A stretch of 61,758 nt of DNA, counting the filler, from Ionaspis alba (lineage: Eukaryota): assembly GCA_964255285.1 (NCBI GenBank). It is 10 parts of 10 records of this genome, joined end to end, with 100 filler letters (N's around TTAATTAATTAA, not from the genome) between each part and the next. Parts side by side here need not be neighbours in the genome. Positions count along the whole stretch, not along the records: positions 1 to 6,115 come from CAXUUL010000947.1; 9 more parts are not named here. One strand, written 5' to 3'. Below are positions 1 through 61,758 of the stretch, one piece after another; the first letter of the stretch is position 1; every line of letters begins with the position of its first letter. The notes beneath the pieces are model-generated. The model made no database searches, was not told the DNA's origin, and was given only the letters and a program-made list of their open reading frames with translations. A program made the position numbers and the translations under genes.

Positions 1-2291
1 GCGCGTTCCTCGCTGGCGATGACGCCGACGAGACCACCGGGTGGGAGGGCGGAAGCGGGTGATGGACCGCCGTAGACGGAGGGGGAGGCGGCCATGTTTT
101 CGCGGTTGGAGGGGTTGACGATGCTGGCGCCGAAGTAAGGATCTTTGGGGAGATTACGCGCGAAAGGGGGAAGCGAGCCACGGGGGCCGGTGCCGGCGAC
201 AGAGCCAGGTGCGATGGATGGAGGGGTGGGGTAAGCTTCGCTTTGGTAGCGGATGTTGGAGGCGGAAGACATGCGATTCAGGGCTGAGGGGGTGCGGTCT
301 TTGTTCGGGAAGCCGTGGGCGGCGAGGATGCCGAGGGGGATGTCGTCGTCTTCGTCGGAGGAGCTTTTGCCGCTTGAGCTCAGCTTGCTGGGGTCGTGAG
401 GGGGGTTGAGCAGAGAGAGGCGGGAGGTGAGGTCGGGGGTGCTTTGGCTGGTGCGGTTGAAGTTGGGACGGGAGCCAGGGGTGGGTAGGTCCGAGGGTTG
501 TTCGCCGGTGACTTTCATCATTCTTTGGCGGTAGACGGAGAGGCCGGCTTCTTGCTTGCGGCGTTGTTTGGTGATTTGTTTGATGCGCTCGGCTTCGTCG
601 TCGTCTTCGTCGCCGCCGCTGCCGTCGTCGGATTGGGCGCTTTTGGACGCGTTGCTCCAGCTTCGGGAGATTTCTTGTTGGCGCTTGTATTGCTCGAATT
701 GGGCTGGTGTCATCACTTTTCCTGATGTTGGTCTGTTGGCCGGTAGGATGTCTCCAATTTGGTATCGATGTGCTGATAGCGCCAAATCTCGAAACGAAAG
801 ATCATCGAGCATAGAGTCATCCGCAGCTGGTCCGCCTGTCTTTTTCGCTCGAGGAGTGGTATCGAGAGACTCTGCGCGCCAATTGCTCAGACTGTCTGTA
901 TCTCCATCATCACCATGGTTGAGTTTTATAGAGGGTTGGGCAACCGATATTTGGGAACTTTCTTGCGCCAAAGGTTTCCGAGGTATGGAGGGAACTCTAG
1001 TATGCTTCGGAGGGGCCTTCGAAGCCTTGTCAAGTCTTCGACTGGCTTTGATGGATTCCATCACCAAAGCAGAATCCGCATCCGAGAGTGGCGTTGAATT
1101 CCGATTGGCAGCACTACCTCTTCGAAGCGCAGATTCCGGCCGTTGTAGCCTCGTTTGGCTCGACGGACTATCAAATTGCCTGCTAGGAGGTCCGGACTGA
1201 TCTTCATAGCCAAAACCTCCTTGCTCTAAACGAGGACTACTGTTGTCCATCAACCCATCCTGCGAAGTATGACTATAGTTGGAATGTGGTGAGTCAATGA
1301 GAGGTCGCGTTCGATCGAAACCGAGTGGAGGTGGTGTATAAGGTAAGTGTTTGTTCAAGTAAGGAGATACGCCATTGGGTCCACTAGAATGGTTCTAGTA
1401 ACTTGGTATTAGTGGTCTTCTGCGTACAAGTCAATTGCCATCTATCACTCACCATGTCCTCTACAGCAAAGGATTCCGGACTCCTAGAAACCGCGCTTCG
1501 AGAAGTTCCAATGCCTGCAAACATATCCCCAAATCCGTCTCGATCGTCCGAGGGCCCAAAACCCAAGTCTGTGTCTAACAGTTTCGGTGGTGTTGCCGTA
1601 CTCGCACTCGCATAGCTTGTTTCTGTCAAAGCCCTTGGTCTCGAAACGTAGGCTGGATCTGGCGTGATGATAGGAGGTGTATTCTGACGTGGTGAAGGCG
1701 TTGCAGGAGCAACTTTTCGAGCTGGCTCGGCAAGCTGTGCTGCTTGCGCTGCCTGAGTTGCTTTTCTCCCAAACGAGAATGCTCGGTTCGAACGAGAGAA
1801 GAAGCTGGATTGAGTAGCGGGTATAGGTGGGATGGGAAGACTGTGTGTCTGCTTTGGATGTGCGTGAGGAGAATGGTCTGGACTTTCTTCGACGGATGAG
1901 GATGAAGGTAATGTCGAGGACGAGCTGAACCGCGCTGAAGCTGACGAATTATCGTTTTGGGTACCACTCGAAGAGGAATTATGCGTGCCTCCACTACCGC
2001 TAAAAGAATCAGTACAATGCACATGCCAGATGCCTCCAAGTCCTCTCACCGATTATTAAGACTTGGACCCGGCCGGCCGAGATCGAAAGATTTGTTCTCA
2101 AGATTCTGTCCCTCGCTCAACGGCCGTCCCTGGCTCAGGCGCTTTAAGCTATTTCCTCCATCAAAAGACTTGCTTCCGTTTGGTGGGCGCTCGAAAACGC
2201 GGAATGATGGCTGTGGTGGATTCTGCACCTCTTCTAAAGCGTTCCCGGATGACTTCCGACGAGGGAAGCCTTTTGGTAATTTGATCGGCAT
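1..2291 (-). CDS. Conserved fungal Ser/Pro-rich hypothetical protein, multi-exon, 3' end runs off the window
   Basis: ATG at 2291 gives MPIKLPKGFPRRKSSGNALEEV. GTGAG donors near 2049 and 1453 with matching AG acceptors near 1999 and 1384. Low-complexity coding-like sequence continues to base 1. Confidence 0.7.
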
Positions 2292-4066
2292 GAAGTTTGT
2301 ATATACAAGGGGAATCGTTGCGTAAGGACTTGTATCAGTCAAGGGCGATCTGTGGTGGAAGGCAGTTGACTCCAATAGATTAATTGTTTGATCCAACTAT
2401 ATGCTATTGAATCCTTCTGGTCTCGTATCTTGTATCAAGTTGGTTCAAGCAAAATGGAACGAGTGTGGGGGAAACGAGTGTGCTGAGCTCGAGTGATGAG
2501 TCTAGCTGGGTTGTTGCTATCGGATCATTGAATGCAAGGCGGAGCGGCTTCGTGCAGCATGGACTTCCGACCTGTGCTTAGCCGTTGCCTAGTACCGTAA
2601 AGGGGATTCTTGAGTTGCGTGAACGTGATTTTTGCGGTTTCAGGATTGTGTTTTGAAGCTGTAGGAGTGGGCGATGAACCGGCTGTGCGACGGTAAGGGA
2701 AAGCCTTAGCAATGTTGTTGCCGTCGTTTAGGCAGAAGCTCCCATGAACGAACCGAGCGACTCCTTCTGAGCACTCGACGCGTTCTCAAGTCGAATTGAG
2801 GCCGTAGATGTGATTGTGGAAATGGTTGAGGAAAGATGACGGCGAAAGGGTTGTTGCTGAAGTAATGGGTTGCAATCCCTGAAGCCCGAATTAGAACAGG
2901 CTGGGGAGAGTGAGGAAAAAAACAAGCGAAGAGAGCCGTCGAAGGGAACAGGGGAGAAGCATGGGTGGGATCTACATGTGCCGGCTCCTTCGCCCACGTA
3001 CCTGAAAAAAGCGGAGGGATGAGCGAGGGTAAGAAGGACGAACAATAATGCAACAAGATAGACCAAAGGTTCGAGGCTGTTGATAGTATTGTAGCGACTG
3101 GAGATTATCATGCAAGAANNNNNNNNNNNNNNNNNNNNNNNNNNNNNNNNNNNNNNNNNNNNNNNNNNNNNNNNNNNNNNNNNNNNNNNNNNNNNNNNNN
3201 NNNNNNNNNNNNNNNNNNAGTGAGTGCTTGTTATTCGGCCTCAAAGTGGAGAAAAGAGTGGAAAGCATGGACGACGCACTCCTTCTGTGGGTTTCCTACA
3301 CATCATGCGGCTTTTCCTTCCTGTCGTGCATTGTACGACGGGCTGACTGGACCTCCTTCCTACATGGACTCACATAAACACACATCCACAACCTGCATGA
3401 TTGAAATTGAGGGGAACGTGCTTCTTCGGCTTCTTCATCGTTCTACTGGGTCCAATTGTTTTACAATGCTACCAAACATGCTTCTCATGGTAGAGTTTCA
3501 GTAATTGGAGCGAGCGTTAACCACAACCTTATAATGACGGACTACATGACTACCTGTGATAGGTTCGAAGACCAGTGAGTGACATAACATAAAGAAAGAA
3601 ACACGTGTGCCGTCATGATGGAGGCTAGCAAGACCAAGGCACGATATCCAAATTCCGAAAGCCTGGTTTACTGCCCTCCCACTACTGAACGAAAGACGAC
3701 GCTCCCCCACAAAATTCCACCACTTAGGGGGGCCACTGGGGAGGAGGCGAGCGAACAGCAACGACGATCAATTAATTTTAGGAACGCCCGAACCACGCTA
3801 GGGAGCCGCGGAGGCTCAATTGGGAAGTCCCCAGTGGAACACAAATCTCGGGGATCTTCAAGACCGTCTCTGCTTGGAAATTGGCCCTCTCTCGGTCTTC
3901 GGGTAGGTGAGATTCAGGAACGGGACAAATGTATTTTCTGACGTGATACTCAAAATGCTACTAGCTGCGAACTAGCTTATGGGGCCAGTGATACCAATAC
4001 TAAATGTTCCATGAGACGTTATTGATATCGGACATTTTGTTCCAGGGATTTGTTAATCTAGCAACC

Positions 4067-5363
4067 ATGCGGTCCTCATCTGCATATCTTATTCCGTGCT
4101 GTACATTATTACTGCTTGCAACTCAATGGCTTCAATTATCCACAGCCACTTCCCCGCATGATCAACAGCAGCCATTAGACCATCACCACCAACCCTCCGA
4201 GCATGACAAACCTACTAACCTCTCAAGCCCACTCTTCGTCCTCCACCGGGACCTCATCAAAATCGAATCCATCTCCGGCAACGAGCACGCCGTGGGCAAA
4301 TACCTCTCCGACTACCTCACCGGCCACAACTTTACCGTCGACAGACAAGAAGTCGAGCCCTTGAAATCAAAACCAAAACACAATTCTCCCCAACTTATAT
4401 CTCCCCCCTCACCCCGCTGGAACATCCTCGCCTACCACGGCTCCTCTCGCAAAAGCCGCGTTCTGGTCTCAAGTCACATCGACACCGTCCCGCCCTTCCA
4501 CCCTTACGATGTCCGCCCCGGCAACGACATCTGGGGCCGCGGCAGCGTCGACGCCAAAGGCTGCGTCGCCACACAAATAATCGCCGTCTCAGAGCTACTC
4601 GCCTCCAACGAAATCATCGATGGCGACGTCGCCTTACTCTTCGTCGTGGGCGAAGAAATCGGCGGCGACGGAATGCGCAAAGCCAACTCCTTGGGCCTGT
4701 CCTGGGAAACCGTCATCTTCGGGGAGCCGACGGAACTGAAACTAGCATCGGGCCACAAGGGGGCGTTTGCGTTCTCTGTTGGTGCGAAGGGGAAGGCCGG
4801 TCATAGCGGCTATCCGTGGTTGGGGGAGAGTGCGAATTCGATGCTGATACCGGCGCTGGCGGTGCTGGATAAGTTGGAACTGCCGGGATCGGAGAAGTAT
4901 GGGAATACGACGGTGAATATTGGGAGGATGGAGGGCGGGGTGGCGGGGAATGTGATTGCGGAGGAGGCGAGTGCGCAGATTCAGATGCGCTTGGCTTCGG
5001 GGACGGCGGAGGAGGCGAAGAAGGCGGTTGTTGAGGCGGTGGGGGAGGTTGATGAGAGGCTGGAGTTGGAGTTCTTGTCGAGGGGGTACGGGCCTGTGGA
5101 TATTGATAGTGATGTTGAGGGTAGGGAAAATTGCTTGTCCCCTTTTTTGGTGTCCTTACTGAGAACCTTTTCTAGGCTTTGAAAAGATCGTCGTCAATTA
5201 CGGAACGGACATTCCAAACCTCGACGGAGACCACAAGAGATATCTTTACGGTCCAGGCTCCATTCTCGTTGCTCATTCTGACCACGAGCATGTACTCGCC
5301 CGTGATCTTGAAGAGGCAGTGGAAGGATATAAAAAATTGATTCGAGCCGCTCTTAAAAGATAG
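4067..5363 (+). CDS. Secreted/vacuolar M20-family metallopeptidase (ArgE/DapE-like carboxypeptidase)
   Basis: Signal-like N-terminus. Motifs [40 protein letters not shown]. Intron 5121-5175, then exon NYGTDIPNL...[16 protein letters not shown] to TAG at 5361-5363. Confidence 0.92.
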
Positions 5364-5441
5364 TGGGGCTGATAGGCTGCATATAACACATCTATGTCAG
5401 AAAGGACAATCTGTGTCCGATCTCTGGAGCTCTACAAGTAT

Positions 5442-6115
5442 TCAACGATCTTTCCCCGTCAGATCTCTACACAGCGGACTCTCACCAATCTCCTCAAATC
5501 CCCTCGCCCACCACAACCTCTTCTCCTTACCTTTCACTGCCTCCTCACTAAACCTCCCAATCCATTCACACGGCACACCCACCCTCTCCAAACACTCCAA
5601 ACACTCCCTCTGCCCACTCCCCATCTCATGACCTCTAATACAAATCCCCACATCAACAGCCAACAATGCCTCTAAGTCCGTGACACTATCCCCCACAAAG
5701 ACACTAAAACCAGTTCTCCTACCCTCTCCTCGCTCTTCTACAGTAGGATCAGAAAGCTCATCCCTCACAATCCTCGCCTTATCCCCCGCCGTCCATATCC
5801 CCTTCTCCCCAAAGAACCTGCCCAATCCACCAGCACTACCTTCCGCATCATCCAGTCCCTCGATCTCATTAGCAAAGATCTTGATCTTATCCAAATCCCC
5901 CATTTCCAAGCATTTCTCTGCAGACTGATCTCCTGCATACTCCCTTCCTTCCAAGCCCCCTTCATCCTCTGCTCTAATACCCAACTCCACATCCGCCCTC
6001 ATACAAGCCCCAATCCACTCCGCCGACCAATTCACACTCACAACCCCCACCTCCCCGCCATTCCCAAGCACGCTCCCAACAAGTCCTTGCCAGCCATCTC
6101 TAAACACCACATCCC
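5442..6115 (-). CDS. HAD-superfamily hydrolase (Cto1/thiamine-phosphate-phosphatase-like), 5'-truncated at scaffold end
   Basis: VVSVNWSAEWI, ANEIEG and FVGDSVTDLEALLAVDVGICI (HAD motif IV) in ORF 5442..6110. Motif I is missing beyond the linker. Confidence 0.8.
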
Positions 6116-6215
6116 NNNNNNNNNNNNNNNNNNNNNNNNNNNNNNNNNNNNNNNNNNNNTTAATTAATTAANNNNNNNNNNNNNNNNNNNNNNNNNNNNN
6201 NNNNNNNNNNNNNNN
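6116..6215. other. Artificial scaffold-joining linker (N44-TTAATTAATTAA-N44); identical linkers at 12325-12424, 18527-18626, 24717-24816, 30903-31002, 37086-37185, 43262-43361, 49437-49536, 55602-55701
   Basis: 100-nt spacer whose 12-mer gives stop codons in all six frames. Intervening segment lengths fall monotonically from 6115 to 6057 bp. Confidence 0.98.
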
Positions 6216-6257
6216 GAGGATGGGTTTGGCGTGCGGGGAGGTGGGGTGGGGTGCCAT
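6216..6257 (-). CDS. Possible first codons of an unidentified gene running off the scaffold edge
   Basis: ATG at 6257 (MAPHPTSPHAKPIL) preceded by a C/A-rich leader typical of fungal 5' UTRs. Too short to identify. Confidence 0.35.
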
Positions 6258-7947
6258 TGGGATGGTGATGGCGGTGGTTATCGGGTGTTTTGCGGTTGTG
6301 GGTGATTTGTGGCTGGTGGTTGGCGACAGCGTTGTGAATCGAGGCTTTGATGGATACGAGAGTCGTTGAACAACGCGTTTGCTTTCCTTGAGAGGAGATT
6401 GTGGCTGGCCTGGCGTGGTTGAGTTGTAAAGACGCAGTGGTTGTGGGAGGCAGTGAGAGCGGAGGAAGAAAGAGCGCAGCGAAGGCGAGGAAGAGAGAGA
6501 TAACAATTAGCAACTAAGGCAGTTATTATATGCAACACTCTTGACCCGAGACAAAAGTATGAGTGTCGATGTTGCGCTGTTTTGAGTCGATGTTAGAAAT
6601 CAAGTATGTTGGTGCGAGTGTAGCTCAAACAGCAACAACAACAAGTTCCTGTCAGAGATAAAAAGGCAGAGCGAGTCCTTCCTTTCTTATTCGAAGGAGG
6701 GGCTGTCGGGGTGAAACGTGCGCGAGCTGGGAAAGAGCGAGAGCGTTGTTGGCACGTTGTTTTAGCTCCACTAACGAGCAGCAGCTGAACGACCTTCCAG
6801 GGAGTGCCAGGCCCTGTTCCCCGCTTCGGAACCTCTACACCGACTGGCCTCTCGCTTTCCCTCGTTCCATAGAGCAGGCATCTCTCAACACGGGCTGCAA
6901 GCTGCTGCAAGCTCCTGCAGCTCGTGTGATTTGGCTCTCTCGCTGACTGGTCGGATGGAGACCGCGATGTGCTGGACCGGCATGTGCGTGCGCTACAGGG
7001 AGGCTCTTGGTCCAATCTCGCCCTCTGGGAACGCCATTCCTTCTGCCCTAGCCGTCGAGGGAACGAGAGGGAATTTCCGCTTTGGCGAGATTGGGATGCG
7101 TCAGACGGTGAGCTGAGACGGTGAGTTCGCCGACCAACGAGAGTGGCTCGTTTAGGCGAGTCGGGTGCTTGCTATAGTGAGCCAGATGACAAGACTTGGC
7201 TCGTGTGGTAAGGACTAGGACTAGTGTCATGTCATGCCTGGAAATAGAAACCACGTTGTTGTTATTGGCGTTGCCGGAGATTGGGGATGAAGGATCGAGG
7301 GGATCGCGCCTTGTGGGAATACGGACGTAGATTGTGAACGGTAATAATGAGGGAGAAAGTGGGGGCAACTCCAAGACGTCAGATGCGTTTCAGAGTGAGG
7401 GTACCAACAGTTTTGGCACATGGCCATCCCATTCTTATTTGTCCTCGCATACACAAATAGATCCATGCTTCCAACTGCCACGGTTGACAAGAGGACCCCA
7501 CATTTGCAATTACTAAGATACTCAGTCTCCCGGCTCGTCTTCCAGATCGCTCGTCTCAGAATTGGGCATCGCCACGTTTGGGATCAAAATATGGAGAAAT
7601 CTTCAGACTGTTGAATGATCGGTCTGTTGTTGCCCAGTGTCATTTAAGGCACAATAATGCCTCATGGTTTCAAGCTGGTAGGAGCACACTGCCAAGTGTC
7701 TACTCCTAGATATGTAGATCATGCCTCAGAATGGTAGACGTGATGGGATCTTGGAGTTGGATTTATGGGGTGACATNNNNNNNNNNNNNNNNNNNNNNNN
7801 NNNNNNNNNNNNNNNNNNNNNNNNNNNNNNNNNNNNNNNNNNNNNNNNNNNNNNNNNNNNNNNNNNNNNNNNNNNNAATTATGAATGATAACAGACGGGA
7901 CGAACATATATGGATTAAACTCGAAGCGACAAAACAGCTTCCCTCAA

Positions 7948-9402
7948 CTACCTCGAAGCCGTATCATTCTGCCGCCTTCCCCCCACTCGTCTGATAGCTT
8001 CCCTGATAACCGAAGCCGCGATATCAGGCACCCCTCTCCCGCCACCCTCATCCCTCGCCAACACGTATCGTGTGGGAGCCTCCATCAATCCAGGCCAGAT
8101 ATCGACCGGCAAGAAATCCCCCTGTTCCAGCCGAAACGCCTCTCTCTCGGCTACATCTTCACTTCTCAAGGCCTCGATCTTACTCAAAGCGTCCTGCGCC
8201 ACCTTTGCCATCTTCACCTCCATGGCTTTCCGCCGCCCGACTTCGATAATCAGGTTGTCGTAGGCGGAGAGGAATCCGACATAGAAGTGGCAGACGCTGT
8301 CGAGCTCGGTCATGCGGTCTTCGATTTTGGCTTTTTCTTCGTCCCAGCGGAGCAGGAAGATGTGGCTTTGCGTGATGTAGGATGGCAGCTTGTTTCCCAC
8401 TTCTTCCAACATTTTGAATGCGGTGTTGTTCCTGGCGAGCTCGTCGGAGAGGCGGTCGCTGTGCTCACTCACTCGTTCGTAGTCGGCTTCCATTTCGGTG
8501 CTCCGATCGCGGATTTCCATGACTACTTCCTCGACTTCGCTGGCGTCTTTTTCCAGTATGGCTAACATGTCTTGCTTTTCTTCCTCGCTCATTGGCTCAA
8601 GCGACATGTCGCTCTTGTCCAGGCCTAAATCCATATCTTCGGGCAAATCGCTTGTGACTTTCCGAGCTGCGGCGCCTCCTCCCTCGGTGTGTTTGATAGC
8701 CGTGACACAAACATCGAAATGCTTGACGAGACTTTCTAGATTGTCCGCCATCTCTTGTGCTCGCTCCTCCATCCTATGTAGAATATGAGGGATCGGAGAC
8801 TGTAGCCCTTCTCCCGGATCGTCGAAAGTCGTCTTTCCTGCTTTTGACCCAAGCATGCTTCGTATGTTGGAGACCTCATCCTCCAGTGCCTGGTTTGATT
8901 CCGAATAGACCTTCGTAGCGTCCTGCGTAGCATCAATGCTCTCCTTTATTGTCCCAAGCAAATTCCCAACGCCTGTCTCGTCCAGAAAGTCAGCCAAACT
9001 TCTACCAGGCTCGCCTTCTGGCCTAAGACTGGACTCAATCATCGTGGCTCTTAATTGGTCCAGTGTCTTGTTCAGCTTTGTGTCCGCGGCGTCTAGGTCA
9101 TCGACGACTGCCTGGAACTCCTTGTTGACTTCTTGCGCTATACTCTGATTTTGGTTCTGGACACGATCGAGGATCTGTACTTGTGCCTGACAACCATGTT
9201 GGAGGAAGATGATGCGAGCTGTGGTTATGATGTGGGATTCAAGCGCCTGCCGTGTATTGTTCACAATATCGTTAGCTCGATAGACTTGCTCGACACAAGA
9301 CAGTGATCGCTTTGCTGCTAGTAGATGTGTGACCAATGTATCAAGGGACGGCGAGGAGGGATGAGCTTCGTCGGAATGCAGACTTGAGGTTGACGAGGCC
9401 AT
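7948..9402 (-). CDS. atg17: Autophagy-related protein 17
   Basis: 484-aa coiled-coil ORF with LVTHLLAAKRSLS, MADNLESLVKHFDVCVTAIKHTEGG, AYDNLIIEVGRR and QGDFLPVDIWPGL, typical of filamentous-fungal Atg17. Confidence 0.92.
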   Translation of the reverse strand: MASSTSSLHSDEAHPSSPSLDTLVTHLLAAKRSLSCVEQVYRANDIVNNTRQALESHIITTARIIFLQHGCQAQVQILDRVQNQNQSIAQEVNKEFQAVVDDLDAADTKLNKTLDQLRATMIESSLRPEGEPGRSLADFLDETGVGNLLGTIKESIDATQDATKVYSESNQALEDEVSNIRSMLGSKAGKTTFDDPGEGLQSPIPHILHRMEERAQEMADNLESLVKHFDVCVTAIKHTEGGGAAARKVTSDLPEDMDLGLDKSDMSLEPMSEEEKQDMLAILEKDASEVEEVVMEIRDRSTEMEADYERVSEHSDRLSDELARNNTAFKMLEEVGNKLPSYITQSHIFLLRWDEEKAKIEDRMTELDSVCHFYVGFLSAYDNLIIEVGRRKAMEVKMAKVAQDALSKIEALRSEDVAEREAFRLEQGDFLPVDIWPGLMEAPTRYVLARDEGGGRGVPDIAASVIREAIRRVGGRRQNDTASR

Positions 9403-10164
9403 TGGGAGTGAAGAGCCGCTGTTGCCCGTGCATCAGGGCACTGTTGACATCGGAAGGCTAGTCAAGGAGGCGGTAGTACGCAAGAGCAAGCTGATGAGTG
9501 ATGGTATAGACGCTTAGAGCTTACGAGAGCCATGCCTCGTAAGTAAACTCAACGTTCACGTAGATTGCTCTGCGAGTTAGTAGCAATTATCAACAGTGGT
9601 GTAGCGGAAAAGCAAGCTAAAGCTCGAAAACTGAGCATATAATGAGGGCCACCTCAGGATATGAATGCATGAAGCAGTTTTATCATGCCGATCAGTCTGG
9701 TAGCTCGCCGTTGCACAAGCTGTCAGCCTCAACCTTCCCTACACGCCTCAACCTTTGCACGCGTGGAAGATATACCTTGGACGCTAAAGGCTTAGCGTGC
9801 TGTCATGCATGCCCATCGCTTGGCAGTGTTGTGGCTGAAAGTGGAGGAGGGCAGCAGGGAGATATTATCCCGCAGCAGCGGACAGAAAGCATGCGACCAC
9901 TATTATCGCATCTGCAAATATCCTGGGAACACATCTCACCTCTCACAACTTGGTTGGGCGAACCAGCTTGTCGAACAGGGTGTTCGTGGTTCGGTGTTGA
10001 GATCAAAACGAATCGCGATCGCACGCCATCGATGGCGAATATTCGACTGAGCCAACAATGAAAGTCTTGACCCCGACTGGTCGACAACTTTGATCCTTAC
10101 ATTTGCTTCAAAATATATGATATATGGGGTTTGCTGAGGGACTATTATACCTTTGCTCAGAATA

Positions 10165-12312
10165 ATGATGGCTGAACGTTCTAAAGAGAATCCTGCAAAG
10201 CGTCGACGTCTGTCTCTACTGGGAGTTCATCCGCCAACCTTAGAGATGCCTCGAGAAACAGCGCACTGGGCTTTGTACAACAAAGAAAGCCCGAAAGACA
10301 GGAGGACCACGGAAGATTCGAATATCTCCATCTCTTCCACTTCTAAGCTGGCTGGCCAGACGGTTGCACCTTTTCTTGCAAAGCATATACCGGAGCAGTA
10401 TGCACCTCTGGGAGGGCTTGAACGAACCGCTGGGCAGCCCAAAAAAGATGCAAACTCGAAATACTGTTATCGACATAGACCGGATCTGAAATGTAGGCGA
10501 CAGGCAAATGAGCCATCAATGGATCAGCTGCAACGGGTGAGTGCGTCTTTCGTGTGCGGCCCTCGTCAACTCGACTGATAGAATCCCTAGGAACTCGAGA
10601 CACTCTCGCAGAGTGACCAGCAAGGCATCGCACACGTCTGGGCTCTCTTTTCAGCAGCTCCATCGAAGCATCGAAATCTCATGCTTCAAGGTATCCTCAC
10701 CCAATGTTGCTTCCCCCAGCTCTCCTATCTTTCTGCCAATGTTCGGGAACTGATTCGGATTGACTTCCTCTCCGCGTTGCCGACCGAAATGGCATTCAAG
10801 ATCTTGTGTTACCTTGACACCACGTCGTTGTGCAAAGCAGCACAAGTCAGTCAACGATGGCGAACCTTGGCGGACGATGATGTGGTCTGGCATAGGATGT
10901 GCGAGCAGCACATTGACCGGAAGTGTACTAAGTGCGGCTGGGGTTTACCTTTGCTTGAGAGGAAGAGACTGAGGGCTTCTAAGAGGCAGATTCAGCTGAG
11001 AGCAACTGGCAAGGGGCTCAACGTTTGGTCACCAGATATCACACCATTTCCGGAAACAAGTCCACAGGAGCTCTTGGCAGCGAGGGAGCGAGCAGGAAGA
11101 GCTATGAACGGCTTACGAGAACGGGCACCGAGAAGCTCAAGCCTGAAACCTGAATCGGCTGCCCTTATCTCAAGTCAACAATCCAGACGGTCTGCATCAT
11201 CGGATCTCGACGAATCATATTTCAAACCACGCTTTCGGCCTTGGAAAGACGTCTACAAGGACAGATTTAAGGTCGGATCGAATTGGAGACATGGTCGGTA
11301 TTCGACTAAGATCTTCAAAGGTCATACGAACGGGGTCATGTGCCTGCAATTTGATGATCATATCTTGGCCACTGGGTCATATGATGCAACTATTAAGATT
11401 TGGGACTTGGACACTGGCGAAGAAATAAGAACACTGAAGGGGCACTCGTCCGGCATTCGTTGCCTTCAATTCGACGATACCAAGCTTATCAGCGGCAGCA
11501 TCGACAAGAGTCTCAAGATATGGAATTGGCGGACTGGCGAGTGCCATTCCACATATACTGGCCATAGTGGTGGAGTCATAGGTCTACATTTCGACTCTGC
11601 CATCCTTGCTTCTGGCTCAATGGACAAAACAATCCGGATCTGGAACTTCGAAGACAAATCCACCTGCGTCCTCCGTGGTCATGACGACTGGGTCAATTCT
11701 GTGAAAGTGGACACAGCATCACGGACCGTCTTCTCCGCTTCTGACGATCTGACTGTTCGGTTATGGGATCTCGACACCAAGACCACTCTCAAAGTATTCA
11801 ATGGCCATGTCGGCCAAGTGCAGCAAGTCCTTCCCCTACCCATGGAATTCGACTTCGACGAAGCAGACTCCGACTCCGACACAGACGATCACGATGACTC
11901 AGCCTCCATGGGCAGCGCCCAGCACGGTGTCGGTACTCCACCTCGCTCGGTTGGAGACCCTACATGGTCGGGACGTGCTGATCCACCACGATACATGCTT
12001 ACTGGTGCTTTGGACTCGACGGTCCGGCTCTGGAATGTGGCTACTGGCAAATGCGTTCGCACGTTCTTTGGTCATGTCGAAGGCGTCTGGGCACTAGCTG
12101 CTGATACGCTGCGTGTAGTTAGTGGAGCCGAAGATCGAATGGTCAAGGTCTGGGATACCAGAAGTGGGAGATGTGAGCGGAACTTTACTGGGCATGCTGG
12201 ACCGGTTACTTGTATTGGACTGAGCGATAGTCGGATGTGCACTGGGAGTGAGGACTGTGAGGTTAGGATGTACAGCTTCAAAAATGATGGGAATGACGAC
12301 ACAGAGATCTGA
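10165..12312 (+). CDS. sconB: F-box/WD40 sulfur controller SconB/Met30 (SCF substrate adaptor)
   Basis: [16 protein letters not shown], intron 10537-10590, F-box [39 protein letters not shown], then WD40 repeats ([12 protein letters not shown]...). Confidence 0.96.
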
Positions 12313-12424
12313 TTGGCCTGGCTCNNNNNNNNNNNNNNNNNNNNNNNNNNNNNNNNNNNNNNNNNNNNTTAATTAATTAANNNNNNNNNNNNNNNNNNNN
12401 NNNNNNNNNNNNNNNNNNNNNNNN

Positions 12425-14147
12425 CCAGCTGTTCATATTCCGCTCGATCCGAAAGAACAACCTATCCTCGATCAACTACTATATATTCGAGATCAACTGT
12501 CGCTGTTGAAACAGGACAAGTCGACCTATATCAAATCAAAAGATGTGCTCAGCCTACACGATAAAGTGATCGAGCAGGTCGAGCGATTGAACAAATTGCG
12601 AGCAGATGATGCAAAGCCCTTGGAGCAAAACCGAGGTTTGTCTTTCTTTCTAGTGCTACAATCGCAAGCACACGAGCAATTCTTCTCGTGGACTCCTAAC
12701 TAATGATCACTCTTTTTTAGTCGATACCGTCCTCGAAGATTGCTTTCAACTGATATCACTGTTCTTCCTGACGATTGGGCGCAACAATGAAGCACCTGCT
12801 GTGTAAGGCAACATGATTGCCCTTTGGAAGGACATGTATTCTGACCAAGCGCCCAGATACTCTATGACCTCGACTATCAAAGTTTGCAATCCTTCAGAAC
12901 CCCTATGACCGTGTAATCTGACTGGGTGCAGCGACTACTGGATCATCTCAAAGAGGCTGGCTTCTTCTCAGCAAAAGACCTCGACAGTATCGAGCACAGA
13001 TTTGTTATAATGCGGGAAACGATACTCCGTGGGCAAGATGCATACTCGCCGCATTTGCTCACATTACTTTCCAATCGCCTGGACACATGCCACAAGATCC
13101 TAGAAGAACTTCATGCCTCCATGGCGGAAATGTCACCTGACCTGGCTCCTATACATGAGAAGTTGGTTTCGATATTGCGCTCGATGGCTGCAGCAAATAC
13201 GCGGAGTAACGTGCGTGATCCGGGTATCGTTCTTGAATTCCGGTTAATAGAGGATCATAGTTTCCTGCAGCGGAAGTCCGAGCCTTCCAAGACCAGTTGA
13301 AGGAGATTCAAGGGACAATGGTGGACAACAAATTCGTAAACGCAGATGGGACGGCACCTCCTGGTCAAGACATTGTTGTAGGACTTCTGCACCGGTGTCT
13401 GCTATGGGCTGAATTGTGTCTTGAGCGGTAACACTCCTTTCCATTTCAAGTGTCGCCTTCAGAGACTGAATGGCTTTTAGGGACGGGAAAATCGACGAGC
13501 GATTCAAGACGATTTATGACAAATTGATCGGCATCCGGAATCAACTTGAGAAGCTCTCACTCACACAGGCGTGGTCGCTTCGGGAAACAGATCTTTACAG
13601 CTACCAGCGGCAGCTCGATAGGATTGACGAATCTCGGGTAGACGGAAATTTTCATGACGCTCAGGGCAGACCAGCCGATCTACATGCTCAACGAGTAAGT
13701 CTCTGTGAAACCGAATCTGCTCTATATTCTAATACGATCTAGACACTCCTTTACCTCATCCGGCGCAGTTATGCTTATATTTACACCCTCATCATCGCCT
13801 CGGAACCTGTTTCGGAAGCTTTACTGCCGGTCTTCAACCAACTGCAAACCTTACGACGGTGTCTCATCGAGGTCAAAAAGTCTGGTGGAGTCTCTTCACC
13901 CCGAGAGCTATATCCTTACAGCATGAAGGTGTGCCATCTATATCTCTTTCTTCCCTTGCATTACGCCAGAGCTAATCATTTCCGATAGCTGAATTCCATT
14001 GACAATATGCGGGTCGATGGCAAATTCATGGTCGGCTCGGATATACCAGAAGGCCAAGGAAGCGTGAATGCTCTGATGTCCGAATGTTTCGATTTGGCTT
14101 ACGAGTTGAGAGTGGCGGCGGAGGATAATGATGCGTCGGAGGATTGA
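12425..14147 (+). CDS. DUF2408/UPF0662 family protein (yeast YPL260W/Cub1-like), multi-exon, first few codons missing
   Basis: PAVHIPLDPKEQPILDQL, LLKQDKSTYIKS, FFLTIGRNNEAPA, RLLDHLKEAG, LTQAWSLRETDL, SEPVSEALLP, RELYPYSMKLNSID, PEGQG. Several GT-AG introns; TGA at 14145-14147. Confidence 0.88.
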
Positions 14148-14633
14148 GTATATGGTCGTTTAGCGAGGCGTTTGAGGGGGAGGTCTTGTCATATTGTGCT
14201 ATGGAATACCTCTTTCCTAGCCGGAAGAATCCTCTTGAGATTTCTACACGTATTGCCAATTCGTTAGGGAGCTTATTTGTACAAATTGCGGGGTTCTGCT
14301 CCCTGTTTTCTCACACCCTTCTGATGGTGATGGATGCCACTCGAAATTGGATGAAATAGTTCCGTAGTTATCCTCTGGAGGAGTTTCTACGTCCGATCAT
14401 GACCGGCGAAACCTGGAAGCCGGCTTTGCAATTTGGAACATATACTGCAGGCTGCCAACTAGCCCTAAGCCGAGCTTAACCACCATTACCCGCCTCTACT
14501 GGTCTTCCAATCCTCAACTCGTATGATGCTCCAAAAACCTGTCTATATCACCCGCTTTCTCCATAATTTACAAATATCTCCTCGGTATTTCATTGACTAT
14601 CGACCATCCCAGACTCGGAGCTTCACAGCAAAA

Positions 14634-15299
14634 ATGGCAGCAAAGCAAGAATGGCTCGTCATTGCTCCCGATCATCCGGGAGCACTGGAGAAGAGGATGA
14701 AAGTCCGGCAGTATGTTTCCATTCCGCGACCAATTACTGCACTCGGAAGCGATGAATACAGGAGGATATTGGCCGCTCTTGGAGAACTGGTCTGACGAGT
14801 GTGCAGGCAGCATTTTGACGAGCTGACAAGCAAAGGCGGAGCGGACTACTGGACTCTAGGAGGTACGGAGCCTCTAATCTCCTTGAGTGCATGACTTAAT
14901 TTCACTCAATCGATTTCTTCTCCCAATTTGTATGTGTGAAAGAAGGGTTGCCTCAAGATAATGCATGTTTACTGCCAACATATCTTTTCACACTTTATGT
15001 CTACGACTCTGAACAATGTATAGGGGCTATGTTGGACGAACCGATCAAGGATGGCGAGGGCCTGAAGATTAATGGAAGCGTCATGATGGCTGCGGCTGAG
15101 ACCGCTGAGGAGGTATTGGAGAAGCTGAAAAAGGACGTCTATGCGAAAGAGGTTTGGGACTTTGAGAAGGTGCAGATTATTCCGGTACGTTGTGACCTGA
15201 TTGCCACTGTACAACTGGCAAAGGCAAAAAGGTTGTCATGGGTTAGCCAGAACGTGCTCACGGTCATAGGTCAAACTTGCCATCCGAAAGCCCCTATGA
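14634..15299 (+). CDS. YCII-related domain protein (4 exons; optional upstream in-frame ATG at 14523)
   Basis: EWLVIAPDHPGALEKRMKVR, QHFDEL..YWTLGG, AMLDEP..KINGSVMMAAAETAEEVLEKLKKDVY..VWDFEKVQIIP, VKLAIRKPL*. Confidence 0.85.
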
Positions 15300-15476
15300 T
15301 GAGCTTAATGGGTGCTTGGAGTGGCCATAGAAATTGGGACTGAATGTTATATGCAAGTCTAACATTGAGCACTGGGAATATAGTCGACGATCCTGCTACG
15401 GATTCTCAAACAAAATCGGAGTATATAACGATGCATTTGTCAAAAAGGAGTATATGTACACGTGCTCTAAGGTCTA

Positions 15477-17166
15477 TCACAACTTCGCCTTTGGCTTCTC
15501 CTGCTTTAACATAGCGTCCGCGACCATCCTTCGCTGAATTTTTCCAGTAGCGGTCTTGGGCATATTTTCCGTAAAGAATATCTGAACTCATCAGCAATGG
15601 TCCAGTCCGCTGGAACGAGAAAGACATACTTTCTTGGGTACCTTGAATTTGGCAACCTTCGAAGCCATCCATTCTCGGAGCTCGTCCGCTGACATCTTCT
15701 TGCCTTCCTTCAGAACCACTGCGAGCCCCACGTCTTGACCGTACATCTCGTCCGCTATCGCGAAGCTGACAGCCTCACTGACAGCTGGATTTTGAGCGAC
15801 AACATTGTCTAGCTCTATTGGGCTGATCTTCTCTCCACCCTTGTTGATGAGCTCCTTGATTCGTCCTGTGATAATCACATACCCGTCCTCATCCTGCTTT
15901 CCTTGGTCTCCAGTCCTGAAATATCCTTCCTTCGTGAATGATGATTTGTTAGCTTCTGGGTTGTTCAAGTACCCCTTAGTCACATTCTCGCCTCTGATGC
16001 ATATCTCAGCCTCTGAACCTTGAGGAACTTCTTTGCCAGCCTGGTCAAGGATTTTGACTTCGACCCCTTGTCCAATGCCTACACTTCCAGGATATCTCTT
16101 GGCAGGAGGCAATGGGTTCGAGGTCATTTGATGAGCAGCCTCAGTCATAGCATACGCTTCCAGTACTGGCGCGTTAAAAGCCTTTTCGAGCTCGTGAAAG
16201 GTTTTAGGTGATAGTGGAGACGAACATGATCGAATGAACCGGATATTAGGAACCTTGCTTGGTGGAGGATTCTTGAGGAGGATCTGATGAATGGTTGGCA
16301 CTGCAGTGTACCAATTGGCTTTATATTTGATGAAGTTTTCCCAAAAGTCGGATGCAGAGAACTTGAGTGGGACAATAACCGAGCCTCCAGATAGAAGAGG
16401 CGCGAGGAAGCCTGCTAGCAGACCGTGGACATGGAACAAGGGCATGACTAGCAATGTACGGTCCTTAGGGGTCAGCTTGTAAGTATCTCGGATATTCACT
16501 ACATTATATCAGCCCAGTTCGACATCTATAGCCCCGGAAACGTACACATAGTTCTTGTTAGATTTCGGTGGGTCAAAGGAACCTGACCAGAGGTCAATAT
16601 CACCATCCCATGCGAATCTTTGCTGTACTCACAGCCTTCGGCCTTCCCGTAGTACCGCTGGTGTGCAGCACGAGAGCAACATCATCCGGTTGAGCTCTCT
16701 CAATTTTCTGGTTGCCTTTGCCGGAAAGCTTGCCAGTCTCCTTGACGTCGAGAACCACTTCTCGGCCATTCCAATAGCATTCAGCAATGGCAGCCTTATA
16801 CTTCCTCGCGGCACGGACTGCAGGACCATCTTGCTGAAAAGCACCCTGCGGTACAAGAGCAACTGCCGAGCTGAGATCGTCGATATAGAACTCGAACTCA
16901 TCCTGCTTATAAGCGGAGTTCAACGGCGCAGCTATAGCTCGCTGCCAGGAAGCGGCCAGAAATGCAACGATGAAAGCATATGAATTTGGAAGTGCAATTG
17001 AAACGGCAGCTTGAGGTGTGACCCCCAATTTTGCAAGCTTCTTCTGAAACGACGAGACCTCCGCAGTGAGCTGCTGATAAGACACTATCAACGGGTTTGA
17101 CTTGTCAGGGACAATGATTGCTGGGGCTTGCCCATCTGATGAGAAGGAGGATGAGAGAGTAGACAT
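15477..17166 (-). CDS. pcs60: Peroxisomal acyl-CoA synthetase / oxalate-CoA ligase (Pcs60-like)
   Basis: AMP-binding LHTSGTTGRPKAV, PLFHVHGL, EAYAMTE, FRTGDQG, GRIKELINKGGEKISP and PKTATGKIQRR. C-terminal PTS1 ...KPKAKL*. Confidence 0.93.
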
Positions 17167-17441
17167 CGTTGATAGAATTACCGATAGAAAGAGAATGAGA
17201 TATTTCTAGGTGAATATATACAAAGAAGGCACACGACGGACTTACGGAGCTACGGGACTGTTTGAGAAAGCACTATGACGTTTCTTATCCGTGGTCTTGG
17301 TACAGTAAGTGTCGTCCGAAAAATTACCGGCTACGCTACTGTTGTAGGGCTGGGTAATATATTCATATGCGATTCTCGTTCCGTTCACAAACCTCTCTTA
17401 CAATTACTTTGAGGTCCAGTACCTCATTTCTCACCTTTATC

Positions 17442-18526
17442 ATGACCTCAGACGCTCCGCCGAAGCCTGCTAGGTCTGGCTTGTCTCTCTATGCCAATCT
17501 CCTTGACCCGTCTTCATCGTCTGCCGCTCCAGGCACCATTTCGAGGGCACCGGTTGTCTTCAAGCATCCTCCAGGAGAAGACAGCCGACAAGATGAAGTC
17601 TCTGCGCAGAAGCAGCAGATAAGTGCCGGTAGATATAAATCTGCCCCCGTGTGAGAGCATCACTTTGCGAATTGGATTGGCTCACGATTTACCTGGGTTC
17701 TTTTGCTGTTCACAGCATCTCTACGTTTTCAGCCTACAAAAAGACCCCAGATATCTACGCAGAAGCCCAAACCAAAGGCGCCGTTGGCGAAGTCTATTCC
17801 TCCTACTGTCTCTGCAGCTCCAGTAGTCTCTGCGGTACCTGAACCACAAAGCAACGTTGCACGTCCTCCGCCCAAGACTTCCATAGCCGACTGGACAGGT
17901 GACGGAGACGACGACGATGTTAACGGCTTCTATGGTGGAGAGAAGCGTCAGCGTGGCGGCCGTAAGAAACGGAAGAAGAACAAAGAAGAGTCTCATGTCC
18001 CTCAAAATTGGGACGACATCTACGACCCGTCGCGGCCGAACAGTTACGAAGAATACAAGAACAGCGATGAGAAGATCCGAGAAGTGAGAGAATGGAAAGA
18101 TAGACTGTATGCTCATCGTATGGCCCGTAGACGAAGCGACTACTCGGATAGCGATGACGGGTCTAGTTCTCGGCCTCAATTGAACAGTCCGCCGTCCATA
18201 AACCCTGAATATGGGCGCAGCTAACACTTCTCAGATCAATTTGCGCCTCCTTCTATGTCATTCGCACCACCACCAGACTTGAACAAAGACACCGACATGC
18301 CTACTCCTACAACAGTACCAGATGATGTTTCCGGAGAAGACGCCTATGCCCGCCGTATGCGACTCTCCGGCATACAAAATCCCAGCACCTCGACTCCTCC
18401 ACAACCTGCAACATTCGCACCTCCGCCACCCTCTGCGTTACCCGCTCAGCATGCACCGCCCCCCCCTCCTCCACCTCCAAGCGATCTTAACACCCAATTC
18501 ACCTCTCAAGCGCCCCCTCCACCTCC
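17442..18526 (+). CDS. SPF45/DRT111-like splicing factor (G-patch/RRM family), 3'-truncated
   Basis: GLSLYANLLDP, SLRFQPTKRPQ and SPF45-type motif WDDIYDPSRPNSYEEYK, plus SGEDAYARRMRLS. G-patch and RRM lie beyond the scaffold end. Confidence 0.82.
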
Positions 18527-18626
18527 NNNNNNNNNNNNNNNNNNNNNNNNNNNNNNNNNNNNNNNNNNNNTTAATTAATTAANNNNNNNNNNNNNNNNNN
18601 NNNNNNNNNNNNNNNNNNNNNNNNNN

Positions 18627-20713
18627 AGCCGTCAAGTTTCGGGGCGTGATCCGCACAAAGAAGTCCTTTTGATAGAAAATCCCATGACAGCGACTACTCC
18701 ATGGCTTAATGGGTCTGGTCGTGACAACGTCCCAGCGGCGCAATACCTATACCACAAATCCACCATATGTGTAAGCCTTGCTCGTGTCTGTAATATGAAT
18801 TGACGGGAAGGAAAATGAATCGAGAGGGCACGCTAAAAGCAGATTGAAAAATTCGAATAGATATAGAAATGCAATCATACCTCGACAAAAAATTTGCTCT
18901 GATTCGTGTTCGCCATACGGATTCCCAGACATCGGGTCGAGCCCCACCCAAAGACCAGTTCTATGACACGTTCCATCTCGCGCAGGCGCTTGGGTTCTGT
19001 GTCAAGCCAACGTTCTGGCCGGAAAACCTTGGCATCGGGACCGAATACGTCATTGAGGAGAAGGCCAGGAAGATTAAAGCCAATGTTCACCCCTCCAGGG
19101 ACGAATTGGTCATTTAGAATATCCCCTGAGGGAGGCGTGACACGTTCGCGAAGATAGGTAATCGGCACAAAGACGCGCAGACCTTCTCGTATACAAGCTT
19201 GGAGATAGGGGAGTTTGCGGACTTCTTCTTCTAGCGCTGGCGAGGAGATAGTGCCTTTAGCAATATGGGAATCGATTTCACGCTGAAGACGGTTGTAGAC
19301 TAGTGGATTGCTTATGACATGAAGAAGAATAGCGCGTATAGACGTAGCGGTGGTATCAGAGCCTGCAAATCTGTTTAAAGAAGGTTAGCAACCTGAATAT
19401 CCTTATTGACGAAATTCAGGTGCAAAAGAGCCTTACAGGGAGATAGTAATCTCTAGCTCTGCTTGATGCCTGTCAAGACCATGCTTCAAGAAAGAGCCAA
19501 GCATGTCATTTTTATCGTGAACATCGTGCGCAAATCGTTCCTCGATAACTTCGCGGGAGATCTGCCAAGCTCATTAGATCCCCTACAACAATCGGCTGCC
19601 AAGATTCAAGAAATCGTCACCCCAATGATCCTGCCAATCCCACTTGCATCCCTGGCCGAAGGAAGGATTCGTCTGACATAAGGAATATAGGAAATCAAAG
19701 ATAGCAAACTGCTGACTTCTGTATATATTGAGAATTTCTCCACAATTGGTAGCCTTTCTTGCAGAGTTTTCAGAAAGTCGTAACAGTCTGCATGCTTTGC
19801 AACAAATCCAAATGGAAATCCAAAACACAGACGACAAATCATATCGGTAACCAGGTACTGAACACTCATGCCAATCTCAAACTCTTTACATGGATGGCCA
19901 GGAGAGGAAACTCCATGCTTCTCAACGTATTGAATCCATTCCTGAAGACTTTGGTCTATATCTTCTTCGAAGCCTTCGATATCTTTGCCATCGTATCCCG
20001 GAGCCATCTGGTGGCGTAAGGTATTATGAATCTGCAGGTCCTTCTCTGTTATAAGGTTGGCCTTGTTTGGATCAAGCCGGAGACTGTCAAACCAAGGTCC
20101 TCGCAGGTAATTNNNNNNNNNNNNNNNNNNNNNNNNNNNNNNNNNNNNNNNNNNNNNNNNNNNNNNNNNNNNNNNNNNNNNNNNNNNNNNNNNNNNNNNN
20201 NNNNNNNNNNNNTGGCCTTGTTTGGATCAAGCCGGAGACTGTCAAACCAAGGTCCTCGCAGGTAATTCGATCGCGCCGCAAGTATCCTTCGAAAAACATT
20301 TGGATCGCTGGTGATGAGATGATTTGGGCCGATTCGGGCAATGGGACCTAAGAAAACACTTCGTCAGGAATAGCCAGTAATTGTCTCTTCACCTCATGAT
20401 TGAGCCTCGTATATGTCAAGGGATCCTCGGCATTGGAAGTGAGGAAGGATAGAGATGTACCATATCGCTCGTTCACCTCAATATATCGACTTGGGGAATC
20501 CTCCGAAGCAAGTGTTTTCAGCAGCCAGATTCGTGAAAATGCCGCCCACCGCGGCCCAGGAAAATCTGATAGGTGGAAGAAGCGGCGCACAACCAGACGG
20601 TATACAAAACAAGAGAAAAGAATGATTATGCAGATCGTCAGACGATATTGCCACAACCTGTTCACGACAGTATCAAAGGCAGGAGCCAGAACAAGTAATG
20701 AAGCCATGAACAT
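18627..20713 (-). CDS. Cytochrome P450 monooxygenase (pisatin-demethylase-like clan), multi-exon; stop codon just off the scaffold edge
   Basis: TM anchor, FPGPRWAAFSRIW, ARIGPNHLITSDP, I-helix FAGSDTTATSIR, K-helix EGLR, FRPERW, heme motif FGWGSTRCLG. Last exon VLRRWDVVTTRPIKPWSSRCHGIFYQKDFFVRITPR. Confidence 0.93.
20058..20267. repeat. 55-bp exact direct repeat flanking a 100-N gap (assembly overlap artefact)
   Basis: 20058-20112 is identical to 20213-20267. Collapsing the two copies restores a continuous P450 frame (..RSNYLRGPWFDSLRLDPNKANLITEKD..). Confidence 0.9.
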
Positions 20714-21917
20714 CAAGTCAAGGAGCTTGACTGTGTGTTCCAAAGAATACAGACACTATAGCATTTCTTAGACGCAAGTGTAGATGTAAGCATTCGTTCA
20801 TAAACAGGGTACGACTTGAAGGCCTCGCCACACTCGATCATGGTCAACGGAAATCAGTAAGGTCCGTTGCCAGGATTGTGATTCAAAGAACTAAGCCTCG
20901 TAAGTCTATGACCCTACCGAAGGATGAGTTCAACCGGGTTCATCGAGGTACACAAAGCTAGCGCAAAAAAAGACGACAGGAGGAGAATAATCGTCGAGCG
21001 GTCACAACTGGTAAAGTGCCAAAGCACCAGCCGTAACGTAAGGTTACATTGCACCCCCATTCAACGGCGCCGCCCTGTCAGAAAGCGTCGATTGAGGGTA
21101 GGCTCATTCACTGCGGATTCTAACAACCATACGACCAATGTTGAGACAATTGAGAAACCGCTGTTTCATGACAATATGGAAGTGAAGGGGCGAGCTATTT
21201 CTTGAACCGTTCGAGGAAGCCGCTACAGTCTTCAGACAAAGGCAAAGAGTCGAGCTGGACGGAGAGAACCCGTTGGTTCCATTCTGTCCTAGCAAGAATC
21301 TGTAGAGCTGGGAACTAATGTAAGAGATCTGCTGCACACCCATACTCAGCCGTACGGGTAGATGTCGAGTGAGTGAAGCGGAGTTGATGTGAGGTTACTT
21401 CCGGAGCTGAAGCTGAGCTCCAGGGCAAGGAATAACGGGCACTAGTGCATTGACGGGATGACGGGCATTAGTGGAAGGATGAGATACAGGGGTATCACTG
21501 TGAAGGCTATTGCGCACCAGAACCGTTTTCGCCCCCAACTCTTGAACGGAGACCACGCCGACTTGGTTGATGGCAAGAGCGCCGACACCGATGCCCGACA
21601 AATTTCCTCTCTTCGATCGCTCTGGCTGAGATAATGCAGGTCATCCCGTTTGCCGACATGTACCAGTCGGAGGCTATGCCTGCTGCACTGCGAGCGTCAT
21701 TCCAGGGTCCACGCAATCCTTCATACCGGAGAGGAAGGTCTTTCCCAGCCGCATTCTGCGTTCTCTATTGTTATCTTGGGAATATGTCCTGCTACAGCCA
21801 TCACTATTCTTGTGGACCTTTGCTTTGCAACGATCTTCTGGGCATCGTTGTCCACGTTAGCGGACGAGCAGTTGCAAAGTTCATTAGCTCCGTGAAAGTC
21901 AATCCTATATCATAGAA

Positions 21918-23724
21918 ATGCTGAGCTCCAGTGACGGGTCTTTGATGCTGTCATGGGTGGCTAATCTCGTAGCTTCCTATCCGACTGCGCTGATTACCAC
22001 GTTGACCATTCCAACGCTCTTGCTCCTGTGGCGACTTTGGAGGTTTTCTTTTGCACCGCTGTTGTGGCCAAATGAGCCAAAACCATTACCTTACTGGGTC
22101 CCCATAGTAGGTAGGTACTCGGTCTATGCTTCCACCACTGACCATGAGCTGTCAAGGCTGATTATGAGATGCGTAGGGCATACTTGGGAGTTTATGCACC
22201 GTTCACAGGCACTGTTTAGTAGAGGACAGTAAGTTCAAATTTCGCCAAAAGCTAAAGAACTCCTGAACCGAAAGCCATCCGTTTACTGAATGGTTCACAG
22301 ATCGTGTTTCCCAGATGGGCAGCCTTATGCTCTCACCATAGCTGGACAGAAGATGGTTGTTGTACAGAACACCCAAGAAGTTGCCTACTTATGGAAACAA
22401 ACTGTAGCCTTCACATTCGAACCTTTTGTCCAAAATATCATGAGGGCATTTGGATTCAACTATACCGCAGTAGAGAACATGTTTCATGAGGATCCAGCGC
22501 ATTTACTTGCGACGAACGTCAAGTCGTCTTCACTGCTCTCGACCGCCAACCCAAAGGGCAAGTGCTACTTTAATATGCAAAGTGAATGGCTCAAACACCA
22601 GCTTCTTCCAAACGATAATGGCAATCTGAGAGGCCTCCAGGACAAATATACTCATTATTTATCAGAATCACTTTCATGGGAGGCACTCGTGGATAGATTC
22701 ATCCTCGAATCGAACGTTCATGGCAAAACAATATCTCTGAAGCAATTCACGAGACAGATCCTAGGAGATTGTGCGATGAAAGCTTTTTTCGGCACGAAGC
22801 TTTTCGAGACATCGCCTTTGTTTCTACCTCATTATCAAAAGTACGAAGACGACAGCTGGAAGATATTCTTCAACTACCCTCGGTTTATGGCAAAAGAGGT
22901 ACATAGGGCCAAGGACAGAACACTAGATGACTTAGTTAGATTCTACGCACTTCCAAAAGAGCAAAGGCCGGGTATGGCATGGATATTTCAAACTCTGGAC
23001 TCGGAACTTAATAGCCTGGGTCTCAATCCACGTGATAGAGCTGGAATTATGATGATGATTACATGGGCGTAAGTTATAAGGACCGAAATTTTATCCAAAC
23101 CTAACGGACCTTTCCTGACGCTGAAACAGAATCAATCACAACGCACATAAGATATCTTTCTGGATGTTTGCACATATCCTCTACAATCCAGTCCTCCTTC
23201 GAAATGTCCGTATGGAGACCTCAAAAGCCTTCGACGCAGATGGTTCTGTAAATTTGAAAGTTCTATTGTCAGACTGTCCTCAACTCGACGCAATATGGTT
23301 TGAAGTCCTCCGCATCTACAATAACGCCGCCATTGCTCGCAAAGCCACGGTCGACTCTACTGTTGGTGGGAAAACAGTTCACAAAGGTGAAACGGTTTTA
23401 GGGCCTTTTCGCCAATTCCATATGGACTCAGGGATCTTTGGCCCTAGCGCATCGAGCTTTGATTCAAATCGCTTCCTAAACAACCAGAGCCTTCAACATA
23501 CAAAGGGATACCATCCATTCGGCGGGGGAAATACCTACTGTCCAGGAAGATTCTTTGCACGATCGGAAATTTATATTTTCATTGCTACGGCGCTGGACCG
23601 CCTTGATCTCGAGGTAGCTCCGGGTCAGACGATCCCAGAAGTCGACTTAGAGACACCTTCATCGTCTGCGATGCCGGCGACGCGAGACGTCTTTGTCAAC
23701 ATCAAGCCGCGGACAAAGCGTTGA
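21918..23724 (+). CDS. Cytochrome P450, CYP7/CYP8-like (group IV) type, 4 exons
   Basis: TM anchor, EPKPLPYWVPIVGH, I-helix MITWAINHNAHK (spliced across ~23069-23129), EVLR, FDSNRF, heme motif PFGGGNTYCPGRFFA. Confidence 0.92.
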
Positions 23725-24816
23725 ATGTCTTGTATCAAATAGATTGAAAGCTTTCGTAGCATGAACACAGTTATACAAAACAGTACTTTAGCACAAATGA
23801 GATATCGACAGATTCACTGAAGCTTGTCGATTGTGATAACCTGTAGCTATACAAAGAAAAATTCCCCCAGCGCCTGAGCAGTACAGTTTCCCAGAACTCC
23901 CAACCCGTTCTAGCACTGTGATTCTGAGACTGCATTGCTTAGTTTAGGCGTGCTATATTTCAAATACGTCCGACGTAGGGGATAGGGGCTCAGGAGAGTC
24001 ACATGACCACACTAGTGGCTTAGTACAACACACTTTCGCTTACACTTATAGTCAACCATCTAGTTTTACCGCACATCATATCTACCATAATGCTAGTCTC
24101 TGGACCTTTGCTCATTCTTGCTAGACTCTGTCTCGGATTTAACTTTGCCGCTATTTTCCAGTGGCTCATTGCTGTCCCAACTGTTCTGGACCTGGTCTAC
24201 GGTTTGACTGTCCAATAAGCTGATGCAGGTCGGTATATGGTAACCTCGTGTACGGTTCTGGTTGAGCAGATCTCCTGGCGAACGGTCTCAAGCAGCTCTA
24301 ATATAGAATTTTATTGTAACGGCCAATTTCGAAGCTCCTGCCATCAACTCATAGGCAATGATGTACCGGAAATACCTGAATCAAGACAGGAAACTCGTAA
24401 TATATGTGGTAAATCGGAAATTGATATTTATATATTCCTACGCTATCTAGGCGTTCTAGATCACCAATGCTGCAGGAAGCTGACAAACCAGGAGCCCCTC
24501 TTGGCATGACTTGCCTATTACTATAAACCAATTCCGCCGACTCCGCGTAAATCTTGCGCACCTTCCAAACGCTCTACATTTGGCGGAGACTACCTTCACC
24601 TTAATTAGTTCAAACCACAGCGTCCGTAAGCCCTGTACTATCATCTGCTCAATGCTTGCCCTCCACCTTCCTCATACTCCCACCTCACCCCCTTCCTCCA
24701 CCCCTCCATCCACTACNNNNNNNNNNNNNNNNNNNNNNNNNNNNNNNNNNNNNNNNNNNNTTAATTAATTAANNNNNNNNNNNNNNNNNNNNNNNNNNNN
24801 NNNNNNNNNNNNNNNN

Positions 24817-25206
24817 CGCACCGCCTTCCGTCCCACCTCCGGCCAAACTCCGTACGCCAAGCGCGCCGCCCTCACAGCAAGCATAAACGCAACAAAAGCA
24901 AAAGAGAAGGAAATGAAAGACGAGAAAGAAGAGGAACGGACAGTACGCTCCCATTCCCTCTCCCCCTTGCCAAACCTCTCCTCTAGCCCCCTTCAGAATT
25001 ATCAATTGCAGGGACTCTGCGTCGTGGTCAGGGAGCTAGCGTGCTGATGCCCGTTCTATGCATAGAAACGGATCCAAGCAATCAAAGATAAGCGCGCCGC
25101 TAAAGAGGAGAAAGAGAGGTTTGAGAAGATGGCGGAGAAGATGCATAGGAAGAGGGTTGAGAGGGTAAGGAGGAGGGAGAAGAGGAATAAGTTGTTGAAG
25201 AGTTGA
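24817..25206 (+). CDS. cgr1: rRNA-processing protein Cgr1, 5'-truncated
   Basis: Not in the ORF track. Read manually: [14 protein letters not shown]...[16 protein letters not shown], intron 24943-25065, then [46 protein letters not shown]. Confidence 0.9.
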
Positions 25207-26329
25207 GACATTGATTGATTGGGTGATGAATGTGATGGGACAGGCTCGGAAGAATGCAAGATAGAGCATGCGACTGGGATGTGGGCTATGGAAGCGAGAT
25301 AGAGGAGAGGATGAGGTGAGTGACAGGGCAGGAGGAGTAAAGAAGGGGTGGAAAGAGTGGCAGAGGATGCATGAACGAAGGCGTAAAGGTGCATCTTCTT
25401 CTTTTGATAACCATTGGCTGAGGGAAAGGCCAACGACTCTGCACCTCCTGTTCCAAGAGAAAAAAACGTTGCTAAGGCTGCAATGGCTTGCATCTACGTG
25501 CAGACAACACCTGCACACCACCGGAGGTAGCTCCGGCCCAAACCAAAGCCCCTCACTGGCAATCACGCCATACAACCCCCGAGCAAGCCGGCTGATCTGC
25601 GGGTTGACTGTGCAGGACCCAAGCAAAACCCCCATTCAGATACTCAAGTTCACCGTACTCGGCGACACCCAGATTCCTATTGATAATGGCATTCGATGGG
25701 ACCGATAAGAGAAAGAAATTCATACATTTCCAGAACCGATATCTACACCATTCTTTTGCCCTACTCCTTTGTTTGATATCACCATCCGCCCATTACGCCC
25801 TCCTCAATGCCATGAATTCCCCAATCCACTCTGAATCTCAGCTCTCGACGAACAACGGTTCCATCGAGCAGGGTCTGCAATATGTCTGCATTTATCCCAC
25901 ACCTTATATAAAAGTCCCCTTCATGCCCCCAAAGCCACTTCCTGTGCTATGTAGCTCGCTCTCTGCCCTAAGCCTCTAGCACATGTAGAGATCACCTCCA
26001 AGACCCCGCAGCCGTAGCCTGGCTCATCTTAAAGCAATCCCCCTCTGAATAGACCTCAGGAAGCAGATCTATGAACAAACCCCTTGATATCCATAGAATC
26101 GGAGAAGAAGAAAAAAATCAACCCGATCCCCCACGCCCCCATGTAAGCCGTGAGGCACCTTTTGCTTTTCTTGATCGAGGAAACATAAATAAACGCCGTC
26201 GTTGAAAACGATCAAAGAGCCGTGACACGNNNNNNNNNNNNNNNNNNNNNNNNNNNNNNNNNNNNNNNNNNNNNNNNNNNNNNNNNNNNNNNNNNNNNNN
26301 NNNNNNNNNNNNNNNNNNNNNNNNNNNNN

Positions 26330-28077
26330 GCCGCCACCACATCGTCCTCATCCTCCTCATACGGCATGAACATCCCCGACGGCGTTCTCCGCAACCCTCT
26401 CTCTTCCATTTCATCGTCGTCGTAATCTTGAGTCGTCGTCGTCGTCGTCGTCGTCAAGGAATCGCTCATCCGCGACTGGTGGATGAAAATGCTATCTCTC
26501 CTCCCTGTCGAAGAGGAAGACGATGATGAAGGCTGCCAGCTGAGATCGGCGTCGTCGTCTTCGTCGTCGAGGAGGAAGTTGCTGGACGGTTTGGACGGCT
26601 TGATCGTTTCCTGCGAGGGGGAGGTCACAAGACGGGCAGCTGCGTTCCACAGCCCTCCCCGTTTCGGGGACTGATCGGGAGGTTCGGGAGTATCGCCTCT
26701 GTACTTGAGAGTGGTGGATGGCAACATAGCGATGGTTTTGCTGTCCGAGCTGAAGCTCGAGCGGGGGGTGTTGCGGTTGCTGAGCTTACGCTCTTTGCCG
26801 TGGACGGCTTTCATCATGATGATGCCGTCGTCGGAGGAGGAGTCGGAGTCGTCTTGGATGGCGGAGGAGTCGTCTTCGTGGTCGTCGGGGTCTTTGTTGA
26901 TGGCTATGCATTGCTCCACTTTGTCGTTGAAGTGGATGTGTCGTCTTTCGCTCGGGGTTTGCACCCCCGAGGAGGAGGACGAGGGCAGGGCTGAGGAGAG
27001 GCCCGTCGCGCCGTCGCTGGGGGTTAGGGGGCTGGAGGCGGCGGGGAAGTCGGAATAGGTGCGGCTTTCGAGGACGGGGCGGATGCGCAGGCCTTGGGTG
27101 GGTCCTTGGGCTCGGAGGGCGTCGGTGGCTTGTTTCATGAGGGTTGAGGAGGAGAGGGAGCGTTGGAGCATGATTTCTGAGAGGCTGCGTTTTTTGAGGA
27201 TGGGTTTCTTGGTGACGAAGGAGTTGGTTCGCGAGAGCTGACTCGCGGGTGGAGAGGAATCTGAGTCGAAGTGTCTGGTGTTTCCTGTTTGGAGGGGCCC
27301 GTACAGCCAAGTGACATCGTGATCTTTCATCCTGTTTTGTGGGGTCAGTGAATGGTTCAAATCAAGAGTCAGGTATCGATCTCACCAGTTCAGAGTCTCC
27401 GGTGAAACAGTTTTCAACCGGTACTTTGACTTGGTCCACGATCTCCAAGACGCGTTTTCAAGACGTGAACTGTTGCTGTACACATTTCGTTTTGCAACAA
27501 TGTGTCTCCACGAAGACCATATATCCTCTTCTCTCCAATTGTGTGAAAGGTAGTCCACATGCCTCGACGGTTCTCTTCTGATTGCTGTGTCGTCCCCACC
27601 CAATGGCTGAGTATCGGGTGGCTCAATGGCTAGGGGTTTGGACGCCGTTGTGGGACTCGTATTTATGTTGACTGGTTCCTCGTCTGATGGTGCAGTATCG
27701 GGCGTAGGAGGAGGATTGGGTAGATCAGCAGGAGTGTGACTGTCGTCGTACGATGGGAATATTATGTCGTCTTCGTTTTCCTCGTTTTCCGAGCATTCGT
27801 CCAGTGACAAGCTACTCGAGGGTGTTGAGGTGTAGGATGGCTGATTGGAGAAGTCTGGATGGCTGAATCGTGGAGAGGAAGGTGCAGAGGAGGGTACTGA
27901 GGCTGGGAGTCTGATGTCGTATCCGATGTGAGAATAGGCCGACGACCTGACATTCGGTGTTGATCTCGAGTATGAATTTTGATTGAGGAAGGATGTTGAG
28001 GAGGCGGATCGTCGTAGGCCATTGCTTGAGCCAAAAGAACCCTCAGGTTGTGTAGAAATCGTGAGCACCTCTGTCAT
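26330..28077 (-). CDS. reg1: Protein phosphatase 1 regulatory subunit Reg1/Hex2; extreme C-terminus in N gap
   Basis: RHVDYLSHNWREEDIWSSWR, RLENASWRSW, VSPETLNW|MKDHDVTWLYGPL, KPILKKRSLSEIML, PP1-docking RHIHFNDKVEQCIA, GLRRTPSGMFMPYEE. Confidence 0.92.
26431..26455 (+). repeat. (GTC)n trinucleotide microsatellite encoding a poly-Thr tract in Reg1
   Basis: gtcgtcgtcgtcgtcgtcgtcgtc; SLTTTTTTTTQD in the translation. Confidence 0.85.
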
Positions 28078-31002
28078 GGTAGGCGTAGTGAATGTAGACG
28101 GGATTCAAAGAAGTCAATGGGAGGTTTCCAGCACACTTCCTGCAAATGGGTAGAATCCTGTCTTCCTCCTCTTTTCCTCCTCCTTCTCCTTGCCGTCCAG
28201 AACAGAGAGTGAAAGCCTGGGATTGGAGGGAACTGGACGGCAAAACCATTCGACTTGGGGCCACGGACTGAAGTGAGAGTAGTAGCGGTGGAAGATCGTC
28301 GGTAGAGTAGTGATTGAGGCAAGGTTTTTTGGTGGTATGGGCGGTGGAAGCTCTTTAATATCCTAGCGTGGGAAAAAGTTGCCCAGACTGCGGGGGACTA
28401 CGGAGACTATGCCTGATTGTTCTTTTGACACAGTGAAAGCAAGAGGACCGTGGCTGGAAGTTTAGTTGGTGCTTCCAGTTGTGGAGAAGGACGGGATGAG
28501 GTGCAACATAGTTTTTTGGTTGCTTGGTTCTAGGAAGCTGGCGGAGGGGGGTGGTCAGAAAGTATGTGTTGTTTCTAAGGTTGACTGGGAAGTAGGGAGA
28601 AAGTGGGAAATTATTTGAGAAGAATAGCAGGAAAGTAGGAAGTAGAGGCGGCTCGAGAGGGTACATCCGCCATCCTGCCTCTAATATGTTCTACGGGGGC
28701 CTCGGGATCGCAGGCCTTATCAAAGTTGTGGGGAAGAAAACCTCCACACACGTCAAAAATCTTAGGTGTGAAGAGGCAACCCCGGCGAGAGTTGCTCAGA
28801 ATGGGCAACAACATTCAATTCACTGTCCTTCGTCACACAACAGGAGACTCTTGTTCTCTCCTTCACAATTCAATGGTACGACCCAATACCATCGTTTATC
28901 GACGTGTGGCATATGTCATGTACAAGTACCATCAGAGCGGATGGCGACTCGAGGATCGAAGCCAAGATCAAGGCACGCAAGGTTGATTGTTGTTGATAGC
29001 TGCATGCGCGTACGAGGTTGGAAGTCTTAGAGAAAGAGTCCTCCGCTTTCTTTTGCCAATAATTGCCTGTATATGTAGAGTACGTGCAGGTAGCCGTTCA
29101 AGCTTCCAATGGAGCGTGCCGGGAGAACATGATTCGATAACGCGAATTGGCCTACGGCAAGCAATACAGAGTACGAGGTTGCCCTTTCATTCTATCGCTT
29201 CTTTCAATAATAAGAAAGGAGCGATCCTTTGATCGAGAAATCGAGAAAATTAACATCGCTCTATGTAACTACTCCCAAGCCCGCCTGGTTCCCTACAAGT
29301 GTCGCCTTCCCTGTGCTTTCTTTGGCGTATCACTCGTGGGCTGCTCGTCCCGAACCCAAGGCCCCTGCTCCCTGACGAGTTTTGGAGCCCCGGGGGGAAG
29401 AGGAGGGTGGAGAACGCGTAGGTGGAGAACAGGGGCAACAAAGGGGCCCGCCCGCCCTTAAACTACTCTCACGATTTTCTTGCGTGATTCTGATCGAATG
29501 GGCCGTCATCCCTATTCCATTCGTCAATGAAGCGGTGAAATGCTACACATACGAAGAAGTTCCGTCTCTGGTAGGCTGCAATATACGGGAAGAGCAAAGC
29601 CACTACTCCTGCTGGCACTGAAGTCTAGAAGCTAGGAGAATTTCTCAACCTCATAATCCCAACATTCATCTGGTTAGGCCTGGTTGATCCAAAACCTAAG
29701 GAGTAGCAGCGCAAACGCCGTCTTTGGTGCTATCCACCAAAGTCCGCTGGCATCATCCGCCCTTGAAATTCTTCCGCCCTGCCACGATCGTGCCACACGG
29801 CAGATCATTGGCCTGTTCCTCTTGACCAAGCGCTCCGTCGGTTTCGGAGCCATATGCAGCCTGCATGGCAATGATAAGAGCTGCCTCGGATGATCGGCCA
29901 CCACGAGCAATGAACAATGGCTCTTTCAACCATCCCAGCAATCGATCCGGCTTTGCAATCGTGATGGTTTGCATATGTGGGTACACTTGCTCTTGGTGCC
30001 TGCGGCTAGAGAAACGTTGGAGGCACTGATGGCTGAACGTTTATCAGCCTGGGCATGCAGGGCGCCTTTATTTCTTTTTTTTTGGCCAGCCTCGACGAAG
30101 AGTGGGGAGTGTGGTGGGGCTGTATGTGCGTATGCATGAAATCGGAACGATTTATATTAACCTCAGATACGGGCATACTTCGCACTTATAATGCCTGAGC
30201 TGAACGACGTGCTCAAGAATAGCATCTGTTCTCAATCGAACTCCAATTCACGAATCACGGGTGACGGGTTGAATATTCCCCACAAAGAGATCTTCCCGGA
30301 GATAAGCACAAGCATCTCCTGAGCGGATGCCACGGATAGTTCAAGAACAAGCAACCAAAGTCAATTCCCTTCTCTATCACAAGTGAAATCCCTCGAATCC
30401 AAAACAACACCGTCCTTCTTGGCCGACAAGCGCACAGACCGGACAGGGGGAAGCCACTGCATGAATTTCTGTGGCGTAAGAAAGGTTGCGGTTGGGATGA
30501 TGGAAGAAGAATGCTTACAAGCGCCATGCGGTTGCACAATCACCATGAAAAAAACCTCACCATCACTACCTGGGCTTCGCGTGAGGATGCCTTATCAGTA
30601 TAAGCCGCTCTTGGAGATTCCACGGGATGATGTTTAGTCGTTCGAATGGTGCCATGGTTATCTCTATCCAAGGATCACTTCCCTTGGACCCCAAACACAT
30701 TCAGAACTCTAATCTCTTTATCTCTGGTGAAGAAGTCAGTCCGCGAAGAAACTTCATGCACGAACAGAATACAGCCATTGATTACCGATAGCGATACCAG
30801 AATCGATATGCCTTGCAGCGCAGCAGTTTCGTTGAAGATCAAAGACTGATCGAAAGAAAATCCTCCATTCCAGCACATGCACATGCATTCTGGCACAAGA
30901 AANNNNNNNNNNNNNNNNNNNNNNNNNNNNNNNNNNNNNNNNNNNNTTAATTAATTAANNNNNNNNNNNNNNNNNNNNNNNNNNNNNNNNNNNNNNNNNN
31001 NN

Positions 31003-32055
31003 CTCCCTCCCCCTCAAATCCTCCAACAACCCCACCTGCGCCTCAAAATCCGGCTCAAAGAAAAACGGTACACTAACCCTCATCCCCGGCCCCCGGTGCA
31101 CAACCCTATGCCTCGTACTCCTCCACAATCCACCCGTCCAGCGCTCCATCATATCCCCGATATTGACCACAAAAGCCCCTGGTATCGGGTCCGCGTTAAG
31201 CCAGATGTCTGGGTCGGGACGCGATTGTACTTGCAGGGCTCCCGGCGTGGGGTCAGCGAGGAGGAGGGTTAGACAGCCGTAGTCTGTGTGGGCGCCGCAG
31301 GAGATGGCTTCGTCGTTGGTGAAGGAGTCACCGTTGGCGGTGGTGGCGGTTGATGAAGAGGGGAGAGGAGGATAGCCGATCGCGCGCATGACCCAGAAGC
31401 TTTCGCGGGTTGCGGCGACGAAGGTTTCGGGGTCGGAGAGATTGAGCGCGTGGCCCATGGCGCGGACGACGGCTGTACCGAGGCTGAGCATGTGTGTTAT
31501 GTAGACTTCGTAGACAGCTTTGAAGGCGGTGGGGTGGGAGGGCCAGAGGTTTATGCCGTGGAGGATGGGGAATGGCGGGGAGCGCGACGGTGGGGGTTTG
31601 GTTGTGCCGTTGGTGAGTCCATTGGGCTTCCGTGGTTCTTGCACTGTAGCAGGTGCTGGTTTCGAGGATTGGAAATCACTGTCTAGAAGCCCCTCTCCAT
31701 CGACGATAGGCCGGTACCAGTCAATGGCTTCGTGCCAATCCCGCTTGCCCTGTGTCACGTTATCGCCGACGACTTGGTAGCCACGAGCGCCGTCGCCTTG
31801 GTCTTTGCCTGCATCTTTGCGGGCGATGAGCGCTTTCTGTGAAGGTGGGCAGTTGGCGAAGAAATCGCGGGCGAGGGAAAGGACGTGGTCGGTTAGAGCT
31901 TGGGGGACGTTGTGATTTGTGAGGTAGAAGAAACCGTGGTTGATGCAGGCGGAGGAGAGCGAGTCGGTGCAGGTTTTGAGGGCGGTAGGAGAAGAGGAAG
32001 TAGTTAGGAAGGGGGAGATGTCGATTAGGGGGAGGTTTGGAGTTGTAGCTGACAT
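31003..32055 (-). CDS. 2-oxoglutarate/Fe(II)-dependent dioxygenase (IPNS-like, DIOX_N + 2OG-FeII_Oxy), 3' end truncated
   Basis: LPLIDISPF, GFFYLTNH, ARGYQ..DWHEAID, HTDYGCLTLL, VVNIGDMMERWTGG..STRHRV, RVSVPFFFEP. Confidence 0.92.
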
Positions 32056-32319
32056 GGCTGATAGATAGGGTGGTAGTGAGGCTTGGGGAGGGGAGAATAA
32101 GCGAGATATACAATCCGCTACGGACTAGGGCAAGATACAACTATCTTTTGATTATCTAACCAAACTTGCGGCACAAGCAAGGAGTACTTTCAGTTTTTAC
32201 GGCCAGAGATTATCGTAGCAATTCAATCCCCAGGATGCCTCCGTCTATCGCTTTTGGAGATTCAGACTCGCTAAATGCACAACGACCAAAGTTGAGGACA
32301 GCCAATGCCAATGACAACT

Positions 32320-33805
32320 CTACATGATGACCTCATTCGCAACGTCCTTGAAACTGGTCAGTAAAACAGAAACCGGCATACAGTAGGGTCGAGCTTACCC
32401 GCTTCAGTTCCTTATTCGGCAGACAAACACAATTCTGGACACGAACTTCGTCTCCAACACCACAATCCTTACCAAGAATCGTGATACTCTGCACTTTGAC
32501 ACCGTTCTTGACGATGGTAGTCGTGTGGCTGCTAACAGGTGTTGGCGTACCCTCAACTCTTGCCCAAGCACCAACGCGACCACCCCAGCCAATGATCGAG
32601 TACAGAATACACGCATCATGCCTGATTTCCACATCTTCCAGAACAACAGATTCTTTGATACGAACGCCGGCACCGATGATCGCTCGAGGTCCTATGGAGA
32701 CATTGGGCCCTAGCTTCGCTGTTGGGTCGACTTGAGCTGTAGGGTGAATGAACACGGGTGGGAGAATATTGGCGGACGGAGCTGCTAGCTCATCGGACTG
32801 GGACTGGAAAGCCTTCTGTAGATACAAAGCATTTGCTGGAACTGCTGATCCTGCAGTCTTGATTTGGCGCCAGAAATCCTTGGTTTCGTGAACGAAGAAT
32901 TGTCTGCTATCTGCCAAGTCCGAAAGGATGTCTTGCTCCAATCGTAGCACTTCGTTCTGCTCACCGTCTTCTAGTTGATTGGCGTTTGCGAAGAAAGAGG
33001 ACTCAAGATTTTCGGATGAAGGATATGAAACGAGACGTGGTCTGTCAATGCGACGCTTGATGGCTGACTTGATAGAGGGGAAGATTGTCTCTGTTGAAAA
33101 CAGGTATACACCACAATTGATGAGGTTTGAGATGTGGGACTCTGGTTTTTCGACGTAGTGCAGAACCCGTTTGGTATGTGGGTCAGAGACGATGCACCCG
33201 AAATTTGTTGCAGCCTCGTTGCTCACTCTAGTACCAAGAATGACGGCCTCTGCATCCTTCTCCTCGAATAGTTTTAACATGTCGTTGAGAGGGAACGAAC
33301 AGCATACATCGGCGTTGAGTACGAAGAAACGTTCGGGGCCACCCTTAAGGATTGCATCACGAAAATGGTAAAGTCCCCCTGCAGTGCCCAATGCTTGGTA
33401 TTCTCGGAGGTACTGAATACGGATTTGTGGAAGCTCTTTTGCCGAATCTTTGATGAAATCTCGGAATACGGTCTCGTCGTAGTATCCGACTAGAATGACT
33501 TCTCGAATATCTGGCACCTTCGCAACGGCTTGCAGACAGTGCCAGATAATTGGGTGGCCAGCGACGTCGAAAAGTGGCTGTTAAGGTCAGATTTCTGCGG
33601 TGAGCTCGACTAACAAAGGCTATGTCTGACCTTAGGAACATCCAAAGATAAAGGCCTGAATCTGGTTCCTCTCGAAGGTCCGCCTACCTGTACAATGTAT
33701 CAGCTGAGGGAAATATACAGTCTCCTGTGTGTAGTAGCTCACCAGGATCACAGCCTTTGTGGGCTTGGTCGCTTCCTTCTTTCCTCGCATCGGAACTTGA
33801 AGCAT
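32320..33805 (-). CDS. Mannose-1-phosphate guanylyltransferase, GMPPA (alpha)-like subunit
   Basis: [33 protein letters not shown] over short exons, LGTAGGLYHFRD, HYVEKPE, FWRQIKTAGSA, hexapeptide repeats, ends DVANEVIM*. Confidence 0.93.
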
Positions 33806-34378
33806 CCTGAATTCTGGATATCAATTAAGAGACAATGGTTAGGAAAGAGGGACTTTATGTGAGCAGTATGAAGAACTGTACGAGAGTTCGAGGTCGGATT
33901 AAAAGGCGGAACAACAGCTCACCGCAGCTTCCAATAAAGTTTGCGGTGCCTTGCAGATCAGCCGACATTTGCTAGGATCATTAGCGGCGGACGAGGAAGA
34001 ACCATGTGCCGGCATGTTTTTGGCCGAGAGGATGTTGAAAAGTTCCTGCCGGAGAAGACGTCGTTGGTAACGAGTAGCAGCAAAATTGCCAGCGGCGTAG
34101 TTTCTCTTCTCGATATTGATTTTCTATGGTTACCGCTCGTCGTTCTAATTTGCAAGAATATTCATCGGTGTCTTTTGGTAATTAAAGCTGGTTCCGAGTG
34201 AGCATTAGGACCTTGCAAACCGAATATATTGTAGCTTTCGAAGTTGAACCCTGCTACGAATACTTGTACTTGTCCGAAGCACTTTTAAACTTGACGTATC
34301 CGGCAACGCGATATATGGGGTGTCTGAAACACAGATAAGGATACAGGATACGTCAAAAATACCGAGTGTTGCTGAAAA

Positions 34379-37085
34379 ATGTCCGCAATGGCGCCTATGG
34401 TGGAGCGGGAACAAAGGAGAGACGTCAAAGCTGCCAGAGTCAACATCCAGCTGGTTCTTACCATGACGGAAGGAATGTTTAGGCATCGCAGAACCTTGAA
34501 TGACAGCTCTTGGGAGAAAGCGTTAGATTCAGGGAAAAAGATCTTGAAGAAGAGCCAAGCAGAACCCGAGACCAGGTATGCGGACGTCAATTATCGATTA
34601 CCAGCCAACAGCCTGATTGTCTCTACAGATCATTACTCGGCAGCTCCCCGAATGTGTGGCGGGACTTTACCTCGTGTTTCGGACAGGCCCTACCCGTATT
34701 GGAGCAACAGTCCTTCGTCTCTACTGATCCAGCAAATCCAGAATTTGGCGCCTCGAATTCTGCTCTGATGGCTCTCAACCACCTGACTTTGATGAAGGAC
34801 CTGGAAAGGTTGACCGACCTGTTGACCATTGCAAGAAACATGCTTGCAACGACCCTACTAGCTCAGAATCTCGCAGCAGAGGCATCATTTGATCAGCAGG
34901 TTCTCCGCTTAATCGATATCTGTGTGCGGGTTACAGCTCGAGGTTATGATGGAGAAGCGGGAGGCAGAGCAGAGGCCCAGTGTTCAAACATAATTGAATC
35001 ATGTAAGTTGCAAATGCGACCAAGCAGTTGAATCTACCGGAGTAGCGGAGTGACAAGTCTGATTCTTCTCATATAAACAGATAAAAAGCTTCTCATTACA
35101 TGCCTTCAATTCCTACATAATCTCGTGATGCACAATGAGCATCGCAAGCTCCTTCTATGGCTCGACTTGTTCGGAAATTCCAGGACTTCAGACCCCTCGT
35201 CTGTACACAAGCCTTCCTCGCTCGGCAATGCTGCAGCGGAACAAGTCTCCGCAAACCAATTGAGTTCAACTCAGGATGCTGATGGCAGTCGTGTCTTTAC
35301 GCCTAATCTAGATGAACTAAACATGGCTCTGACCGCTTTGAGTGGCGCTGATCGTGCTAATGGAACTTTCTCTCCTGGGGAAGCCGATCGTCTTGCGTCC
35401 GAGGTGATGAAAACTGTGGACAAATTTGCAAGTCTGAGCACCACGCCGAGCTCCATCAAACAGTCTCAGCAGTATAAAACGTTACTGATGGAAAGCCAAG
35501 CTACGAATGACGCTCTACCGAAGGAACCTCAAACGCAGAAATGGAACTTGAGTGATTTTCCCAAATCATTCATGGGCAAAGTCTTGGACAAGGAGATTTC
35601 GGAATACGATACCCAGATGACACGCACCCCTGAATCAGCTGCAGCTACTTTGAGGGACGCAAAGCACCAGTTGATGTCCCGACTACAGGATAATGCTCTG
35701 TTACCGCCAGAAAATGAAGAGCAACTTGCAGATCAGTATGCTACTCAAGGCTCTGAAATGGCTGCTGATATAGCTGCTGGTCTGGCTGTCGAGGGGAATG
35801 TTGAAGACGACGACGAAGAAGAAGAAGAAGACGAAGATGAATATCAGGTCTCTGGTGATCAGGAGCGTGGACTGCTGACCGACATTCCTCTCGTTCTCGG
35901 ACCCCAAGAGATCGAAGCTTTGCCGATGATCATACAAGCTGGGATACTGAATACCAATGTTAAGTCTAGCACTACCGTGAACGCAGACGAGATTAGAAAC
36001 ATGCAAGCTGTACGATGCAATATCATGCTGGCACAAGAGGCGGGACGTAACCTGCTACGCGAGCTTCTCATCTTCATTGCTGCATGGGATTTGCAAGACG
36101 ACGAGTTCTATTTCAAGCTCATGATGAACATCATGGAAGCCATTCTTCAGAATGGCCTGATGCCTTTCGCTTATCAGACATTCGGAGAAATCAAGGACAT
36201 CGTGTCTCCTGCACAGTCAATCGTCATCAAGATTCTCACGCAAATCTTCAGAAAGAAGCAAGGTCTGCCCTCCACTACTGGTGCTCCGCCTCCACCACAA
36301 TCCATCTCTCACAGCGACTCACCGAGTCGTGTTGATCTCCTCGTTGTACGTTACATCTTCACGGTATTTCGTCAGTCCATCATCCCAGAGACTTGTGCTT
36401 TGATCTACCTGCAAGGTCAGATCCGCATCGGAGTGGCACTTCCCGAAGACTTTCCCCTCAATTTATGGGACATGGAACGCGTATACGAAGGCGTCTACCA
36501 ATTTCTTGAGTTCTTTGCCGTTCTGACCGAAAGCGAAGCCTGGAAAGACCTCCTCGTGATGTGGGAAATCGTCAGCGAACTTGTTACGCTGCTACGAGAA
36601 CTCGACGCGAGCATTCCGAAGGCACCCTTGAGAGCTATGGCTCAGACTACTGCTGAGGCTGAGGCTGAGGCAGCTGCAGCAACTAGTGGTGGAGAGGCTC
36701 GCCAAGATCCTACTCCCGTACCTGTTACGGTCGAGCGTCCTTATGACCCTGTTGCCGCAGACAATACCTTGACTGGTGACTGGGCGGTCGATGCATCAGC
36801 GCCCGAGTCTCCAACTCAAGGTCTAGACAGTCAAGATCCCTCCGACTTCGAATGGCGCAACCTCAAGAAACTCGTCGTTCTCGTCCTTTCCTCGCTGGTA
36901 TGGAAGTCACCAGAAGTACAAGACCAGATCCGTCGATACGGTGGAGTGGAAATGGTTCTCAGCTGCTGCAATTTCGATGCCAATAATCCGTATATTCGGG
37001 AACATGCTATCATGTGCTTGAGGTTCCTGCTGGAGAATTGTCCGGAGAATCAGCAGATTGTAGAGCAGTTGGAAGCGAGGAGGGT
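34379..37085 (+). CDS. ctr86: Ataxin-10/Ctr86 family ARM protein, 3'-truncated
   Basis: Introns near 34576-34628 and 35002-35080. GLLTDIPLVLGP, FPLNLWDMERVYEGVYQ, and ataxin-10 domain QDQIRRYGGVEMVLSCCNFDANNPYIREHAIMCLRFLLENCPENQ. Confidence 0.88.
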
Positions 37086-37185
37086 NNNNNNNNNNNNNNN
37101 NNNNNNNNNNNNNNNNNNNNNNNNNNNNNTTAATTAATTAANNNNNNNNNNNNNNNNNNNNNNNNNNNNNNNNNNNNNNNNNNNN

Positions 37186-39490
37186 GCCGCGGAGTGTGAA
37201 TCATACCAGGTATGCCACGAATCTATCATCTCGTGATCCAGCATTTGGTCTGGTCCAGCATGTGGATCCTCCACGAACATCGCGAATCGCTGCGAGCTAC
37301 CTCTAGATTCCTCCGTGTCCTCATAGCCTAACGAAATCCCTATGCAAGGCTGTATATGCTGCTCGCAAGCCAAATGTTCGTTGATGATATCTGCTGCTGG
37401 AAAATGAGCCAGCTTCAACATATCTTGCCACATATCCAGAATCTGGTTCCGGCAGGCAAACTTCGACACAAAGGAACCAAAACCGTCCTCCAATATGTGC
37501 ATTGGTTTACAGAGACGAAGCAATGTGGCAGTATAAGGAATTGCAGCTTGAGGTTCTGACGGATCACGCAATGACATCGACATAAATCCAACAATAAGCT
37601 TCCGTGGTCCTGCGAGGATTTTTTTCGATGAATCCCTATCAATGTCTGCTGTCGTAATTGGTTTGCTCTTGTTCGAGGAATTAAGCATGCTTAACAGCAC
37701 GACAACCTCCATTCCTAACATGAAAGGATCATCTGTGTTGTTCGACGACCAGAAATTATGTTCGATGTCTCCCAAATATTCGAATTCGTTGCTGGAGGCG
37801 CCCTCGGCCACCAGATCCCATATGGTTGCTTCCAACTGTAAGGGATGCTCGGGATTAGTCAATACTAACAAAATGAACATCCTTGCTCGCACGATCGACG
37901 AGGCATTTGCGGTGCTATCAACCAGCACATTAACAAGTTCATAAACTTTTGCAGAGGCCTTGCCACCCAAGTCGTGACTGACGTCCAGGAAAAGCTGGTC
38001 TTTGAGAATTCCTACCTCCTCTGGGTCATCAACGCTCAGCCCCTGTGATAGAAGCCATTGACATGTCCCAATTATATTTGTATCATTTCGTGGTCTGTTA
38101 TCCATCGCTGATTCGAACCAGTCCGCCATAAGAGCCTGGAAGCTCAGTTCCAAGATATTATATCCGCTGCTGCTGCACCTATCGCGAAGGTAGAGCTCTC
38201 TATTTGAGAGCACTTCCTTCAGTGCCCCCAAATTTCCTTGATTGATCGCACGCGTTATGGCCAATGGCATTCGAGCATATCTCACCGGCTCGAGACTGAT
38301 GCCAAGCTTGGGTGCCATATTCATAACCACCAAGTCCTCAAATCGGATATCGAAGGCCCTATCTGTCAGCCACTGAGCCAGTCGTAGATGGACGGTGGTC
38401 TCCCAACATTCTTTCTGCGTTTGGTAGCTCTGTAGATCATCATTCCATGCCTTCGTTATTGAAGAATTGCTCTTCACGGTCACTGCTCCCACCCATGGCC
38501 GAGACAGCACCGTTCTGATCTGCTGACCCTTTGAGACAACGAGAGTACGGCAGCTACCAGCTTCTCTTGCAGCAAGGGAGGTTGCCGTATCACTTTCATC
38601 CAGAAACGCGGGCGGCCTCCGATAGTGCAAAGCAGGAGCTGAGAAGTTATCCTCTGATCGTGATTGACGATCGATTTTACTCTGGAGTTTTCGCGCCTGG
38701 TGTTGCTCTTCTAAAGCATCTTCAATCAACTTCTTGATGTATGGTCGCAATAGCCGCGCTTTGATGCTGTCGTTTTCCAATGCCTCCCCAAGTATTGACG
38801 TTGTCACATCATCAGCTTCTTCAACTTCATGGGCCGTTGATGTTGTCGTTTTGTACAGAGCCGAGTGGGACGATACTTGAGACGTCTTGGTGATGTTATT
38901 ATCCGGCAATAAGCTCTGCTGCGCCAAGGAGGGTGGTTTCGAAACAGTGCTAGCTATGAATGAGCTCCGAACAAGAAGCTCGGAGAGCATCCGAGTATGC
39001 TCAGCGCCCCTATCTCTGCTGGCCGTAAGAAAGTGTCTACGTTAAACGAGTCTTGCATGATGTACCTTTCTACTGCTTGAAATGCCCATTGCAGCATTCT
39101 TTTCGCGCGTTCCAACTCTGTAATGAGCTTCGTGACCTTAGTGTTTTGGAAGACAGCGTTTGCATTATCCCAAAGCTTCTTCGCGCGACTGCTACTCGGC
39201 GTCGATAGACTTTTCCGCAACAGTGTATAAAGAGTATCGCTTCTATCCCGGACCATATGCAATGCATCTTGAACAGCGTCCCTCGTGCTTGAAGTGATAA
39301 AACTGCCATCTCCTTGGTTCAAAGTGAAGGTCGAAATGATGTCTTTCAGAAGTTCTAGTTCTCTTGTCAACTTCTTCGCAACTTCCGGTGCCTCTTTCAA
39401 GTCCTGCAAAAAATCATAGAGCTTGGACAAGCCCGCCGCGACCTGCGTGGCAAGACCGAGGAAGGCTATAGCGGAGGCACCAACTTCCAT
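37186..39490 (-). CDS. HeLo-like (fungal STAND N-terminal type) domain protein with degenerate ankyrin-like region, no NOD; 3'-truncated
   Basis: MEVGASAIAFLGLATQVAAGLSKLYDFLQDLKEAP...ITELERAKRML. A short intron from 39065 to about 39019 joins it in frame to the 618-aa ORF. No P-loop seen. Confidence 0.75.
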
Positions 39491-39788
39491 GATGCTTCGC
39501 AAAAGCGACGAAGCCCAGGAAAAGGCAAAGGCATTTTGCAATTTAAAAGATTGAGGACAACAGATTCATATACAGCCAACGTCACATTCAGCGTCTATCT
39601 TGTCTCATGTATGCCACACTGTTTGTCAGAAGGAGTGGGCATACATCTGTCGGGCGGTTGCATGCAAGGCGGGCTTCCGAAGAACAGAGAGTGTGATAGC
39701 GCACGGCAAAACGACGAATCAAACAAATCAGGATCAGTATCCTTGTTGTGTAACCTGAAGATACAGCAAATCCAAAAGACATAAATTA

Positions 39789-40787
39789 TCACCAATCTAC
39801 GGCCCAGCCATTCTCCTCTAGGAAATCGGCACAGGCCTGTTTCAGTGCTAGATTTGGACGAAGGTCCTCGCGCCTCAATGGTTCCCGAGTCAAAGGATCT
39901 GTTTGCGACCGCCGCAGGTGCTCCAAAATAGTACTTCTGTCGTACGAGTTCCCGGTCTTGGTGACAACGGGATCATGCATAATGGCAAACGAGATGTTGT
40001 CGATCAAATAATCTGGAACCTCCTGTGCCACCGGATCAGACAGAGTGTGGATGTTGTGATGATAATAGCCATACCCTTCTTTTGAGATTTGATGGATCTG
40101 CTATAGCAAATATACTCCTTAGGTCTTCTACCTTCCTCCGCGAAGTCGCTTGAATTTCTTGCTTTTCCTCCGCTCCTTCTGTCATGTCCAGTTCAAGATA
40201 CTTCAGCTTCTGGTCGATGTTCGAGATTTGTATGGCAGCCGCATGAGTCAGGCTCTCCTCGAGCTCCAACAACAGCTCACTCCGCCTTCTAATCCTCTCC
40301 CGTTCTTTCAATTCCCATTTTTCCTTCTTGGCCTGTAGAACAAGGGATGATATGCTTGGTGCGCTCGCATTGTTCGTCTTGAGGCAAAGATCGTAGGCCG
40401 TCAGAGCAGAGGTCAAGGCTTCGTTAGGATGATGGAGGGCAAGTTGCGCTTGTGCGAGATAATAGTAGCCCTTCATGTTATCGGACTGCAAGTCGATTGC
40501 TTTGAGGCAATCGTCGATACAGGCGTCCCATGACTGAAGCTTGATTCGACTGAAGGCTCGATTCGTGAAGAGAAATGGATTGGACGAATCCTTCTGTATG
40601 CTGCGAACTGTGAGACGCGATCACACGAAAGGTTCAGATTAGACACACGCTCTGCTATACAAATCCTCCGCACTCTTGTAGTTCCCAGCTTGGAATGCCC
40701 TGAACAGACGTTAGCCACGATTGATGGTGACGCACAGTCTGCTCACTTGTTACCTTGTTCCTTCAAGACAATGGCTGAAGTCGCCAT
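39789..40787 (-). CDS. TPR + U-box E3 ubiquitin ligase (CHIP/STUB1 homologue)
   Basis: LKEQGNK, FTNRAFSRIKL and NMKGYYYLAQAQLAL TPRs. U-box EVPDYLIDNISFAIMHDPVVTKTGNSYDR..DPLTREPL..LRPNLALK, ends NGWAVDW*. Confidence 0.92.
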
Positions 40788-41369
40788 TTGATTGACATTG
40801 GAAGCTCAGGGCTTCAGAGAACCTGAGCCTCCTTTGCTCATATAATCACAGTCCATTATGCTGGCGGCCTGCATCCTTTGTCTCAAATGGTTGGCTGTAC
40901 AAATGTGGGGCGGTTTGGACAAGGCTGACATGATATTCGCCCGACGACTTCAGATTTGGCTTTGCTTTCCCTTCTCAGCTTTGCCCCAGGCAACAACAAT
41001 AGTGATCAATTTTGGCATGCTCACTTCAGTTGAAATGTATAAGTCATGCACCGTTTGTGACTCATTCCGGCTAGATTCATAGAGCAATTAGAGATATCTC
41101 GTTCTTTTCTTACTTCTCGGATTCATCTTCCTTAGCTGCCTCCACATAGCAAAAGATCTTCCAATTCAGAAACCAAGTTTCTTACTCCACAGGGCTTGCA
41201 CCACTACACTATCCTATTGTCCTGTTTCACCGGCCTTTTAGACAACTAGAAGTCCAAGGTGTCCCTAAGAGATCTGAGAAAATAGAGTTAGAACCTACAA
41301 GTCTGTGGCCTGAAGCTATCTGCAAATCTAGCCCACTGATTCGAAAGAAGTCTATACATCTCGATTACC

Positions 41370-42179
41370 ATGGCAGCCATGAACACGCAGACTCCAATAT
41401 CCATTCATATTCCACTAGAACTGCAGCGTCTTGCTATTCCCCTCCATGAATTCCTGCGTCAATACCCAAAATATGAGGTATTGGCCGTTGGTGCTTTCAT
41501 TTTCACTCCCGTAGAGTTGGATCCTTCTGCTCAGCTGCGTGTGCTTCAAGTGCAGCGTGCCGCCACAGAAAGAAGTTTTCCGAACTTATGGGAGGTGCCT
41601 GGAGGCGGAGCCGATGAGAAAGACCCCACAATACTCCACTCCGTGGCCCGTGAAATATTCGAAGAGACCGGTCTTCATCTAACGAGGTTCGTACGAGAAG
41701 TGGGGAACGGCTTTGAGTTCAAAACTGGACCACGTCACCGTCCCAAGATATGGTTGAAACTCACATTTGAGATTGAGGTTGCGGAGATTGGCAGTGCCAT
41801 TCTACACAACCTGCCGCTCCTAGGCTCTGATGAGATAAGGAAAGGTGATGGAGGTATGGAATCCTCGTCACAAGCTCGCAAGAAGTTAGACTCCATCCCG
41901 GTCATCCTCGATCCAGTGGAGCACAAGGCGCACAGATGGGTCAGCGAACAGGAACTCCGGGAGGAAGGAAGTTATTTCGTGGAGAGCGGTACCCAAGAAG
42001 ATTTTGATATAGATGTGAAGAATACAGGAAACGAAGCAGGAGCCTTGAAGTTGGTATCCAGTGATCAAATGGCATTGACATTGCTGGCATTTAAGCTGCA
42101 CAAAGATGGTCTTGAAAAGGTGAAAAGAGACGTCAGGAAGGTTGCTGAGGCGACGAAGGAGGCATCTCATAATAGCTGA
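41370..42179 (+). CDS. Nudix hydrolase
   Basis: LQVQRA..FPNLWEVPGGGADEKDPTILHSVAREIFEETGL Nudix box; LDPVEHKAHRWVSE. Confidence 0.88.
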   Translation: MAAMNTQTPISIHIPLELQRLAIPLHEFLRQYPKYEVLAVGAFIFTPVELDPSAQLRVLQVQRAATERSFPNLWEVPGGGADEKDPTILHSVAREIFEETGLHLTRFVREVGNGFEFKTGPRHRPKIWLKLTFEIEVAEIGSAILHNLPLLGSDEIRKGDGGMESSSQARKKLDSIPVILDPVEHKAHRWVSEQELREEGSYFVESGTQEDFDIDVKNTGNEAGALKLVSSDQMALTLLAFKLHKDGLEKVKRDVRKVAEATKEASHNS

Positions 42180-42803
42180 ATTTGCATCAGTACAACGTCA
42201 AATAGCAAGATGGCGGTTTACTGGCATGGTTACTATAGACTAGAATAGAAGTGAAGGACTACAATTCTAGACTTGCCTGTGGCTTGGCTTTGTTCACAAT
42301 TTCTGGTTGGAAGAGATAGAGCATGGCGGAGGTGTGAGTCTCTAGACTCGTTAACAACCGGCCAAGAACGAGTTGTATATCAATGAGCAGCAGCTTCTAG
42401 CTGGGTACGATACGCTTCCACTATCTTAAAGAATTATACAAAGTAACATCCCCATGCTGCACCCGAATTGAGATGTGCTATGTTCGTAGTAGTTGACTTG
42501 CTCACACTCTCGGATGAAAAACTTCGCTACTTTGGTAGCAGCGGAGAGCATGATCAGATAATTCACAGCATTATCTTCTGCTATCACAAGATACTCATCT
42601 AGATTGTAGATTCGTGAAATAAGGTATGATCCTTAACTAGCGATTAGGGCTTGGAAAGCGGCCGCTAATGTACCCCTGATTCTACCCCAACATATGACGC
42701 AAAAAGGTCAACATGAAATCGAGGTACAAATCACATTTGTTCTTGTCACCATTCGGTACAGAGCCACAACCATTCTACATCACTTCGGGCATATTCGTTA
42801 TCA

Positions 42804-43261
42804 ATGTCGTCTCCTAAGCCACTTCGCTACGCCATCGGCAGCGACTCCGCCGGTCACTCCTACAAGACCGCCCTCCACGAGCATCTCTCCTCCCAACCAC
42901 TCGTTTCCTCTGTGACTGACGTCGGCGTTCCCTCGACCTCAGACTCAACAGCATACCCACACGTCGCCATCAACGCCGGCAAACTGATAGCAGATGGCAA
43001 GGTCGACCGCGCCCTCCTTATTTGCGGTACTGGCCTAGGCGTAGCCATCAGCGCCAACAAAGTCCCGGGTATAAGAGCGGTTACGGCACATGATCCGTAC
43101 AGTGTGGAAAAGAGCGTGACGAGCAACAATGCGCAGGTTCTTTGTATGGGAGAGAGGGTGGTGGGGCTGGAACTTGCGAAGAAGCTTGTCGGGGATTGGG
43201 TGGGACATCGGTTTGATGAGGGGAGTGCGAGTGCAGAGAAAGTGGAGATTATCAATGAGCA
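42804..43261 (+). CDS. rpiB: Ribose-5-phosphate isomerase B (RpiB/LacAB family), last codons missing
   Basis: [58 protein letters not shown]. Confidence 0.93.
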
Positions 43262-43370
43262 NNNNNNNNNNNNNNNNNNNNNNNNNNNNNNNNNNNNNNN
43301 NNNNNTTAATTAATTAANNNNNNNNNNNNNNNNNNNNNNNNNNNNNNNNNNNNNNNNNNNNCTCCTCCCC

Positions 43371-44184
43371 CTACAAAACCACCACAGCCCCCCCCACAAC
43401 CGCCAAAACCCCACTCCCAACCCTCACACCCACAGCAGCATTCGTCGTCGGCGCACTCGACGCACTCGACGTCCCACTCGCCCTCGTCGACGTCGAAGCC
43501 CTACTACTCGTCCCCGACGCCGTCGCCGTCCCCGACGTACTAGCCGCGCTACTCGGCGACCCCGACGCCGTCGTCGTCACCGTAGTACCCGATGTCGCCG
43601 TACTATCTGTCGCCGTCGTGCTATCGCTGGTGGTAGCGGTGCTATCCGTTGAAGCGGCGGCGCTGGTGGTCTCGGTTGCGGTTGTGGCGGCGCTGGATCC
43701 GGAGGATGAGACGCTGGGGACGGCTTTGACGGGCGAGAGGATGTCGAATTGCGGCGTGTAGTTTACTTTGCTCGGGTCTTGGTCGTCGGTTATTTGGATG
43801 GTGTAGGAGTTGCCTTCGACGATGTCGCTGGGGGGCGTGTAGGTGTAGGAGCCGGTGTTGGGGAGGTTGGCTGTTGAGGAGGTTAGTGGGACAGTTTCAG
43901 AGGACGGAAAAGGGTGGAGGTGGTATATGACGAGTGTAGTGTGAGGAAGGGAGGGAGCCAGCCATACCTTTGATCACGGTCCCCGCATTCAGCGCACCAT
44001 TCGATCCATCCCTTAGAGTCAACGTCACAGTGCTGCCCGCCGGATTCGACCACTTGAACGTTGTCGGTTGACCGGCTTTGAGCAGATACCCCTCGGGTGG
44101 GATATCGAAAGCATTGGGTTTGACGTCCGCAGCAGAGACGAGAGCCAAGAAGGCGGAGAGCGCAAGGGTAAATGATATGCGCAT
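43371..44184 (-). CDS. Ser/Thr-rich GPI-anchored cell-wall protein (Kre9/Knh1-like N-terminal domain), 2 exons
   Basis: Signal peptide, NAFDIP..AGQPTTFKWSN..TVTLTLRDG, intron, NTGSYTYTPP..YTIQITD..VNYTPQF, S/T-rich stalk, hydrophobic C-terminus. Confidence 0.87.
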
Positions 44185-45286
44185 TTTTTTTATGTTGGTG
44201 AGAAATTATGTATACAAGTGGAGGAGGATACCGAGTCAAGTAAGTATGTGCAAGTAAAGAGTAATGTGCGTACGTATGTAATGTGGCACAGTCGTGAAAA
44301 GCGACGATATACAGCCTCAACGAAAGTGACTCGAAGAAGTAGAAGAAGGAACAACTACACAAGAAAACCACCGATTGCAACCGTAACGAACGTGCGTATT
44401 TCTCTCTCCAGGGTAAGAACTATGTACGTGGAAGATGGAGGAAAGTAGGACAAAAGGGAAAGGAAGCGGAAAAGAAATCACGACCGTCGCACGAAGGTTT
44501 GGGACGCCCCCCCATTCTTTTCTTTTCTCTGTTTCCGCCGCGCAATATGGATGCTACACTACTACCGCGAACTAACTTCTTTCCTTCGTGCCAATATCGG
44601 AGCTGAGAGATCTGGAGAAGCCGCAGAGTTGAGGGGGGAAGGGGGAAGGTCCGGCCGATGCACCGAGAGCCAATCAGAAGGCAGGAATTGGTATACCCTT
44701 GTCGGAATTGGGAGGGTGGATTGCGTGTAATTTGCAGTTTTGGGATTGGGGCGGTAGTTTTTGGTGGTGGCGATTTGGGGATACGGATGGCTCTTTTGGA
44801 TGGGAAGGTTAGTTTCCATTATTGAAGGAAAATTGATCGATCGTTCTTTGTTTGTTTCGCGTGGGTGGCAAATGTCATGCTATCGAATGTTGTCAATGGA
44901 AAAGTTGAGGTGTGTATACAGCACGAGGGGAATCCCAGACGGTATAGATCCTATCGGGAAGGAACACGACGTGAAGCAGAGGATTTACATCCATCACAAT
45001 CCTGAGAATAGTATACCAGCAATCGAATCTTCCTCAAATCAGATTCGTCTACTTTGATTTTCTTTTCTTCACCTCCAAATTATGTAAATACACCGAGATC
45101 TCCGCTCCAGACAAAGCCGAATATCCGGCGCATATACCCTACTCATCCCACAGCAAAGGTACCCCAAGCTCGCAAATCCCCCAGTTGCTTTGAACATGTA
45201 GAAACCCCGTGAAACCATCCTATGGCTCATGGACAGGAACATCAAAATCGTGTGTTGTCAGAATATTACTACACCCTCTCTCTTCC

Positions 45287-46255
45287 CTAGTTCAAGTACA
45301 CCATAGCCACAAACACACACCCCAACAAAGCAAGTGGGCTTCCCATACGAACAGCACTGCCCGTCGTAGTCGCCGACGCGCTAGCAGATCCAGTCGACGA
45401 GCCACCAGCCTTGGTGGTAGGTGTGACCACGATCCCAGTCGTCAACGGTCCGCTCGAGCTGGCAGTCAAGCTCTGCGAAACGAACGTAGTGTTTCTCGCA
45501 ACAGAGATACCGGTTCCCGAAGCAGAAGCACCGAGGGTGGTGGTGAATTCGGTAGCCGAGACGGATGTCAGTGTCGTGTTGCTGGAAACAATCAGCACGC
45601 TTTCGGTCGTTGTGGTCGCGGCTTCGGTGGATGAGGAGCCGATGGTGGTGGTCACGATGGCCGGCGCGGTCGTGCTGATCGTGACGGTGGAGGTTGCCGT
45701 TCCGGAGGCGGAGGATGAACCGGAGGAGGATGAACCGGATGCGGCGCCGCCAGTTAGGGAGAAGGGGCCGTAGTAGTTGACATTGGCGTTGCCTTGGGAG
45801 ATTTGTAGGGCGTAGTCGTCGGCGTTGGGGAGTGATTTGGAGGGCGTCCAGGTGAAGGAGTTGCCTACTGTGTTGCCTGTGGGATTTCAGTCAGCTCGAG
45901 CTCTTTCTTTGCTCTGTATAATACGATTGCGAAACCCAATGGCCAGCGCCTTGAGATTTCTTGTAGTGGAACAGAGAGATTGGCCTTACCAGTGATGATT
46001 GAAACAGTTTGCAGATTGGCAGCATTGCCCTTCCTCAACGTGATGGTAACAGGCTAAGAAGCACGGTCAGCCTTCTGCTCCAAGATTACGACACGCGCGG
46101 ATACTCACGGATGATCCATCACCACCGGACCACTTGAGCTCAGTAGGAGTACCAGCAGTTACAGAGGTAGGAGCTTGCGTGAAACCAATCTTGCTCTGAG
46201 CGACAACTGCAGCGACGAACGAAGCGCACACGAAGAAAGCTTTGGAGAAATGCAT
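45287..46255 (-). CDS. Second Ser/Thr-rich GPI-anchored protein of the same family, 3 exons
   Basis: Signal peptide, FTQAPTSVTAGTPTELKWSGG, VTITLRKG, SFTWTPSKSLPNADDYALQISQG..NYYGPF, S/T stalk, GPI-type tail GSPLALLGCVFVAMVYLN*. Confidence 0.87.
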
Positions 46256-47457
46256 TGCGACGAAAGAGCTTTTGTTTCTCTACGATTTGTGGATAGATTC
46301 GGGATGAGTTGATTTGGTTCGGTCTGGAATAATTCGGCTTGAGCGAGAGTAGAGAATTAAAGTTGCGATTTCAACGAGTGTGATGCTGATGTAGCAATGG
46401 AAAGGGACTAAGATGGCGACGAAGAAGAAGATCAAGCAGAATGTCTCAAGCTGTGCAAACGTAGACGGGTGATGAAGGAAGGAGGAAGAAAGGAAAAGGA
46501 GGATGGACACGGGTAAAGATACATTAGTCTACTGTAGCATCGCGATGCTGGGGCTTGCAGGCTGGCTACAGTAGCTCGACGGGCTATTGAAATGAAGCCA
46601 AGCCTGGTGGAGGCATCGTTTGACAGGGTTTAAACGAGGACGTGTGGCTTTGAGGAATAGGGGGATTCATTTGCTCGATTTTACCCCCGGCGACGAATCA
46701 GAGCTTGAGTTCGTTGTGATACCCATCTAAATGGCAATTTGCTGTTCCGGGGTCCGGGCTGCTCGGTTGAGTTATGACTCGATTGAACTGCATAGCTTCC
46801 ACGGTTTGACGGACGTCGTTCATGTTCATGACAGTCATGAAGTTGTCCCGTTGGCTCGAGGAGCTTGCTCTCCTGCTTTGGAGACTCAGAATGAACCAGG
46901 AACGTAAGTAGGGCGATCATTCCCTACAAGATTGTAAGGAGATCGTGGCTGCGTTCGCAGACTTTAGATGGAACGACAGATTCACCTGCCCAGATCTTCT
47001 TCTCACTGTTCCACCGTTCTTGCAGAAGGGCAAGGAATTGCCATACGGTTTCCGGCGTAATATAGGTGGGAAACAGCTCTGTAATTCTTGGTTATGAGCT
47101 CAACTTTCAAGACGCTGTCTCACAATGTAAAATCTAAAAGTGGCAATGTATGCCAAAGAATTTACAAGCATTAAGTTGATCTTTGAGTTCTTGATCTTGA
47201 CTATTTTCCAGGTAGAAGAACCTGAGCCAGGAGCATCAGAATGTGGACGTTGTTAAGAACGTAAGGTATAGCGAATGAGCTACGCATAGAGTAGTTGGCA
47301 AGCCCCAAATGCCAGCAGAGTAGTGTTTCAGATATGACTCGATGAGCAATACGTCACGAGCCAAGTCCTATTCGCTATGAAATATCTTTATACATAAGGT
47401 ATGTACAGTTACCTAGACGCCAATTCCACCCAGATTGATCAGGAAAAGATGTAGTGT

Positions 47458-48173
47458 TCATGACGATCCTTCACTCTTTCCATTCCGACGTGCAACCGCC
47501 TCTACCATCTCCTTGTTCTGTTTCTCATAATGTGCTATCAAAGCACTTAAATCAGAGCTGTGACCTGCGGGGACGTTGTACGGCGATCCAGTATTGAAGA
47601 TCCTGTCAGTAGCAAGCATTCGTCAGCAGTAGATCCAAAGGGCGTAGAGCTACGACCCTTTCAAGCGTCGACATACTCTGGAAACCTCAAATCCACCATC
47701 ACACTTCCTGGAGAGCTCTGGAATAGATTCCGATCATGAGCCGCTTGCTCGACCATATGTGTATGCAACGTATTTCGGTCTACCCATCTCTGCCTGTACT
47801 CGCTGTAACTATTTATCATGCGCGTAAAGAAAGGTTGTGCTGATGGGTCTGTGGAGTTGCTGGTGGAGCGGGAGTATTTGTAGAGAGCGAAGGAGAGAGG
47901 AATGAGCGCGATGGTGATGTAGAACCCCCGCTGTATTTGACAGTATCAGCAATTGGGCTGGAGATCGATACCGATAGTAAAAATGAAGCTGGGAGATAGT
48001 CTTACCCCGAAGGACTCGTTCACTGGCTCGGGGTGGTGGGCATGCTGGGTAGGTCCTGCCTGGCCAGCAGAAGCCGCATGGCCAGAGCTGGTGTTACTAC
48101 TGTCGTGGCGGATATGTGGACGATTTCGGAGCCTCTGGACCGCACGGAGAGCATGCCTTCGTGTTGGAAGCAT
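47458..48173 (-). CDS. NADH-ubiquinone oxidoreductase 17.8 kDa subunit (fungal complex I accessory subunit), 3 exons
   Basis: Arg-rich presequence, HHPEPVNESFG, TM segment, RNTLHTHMVEQAAHDRNLF, DLRFPE|IFNTGSPYNVPAG..LIAHYEKQN. Confidence 0.85.
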
Positions 48174-48507
48174 CTTGTGGGTTAATCGGGGCTCAATAGA
48201 TATGGATGCTACTTCTGAAAGGTAGGAATCAAGCCAAGACATGGGATGAGGTCGTTCGCTTGCTTAGCTCCACAGCGTTGAGAAGCTCCCTGACCAATCA
48301 GCTGTCCCTGAATTTGACAGATATACTCAATGCCAATTATGATTGTAAATCACAGATAGGCATCGAGAAAAGTACCAAGTTTCTCTGAGTCAGCTGCGTT
48401 TCGTTTGTAAATAAAGCTGGTGTGCCCTCCCGTGTATCTACAGCCTACGAAGCAAGATCTTTCAACACTTTCTATCCACTCCTGTTCTGTCTAGATTACA
48501 AGCCAGC

Positions 48508-49436
48508 ATGCTTTCCAAGATCGTATTCCTGCTCTGTGCTCTTCTGACTTTCAGTTCAAACATCCAAGCCAATGTGCCTTCTCCAAGAGCATCAGCAGAT
48601 CTCATCTGCCACACTAGTCATGCATCAGAATGTTATCCCAAAATCTTCCAACCAAGCGACGAGTTTAAATTGATACACGACGACCAAGAAGTACCTCCAG
48701 GTCTACACTATCGTCTTGATCTGACGACCGGAAAGAAGGAAGCGAAGCTCAATGTTCCGGATGAAGACGAAGGCTATTTAGCCCAGACCGTGGACGTTTC
48801 CGTGCTTGATGATGAGCTTGTCGTAGCGAATGCTCTATCGCCACCAGATCAACTAGGACAGAAGGTCGTAAAGGCCAAAGAAGATGCTGGCTCAATCCGT
48901 CCACCAAAGTCATCTACTGGAGAAAGTCAAGTCTTCGGCAATAGTCTCTCAATTTTTCGAAACGCCTTAGCATCCGACACTGAACAACTCTTACCAACGA
49001 TTGAAACGCTCGAAGATCTCTCCCACGATATACACTGGGGTCTCAAGCTCACAGAAGACCCCGGCGTCGTACACAAATTGATCGAGCTTCTCAATTTCAA
49101 CCAAACCGACTCCAGGGTCAGAGGTGCAGCCGCACTCTTGTTTGGAACAGCTATCCAGAACAACCCAGCTGCCTTAGCAGCAGCTCTTAGCCACTTCCAC
49201 AACGATGAACTACCCGATGGGCCTATGGAGGCAATCTTTATGGCACTTCTGCATGATCAGCTTCCACAACTCTTGACTAGATTTGTCTACCTCCTCTCAG
49301 CTCTGGCCCAGGATCAACAACAACTAATGGGCTTTGTGAAACGAGATGGACTAGGAATGCTGGTGAAAGTTTTTGATGCCGAGCATACAGGTGAAGACGA
49401 AAAAGATAGGTTGAGAGCAAAGATCGCGAATTTTAT
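48508..49436 (+). CDS. sil1: ER Hsp70 nucleotide exchange factor Sil1, 3'-truncated
   Basis: Signal peptide, LICHTSHASECYPKIFQPSDEFKLIHDDQEVPPGLHYRLDLTTGKKEAKLN, LEDLSHDIHWG, AIQNNPAA. Confidence 0.9.
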
Positions 49437-49908
49437 NNNNNNNNNNNNNNNNNNNNNNNNNNNNNNNNNNNNNNNNNNNNTTAATTAATTAANNNNNNNN
49501 NNNNNNNNNNNNNNNNNNNNNNNNNNNNNNNNNNNNGTCATGGTGGGTTTGGATATCAGTCCTCCTATGGCTGCTCGCAGGTTGCAGTGAAACTGGTCGA
49601 GGAGGCATTGAGTGCACGGGCGGAGCTTTAATGATGTGATCCGCTAGCCTTATACTTTTGTTGATAGTGAGATATGTTTGGAAATTGAGGTAGGGTTAGC
49701 AATGATAGTCCTTGTCATTCACTGTTAATCTTGGGAATCCAATTTCATTCTGTCTTGATCCTCACAGTTCCAATACGTCGCTTTTGTTCCTGCTCCGGGA
49801 AACAAACTATGCACGCGCGACATATTACTCAAACCAGCTAGCACAACCCGTCCATCAACCTCGCCTAATGGCCCATCACACCCGCCACCACCTCTTCCAC
49901 CACACCAC

Positions 49909-51554
49909 TCACTGAAAACTCCTCCCCAACACCCCCTCCATCCTCCCCTCCAAATCAAGTACACACTGCCCAAACAACCCATTCGCCCACGAAAACCACT
50001 GCCTCGTCCAATCCCTCTCATCCCGCGCATTCACACTCTCATGCACCAACCCCAACCCATCCGTACTACCAACAATCTCCCTCAACACCTCCACAACCTC
50101 CGTCTCATTCTCGCTCGTCAAAATACGCACGATGCTCGCCATCGGCCACGCATACCCGGGTCCATTATGCGGACCTCCAATGGCGTTGATGACGGGTCCG
50201 CGCATGAAATAAGGATTCCCGGCGCTGAGGATGACTTTTCGTGTGGCTTGGTAGAGGGAGTCGGAGCGGGGGATGCCGCCGCTTAGGGGCGAGCTGAGGA
50301 GGGAGGGGATGTTGGCGTCGTCCATTAGGGAGATGGAGCCGTAGCCGTCGACTTCGTAGGCGTAGATTTGGCCGTAGGTGGGGTGGGTGAAGGTGCCGTG
50401 GGTTGAGATGGCGGATTGGAGGGTTGAGGAGAGGGTGAGCATTTGGGTTGCGAGGGAGGTTTGGGAAGGGAGGAGGTGCATGATGGTGGAGGTTGTGGAG
50501 AGGTAGTGGGAGAACATGAGGTTGGCGGGGATGAGGAATTGGTCTGGAGAGGGGTGGTTAGTGAGATTGTGGGAGGGATGGGAGAGTGGGACGGACAGAT
50601 GGTGGCGTCGTCGGAGGGTCTGAAGGCGGACCGGATCAGGCCTGTTCCTCCTTGCACTGGGTTGCCGATTCCATCGTTCTCGAGGGTTTCTGAGGCACGG
50701 CTCGTCTTTCGAGTGAAAGTGTAGGGGCTTACGTTGACGCTGCCGTTTGCGGCGTAGGTTGGTGTCATCATTGCCTCGGCGACACCTAGCACGGCTTTGA
50801 CAGCGTCGACCCATTGGTATTTTTGGAAGAAGGCGATGTCTTTGGTGGCTTCGTAGTAGTTCGTGGAGATCTCCAGGAAGGCCGCTAGAGAGTCCAATTC
50901 GTATTTGCATTCGAAGACAGATTGGTTGTTGTAGGATGGCTTGACGACATCGTTGCTTGCTGCGGAGTTAGCGGAGGGTGGAATGCCAGATTCCACGGGT
51001 GGCTGGAACGAGTTACAGTAGGGCGAGGTGAGGAGGTAGCGGGATTGCAAGTTGATGACCCCACGGTACAACGATGCCAGGGAGTTTGGTGAGGAGGAGG
51101 CTTTCAGAAGGGGGAGGTAGGACTGCATTTGGTTGGCCGAATCTCGGAGCCACATTGCGTTGCTGAAGCATAATCAGTACGGTGGGAAGGCATACAACTA
51201 GAAGGAGGATGCAAACATATCGCCAGTAATCAGGAACGTAAGCTCTTCATCAGTCCCATTCGCGTAGCCCTTCCACTTAACAGCAGTGTCCAGCGTATTC
51301 GGAAAGCTATTCTCAAAGAGACGGTAAAGATCTGGATCAGCAATTTTGGACTTCAGGCGCTTGATAGTAAACTCGACGTCAGGAGAAATAAATGTGCGGC
51401 ACTGTGGATCAGGACGCTGGTAGGATAAGTTATATCGTCCTGTTGAGAATGGAGCATGATGTTCTTTGGCATAATCAAGGTAGTCTGGACAATTTTGAGC
51501 AAGAGGAGGAGTAGCTATGGCCAGAAGACCAAGAACTAGCAGTATGAAATACAT
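49909..51554 (-). CDS. Glycoside hydrolase family 125 (exo-alpha-1,6-mannosidase-like, DUF1237), secreted, 3 exons
   Basis: RLFENSFPNTLDT, ITGDI.AMWLRDSANQ, ECKYELDSLA, SAFRPSDDA, AYEVDGYG..MDDANIPSLL, WTRQWFSWANGLF. Confidence 0.94.
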
Positions 51555-52023
51555 GATGAAGCCTTCAATATAGGCTTCAAACAGCAGTAGCAGATTTTAG
51601 AGCGTAGATGCATTGAGGCCACGAAGCAATATATAAGAAATTTCGGCGACCTGGTGGTCACGAATAATAGACCGGTGGGACATTGATTCCTCCGCTCATT
51701 TCTCATCTCAACTCACCACCAGCCGTGTCATCCGAGCCCTTGTGCGTCTATAAGTGACGATGATCATTGTGGGGATGATCAGCAGGGCTTTTGATGTTGA
51801 CAAGGGCAAAGGCACGAGGGATCACAAACCCGATAACCCCACCATTTTCGGGTCCAAGCTTTGTGCTGCGGGGTGGCTGCATTAGCTTCAACATGGATCA
51901 TGGTTAAAGATCTAGTGGGCTGACATCACGTTTTCGATATCAACGAATACCAGATCGTCGAATTGCCCAATCTTCATCGCCAAATCTCGTGCGTGAAGCT
52001 GCGGGCTCGTTTCCGTCTTCAAC

Positions 52024-55000
52024 ATGGCGTACATTGCTCCGATACACCGCCCAAGCAGCGTCCGGCACGCTCTCAAGCTAAATTTCCTCGATGCTAATGA
52101 AGAATGCTTGGTTGTCGCGTCAGTCCATGTCTCGAAAATGTCAACCACTTGGCTGACGCGTTGGCAGAAAATCGAATCGCTTGGAGATCTATAACCAGGC
52201 CACAGATGGTCTAACACTGAAGCATACACGAGCTGTCTATGGCAAGATCACGATGCTGCAGAAGTTGCGGCCTGCATCCTCTCCTACAGATCACCTATTT
52301 GTCGGCACGGATCGCAGCACGTACTTCACTGTTTCCTGGGACCCTTCGACGAGGCAGCTGAAGACGGAAAAGAGCTTTGTGGATCTGGCGGACAAGACGG
52401 GGAGGGATTCTCAGTCTGCGGATAGATGTCTGGTCGAACCTACGAGGAAATACATAACCCTCGAACTTTTCGAGGGCATTATCACCGTCCTTCCAGTTGT
52501 ACGGAAATCCAGAAAGAAGGGAGACCCGGAAATTGGAACGTTAGGGGAGCCCGTCCCGGTCAGAATATCCGAGCTCTTCGTACGCTCTTCCACCTTCCTC
52601 CATTCACGAAATCTATGTGCGCCAAAGGAGAAACCGAAGCTCATGTTCTTGTATGAGGACAACCAGCAAAAGGTTCGGCTGAAACTCCGAGCCTTGGACT
52701 ATGCAGCAGGAGGGAGTGGAGAGCCAGGGAGTGCGGACCTGGATGAGCAGCCGCTCTCGTTTGACGACATTGATCCTGGTGCAAGCCATCTTATCCCGGT
52801 TCCTGCGCCAGCTTACGGACTTCTGATATTGGGAGAAACATCAATCACATATCTGGATGAAGTCTCGAACGAATCTATGATCGAGCCATTGAAGGAGGCC
52901 ACTATATTCGTTGCTTGGGAACAGATAGATACACAAAGATGGTTGCTCGCTGACGACTACGGCCGGCTATATTTCCTCATGCTGTTATTAGATGGAGAAA
53001 ATGTTACGGGATGGAAGCTTGATTTTCTTGGAAATACATCGCGAGCATCTGTATTGGTTTATCTAGATGATGGATTTGTTTTCGTTGGCTCCCATCAGGG
53101 AGATTCTCAAGTCATCAGAATTCAGGAAAAGTCTATCGAAGTCGTACAGGTCCTATCGAACATTGCTCCTATTTTGGACTTTACTATCATGGATATGGGT
53201 AGTCGGGCAGGAGATGGGCAAACGAATGAGTATTCTTCGGGGCAGGCACGGATTGTTACTGGCTCAGGAGCTTTCCAGGATGGGAGTCTGCGCAGTGTTA
53301 GAAGTGGTGTGGGCTTGGAAGAGCTAGGGAACCTTGGAGATTTGGGTCACATCAATGATCTCTTTTCATTAAGATCAACCTCTGACGCGGAGAAGTCGGA
53401 TGTATTGGTTGTTTCTTCCATTGGAGAGACCAGGATATTTGCTTTTAGCGTCGAGGGAGAGGTCGAGGAGACGGAAGATTACAAGGGCTTTATTTTGAAC
53501 AAGAGCACGCTACTCGCCAAGAACCTGACCGGAAATCGACTTCTGCAGGTAACAGCCACGTCTGTCCAGATCAGCGAACTGGATGGCGGCATGACGACAG
53601 CCAGATGGACACCACCCAGTGGACAGACGATAGTCGCCGCATCGTCAAATGATCAACACCTCGCTCTCTCCATTGGCGGCATTGAGATAGTCATCCTCGA
53701 TCTTGCTACAGACCTTCGAGTAGTATCACGAAAGACGTTCGATCTCGGAAGCCAGATCGCCTGTGTCGAACTCCCTGATATCATCGTTGGCATCTGTCTT
53801 GTCGGCTTCTGGCAAAGTACGACAATTCTAATATTGAATATCGAAACACTGGCAGTCCTCCAGTCATCGGTAATAATAGAAGACGATATATCTGTTCCAC
53901 GCTCGATCCTCCTTACACAAATACTTTCCGACCATCCTCCAACATTGTTCATTGCGTTGGCAGATGGCAACGTGGTAACCTTTAACTTCGACATCACCAG
54001 CTATGCTCTTTCGAGCAGGAAGAGCACCGTCTTGGGCACCCAACAGGCAAATTTCAAAGCCCTCCCAAGGGAAGCCGGCCTGTTCAATGTTTTTGCAACA
54101 TGCGAACATCCCAGTCTAATCTACGGCTCCGAGGGCCGAATCATCTATTCTGCCGTCACGGCCGAAAACGCCTCGTGTATCTGCCCTTTCGACACAGAGG
54201 CATATCCGGGAGCAATTGCCGTCGCTACTTCGGAAGATCTGAAAATCGCTCTCGTAGACGCCGAGCGGACAACGCACGTGCAGACTTTGCCGATTGGGCA
54301 AACGGTCCGCCGGATAGCATACTCCACGAGTTTGAAGGCCTTTGGATTAGGCACTATTCAGAGAACGTTGAAAGACGGAGTCGAGATCGTGCAGAGCCAC
54401 TTCAAACTGGCCGACGAGGTTATCTTCAAGGAGCTGGACTCCTATGAACTTAATGAGGATGAGCTTGTGGAGAGTGTCGTCAGAGCAGACCTTGAAGAAA
54501 GCTCGAAAAAGCCCGTCGAGCGGTTTGTGGTCGGCACAGCCTATCTTGACGATGATCAACCCGATGCCATACGTGGTAGACTCATCGTCTTCGAGGTGAC
54601 GCAGGACAGGAAGCTGAAAGTCGTCACCGAAGTAGCTCTCCGAGGTGCATGCCGAGCTCTGGGCGTCATAGACGGGAAGATAGTCGCCGCTCTCGTCAAG
54701 ACAGTAAGTCCATCAAGCCCCCCCTTATGCTCATACTAAGTCGATATATCAGGTCGTCATCTACGCCTTCGAATTCGGCGCCCTTGGCAAAGTCGCCTCC
54801 TACCGCACGTCCACCGCCCCCATCGACGTCGCCGTCACGGGTAACCAGATCGCCATCGCCGACATCATGAAAAGCGTCTCCATCGTGCAATACAAGCGCG
54901 GCAATAACGGGGAGAAAGACACTCTCTCCGAAGTCGCGCGGCATTTCCTTACCGCCTGGGGAACAGCTGTGGCGCATATTGATGACAATACATATCTCGA

Positions 55001-55539
55001 GAGTGACGCTGAGGGTAATCTGATGGTGCTTCATCAGAACACCAATGGAGTAACCTTCGAAGATCGGCGGAGGTTGGAAGTCACGAGTGAGATCCAGCTG
55101 GGCGAGATGGTGAATCGAATACGGAGGGTCAATGTCCCTACTTCTGTGAACGCGACGGTGGTGCCGAGGGCGTTCATGGCTACGGTGCGTCTCCCCTTCC
55201 CGCCCCACTCCCTTCCATCACAAACTGACACCCTTACAGGTCGAAGGCTCCATCTACCTCTTCGCTCTCATCCGCCCTTCCAAACAAGACCTCCTCATGC
55301 GGCTGCAATCCGCCATCGCTGCTTTCGTGCACAGTCCGGGGAATATCCCGTTCAATAAGTTCCGCGCGTTCAAGAACGAGGTCAGGGAAGCGGAAGAACC
55401 GTATCGGTTTGTGGATGGGGAATTGATTGAGAAGTTCTTGGATGTGGAGGCGGGGATGCAGGAGGAGATTGTGAAGGGGTTGGGGGTTGAGGTCGAGGAG
55501 GTGAGGGCGATGGTGGAGGGGTTGAGGCATTTGCATTAG
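52024..55539 (+). CDS. ddb1: DNA damage-binding protein 1 (CUL4 adaptor), 4 exons
   Basis: MAYIAPIHRPSSVRHA, FVGSHQGDSQ, NIAPILDF, GQARIVTGSGAFQDGSLRSVRSGVG, FVVGTAY, ADIMKSVS, RFVDGELIEKFLD, ends VEGLRHLH*. Confidence 0.96.
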
Positions 55540-57201
55540 GGGGGGATTGTGTGGTTGGGGAGTTTGAGAGTTGTTTATAGAGAGTGGTGGAGTTGATGTA
55601 TNNNNNNNNNNNNNNNNNNNNNNNNNNNNNNNNNNNNNNNNNNNNTTAATTAATTAANNNNNNNNNNNNNNNNNNNNNNNNNNNNNNNNNNNNNNNNNNN
55701 NCACAGCCTTCCTTCTACGAATCTCCACTACCTGTGTTCTGAACCTTCAGTCGAACGTAGGAGGCTTCCCGCATGAACATTTCCATTTTCTCCATCTCTT
55801 GCAGCTTACCTGGAATTTCTTGGCTCTGCTTGTAAGTAATAGCACTCAGCATTTGATTGTCAATCGCTCCATTTCTTTCTCACAAGAAACGTCCACTCCT
55901 TGCGTCTTCTGCCTTCTTAAAGCGACCAAATACCATTAGAATCCTCCAGATTTATCTCAGACCCAGAAGAGGGCCTTCAGCCAGGTTCTCCGTCAATCAC
56001 ATGAGTTAGCTACCCTAACCAGAGCAAGGCTTCCAGCAGCGCGCAGCTCGCATTGTCCCAGTGCCCTTCAGCTTCGCTCATCATCTGCCGTTCAGATGGT
56101 GTCCACCACGATTACCGCATCACCTAAAAGGTCTTCGGCTCATATTTTGCCACTGAAAATCTGGCCATCGAATCCTAAAAGGACATGCATTTCAACAATC
56201 TGTGGTCCTACTACCAATCACTGGTCGTAGGGATCATTTCGTAGACAGCTTAATGCTGGAGCTCAAGAAGGATCGAGCCAGCGCTAGCGGCTCAGGTTCG
56301 AGGACCTGCAGCGCTGGAACATCGAGCAGCTTCGGTGCATTTGGGGGGATTGGGTTGCTTGACTTGCCGTGCAGCTTGACTACGCAGATGAGTTAGCAGC
56401 AAATGGTTCGGATGGTGAAGAAAGAAATCGAGAATGTCTCGAAAGTGGATGTAAACTTTGCGACCGGATTGGCCGTTGGACTCGAGATGAGAGGGGAACC
56501 TATGACTGGGCTGAGGATGATTGAGCATGGTAGCAAGATGCCCGTGAGACTGGAGAGCTGGAAAGGTGAGCGTGGCTCGGTTGTGCTTGATGAAGATACT
56601 GGTCAAAGGATCCATACAACACGGCTCAAGGGATGGTATTAAACCTCGGTGGAGCGACGAGAAGTCATGATCAAATGGCTTGCACGTATCAAATGGAGTT
56701 TCTGTTGAATGGCAACGTCAAGTTGCAGCATGTTTGTAGATTTTGACTGACGCTGCGCCATATCCTTGCATATCTTGGCAATCCTTCGGCGCATCCTCCT
56801 TCCCGCTGATTTGGCCGAGCATCATCTCATGCAGTTTGCATCAACAATGATGATATCCCCCAGCAGCCCTTCATTCCAAGCGGAATGAGGCGCGTCGCTT
56901 GCCTCAACGGTAGCCTGATTCCGCAGTGGCACAACTTACGAGGTACAATGTGGCACGGGCTGCGAGATGCGGGAAGCCGCAATGATATCTCATGGGTTGA
57001 TTGGACAGGAGAATATATTTCGCTGCAGGAGGCCGCCACACAGCCTTGGTGATACCCACCATAATGTCTGTTCATTCTGTTCTGTCTTCTCTATTCTTCT
57101 TGACGTGCTGGTCTGCAATGCAGAACCTGCTCTTGCAGCATGGCTGGGTTCGCCAGAAATTTATAATACATGTTTTGATTCCCTAGCATTTGAGAGAGAG
57201 T

Positions 57202-60115
57202 ATGGATCCTGCTTCTGCGGCCGTCGCCTCTGTGGGCTTTGCCGCCAGCCTAGCAACACTCGTGGCAGTTGTTGTCGACTCGACGAAGACGCTGTATAAT
57301 CTTCAATCACAGCTGAGAAACGCACCGGAAAATGCTCAACGGCTCTACCGCCAGCTCCAGTTTTTGGAACAGCTGCTCCGACAGATAGAAGCAAAGTCAG
57401 CGAGTCTTGAAGCTCAGAATGTTCCGCAAGAGTTGCAAGAGATATGGAAAAGCATTGTGGGAGAACTTGAACGTGATATGAACAATTTCAGAAATGGGGC
57501 ATCGAAGCTGTTGCAACAGCTCAAGGTACCATCATTGTCAACGAAGATGGTACGCCTGCGGATCAAGACCTTTCTCCGAGAAGACGGCGTGGAAAAGTTT
57601 GCGCACCGCATCACTTTACAGCAAGAGACGTTGAAGTTGGTATTGTTGCTTATAGACGAGTACGCACCATTTTCACCAGTCTTGGTGCTTTATACTGACT
57701 GAGGCATGGCTCAAGCCAAAAGCTTGATGGGCTGGCGTACCGCAGTAGGAGACTTGAAGATCTCACCGCCGCTGGCACTCAGTCTATATGCTCGCAATTG
57801 GAGCAAAACCACCAATCACAGCAGCAGGCAGTGGCACTTTGCAGCGACCAAGTCCAAGCCCTACATAAGCAGCTCGGAATCGGCCTTTTCCAAGCAAGTA
57901 CTGTTGGCAGCCAGTCAGTCGAAAGTCGAGGTCGCTGTCGACAAAGGGGTACTCGGACCTTCATGGCGGCCCCGGTTTACTGGCATTTGGTCCATCGTTC
58001 ATTACCGTTTGGACGACTGGACATCGGAGTCCTCTGGAAGGAAGCAGACGACGTGTCTGACGAGGCCAGAGACGGTGGATCGTGGGCGGCTAGAATTGTC
58101 GTAACTTTCATTCCACCGAACTGGCTGTCTAACAACATGCTTGAATATATCTTGGAGGCTCGTGGTTGTCCCAATACTGCTCTGCCGAGCCTGGGTATAA
58201 ATATGAACCCGAAATCAGTCAATCATAACCCTTTGCTCCGCCGTGCGCTAGACGAGAATGACCTTGCTAGCCTGAGAGGCCTCGTAAGCGATAGGCTGGC
58301 ACGACCAAACGATCATGTATTAGATAGTTGGGGCCGTTCAGTATCTCTTCTTGATGTAAGTGGACTATATCCAACCGCTACCAGTCTTCAGCTGATACCA
58401 TTAGTATGTTGTCTTATATGGTTCTCACAAAATGACTTGTTTCAATTTCCTGTTCGAAGCCGGAGCCACCCTCAGGTATGGAAGCCATACCTTAAGTGGT
58501 GTGTATGCTGATTACGAGCAGTAATCATGGAACGAAAGAACTTTGCCGCAGTATGGGATGGAGGAGGAAAGAAAATCCTCAAGTCTTCCATGCACGGGAA
58601 TTTCTCAACTACTTTTCCACTCGTGGCGGAACAGTGGTAGGTGGCGAGGAACCCCTTTGGGCAATTGGCAACACGAATTTGACGAAGCTCGTATCTTGTG
58701 CCGAGGATGCGTATGGCTTTCAGTATTTGCAAGATTGTGTATTGAGTCAGTCGGAGCCATGGTCCGTGGAGGAGCTAGCTCCAATTGATATCTGGTTGAT
58801 CGGCATTTTAGCTTACACAGATGTCTCTTTCCGGAAGCGACTTGACACCTATCTAGACGCCTATCACACGAATGACACTGGGACGTCAGTATCTTGTGGG
58901 ATGACGACCCAATATTATTTCGGCATTGATACTGTTATTGCTCAGGTCCAGAATGCTGACCAGAAGGCACGGTTCAACTTCTTTGTTATCTTAGCAACGG
59001 CTGGCACACCTTCAATGCTACAACCTTTCATCAACGCAGGTATGGATATCAATGAGGGAGGCCTGAACGCGAGCTTCCTTGGAGCTGCAGCTCAGCGCGG
59101 AAACCGAGATACTGCCAGACTCTTAATGGAAGCGGGTGCCTGCGCAACTTCAGCAATACCAACCATTTTAGTGCTGGGTGGCCCACGGGCGGATTCTGAG
59201 CTAGAGTATTTCCTCGCTACTCTGTCGAAATGTAGTGTTGCTCCAACACCGGGAGTTGGATATGATGACCCTTTGTTCAATGTGCTCACAAATCCACGGG
59301 TTAAGAAAGTCTGTCCTCGGGCCTTCAAGAACCTTTGGGAGAATCAAGTCTTCTCTGACGAAATGCTGTATGGAAGCAAAACGCTATCTGCCCAAACAAG
59401 TTACATGTACCATGCTATTACCAAGACCTGGCATCAAGCGATTTACCATTTCCTGGCACATGGTGTTCCGCCCAATGCGCAAATAGGAAACCTCTTCGCG
59501 AGTGATTCGGCGCTCGGTCAGCACACCTGGTTGACTTTAGCGGTTGAGTGCGGGAATGCACCCTGTGTGGAAATGATGATTCAATTTGGCGCCGATATTT
59601 CACTTGCCGATGGATCCGGTAGGACTGCCCTGCAAATTTCTAGGTCTAACGCAGCCGCAGAGCACCCTAGAAAACTTGACGAGGACGTACTCTACCTTAG
59701 ATCGGGGGTTGATGCTGCACAGGATGTTGGAGTCCTAGAAGTCCCAGAGAAGGCGCTAGAATCTCCCTCCCTAGCTAAAGCTACCAGAACGAGGCGCTTG
59801 AAGAATACTACGGAGTCCATGGATCCACAGCTCCCCACTCCTGGTCGAATAGTTCGACAACTACACGCTCTCCTTCAGCTGCAAGCATTCGAGCAACTGC
59901 TACAGCAGTTTTGGCACAAGCTCCAAAAGCTTTCACATCAAGCCTTTCGAGATGCCCTTTTGATCAGGTTAGCTTTTGTGGTGTCTTACTTCATACTGTT
60001 TGTCTTGGAGGCGGCTTCTATCATTATGTGGATGAGAGCGCTTCCACGCCCGCCAAAATCCATCGTTTGGGTCATCCCTGTACTTACACTTGCCCTGGCT
60101 TGGGGCATGCGATGA
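57202..60115 (+). CDS. HeLo-like N-terminal domain + ankyrin repeats + two C-terminal hydrophobic helices, no NOD; 4 exons
   Basis: MDPASAAVASVGFAASLATLVAVV..NAPENAQRL. In-frame introns 57660-57715, 58356-58404 and about 58476-58521. Ankyrin repeats FLGAAAQRGNRDTARLLMEAGA and WLTLAVECGNAPCVEMMIQFGADISLADGSGRTAL. Tail LAFVVSYFILFVL / IVWVIPVLTLALAW. Confidence 0.8.
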
Positions 60116-60822
60116 CTACAAGGTCATCTCGTCATGAGCAGAGAATTCTGGGGATTTACTCTTGGCCTCGACACTCGCGCTCTGGTACTGACATGTGGTG
60201 CGCGGCCAGCCGTTATCGGCCACGAGCTCGTGCACGCCATCCCTGCCTTATTGTATCGTGGAATCACACAAGAAGCGTAATCCGCCTGACATGTTATGCT
60301 TGTTCGAAACTTGGAAGAGATCGAGAATCGATGGGAACTGCACATCGAGGCGTGTTCTCCTCAACTGCGGTGGCAGCATTTCTGCCGGATTCATGTCTCA
60401 CAGAACATTTGAAAGCTCTGAAATAAGTCTGACAGGATCTCCGTACCGAAGGTCCTATTCCGTACTTGACGAGTCAGAAAATAAGATGATCACTTCATGC
60501 ACGCATGTTATCAACACGAGTCGCGTCACTCGAGCTTTGAGCATCTACTGCATAGAAGATAGAAAGTTCTAGCACTAGCTTAGACACTCGATACAGAAAT
60601 CCAGAGTGCCGACGTAATTGTAATCACATACATGCACCAATGCTTCGGACTGTAACTTGGTAACACAAAATTGGCTTGCTCCTAGGTATTCCTCCGCAAT
60701 CCGCGCAACTACAGCCACATCGCCGCTAAAGTCGACAATTCTTACTCCGTGTGGGGAACCTTCCAGCGCTATCAACCCAAATCTCACTGGCATCGCCATC
60801 TCGATTTCAGGTACATCCAGCC

Positions 60823-61498
60823 ATGGTGGAACAAAAGGAGGTAATCGTAGATCACCTGATAAGCGCCTGGCATGTCGATCAGTCTATTGTAAGTCCTGCA
60901 ATGCACACTTCCGCAGTTGTACGCCGTCGCTCACGAATGTACTGCAGATGGAGGAACAAGAGCGTCTCGTAGTTATTCGCTTCGGTCGCTCTTGGGAGCC
61001 AGAGTGTATGAGACAGGATGAAATTCTCAAAAGTAAGGCATTCATCTATCAAGCTCCTGAAACTTGCTAACATTTTGAAAGAGGTTGCCGGCCTTGTCAA
61101 GAACTTTGCCATCATCTATTTTTGCGATCTAGATCTAGTAGGCGACTTCAATCAGATGTATGAGCTCTGGGACCCTGTCACTATAATGGTATGGCCATTG
61201 TGCCTCCCTGTATCGCTCCACAATTGCTGACAAGATCCAGTTCTTCTTCCGCAATAAACACATGATGTGCGATTTTGGAACGGGGAACAATAATAAGATA
61301 AACTGGCTATTGGAGGACAAGCAGGAGATGATAGACATCATGGAGACGATATATCGAGGGGCTAAGAAGGGAAGGGGCTTGGTCGTCAGCCCAAAAGGTG
61401 TGTCCGCCCTATTCCAAGAGGGGCGTGGATCATACGATCAGACGAAAGCTCGAGGCTAACTAGCATCTACAGACTACTCTACTCGCTACCGGTACTAG
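60823..61498 (+). CDS. dim1: Dim1/Dib1 thioredoxin-like U5 snRNP protein, 5 exons
   Basis: HLISAWHVDQSI, ERLVVIRFGR, VKNFAIIY, FFFRNKHMMCDFGTGNNNKINW, ETIYRGAKKGRGLVVSPK|DYSTRYRY* (TAG 61496-61498). Confidence 0.93.
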
Positions 61499-61588
61499 GT
61501 GGCGAAGGTGCATGGTATGCTCCGGCATCGATCCAGTGGCCTGTCATCCAGAATCGCTGGGCAGGCACCTGAATATCTATGATGCAGG

Positions 61589-61758
61589 CTAGTACCATGT
61601 CCTCTCCTTCTCGAAATCTACATCCGTGCTCACGAGTTCCTTCAGGCCTGCAGAGTTAAGGTCTGGGCTCTCGGGCGATCGATGGGAGCAAGATTGCTCT
61701 AAACACAGAGTAATGAGGTCCAAGAGTATGACTGACAAGAGAGGGGTGGCCTCCCAGG
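61589..61758 (-). CDS. Possible 3' end of an unidentified gene entering from the window edge
   Basis: Frame open for about 56 codons, ending ...ELVSTDVDFEKERTWY*. No recognisable motif. Confidence 0.25.
   Translation of the reverse strand, partial: WEATPLLSVILLDLITLCLEQSCSHRSPESPDLNSAGLKELVSTDVDFEKERTWY

What the first reader, a model, noticed from the sequence alone, without database searches (positions are those of the whole stretch)
4150..5130. Recurrent mirror-image strand-skew domains (C/A-rich arm then G/T-rich arm), independent of gene orientation
Seen by eye: inside the M20 peptidase CDS the + strand is strongly C-rich to about 4730 (codons ending in C), then abruptly G/T-rich (GGG/GAG/GTG/GCG codons). 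The same C-then-G polarity recurs at roughly 24820-25380, 25800-27260, 31003-32100, 42800-43260, 43362-43950, 45100-45900, 49830-50640 and 54700-55600. It occurs in + strand genes (M20, rpiB, cgr1, ddb1) and - strand genes (2OG dioxygenase, GH125, GPI proteins, reg1), and through introns and UTRs. Because C-then-G reads the same on both strands, it is not a simple transcription or amino-acid effect. Inference: a strand-asymmetric mutation/repair process radiates both ways from fixed centres about 1 kb wide, strongly enough to rewrite synonymous sites. Candidates are replication origins (G+T excess on the leading strand has this polarity) or double-strand-break/recombination hotspots with resected ssDNA. 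The accessory segments (P450 pair, HeLo-like genes) largely lack it. I cannot tell whether this has been described for this lineage.
Basis: partly seen in the sequence, partly recalled or inferred. Interest (0 to 1): 0.72.

Follow-up and report, generated by a model that had tools for sequence, protein, structure and literature searches.

The report
Gene-anchored C-to-G strand skew, fungal genes
Many genes of this fungus switch from C/A-ending to G/T-ending codons towards their 3' end, which is a very strong case of a gene-level strand bias already described in fungi and not a sign of replication origins or recombination centres.

Summary
All nine listed places run C-rich then G-rich on the + strand. 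Skew reaches -0.80 to +0.85 per 200 nt, against none at or beyond 0.6 in 200 shuffles. It sits mainly at third codon positions, survives synonymous-codon shuffling, and continues through introns and 3' UTRs. An independent assembly of run X1 reproduces it.

C-then-G is its own reverse complement. It therefore equals "coding strand C-rich 5', G-rich 3'" for genes on either strand, as published for about 64 fungi (McLean & Tirosh 2011, PMC3315797).

Three results tie it to the sense direction. The G arm is anchored at the stop codon and 3' UTR in 92 unrelated genes of other fungi. C-type blocks outnumber G-type blocks 44 to 17. Third-position skew resets to C after introns. The ten switch points share no motif. 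The DDB1 pattern recurs at the same positions in orthologues of 42-67% identity.

The "window" is ten unlinked contigs of about 6.1 kb joined by linkers. Earlier notes of this scan describe similar sawtooths in a bacterium and in giant viruses. The cause remains unknown.

The parts
4140..4700 (+). M20 peptidase exon 1, C/A arm (coding strand C-rich)
   Evidence: p3 skew -0.74 and -0.83 in codons 59-174
4730..5110 (+). M20 exon 1, G/T arm. It stops at the exon 1/intron junction; the intron and the last exon (5176-5363) are unskewed
   Evidence: p3 +0.76, +0.86; intron +0.21
5445..6113 (-). HAD-like gene, 3' part: G/T arm on its coding strand, cut by the contig end. The 'HAD-like' label is my own reading of the translation; Pfam gave no hit
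   Evidence: p3 +0.61 to +1.00; p1 +0.64 to +0.87; Pfam found no family
3..700 (-). Unnamed ORF (geneA), C/A arm on its coding strand, cut by the contig start
   Evidence: p3 -0.71 to -0.87 in codons 233-464
6216..6500 (-). First codons and 5' leader of a - strand gene, C-rich on its coding strand
   Evidence: 6258-6500: skew -0.56. The start codon was read by eye
7914..8200 (-). ATG17 gene, weak G arm at its 3' end
   Evidence: last 61 codons p3 +0.53
24819..25429 (+). CGR1-like gene: C arm (exon 1 and the start of the intron), then G arm (last exon plus about 220 nt of 3' UTR). The G arm is G+A-rich.
25430..27300 (-). ORF 26329-27381 and its downstream region: C arm 26506-27300, G-rich (sense) 25430-26505, interrupted by a 100-N gap
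   Evidence: p3 -0.87 to +0.48 along the ORF
31003..32105 (-). 2OG-Fe(II) dioxygenase: C arm 31180-32105, G arm 31003-31179, cut by the contig start
   Evidence: (p3 -0.83 to -0.72, then +0.77)
42830..43261 (+). rpiB: C arm to 43066, G arm 43067-43261, cut by the contig end
   Evidence: p3 -0.68 then +0.66. The synonymous shuffle was not significant
43362..43968 (-). Kre9/KNH-domain Ser/Thr-rich protein 1: intron and C arm 43615-43968, G arm 43362-43614. Exon 1 (43975-44195) is unskewed
   Evidence: p3 -0.74, -0.38, +0.96; intron -0.60
44983..45890 (-). Kre9/KNH-domain protein 2: C arm 45411-45890, G arm 44983-45410 (last codons plus about 300 nt of 3' UTR)
   Evidence: UTR +0.38
49824..51173 (-). 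GH125 alpha-mannosidase: C arm 50179-51173 including a C-rich intron near 50542-50592; G arm 49824-50178 including 85 nt of 3' UTR
   Evidence: p3 -0.91 then +1.00; reproduced by a Logan contig of X1
54754..55601 (+). DDB1 3' part: two C-to-G cycles, in exon b (54754-55187) and in exon c plus 3' UTR (55241-55601). The first 850 codons (52157-54706) are unskewed
   Evidence: position conserved in orthologues

Best explanation
These are not centres on the chromosome. They are the gene-level strand bias of fungal transcription units.

What is shown. On the coding strand, the 5' and middle part of an affected gene is driven towards C, then A. It is stripped of G and T at free sites. The last few hundred nucleotides, including the 3' UTR, are driven towards G, then T, and stripped of C and A. 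The bias acts on DNA or pre-mRNA, not on codons, because introns and UTRs carry it. It is ongoing and old, because silent sites of orthologues at 42-67% protein identity show it at the same positions. It is set by transcript structure: anchored at the stop codon and 3' UTR, and reset to C after introns.

What is inferred about the mechanism. The same damage spectrum hits the template strand in the C arm and the coding strand in the G arm. On the 'G strand', two-fold sites show C-to-T and A-to-G each favoured about 4:1. Four-fold sites show an extra pull towards G itself. This is what single-strand exposure (deamination, base loss) would give in an organism that inserts C opposite abasic sites (Rev1/Pol zeta in yeast). 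R-loop-prone 3' ends would expose the coding strand. Why the template strand is the one hit in the 5' and middle part is not explained.
For: Sense-direction anchoring.
- In every window gene with a Pfam-supported strand and strong skew, the order in the sense direction is C then G, with the G arm at or near the 3' end.
- In 92 conserved non-DDB1 genes from other fungal lineages, p3 skew is -0.2 to -0.5 more than 100 codons before the stop. It rises to +0.13 in the last 20 codons and in the first 60 nt after the stop. In 23 DDB1 orthologues the last 20 codons reach +0.70.
- The window's coding segments hold 44 C-type against 17 G-type blocks of 40 codons, out of 218.

Intron reset.
- 79 motif-predicted introns: p3 is C 0.43-0.45 and G 0.19 in the first 20 codons after the intron, against C 0.25-0.27 and G 0.28-0.29 in the last 20 codons before it. 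The change is negative in 61 of 74.
- Non-DDB1 introns alone: 40 of 51 negative.
- Scrambled-signal control: 11 of 36 negative.
- In DDB1, the C tract after intron 2 averages -0.40 in 17 lineages that have the intron and -0.14 in 10 that lack it.

Not codon-level: introns and UTRs share the skew of their arm.

Not an amino-acid effect: the synonymous shuffles, and the flip from ACC/TCC/GCC to ACG/TCG/GCG inside one uniform Ser/Thr/Ala-rich tract of Kre9-1 (read by eye).

Spectrum.
- Four-fold sites, C-type blocks: C .62, A .16, T .14, G .08.
- Four-fold sites, G-type blocks: G .61, T .21, A .11, C .07.
- Four-fold sites, other blocks: about .25 each.
- Two-fold Y-ending codons: C .79 in C-type blocks, T .83 in G-type blocks.
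- Two-fold R-ending codons: A .78 in C-type blocks, G .80 in G-type blocks.

Young singleton changes in close relatives (clusters c15 and c7 pooled), written on the G-rich strand: A>G 64 against T>C 40 per 1000 sites; T>G 30 against A>C 18; C>G 15 against G>C 9.

Spread and conservation.
- 29 of 59 fungal metagenome loci hold at least one 200-nt window with |skew| >= 0.6.
- The DDB1 3' pattern is conserved in position.
- It is also conserved at p3: exon c codons 31-98 have skew >= +0.23 in 38 of 44 loci, or 21 of 27 lineage clusters.

Published precedent. PMC3315797 (parts 1-2 of 4 and term passages read) describes a coding strand that is C-biased 5' and G-biased 3', also at four-fold sites and in UTRs, in a set that includes Aspergillus, Neurospora and Fusarium.

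Yeast C-insertion opposite abasic sites, with T>G on the non-transcribed strand raised when R-loops accumulate: PMC6063437 (passages read).
Against: Several window genes do not fit a simple transcript-end rule.
- The 5' 2.5 kb of DDB1 is neutral, and its C arm starts only about 250 codons before the stop.
- The M20 G arm ends at an intron. Its last exon (188 nt) and its upstream 170 nt are unskewed.
- The HAD-like G arm stops exactly at the stop codon.

GMPP, usually a well-expressed housekeeping gene (my knowledge; no expression data here), is unskewed, while an M20 peptidase is saturated. McLean & Tirosh also found only R of about 0.07-0.1 with expression.

The young-change spectrum does not show C>T above G>A on the G strand (49 against 62 per 1000). 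Net flux there is out of G (96 out, 62 in). Counts are small: 252 changes, 225 of them from one cluster.

The homology-based intron test is not significant at family level: 13 of 20 families negative, Wilcoxon p = 0.15. The intron presence/absence comparison is confounded by phylogeny.

McLean & Tirosh report a flat AT skew along genes and similar effects at all codon positions. Here the T/A skew flips with the arms and p3 dominates.

Unchecked notes of this scan describe similar sawtooths in a bacterium and in giant viruses. If true, that argues against any Pol II- or intron-specific cause.

No TSS, poly(A) or RNA data were available.
Confidence: 0.72

Rival explanations
1. Selection on the RNA rather than mutation bias. 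Given the genetic code, the only third-position alphabets that cannot pair with themselves are {C,A} and, apart from wobble, {G,U}. Using one alphabet per stretch keeps the pre-mRNA locally unstructured after the cap and after splice sites. C may also be favoured as the cheaper nucleotide.
For: Local 120-nt folding is weaker than in synonymous shuffles for all four skewed genes tested (z +3.3, +4.3, +11.8, +4.3) and not for the two unskewed ones (z +1.2, +0.1). The pattern covers introns and UTRs, which are part of the pre-mRNA, and resets after introns. A nucleotide-cost model for skews in transcripts exists (PMC4844684, search listing and start of abstract only).
Against: Weaker local folding follows physically from any skew, so it does not show selection. 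Global folding is if anything stronger (z -0.6 to -2.2), because the two arms can pair with each other. About 95% bias at silent sites of ordinary enzymes, with none in GMPP, is hard to obtain by weak selection on structure. The arms are about twice as variable as neutral DNA in close relatives, not less.
Confidence: 0.12
2. Meiotic recombination. Breaks form in nucleosome-free DNA between genes, and in some introns. Resected 3' tails or asymmetric heteroduplex repair then skew the flanks (G/T-rich left of a break, C/A-rich right of it). Each exon or gene lying between two break sites would read C then G.
For: Arm lengths of 0.15-1 kb are of the order of yeast resection and conversion tracts (recalled). 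Effects vary from gene to gene without an obvious link to expression. GC is raised in skewed windows (Spearman 0.19). The arms are about twice as variable. The DDB1 exons show C-to-G cycles delimited by introns.
Against: At introns only the downstream exon changes. The upstream exon is flat at about -0.05 in 55 non-DDB1 introns. The pattern is not mirror-symmetric in the sense direction: 44 against 17 blocks, and C-biased gene bodies. There is no GC-biased conversion signature: in C-type blocks R-ending two-fold codons prefer A (.78), and in G-type blocks Y-ending ones prefer T (.83). C>T is not in excess on the putative single-stranded strand.
Confidence: 0.08
3. Replication origins at each C-to-G switch, with the leading strand G/T-rich.
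For: The polarity is that of a bacterial origin (established knowledge).
Against: At least ten strong switches lie in 61 kb, spread over ten unlinked contigs, with arms of only 0.15-1 kb. The switches lie inside coding exons, with no shared motif. The pattern follows transcript structure. It recurs at the same codon positions in orthologues of distant fungi.
Confidence: 0.02
4. Sequencing or assembly artefact at the ends of short contigs.
For: 10 of 20 terminal 200-nt windows of the contigs have |skew| >= 0.33, against 13.3% of 1079 interior windows (binomial p = 9e-5).
Against: Logan's own contig of run X1 (2218 nt, depth 55) carries the GH125 domain with 19 differences and no gaps. Another covers 54038-55601 with none and runs on past the contig end. 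X1 may be the source sample, so this tests the assembler and not the reads. Reading frames stay open and match Pfam families across the switches. The same pattern lies in the middle of long contigs of other fungi.
Confidence: 0.01

Closest known systems
Opposite GC skews at the 5' and 3' ends of genes in fungi (McLean & Tirosh 2011, BMC Genomics, PMC3315797; parts 1-2 of 4 and term passages read; supplementary figures not opened)
   Same: The coding strand is C-biased over the 5' end and most of the gene and G-biased in a short 3' region that extends into the UTR (their 'fourth group'). The bias is present at four-fold sites, shifts amino-acid usage, correlates only weakly with expression, and is seen in Aspergillus, Neurospora, Fusarium and other filamentous ascomycetes.
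   Different: They report genome averages, a flat AT skew, and effects of similar size at all codon positions. Here single genes are close to saturated at p3 (for example G2 C43 A8 T0, then G36 C0 A1 T15, in GH125). The T/A skew flips with the arms, giving an amino versus keto pattern. Neighbouring genes are untouched, borders are sharp, and the skew resets after introns. Their text uses the word 'intron' once, in another context.
C>G skew around transcription and translation start sites in plants and some fungi (Fujimori et al. 2005, PMC555766; abstract read)
   Same: C excess on the coding strand at gene starts. It is seen here in the leader of the gene at 6216-6500.
   Different: That signal is a peak of about +/-100 nt at the start site. 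Here the C arm runs for hundreds of codons and is followed by a G arm. The M20 upstream region has no such peak.
Replication-associated strand asymmetry (bacterial chromosomes, vertebrate mitochondrial DNA; established knowledge, review PMC3269012 seen in listing only)
   Same: Amino versus keto skew at silent sites, of a magnitude otherwise known from mitochondrial DNA. The polarity switches sign at a point.
   Different: The scale is 0.15-1 kb instead of whole replichores. The position follows genes, stop codons and introns.
Transcription-associated mutagenesis through uracil and abasic sites with Rev1/Pol zeta inserting C (yeast; PMC6063437, passages read)
   Same: It predicts strand-specific gain of G on the strand that loses bases, stronger on the unpaired non-transcribed strand when R-loops persist. 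This fits the G arm and the 'towards G' excess among young changes.
   Different: It was shown on reporter genes in repair mutants, not as an evolutionary footprint. It does not explain why the template strand would be the target in the C arm.
Positive GC skew and R-loops at 3' ends of human genes (Ginno et al. 2013, recalled; not found or read here)
   Same: The non-template strand is G-rich at gene ends in compact gene neighbourhoods.
   Different: The human 5' ends are G-skewed and not C-skewed. No R-loop data exist for this fungus.

Membership tests
Fungal 5'-C / 3'-G gene skew (McLean & Tirosh 2011) | Coding strand C-biased towards the 5' end and G-biased at the 3' end | tested here: met
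   All strongly skewed window genes run C then G in the sense direction. The meta-gene of 92 other fungal genes rises from -0.2 to -0.5 up to +0.13 at the stop.
Fungal 5'-C / 3'-G gene skew (McLean & Tirosh 2011) | Present at synonymous (four-fold) sites | tested here: met
   four-fold sites are C .62 / G .08 in C-type blocks and G .61 / C .07 in G-type blocks; survives synonymous shuffling.
Fungal 5'-C / 3'-G gene skew (McLean & Tirosh 2011) | Extends beyond the coding region into UTRs and promoters | tested here: met
   3' UTRs of DDB1 (+1.00), GH125 (+0.71) and Kre9-2 (+0.38); leader at 6258-6500 (-0.56). Not seen upstream of M20 (+0.13) or in the HAD-like 3' UTR (+0.08).
Fungal 5'-C / 3'-G gene skew (McLean & Tirosh 2011) | AT skew flat and positive along genes | tested here: not met
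   A>T in C arms and T>=A in G arms. The two-fold site preferences flip together with the GC skew.
Fungal 5'-C / 3'-G gene skew (McLean & Tirosh 2011) | Shared by many fungal species | tested here: met
   seen in metagenome loci of 35 other lineage clusters. These carry no taxonomic labels.
Replication-origin skew switch | Skew domains on the scale of replicons, independent of gene structure, with an origin element at the switch | tested here: not met
   arms of 0.15-1 kb, with several switches per 6-kb contig; no shared motif; positions follow stop codons and introns.
Meiotic break hotspot with GC-biased gene conversion | G and C both favoured over A and T, with symmetric flanks around the break | tested here: not met
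   A is preferred at R-ending two-fold sites in C-type blocks, and T at Y-ending ones in G-type blocks; only the exon downstream of an intron changes.
R-loop-forming gene ends | RNA-DNA hybrids detected at the skewed region | not testable with these tools
   No DRIP or RNA data. Ten G4-like motifs were found in the window, some of them in the arms.

The most novel reading that the evidence does not exclude
The skew is a sawtooth written by transcript structure. Silent sites are reset to the {C,A} alphabet after the start of the transcript and after each intron. They flip to {G,T} in the last few hundred nucleotides.

The proposed cause is that the strand left unpaired and unrepaired during transcription changes from template to coding strand as the nascent RNA escapes cap- and spliceosome-bound packaging and forms R-loops. 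Base loss followed by insertion of C then turns any base on the exposed strand into G.

Silent-site skew would then be a fossil map of co-transcriptional RNA packaging and R-loops, readable from sequence alone.

The intron reset is not mentioned in PMC3315797. No paper listed by full-text searches describes it; only the top 4-20 hits of each were listed, and these searches were broad. Unchecked notes of this scan on a bacterium and on giant viruses would widen the phenomenon beyond eukaryotes and would then need another cause.
Probability: 0.2. Interest if true: 0.7.

Novelty: new member of a known kind. Interest (0 to 1): 0.38.

Why it matters
The core pattern has been in print since 2011 and still has no accepted cause. 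This window shows how extreme it can be in single genes: about 95-98% of third positions fall in one two-letter alphabet, a magnitude otherwise known from mitochondrial DNA.

The window and 735 kb of other fungal contigs add three constraints that any mechanism must meet:
- The bias is amino versus keto, with an extra pull towards one base, and is not GC-biased conversion.
- It sits at the same codon positions in distant orthologues.
- It resets after introns.

Practical consequences:
- Such blocks distort codon-usage statistics, GC3-based inference and substitution models.
- They create long spurious ORFs on both strands.
- They shift amino-acid composition.
- Here they coincide with contig breaks.

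Readers of raw sequence should not take them for origins or hotspots.

Tried and rejected
- Whole genome: none is held for this window, so no genome-wide switch map could be made.
- RNA evidence: no RNA holder was listed among 3 runs, so no TSS, poly(A) or expression data.
- Laying runs X2 and X3 (other organisms of the same study) gave only short pieces at about 80% likeness plus a few low-depth identical contigs. This was too little to polarise substitutions.
- The homology-based gene set from the loci found almost no partners for the window's other contigs; only DDB1 and two P450 pieces matched.
- The window part of the stop-anchored meta-gene crashed on an ORF that abuts an N gap and was not rerun. 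The window statements rest instead.
- Idea that amino-acid composition nucleates the arms: rejected. The flip occurs inside one uniform Ser/Thr/Ala tract of Kre9-1, and the pattern survives synonymous shuffles.
- Idea that poor repair of C.C mismatches in heteroduplex DNA drives C onto the invading strand: kept only inside the recombination rival. Its sign is not robustly predicted, and the two-fold-site data need transitions.
- Simple cytosine deamination of an exposed strand: insufficient. G is well above T at four-fold sites, and C>T is not above G>A among young changes.
- McLean & Tirosh's CTP-shortage idea (avoidance of C at 3' ends): it does not explain why A is avoided with C in G arms, or why G and T are both avoided in C arms.
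- Shared central motif: none.
- G4-like motifs: ten in the window, not followed up.
- Literature: searches were answered; two searches were rejected for term format.
Full report
**What the window is.** The 61,758 bases are not one stretch of chromosome. Nine spacers of the form N44-TTAATTAATTAA-N44 cut it into ten pieces of 6115, 6109, 6102, 6090, 6086, 6083, 6076, 6075, 6065 and 6057 nt. These are contigs of a fragmented assembly listed by falling length. Four further runs of 100 N are scaffold gaps. No whole genome is held. The genes are fungal, with short introns that carry a CTAAC branch site. Pfam hits include an M20 peptidase, ATG17, an F-box/WD40 protein, P450s, a 2OG dioxygenase, GDP-mannose pyrophosphorylase, rpiB, two Kre9/KNH-domain proteins, GH125 and DDB1.

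Inside M20 exon 1 the + strand goes from skew -0.51 (4300-4499) to +0.62 (4900-5099). Elsewhere 200-nt windows reach -0.80 (49901-50100) and +0.84 to +0.85 (50401-50600, 55401-55600). The spread of 200-nt skew is 0.231, against 0.128 in shuffles. No shuffle of 200 produced a window at |skew| >= 0.6, whereas 2.2% of the 583 real windows reach it.

**It is carried by third codon positions.**
- In GH125, 53 consecutive codons have third bases G2 C43 A8 T0. The last 52 codons have G36 C0 A1 T15.
- Permuting synonymous codons within each gene, with protein and codon pool kept, never reproduced the blockiness of M20, 2OG, GH125, Kre9-1, Kre9-2, ATG17 or DDB1 exons b and c in 1000 trials. Unskewed genes behaved like their shuffles. 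rpiB was not significant.
- Introns and UTRs lying in an arm share its skew: GH125 intron -0.87, DDB1 3' UTR with no C in 62 nt, GH125 3' UTR +0.71.

**It is not an assembler artefact.** Logan's own contigs of run X1 carry 49697-51914 with 19 differences and no gaps, and 54038-55601 with none. X1 may be the source sample, so this checks the assembler only. The same kind of block lies in the middle of long contigs of other fungi.

**Where the interpretation goes wrong.** A C-then-G pattern is its own reverse complement. For a gene on either strand it therefore means the same thing: coding strand C-rich first, G-rich last. In every strongly skewed gene whose strand is fixed by a Pfam match, that is the order. 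The G arm lies at or near the 3' end.

This is the pattern published by McLean & Tirosh (PMC3315797). [quoted passage not shown] It holds at four-fold sites too, and their data set includes Aspergillus, Neurospora, Fusarium and other filamentous ascomycetes.

**Tests of dependence on the sense direction.** Symmetry alone cannot separate a gene-anchored process from a symmetric one, so I looked for features that depend on the sense direction.
1. *Not mirror-symmetric.* The window's coding segments hold 44 C-type and 17 G-type blocks of 40 codons, out of 218. Overall sense p3 skew is -0.108.
2. *Anchored at the stop.* In 92 conserved genes other than DDB1, taken from 35 other fungal lineage clusters, p3 skew is -0.2 to -0.5 far upstream. 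It crosses zero about 50 codons before the stop. It is +0.13 in the last 20 codons and in the first 60 nt of the 3' flank, then falls again.
3. *Reset at introns.* At 79 introns predicted from splice and branch signals with open flanking frames, the exon before the intron has third bases G 0.28-0.29 and C 0.25-0.27 in its last 20 codons. The first 20 codons after it have G 0.19 and C 0.43-0.45.
   - The change is negative in 61 of 74 introns, and in 40 of 51 when DDB1 introns are left out.
   - A scrambled-signal control gives 11 of 36.
   - A homology-based set of 99 exon junctions agrees: 68 are negative, against a mean of +0.03 at 1612 internal control points. It is not significant when collapsed to 20 gene families (13 negative, p = 0.15).
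   - In DDB1, the C tract after the last intron averages -0.40 in 17 lineage clusters that have the intron and -0.14 in 10 that lack it. The G arm behind it is present in both, at +0.31 and +0.50. Phylogeny is not controlled in that comparison.
4. *No shared motif.* Ten switch points share no k-mer beyond what arm-wise shuffles give.

**Age and spread.** A scan of metagenome contigs with the unskewed first exon of DDB1 returned 59 loci (735 kb) at 42-67% protein identity.
- 29 of the 59 hold at least one 200-nt window with |skew| >= 0.6.
- The skew profile of the DDB1 3' end is almost superimposable across them.
- This holds at third positions alone, which must be saturated at this distance. 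Codons 31-98 of the last exon have skew >= +0.23 in 38 of 44 loci, or 21 of 27 clusters.
- The process is therefore old, still acting, and positioned by something conserved in the gene. It is not positioned by lineage-specific chromosomal centres.

**What kind of bias it is.**

| Site class | C-type blocks | G-type blocks | Other blocks |
|---|---|---|---|
| Two-fold, Y-ending | C .79 | T .83 | C .52 |
| Two-fold, R-ending | A .78 | G .80 | G .53 |
| Four-fold | C .62, A .16, T .14, G .08 | G .61, T .21, A .11, C .07 | about .25 each |

- At two-fold sites this is a pure amino (A,C) versus keto (G,T) transition bias of about 4:1. It flips between arms and does not favour G+C.
- GC-biased gene conversion is thereby excluded as the main force.
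- At four-fold sites there is an additional pull towards one base.
- Read on the G-rich strand of either arm: C-to-T and A-to-G are favoured, and everything tends towards G.
- Singleton differences among close relatives in two clusters of loci (252 changes in arms, 225 of them from one cluster) point the same way for A>G (64 against 40 per 1000), T>G (30 against 18) and C>G (15 against 9).
- They do not for C>T (49 against 62). They show net loss of G, and they show about twice the density of changes found outside the arms. These counts are small and come from other fungi.

**Mechanism (inference).**
- The spectrum is what one expects if one strand is more often unpaired or unrepaired, in an organism that bypasses abasic sites by inserting C.
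- Yeast does this with Rev1/Pol zeta. In yeast, T>G on the non-transcribed strand rises with transcription and with R-loop accumulation (PMC6063437, passages).
- This gives a ready account of the G arm at 3' ends.
- It may also account for the reset after introns, if spliceosome-bound nascent RNA cannot form R-loops. That idea comes from Bonnet et al. 2017, which I recall; I saw it only as a title cited by 55 papers.
- It does not explain why the template strand should be the target over the 5' and middle part.
- It does not explain why GMPP or the first 2.5 kb of DDB1 are untouched while an M20 peptidase is saturated.
- Selection for locally unstructured RNA is a live rival. The arms do fold less locally than synonymous shuffles (z +3.3 to +11.8), but that follows from any skew. 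The two arms can pair with each other.
- A recombination model with breaks at the G-to-C borders fits the polarity. It fails on the one-sided intron effect and on the two-fold-site preferences.
- Origins are excluded by scale, position and conservation.

**Verdict.**
- This is a real and visually dramatic feature, correctly described.
- It is an instance of a known, unexplained fungal gene-level skew, and not a set of origins or hotspots.
- New relative to the paper I read: the near-saturation in single genes, the amino/keto decomposition, the conservation at orthologous silent sites, and the reset after introns.
- I found no description of the intron reset in PMC3315797 or among the papers listed by searches. 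Only the top hits of these searches were listed, and the searches were broad, not exhaustive. I did not open that paper's supplementary figures.
- Earlier notes of this scan report similar C-to-G sawtooths in a Planctomycetota bacterium and in giant viruses, and kilobase amino/keto patches in an archaeon. I did not test them.

Noticed in passing
window 6116-6215, 12325-12424, 18527-18626, 24717-24816, 30903-31002, 37086-37185, 43262-43361, 49437-49536, 55602-55701: The window is a chain of ten contigs of 6115 down to 6057 nt, joined by 100-nt spacers (44 N, a 12-nt all-frame stop word, 44 N). Neighbouring pieces are not neighbours in the genome, so distances between features on different pieces mean nothing.
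   Followed up: yes
terminal 200 nt of each of the ten contigs: Contigs tend to end inside skewed blocks: 10 of 20 ends have |skew| >= 0.33, against 13.3% of interior windows (p = 9e-5). Logan's contig of run X1 runs on past the end at 55601, so the breaks look specific to the assembler.
   Followed up: partly
79 predicted introns in the window contigs and loci L001-L057 (for example window 55188-55240): Third-position skew resets to C-rich (C 0.43-0.45, G 0.19) for about 20-30 codons after an intron, while the exon before it is flat. The change is negative in 61 of 74 introns, against 11 of 36 in a scrambled control. In DDB1 the C tract goes with presence of the intron. I did not find this in print.
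   Followed up: partly
window 20113-20212 and flanks: The 100-N scaffold gap is flanked on both sides by the same 25-nt sequence. It is probably an unmerged overlap or a short tandem duplication inside the first P450 gene.
   Followed up: no
window 5361-5445: The M20 (+) and HAD-like (-) genes converge with only about 80 nt between their stop codons, so their 3' UTRs must overlap. This spacer and the last M20 exon are unskewed although both neighbours are saturated.
   Followed up: no
window 49697-51914: Logan's contig of run X1 differs from the window at 19 of 2218 positions with no gaps, while 54038-55601 is identical. This suggests allelic or strain variation within the sample, or a second close genotype.
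   Followed up: no
window 49770-54700 (run X2): Run X2, labelled as another organism of the same study, holds six contigs of 151-200 nt at depth 2-3.4. Four are identical to the window, one has 4 differences and one has 9. X2 also holds its own orthologue at about 80% likeness. This may be low-level carry-over or co-occurrence.
   Followed up: no
loci of cluster c15 (L023-L026, L029, L042): Skewed arms carry about twice as many singleton differences per site as the rest of the loci: 225 in 1563 sites against 1317 in 18559.
   Followed up: partly
loci L004, L006, L015 (DDB1, between the exon b and exon c homologues): The last DDB1 intron is 51 nt long and has no in-frame stop in these lineages, so the gene reads as one uninterrupted ORF although the intron is there. 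ORF continuity alone would miscall it as intron-less.
   Followed up: no
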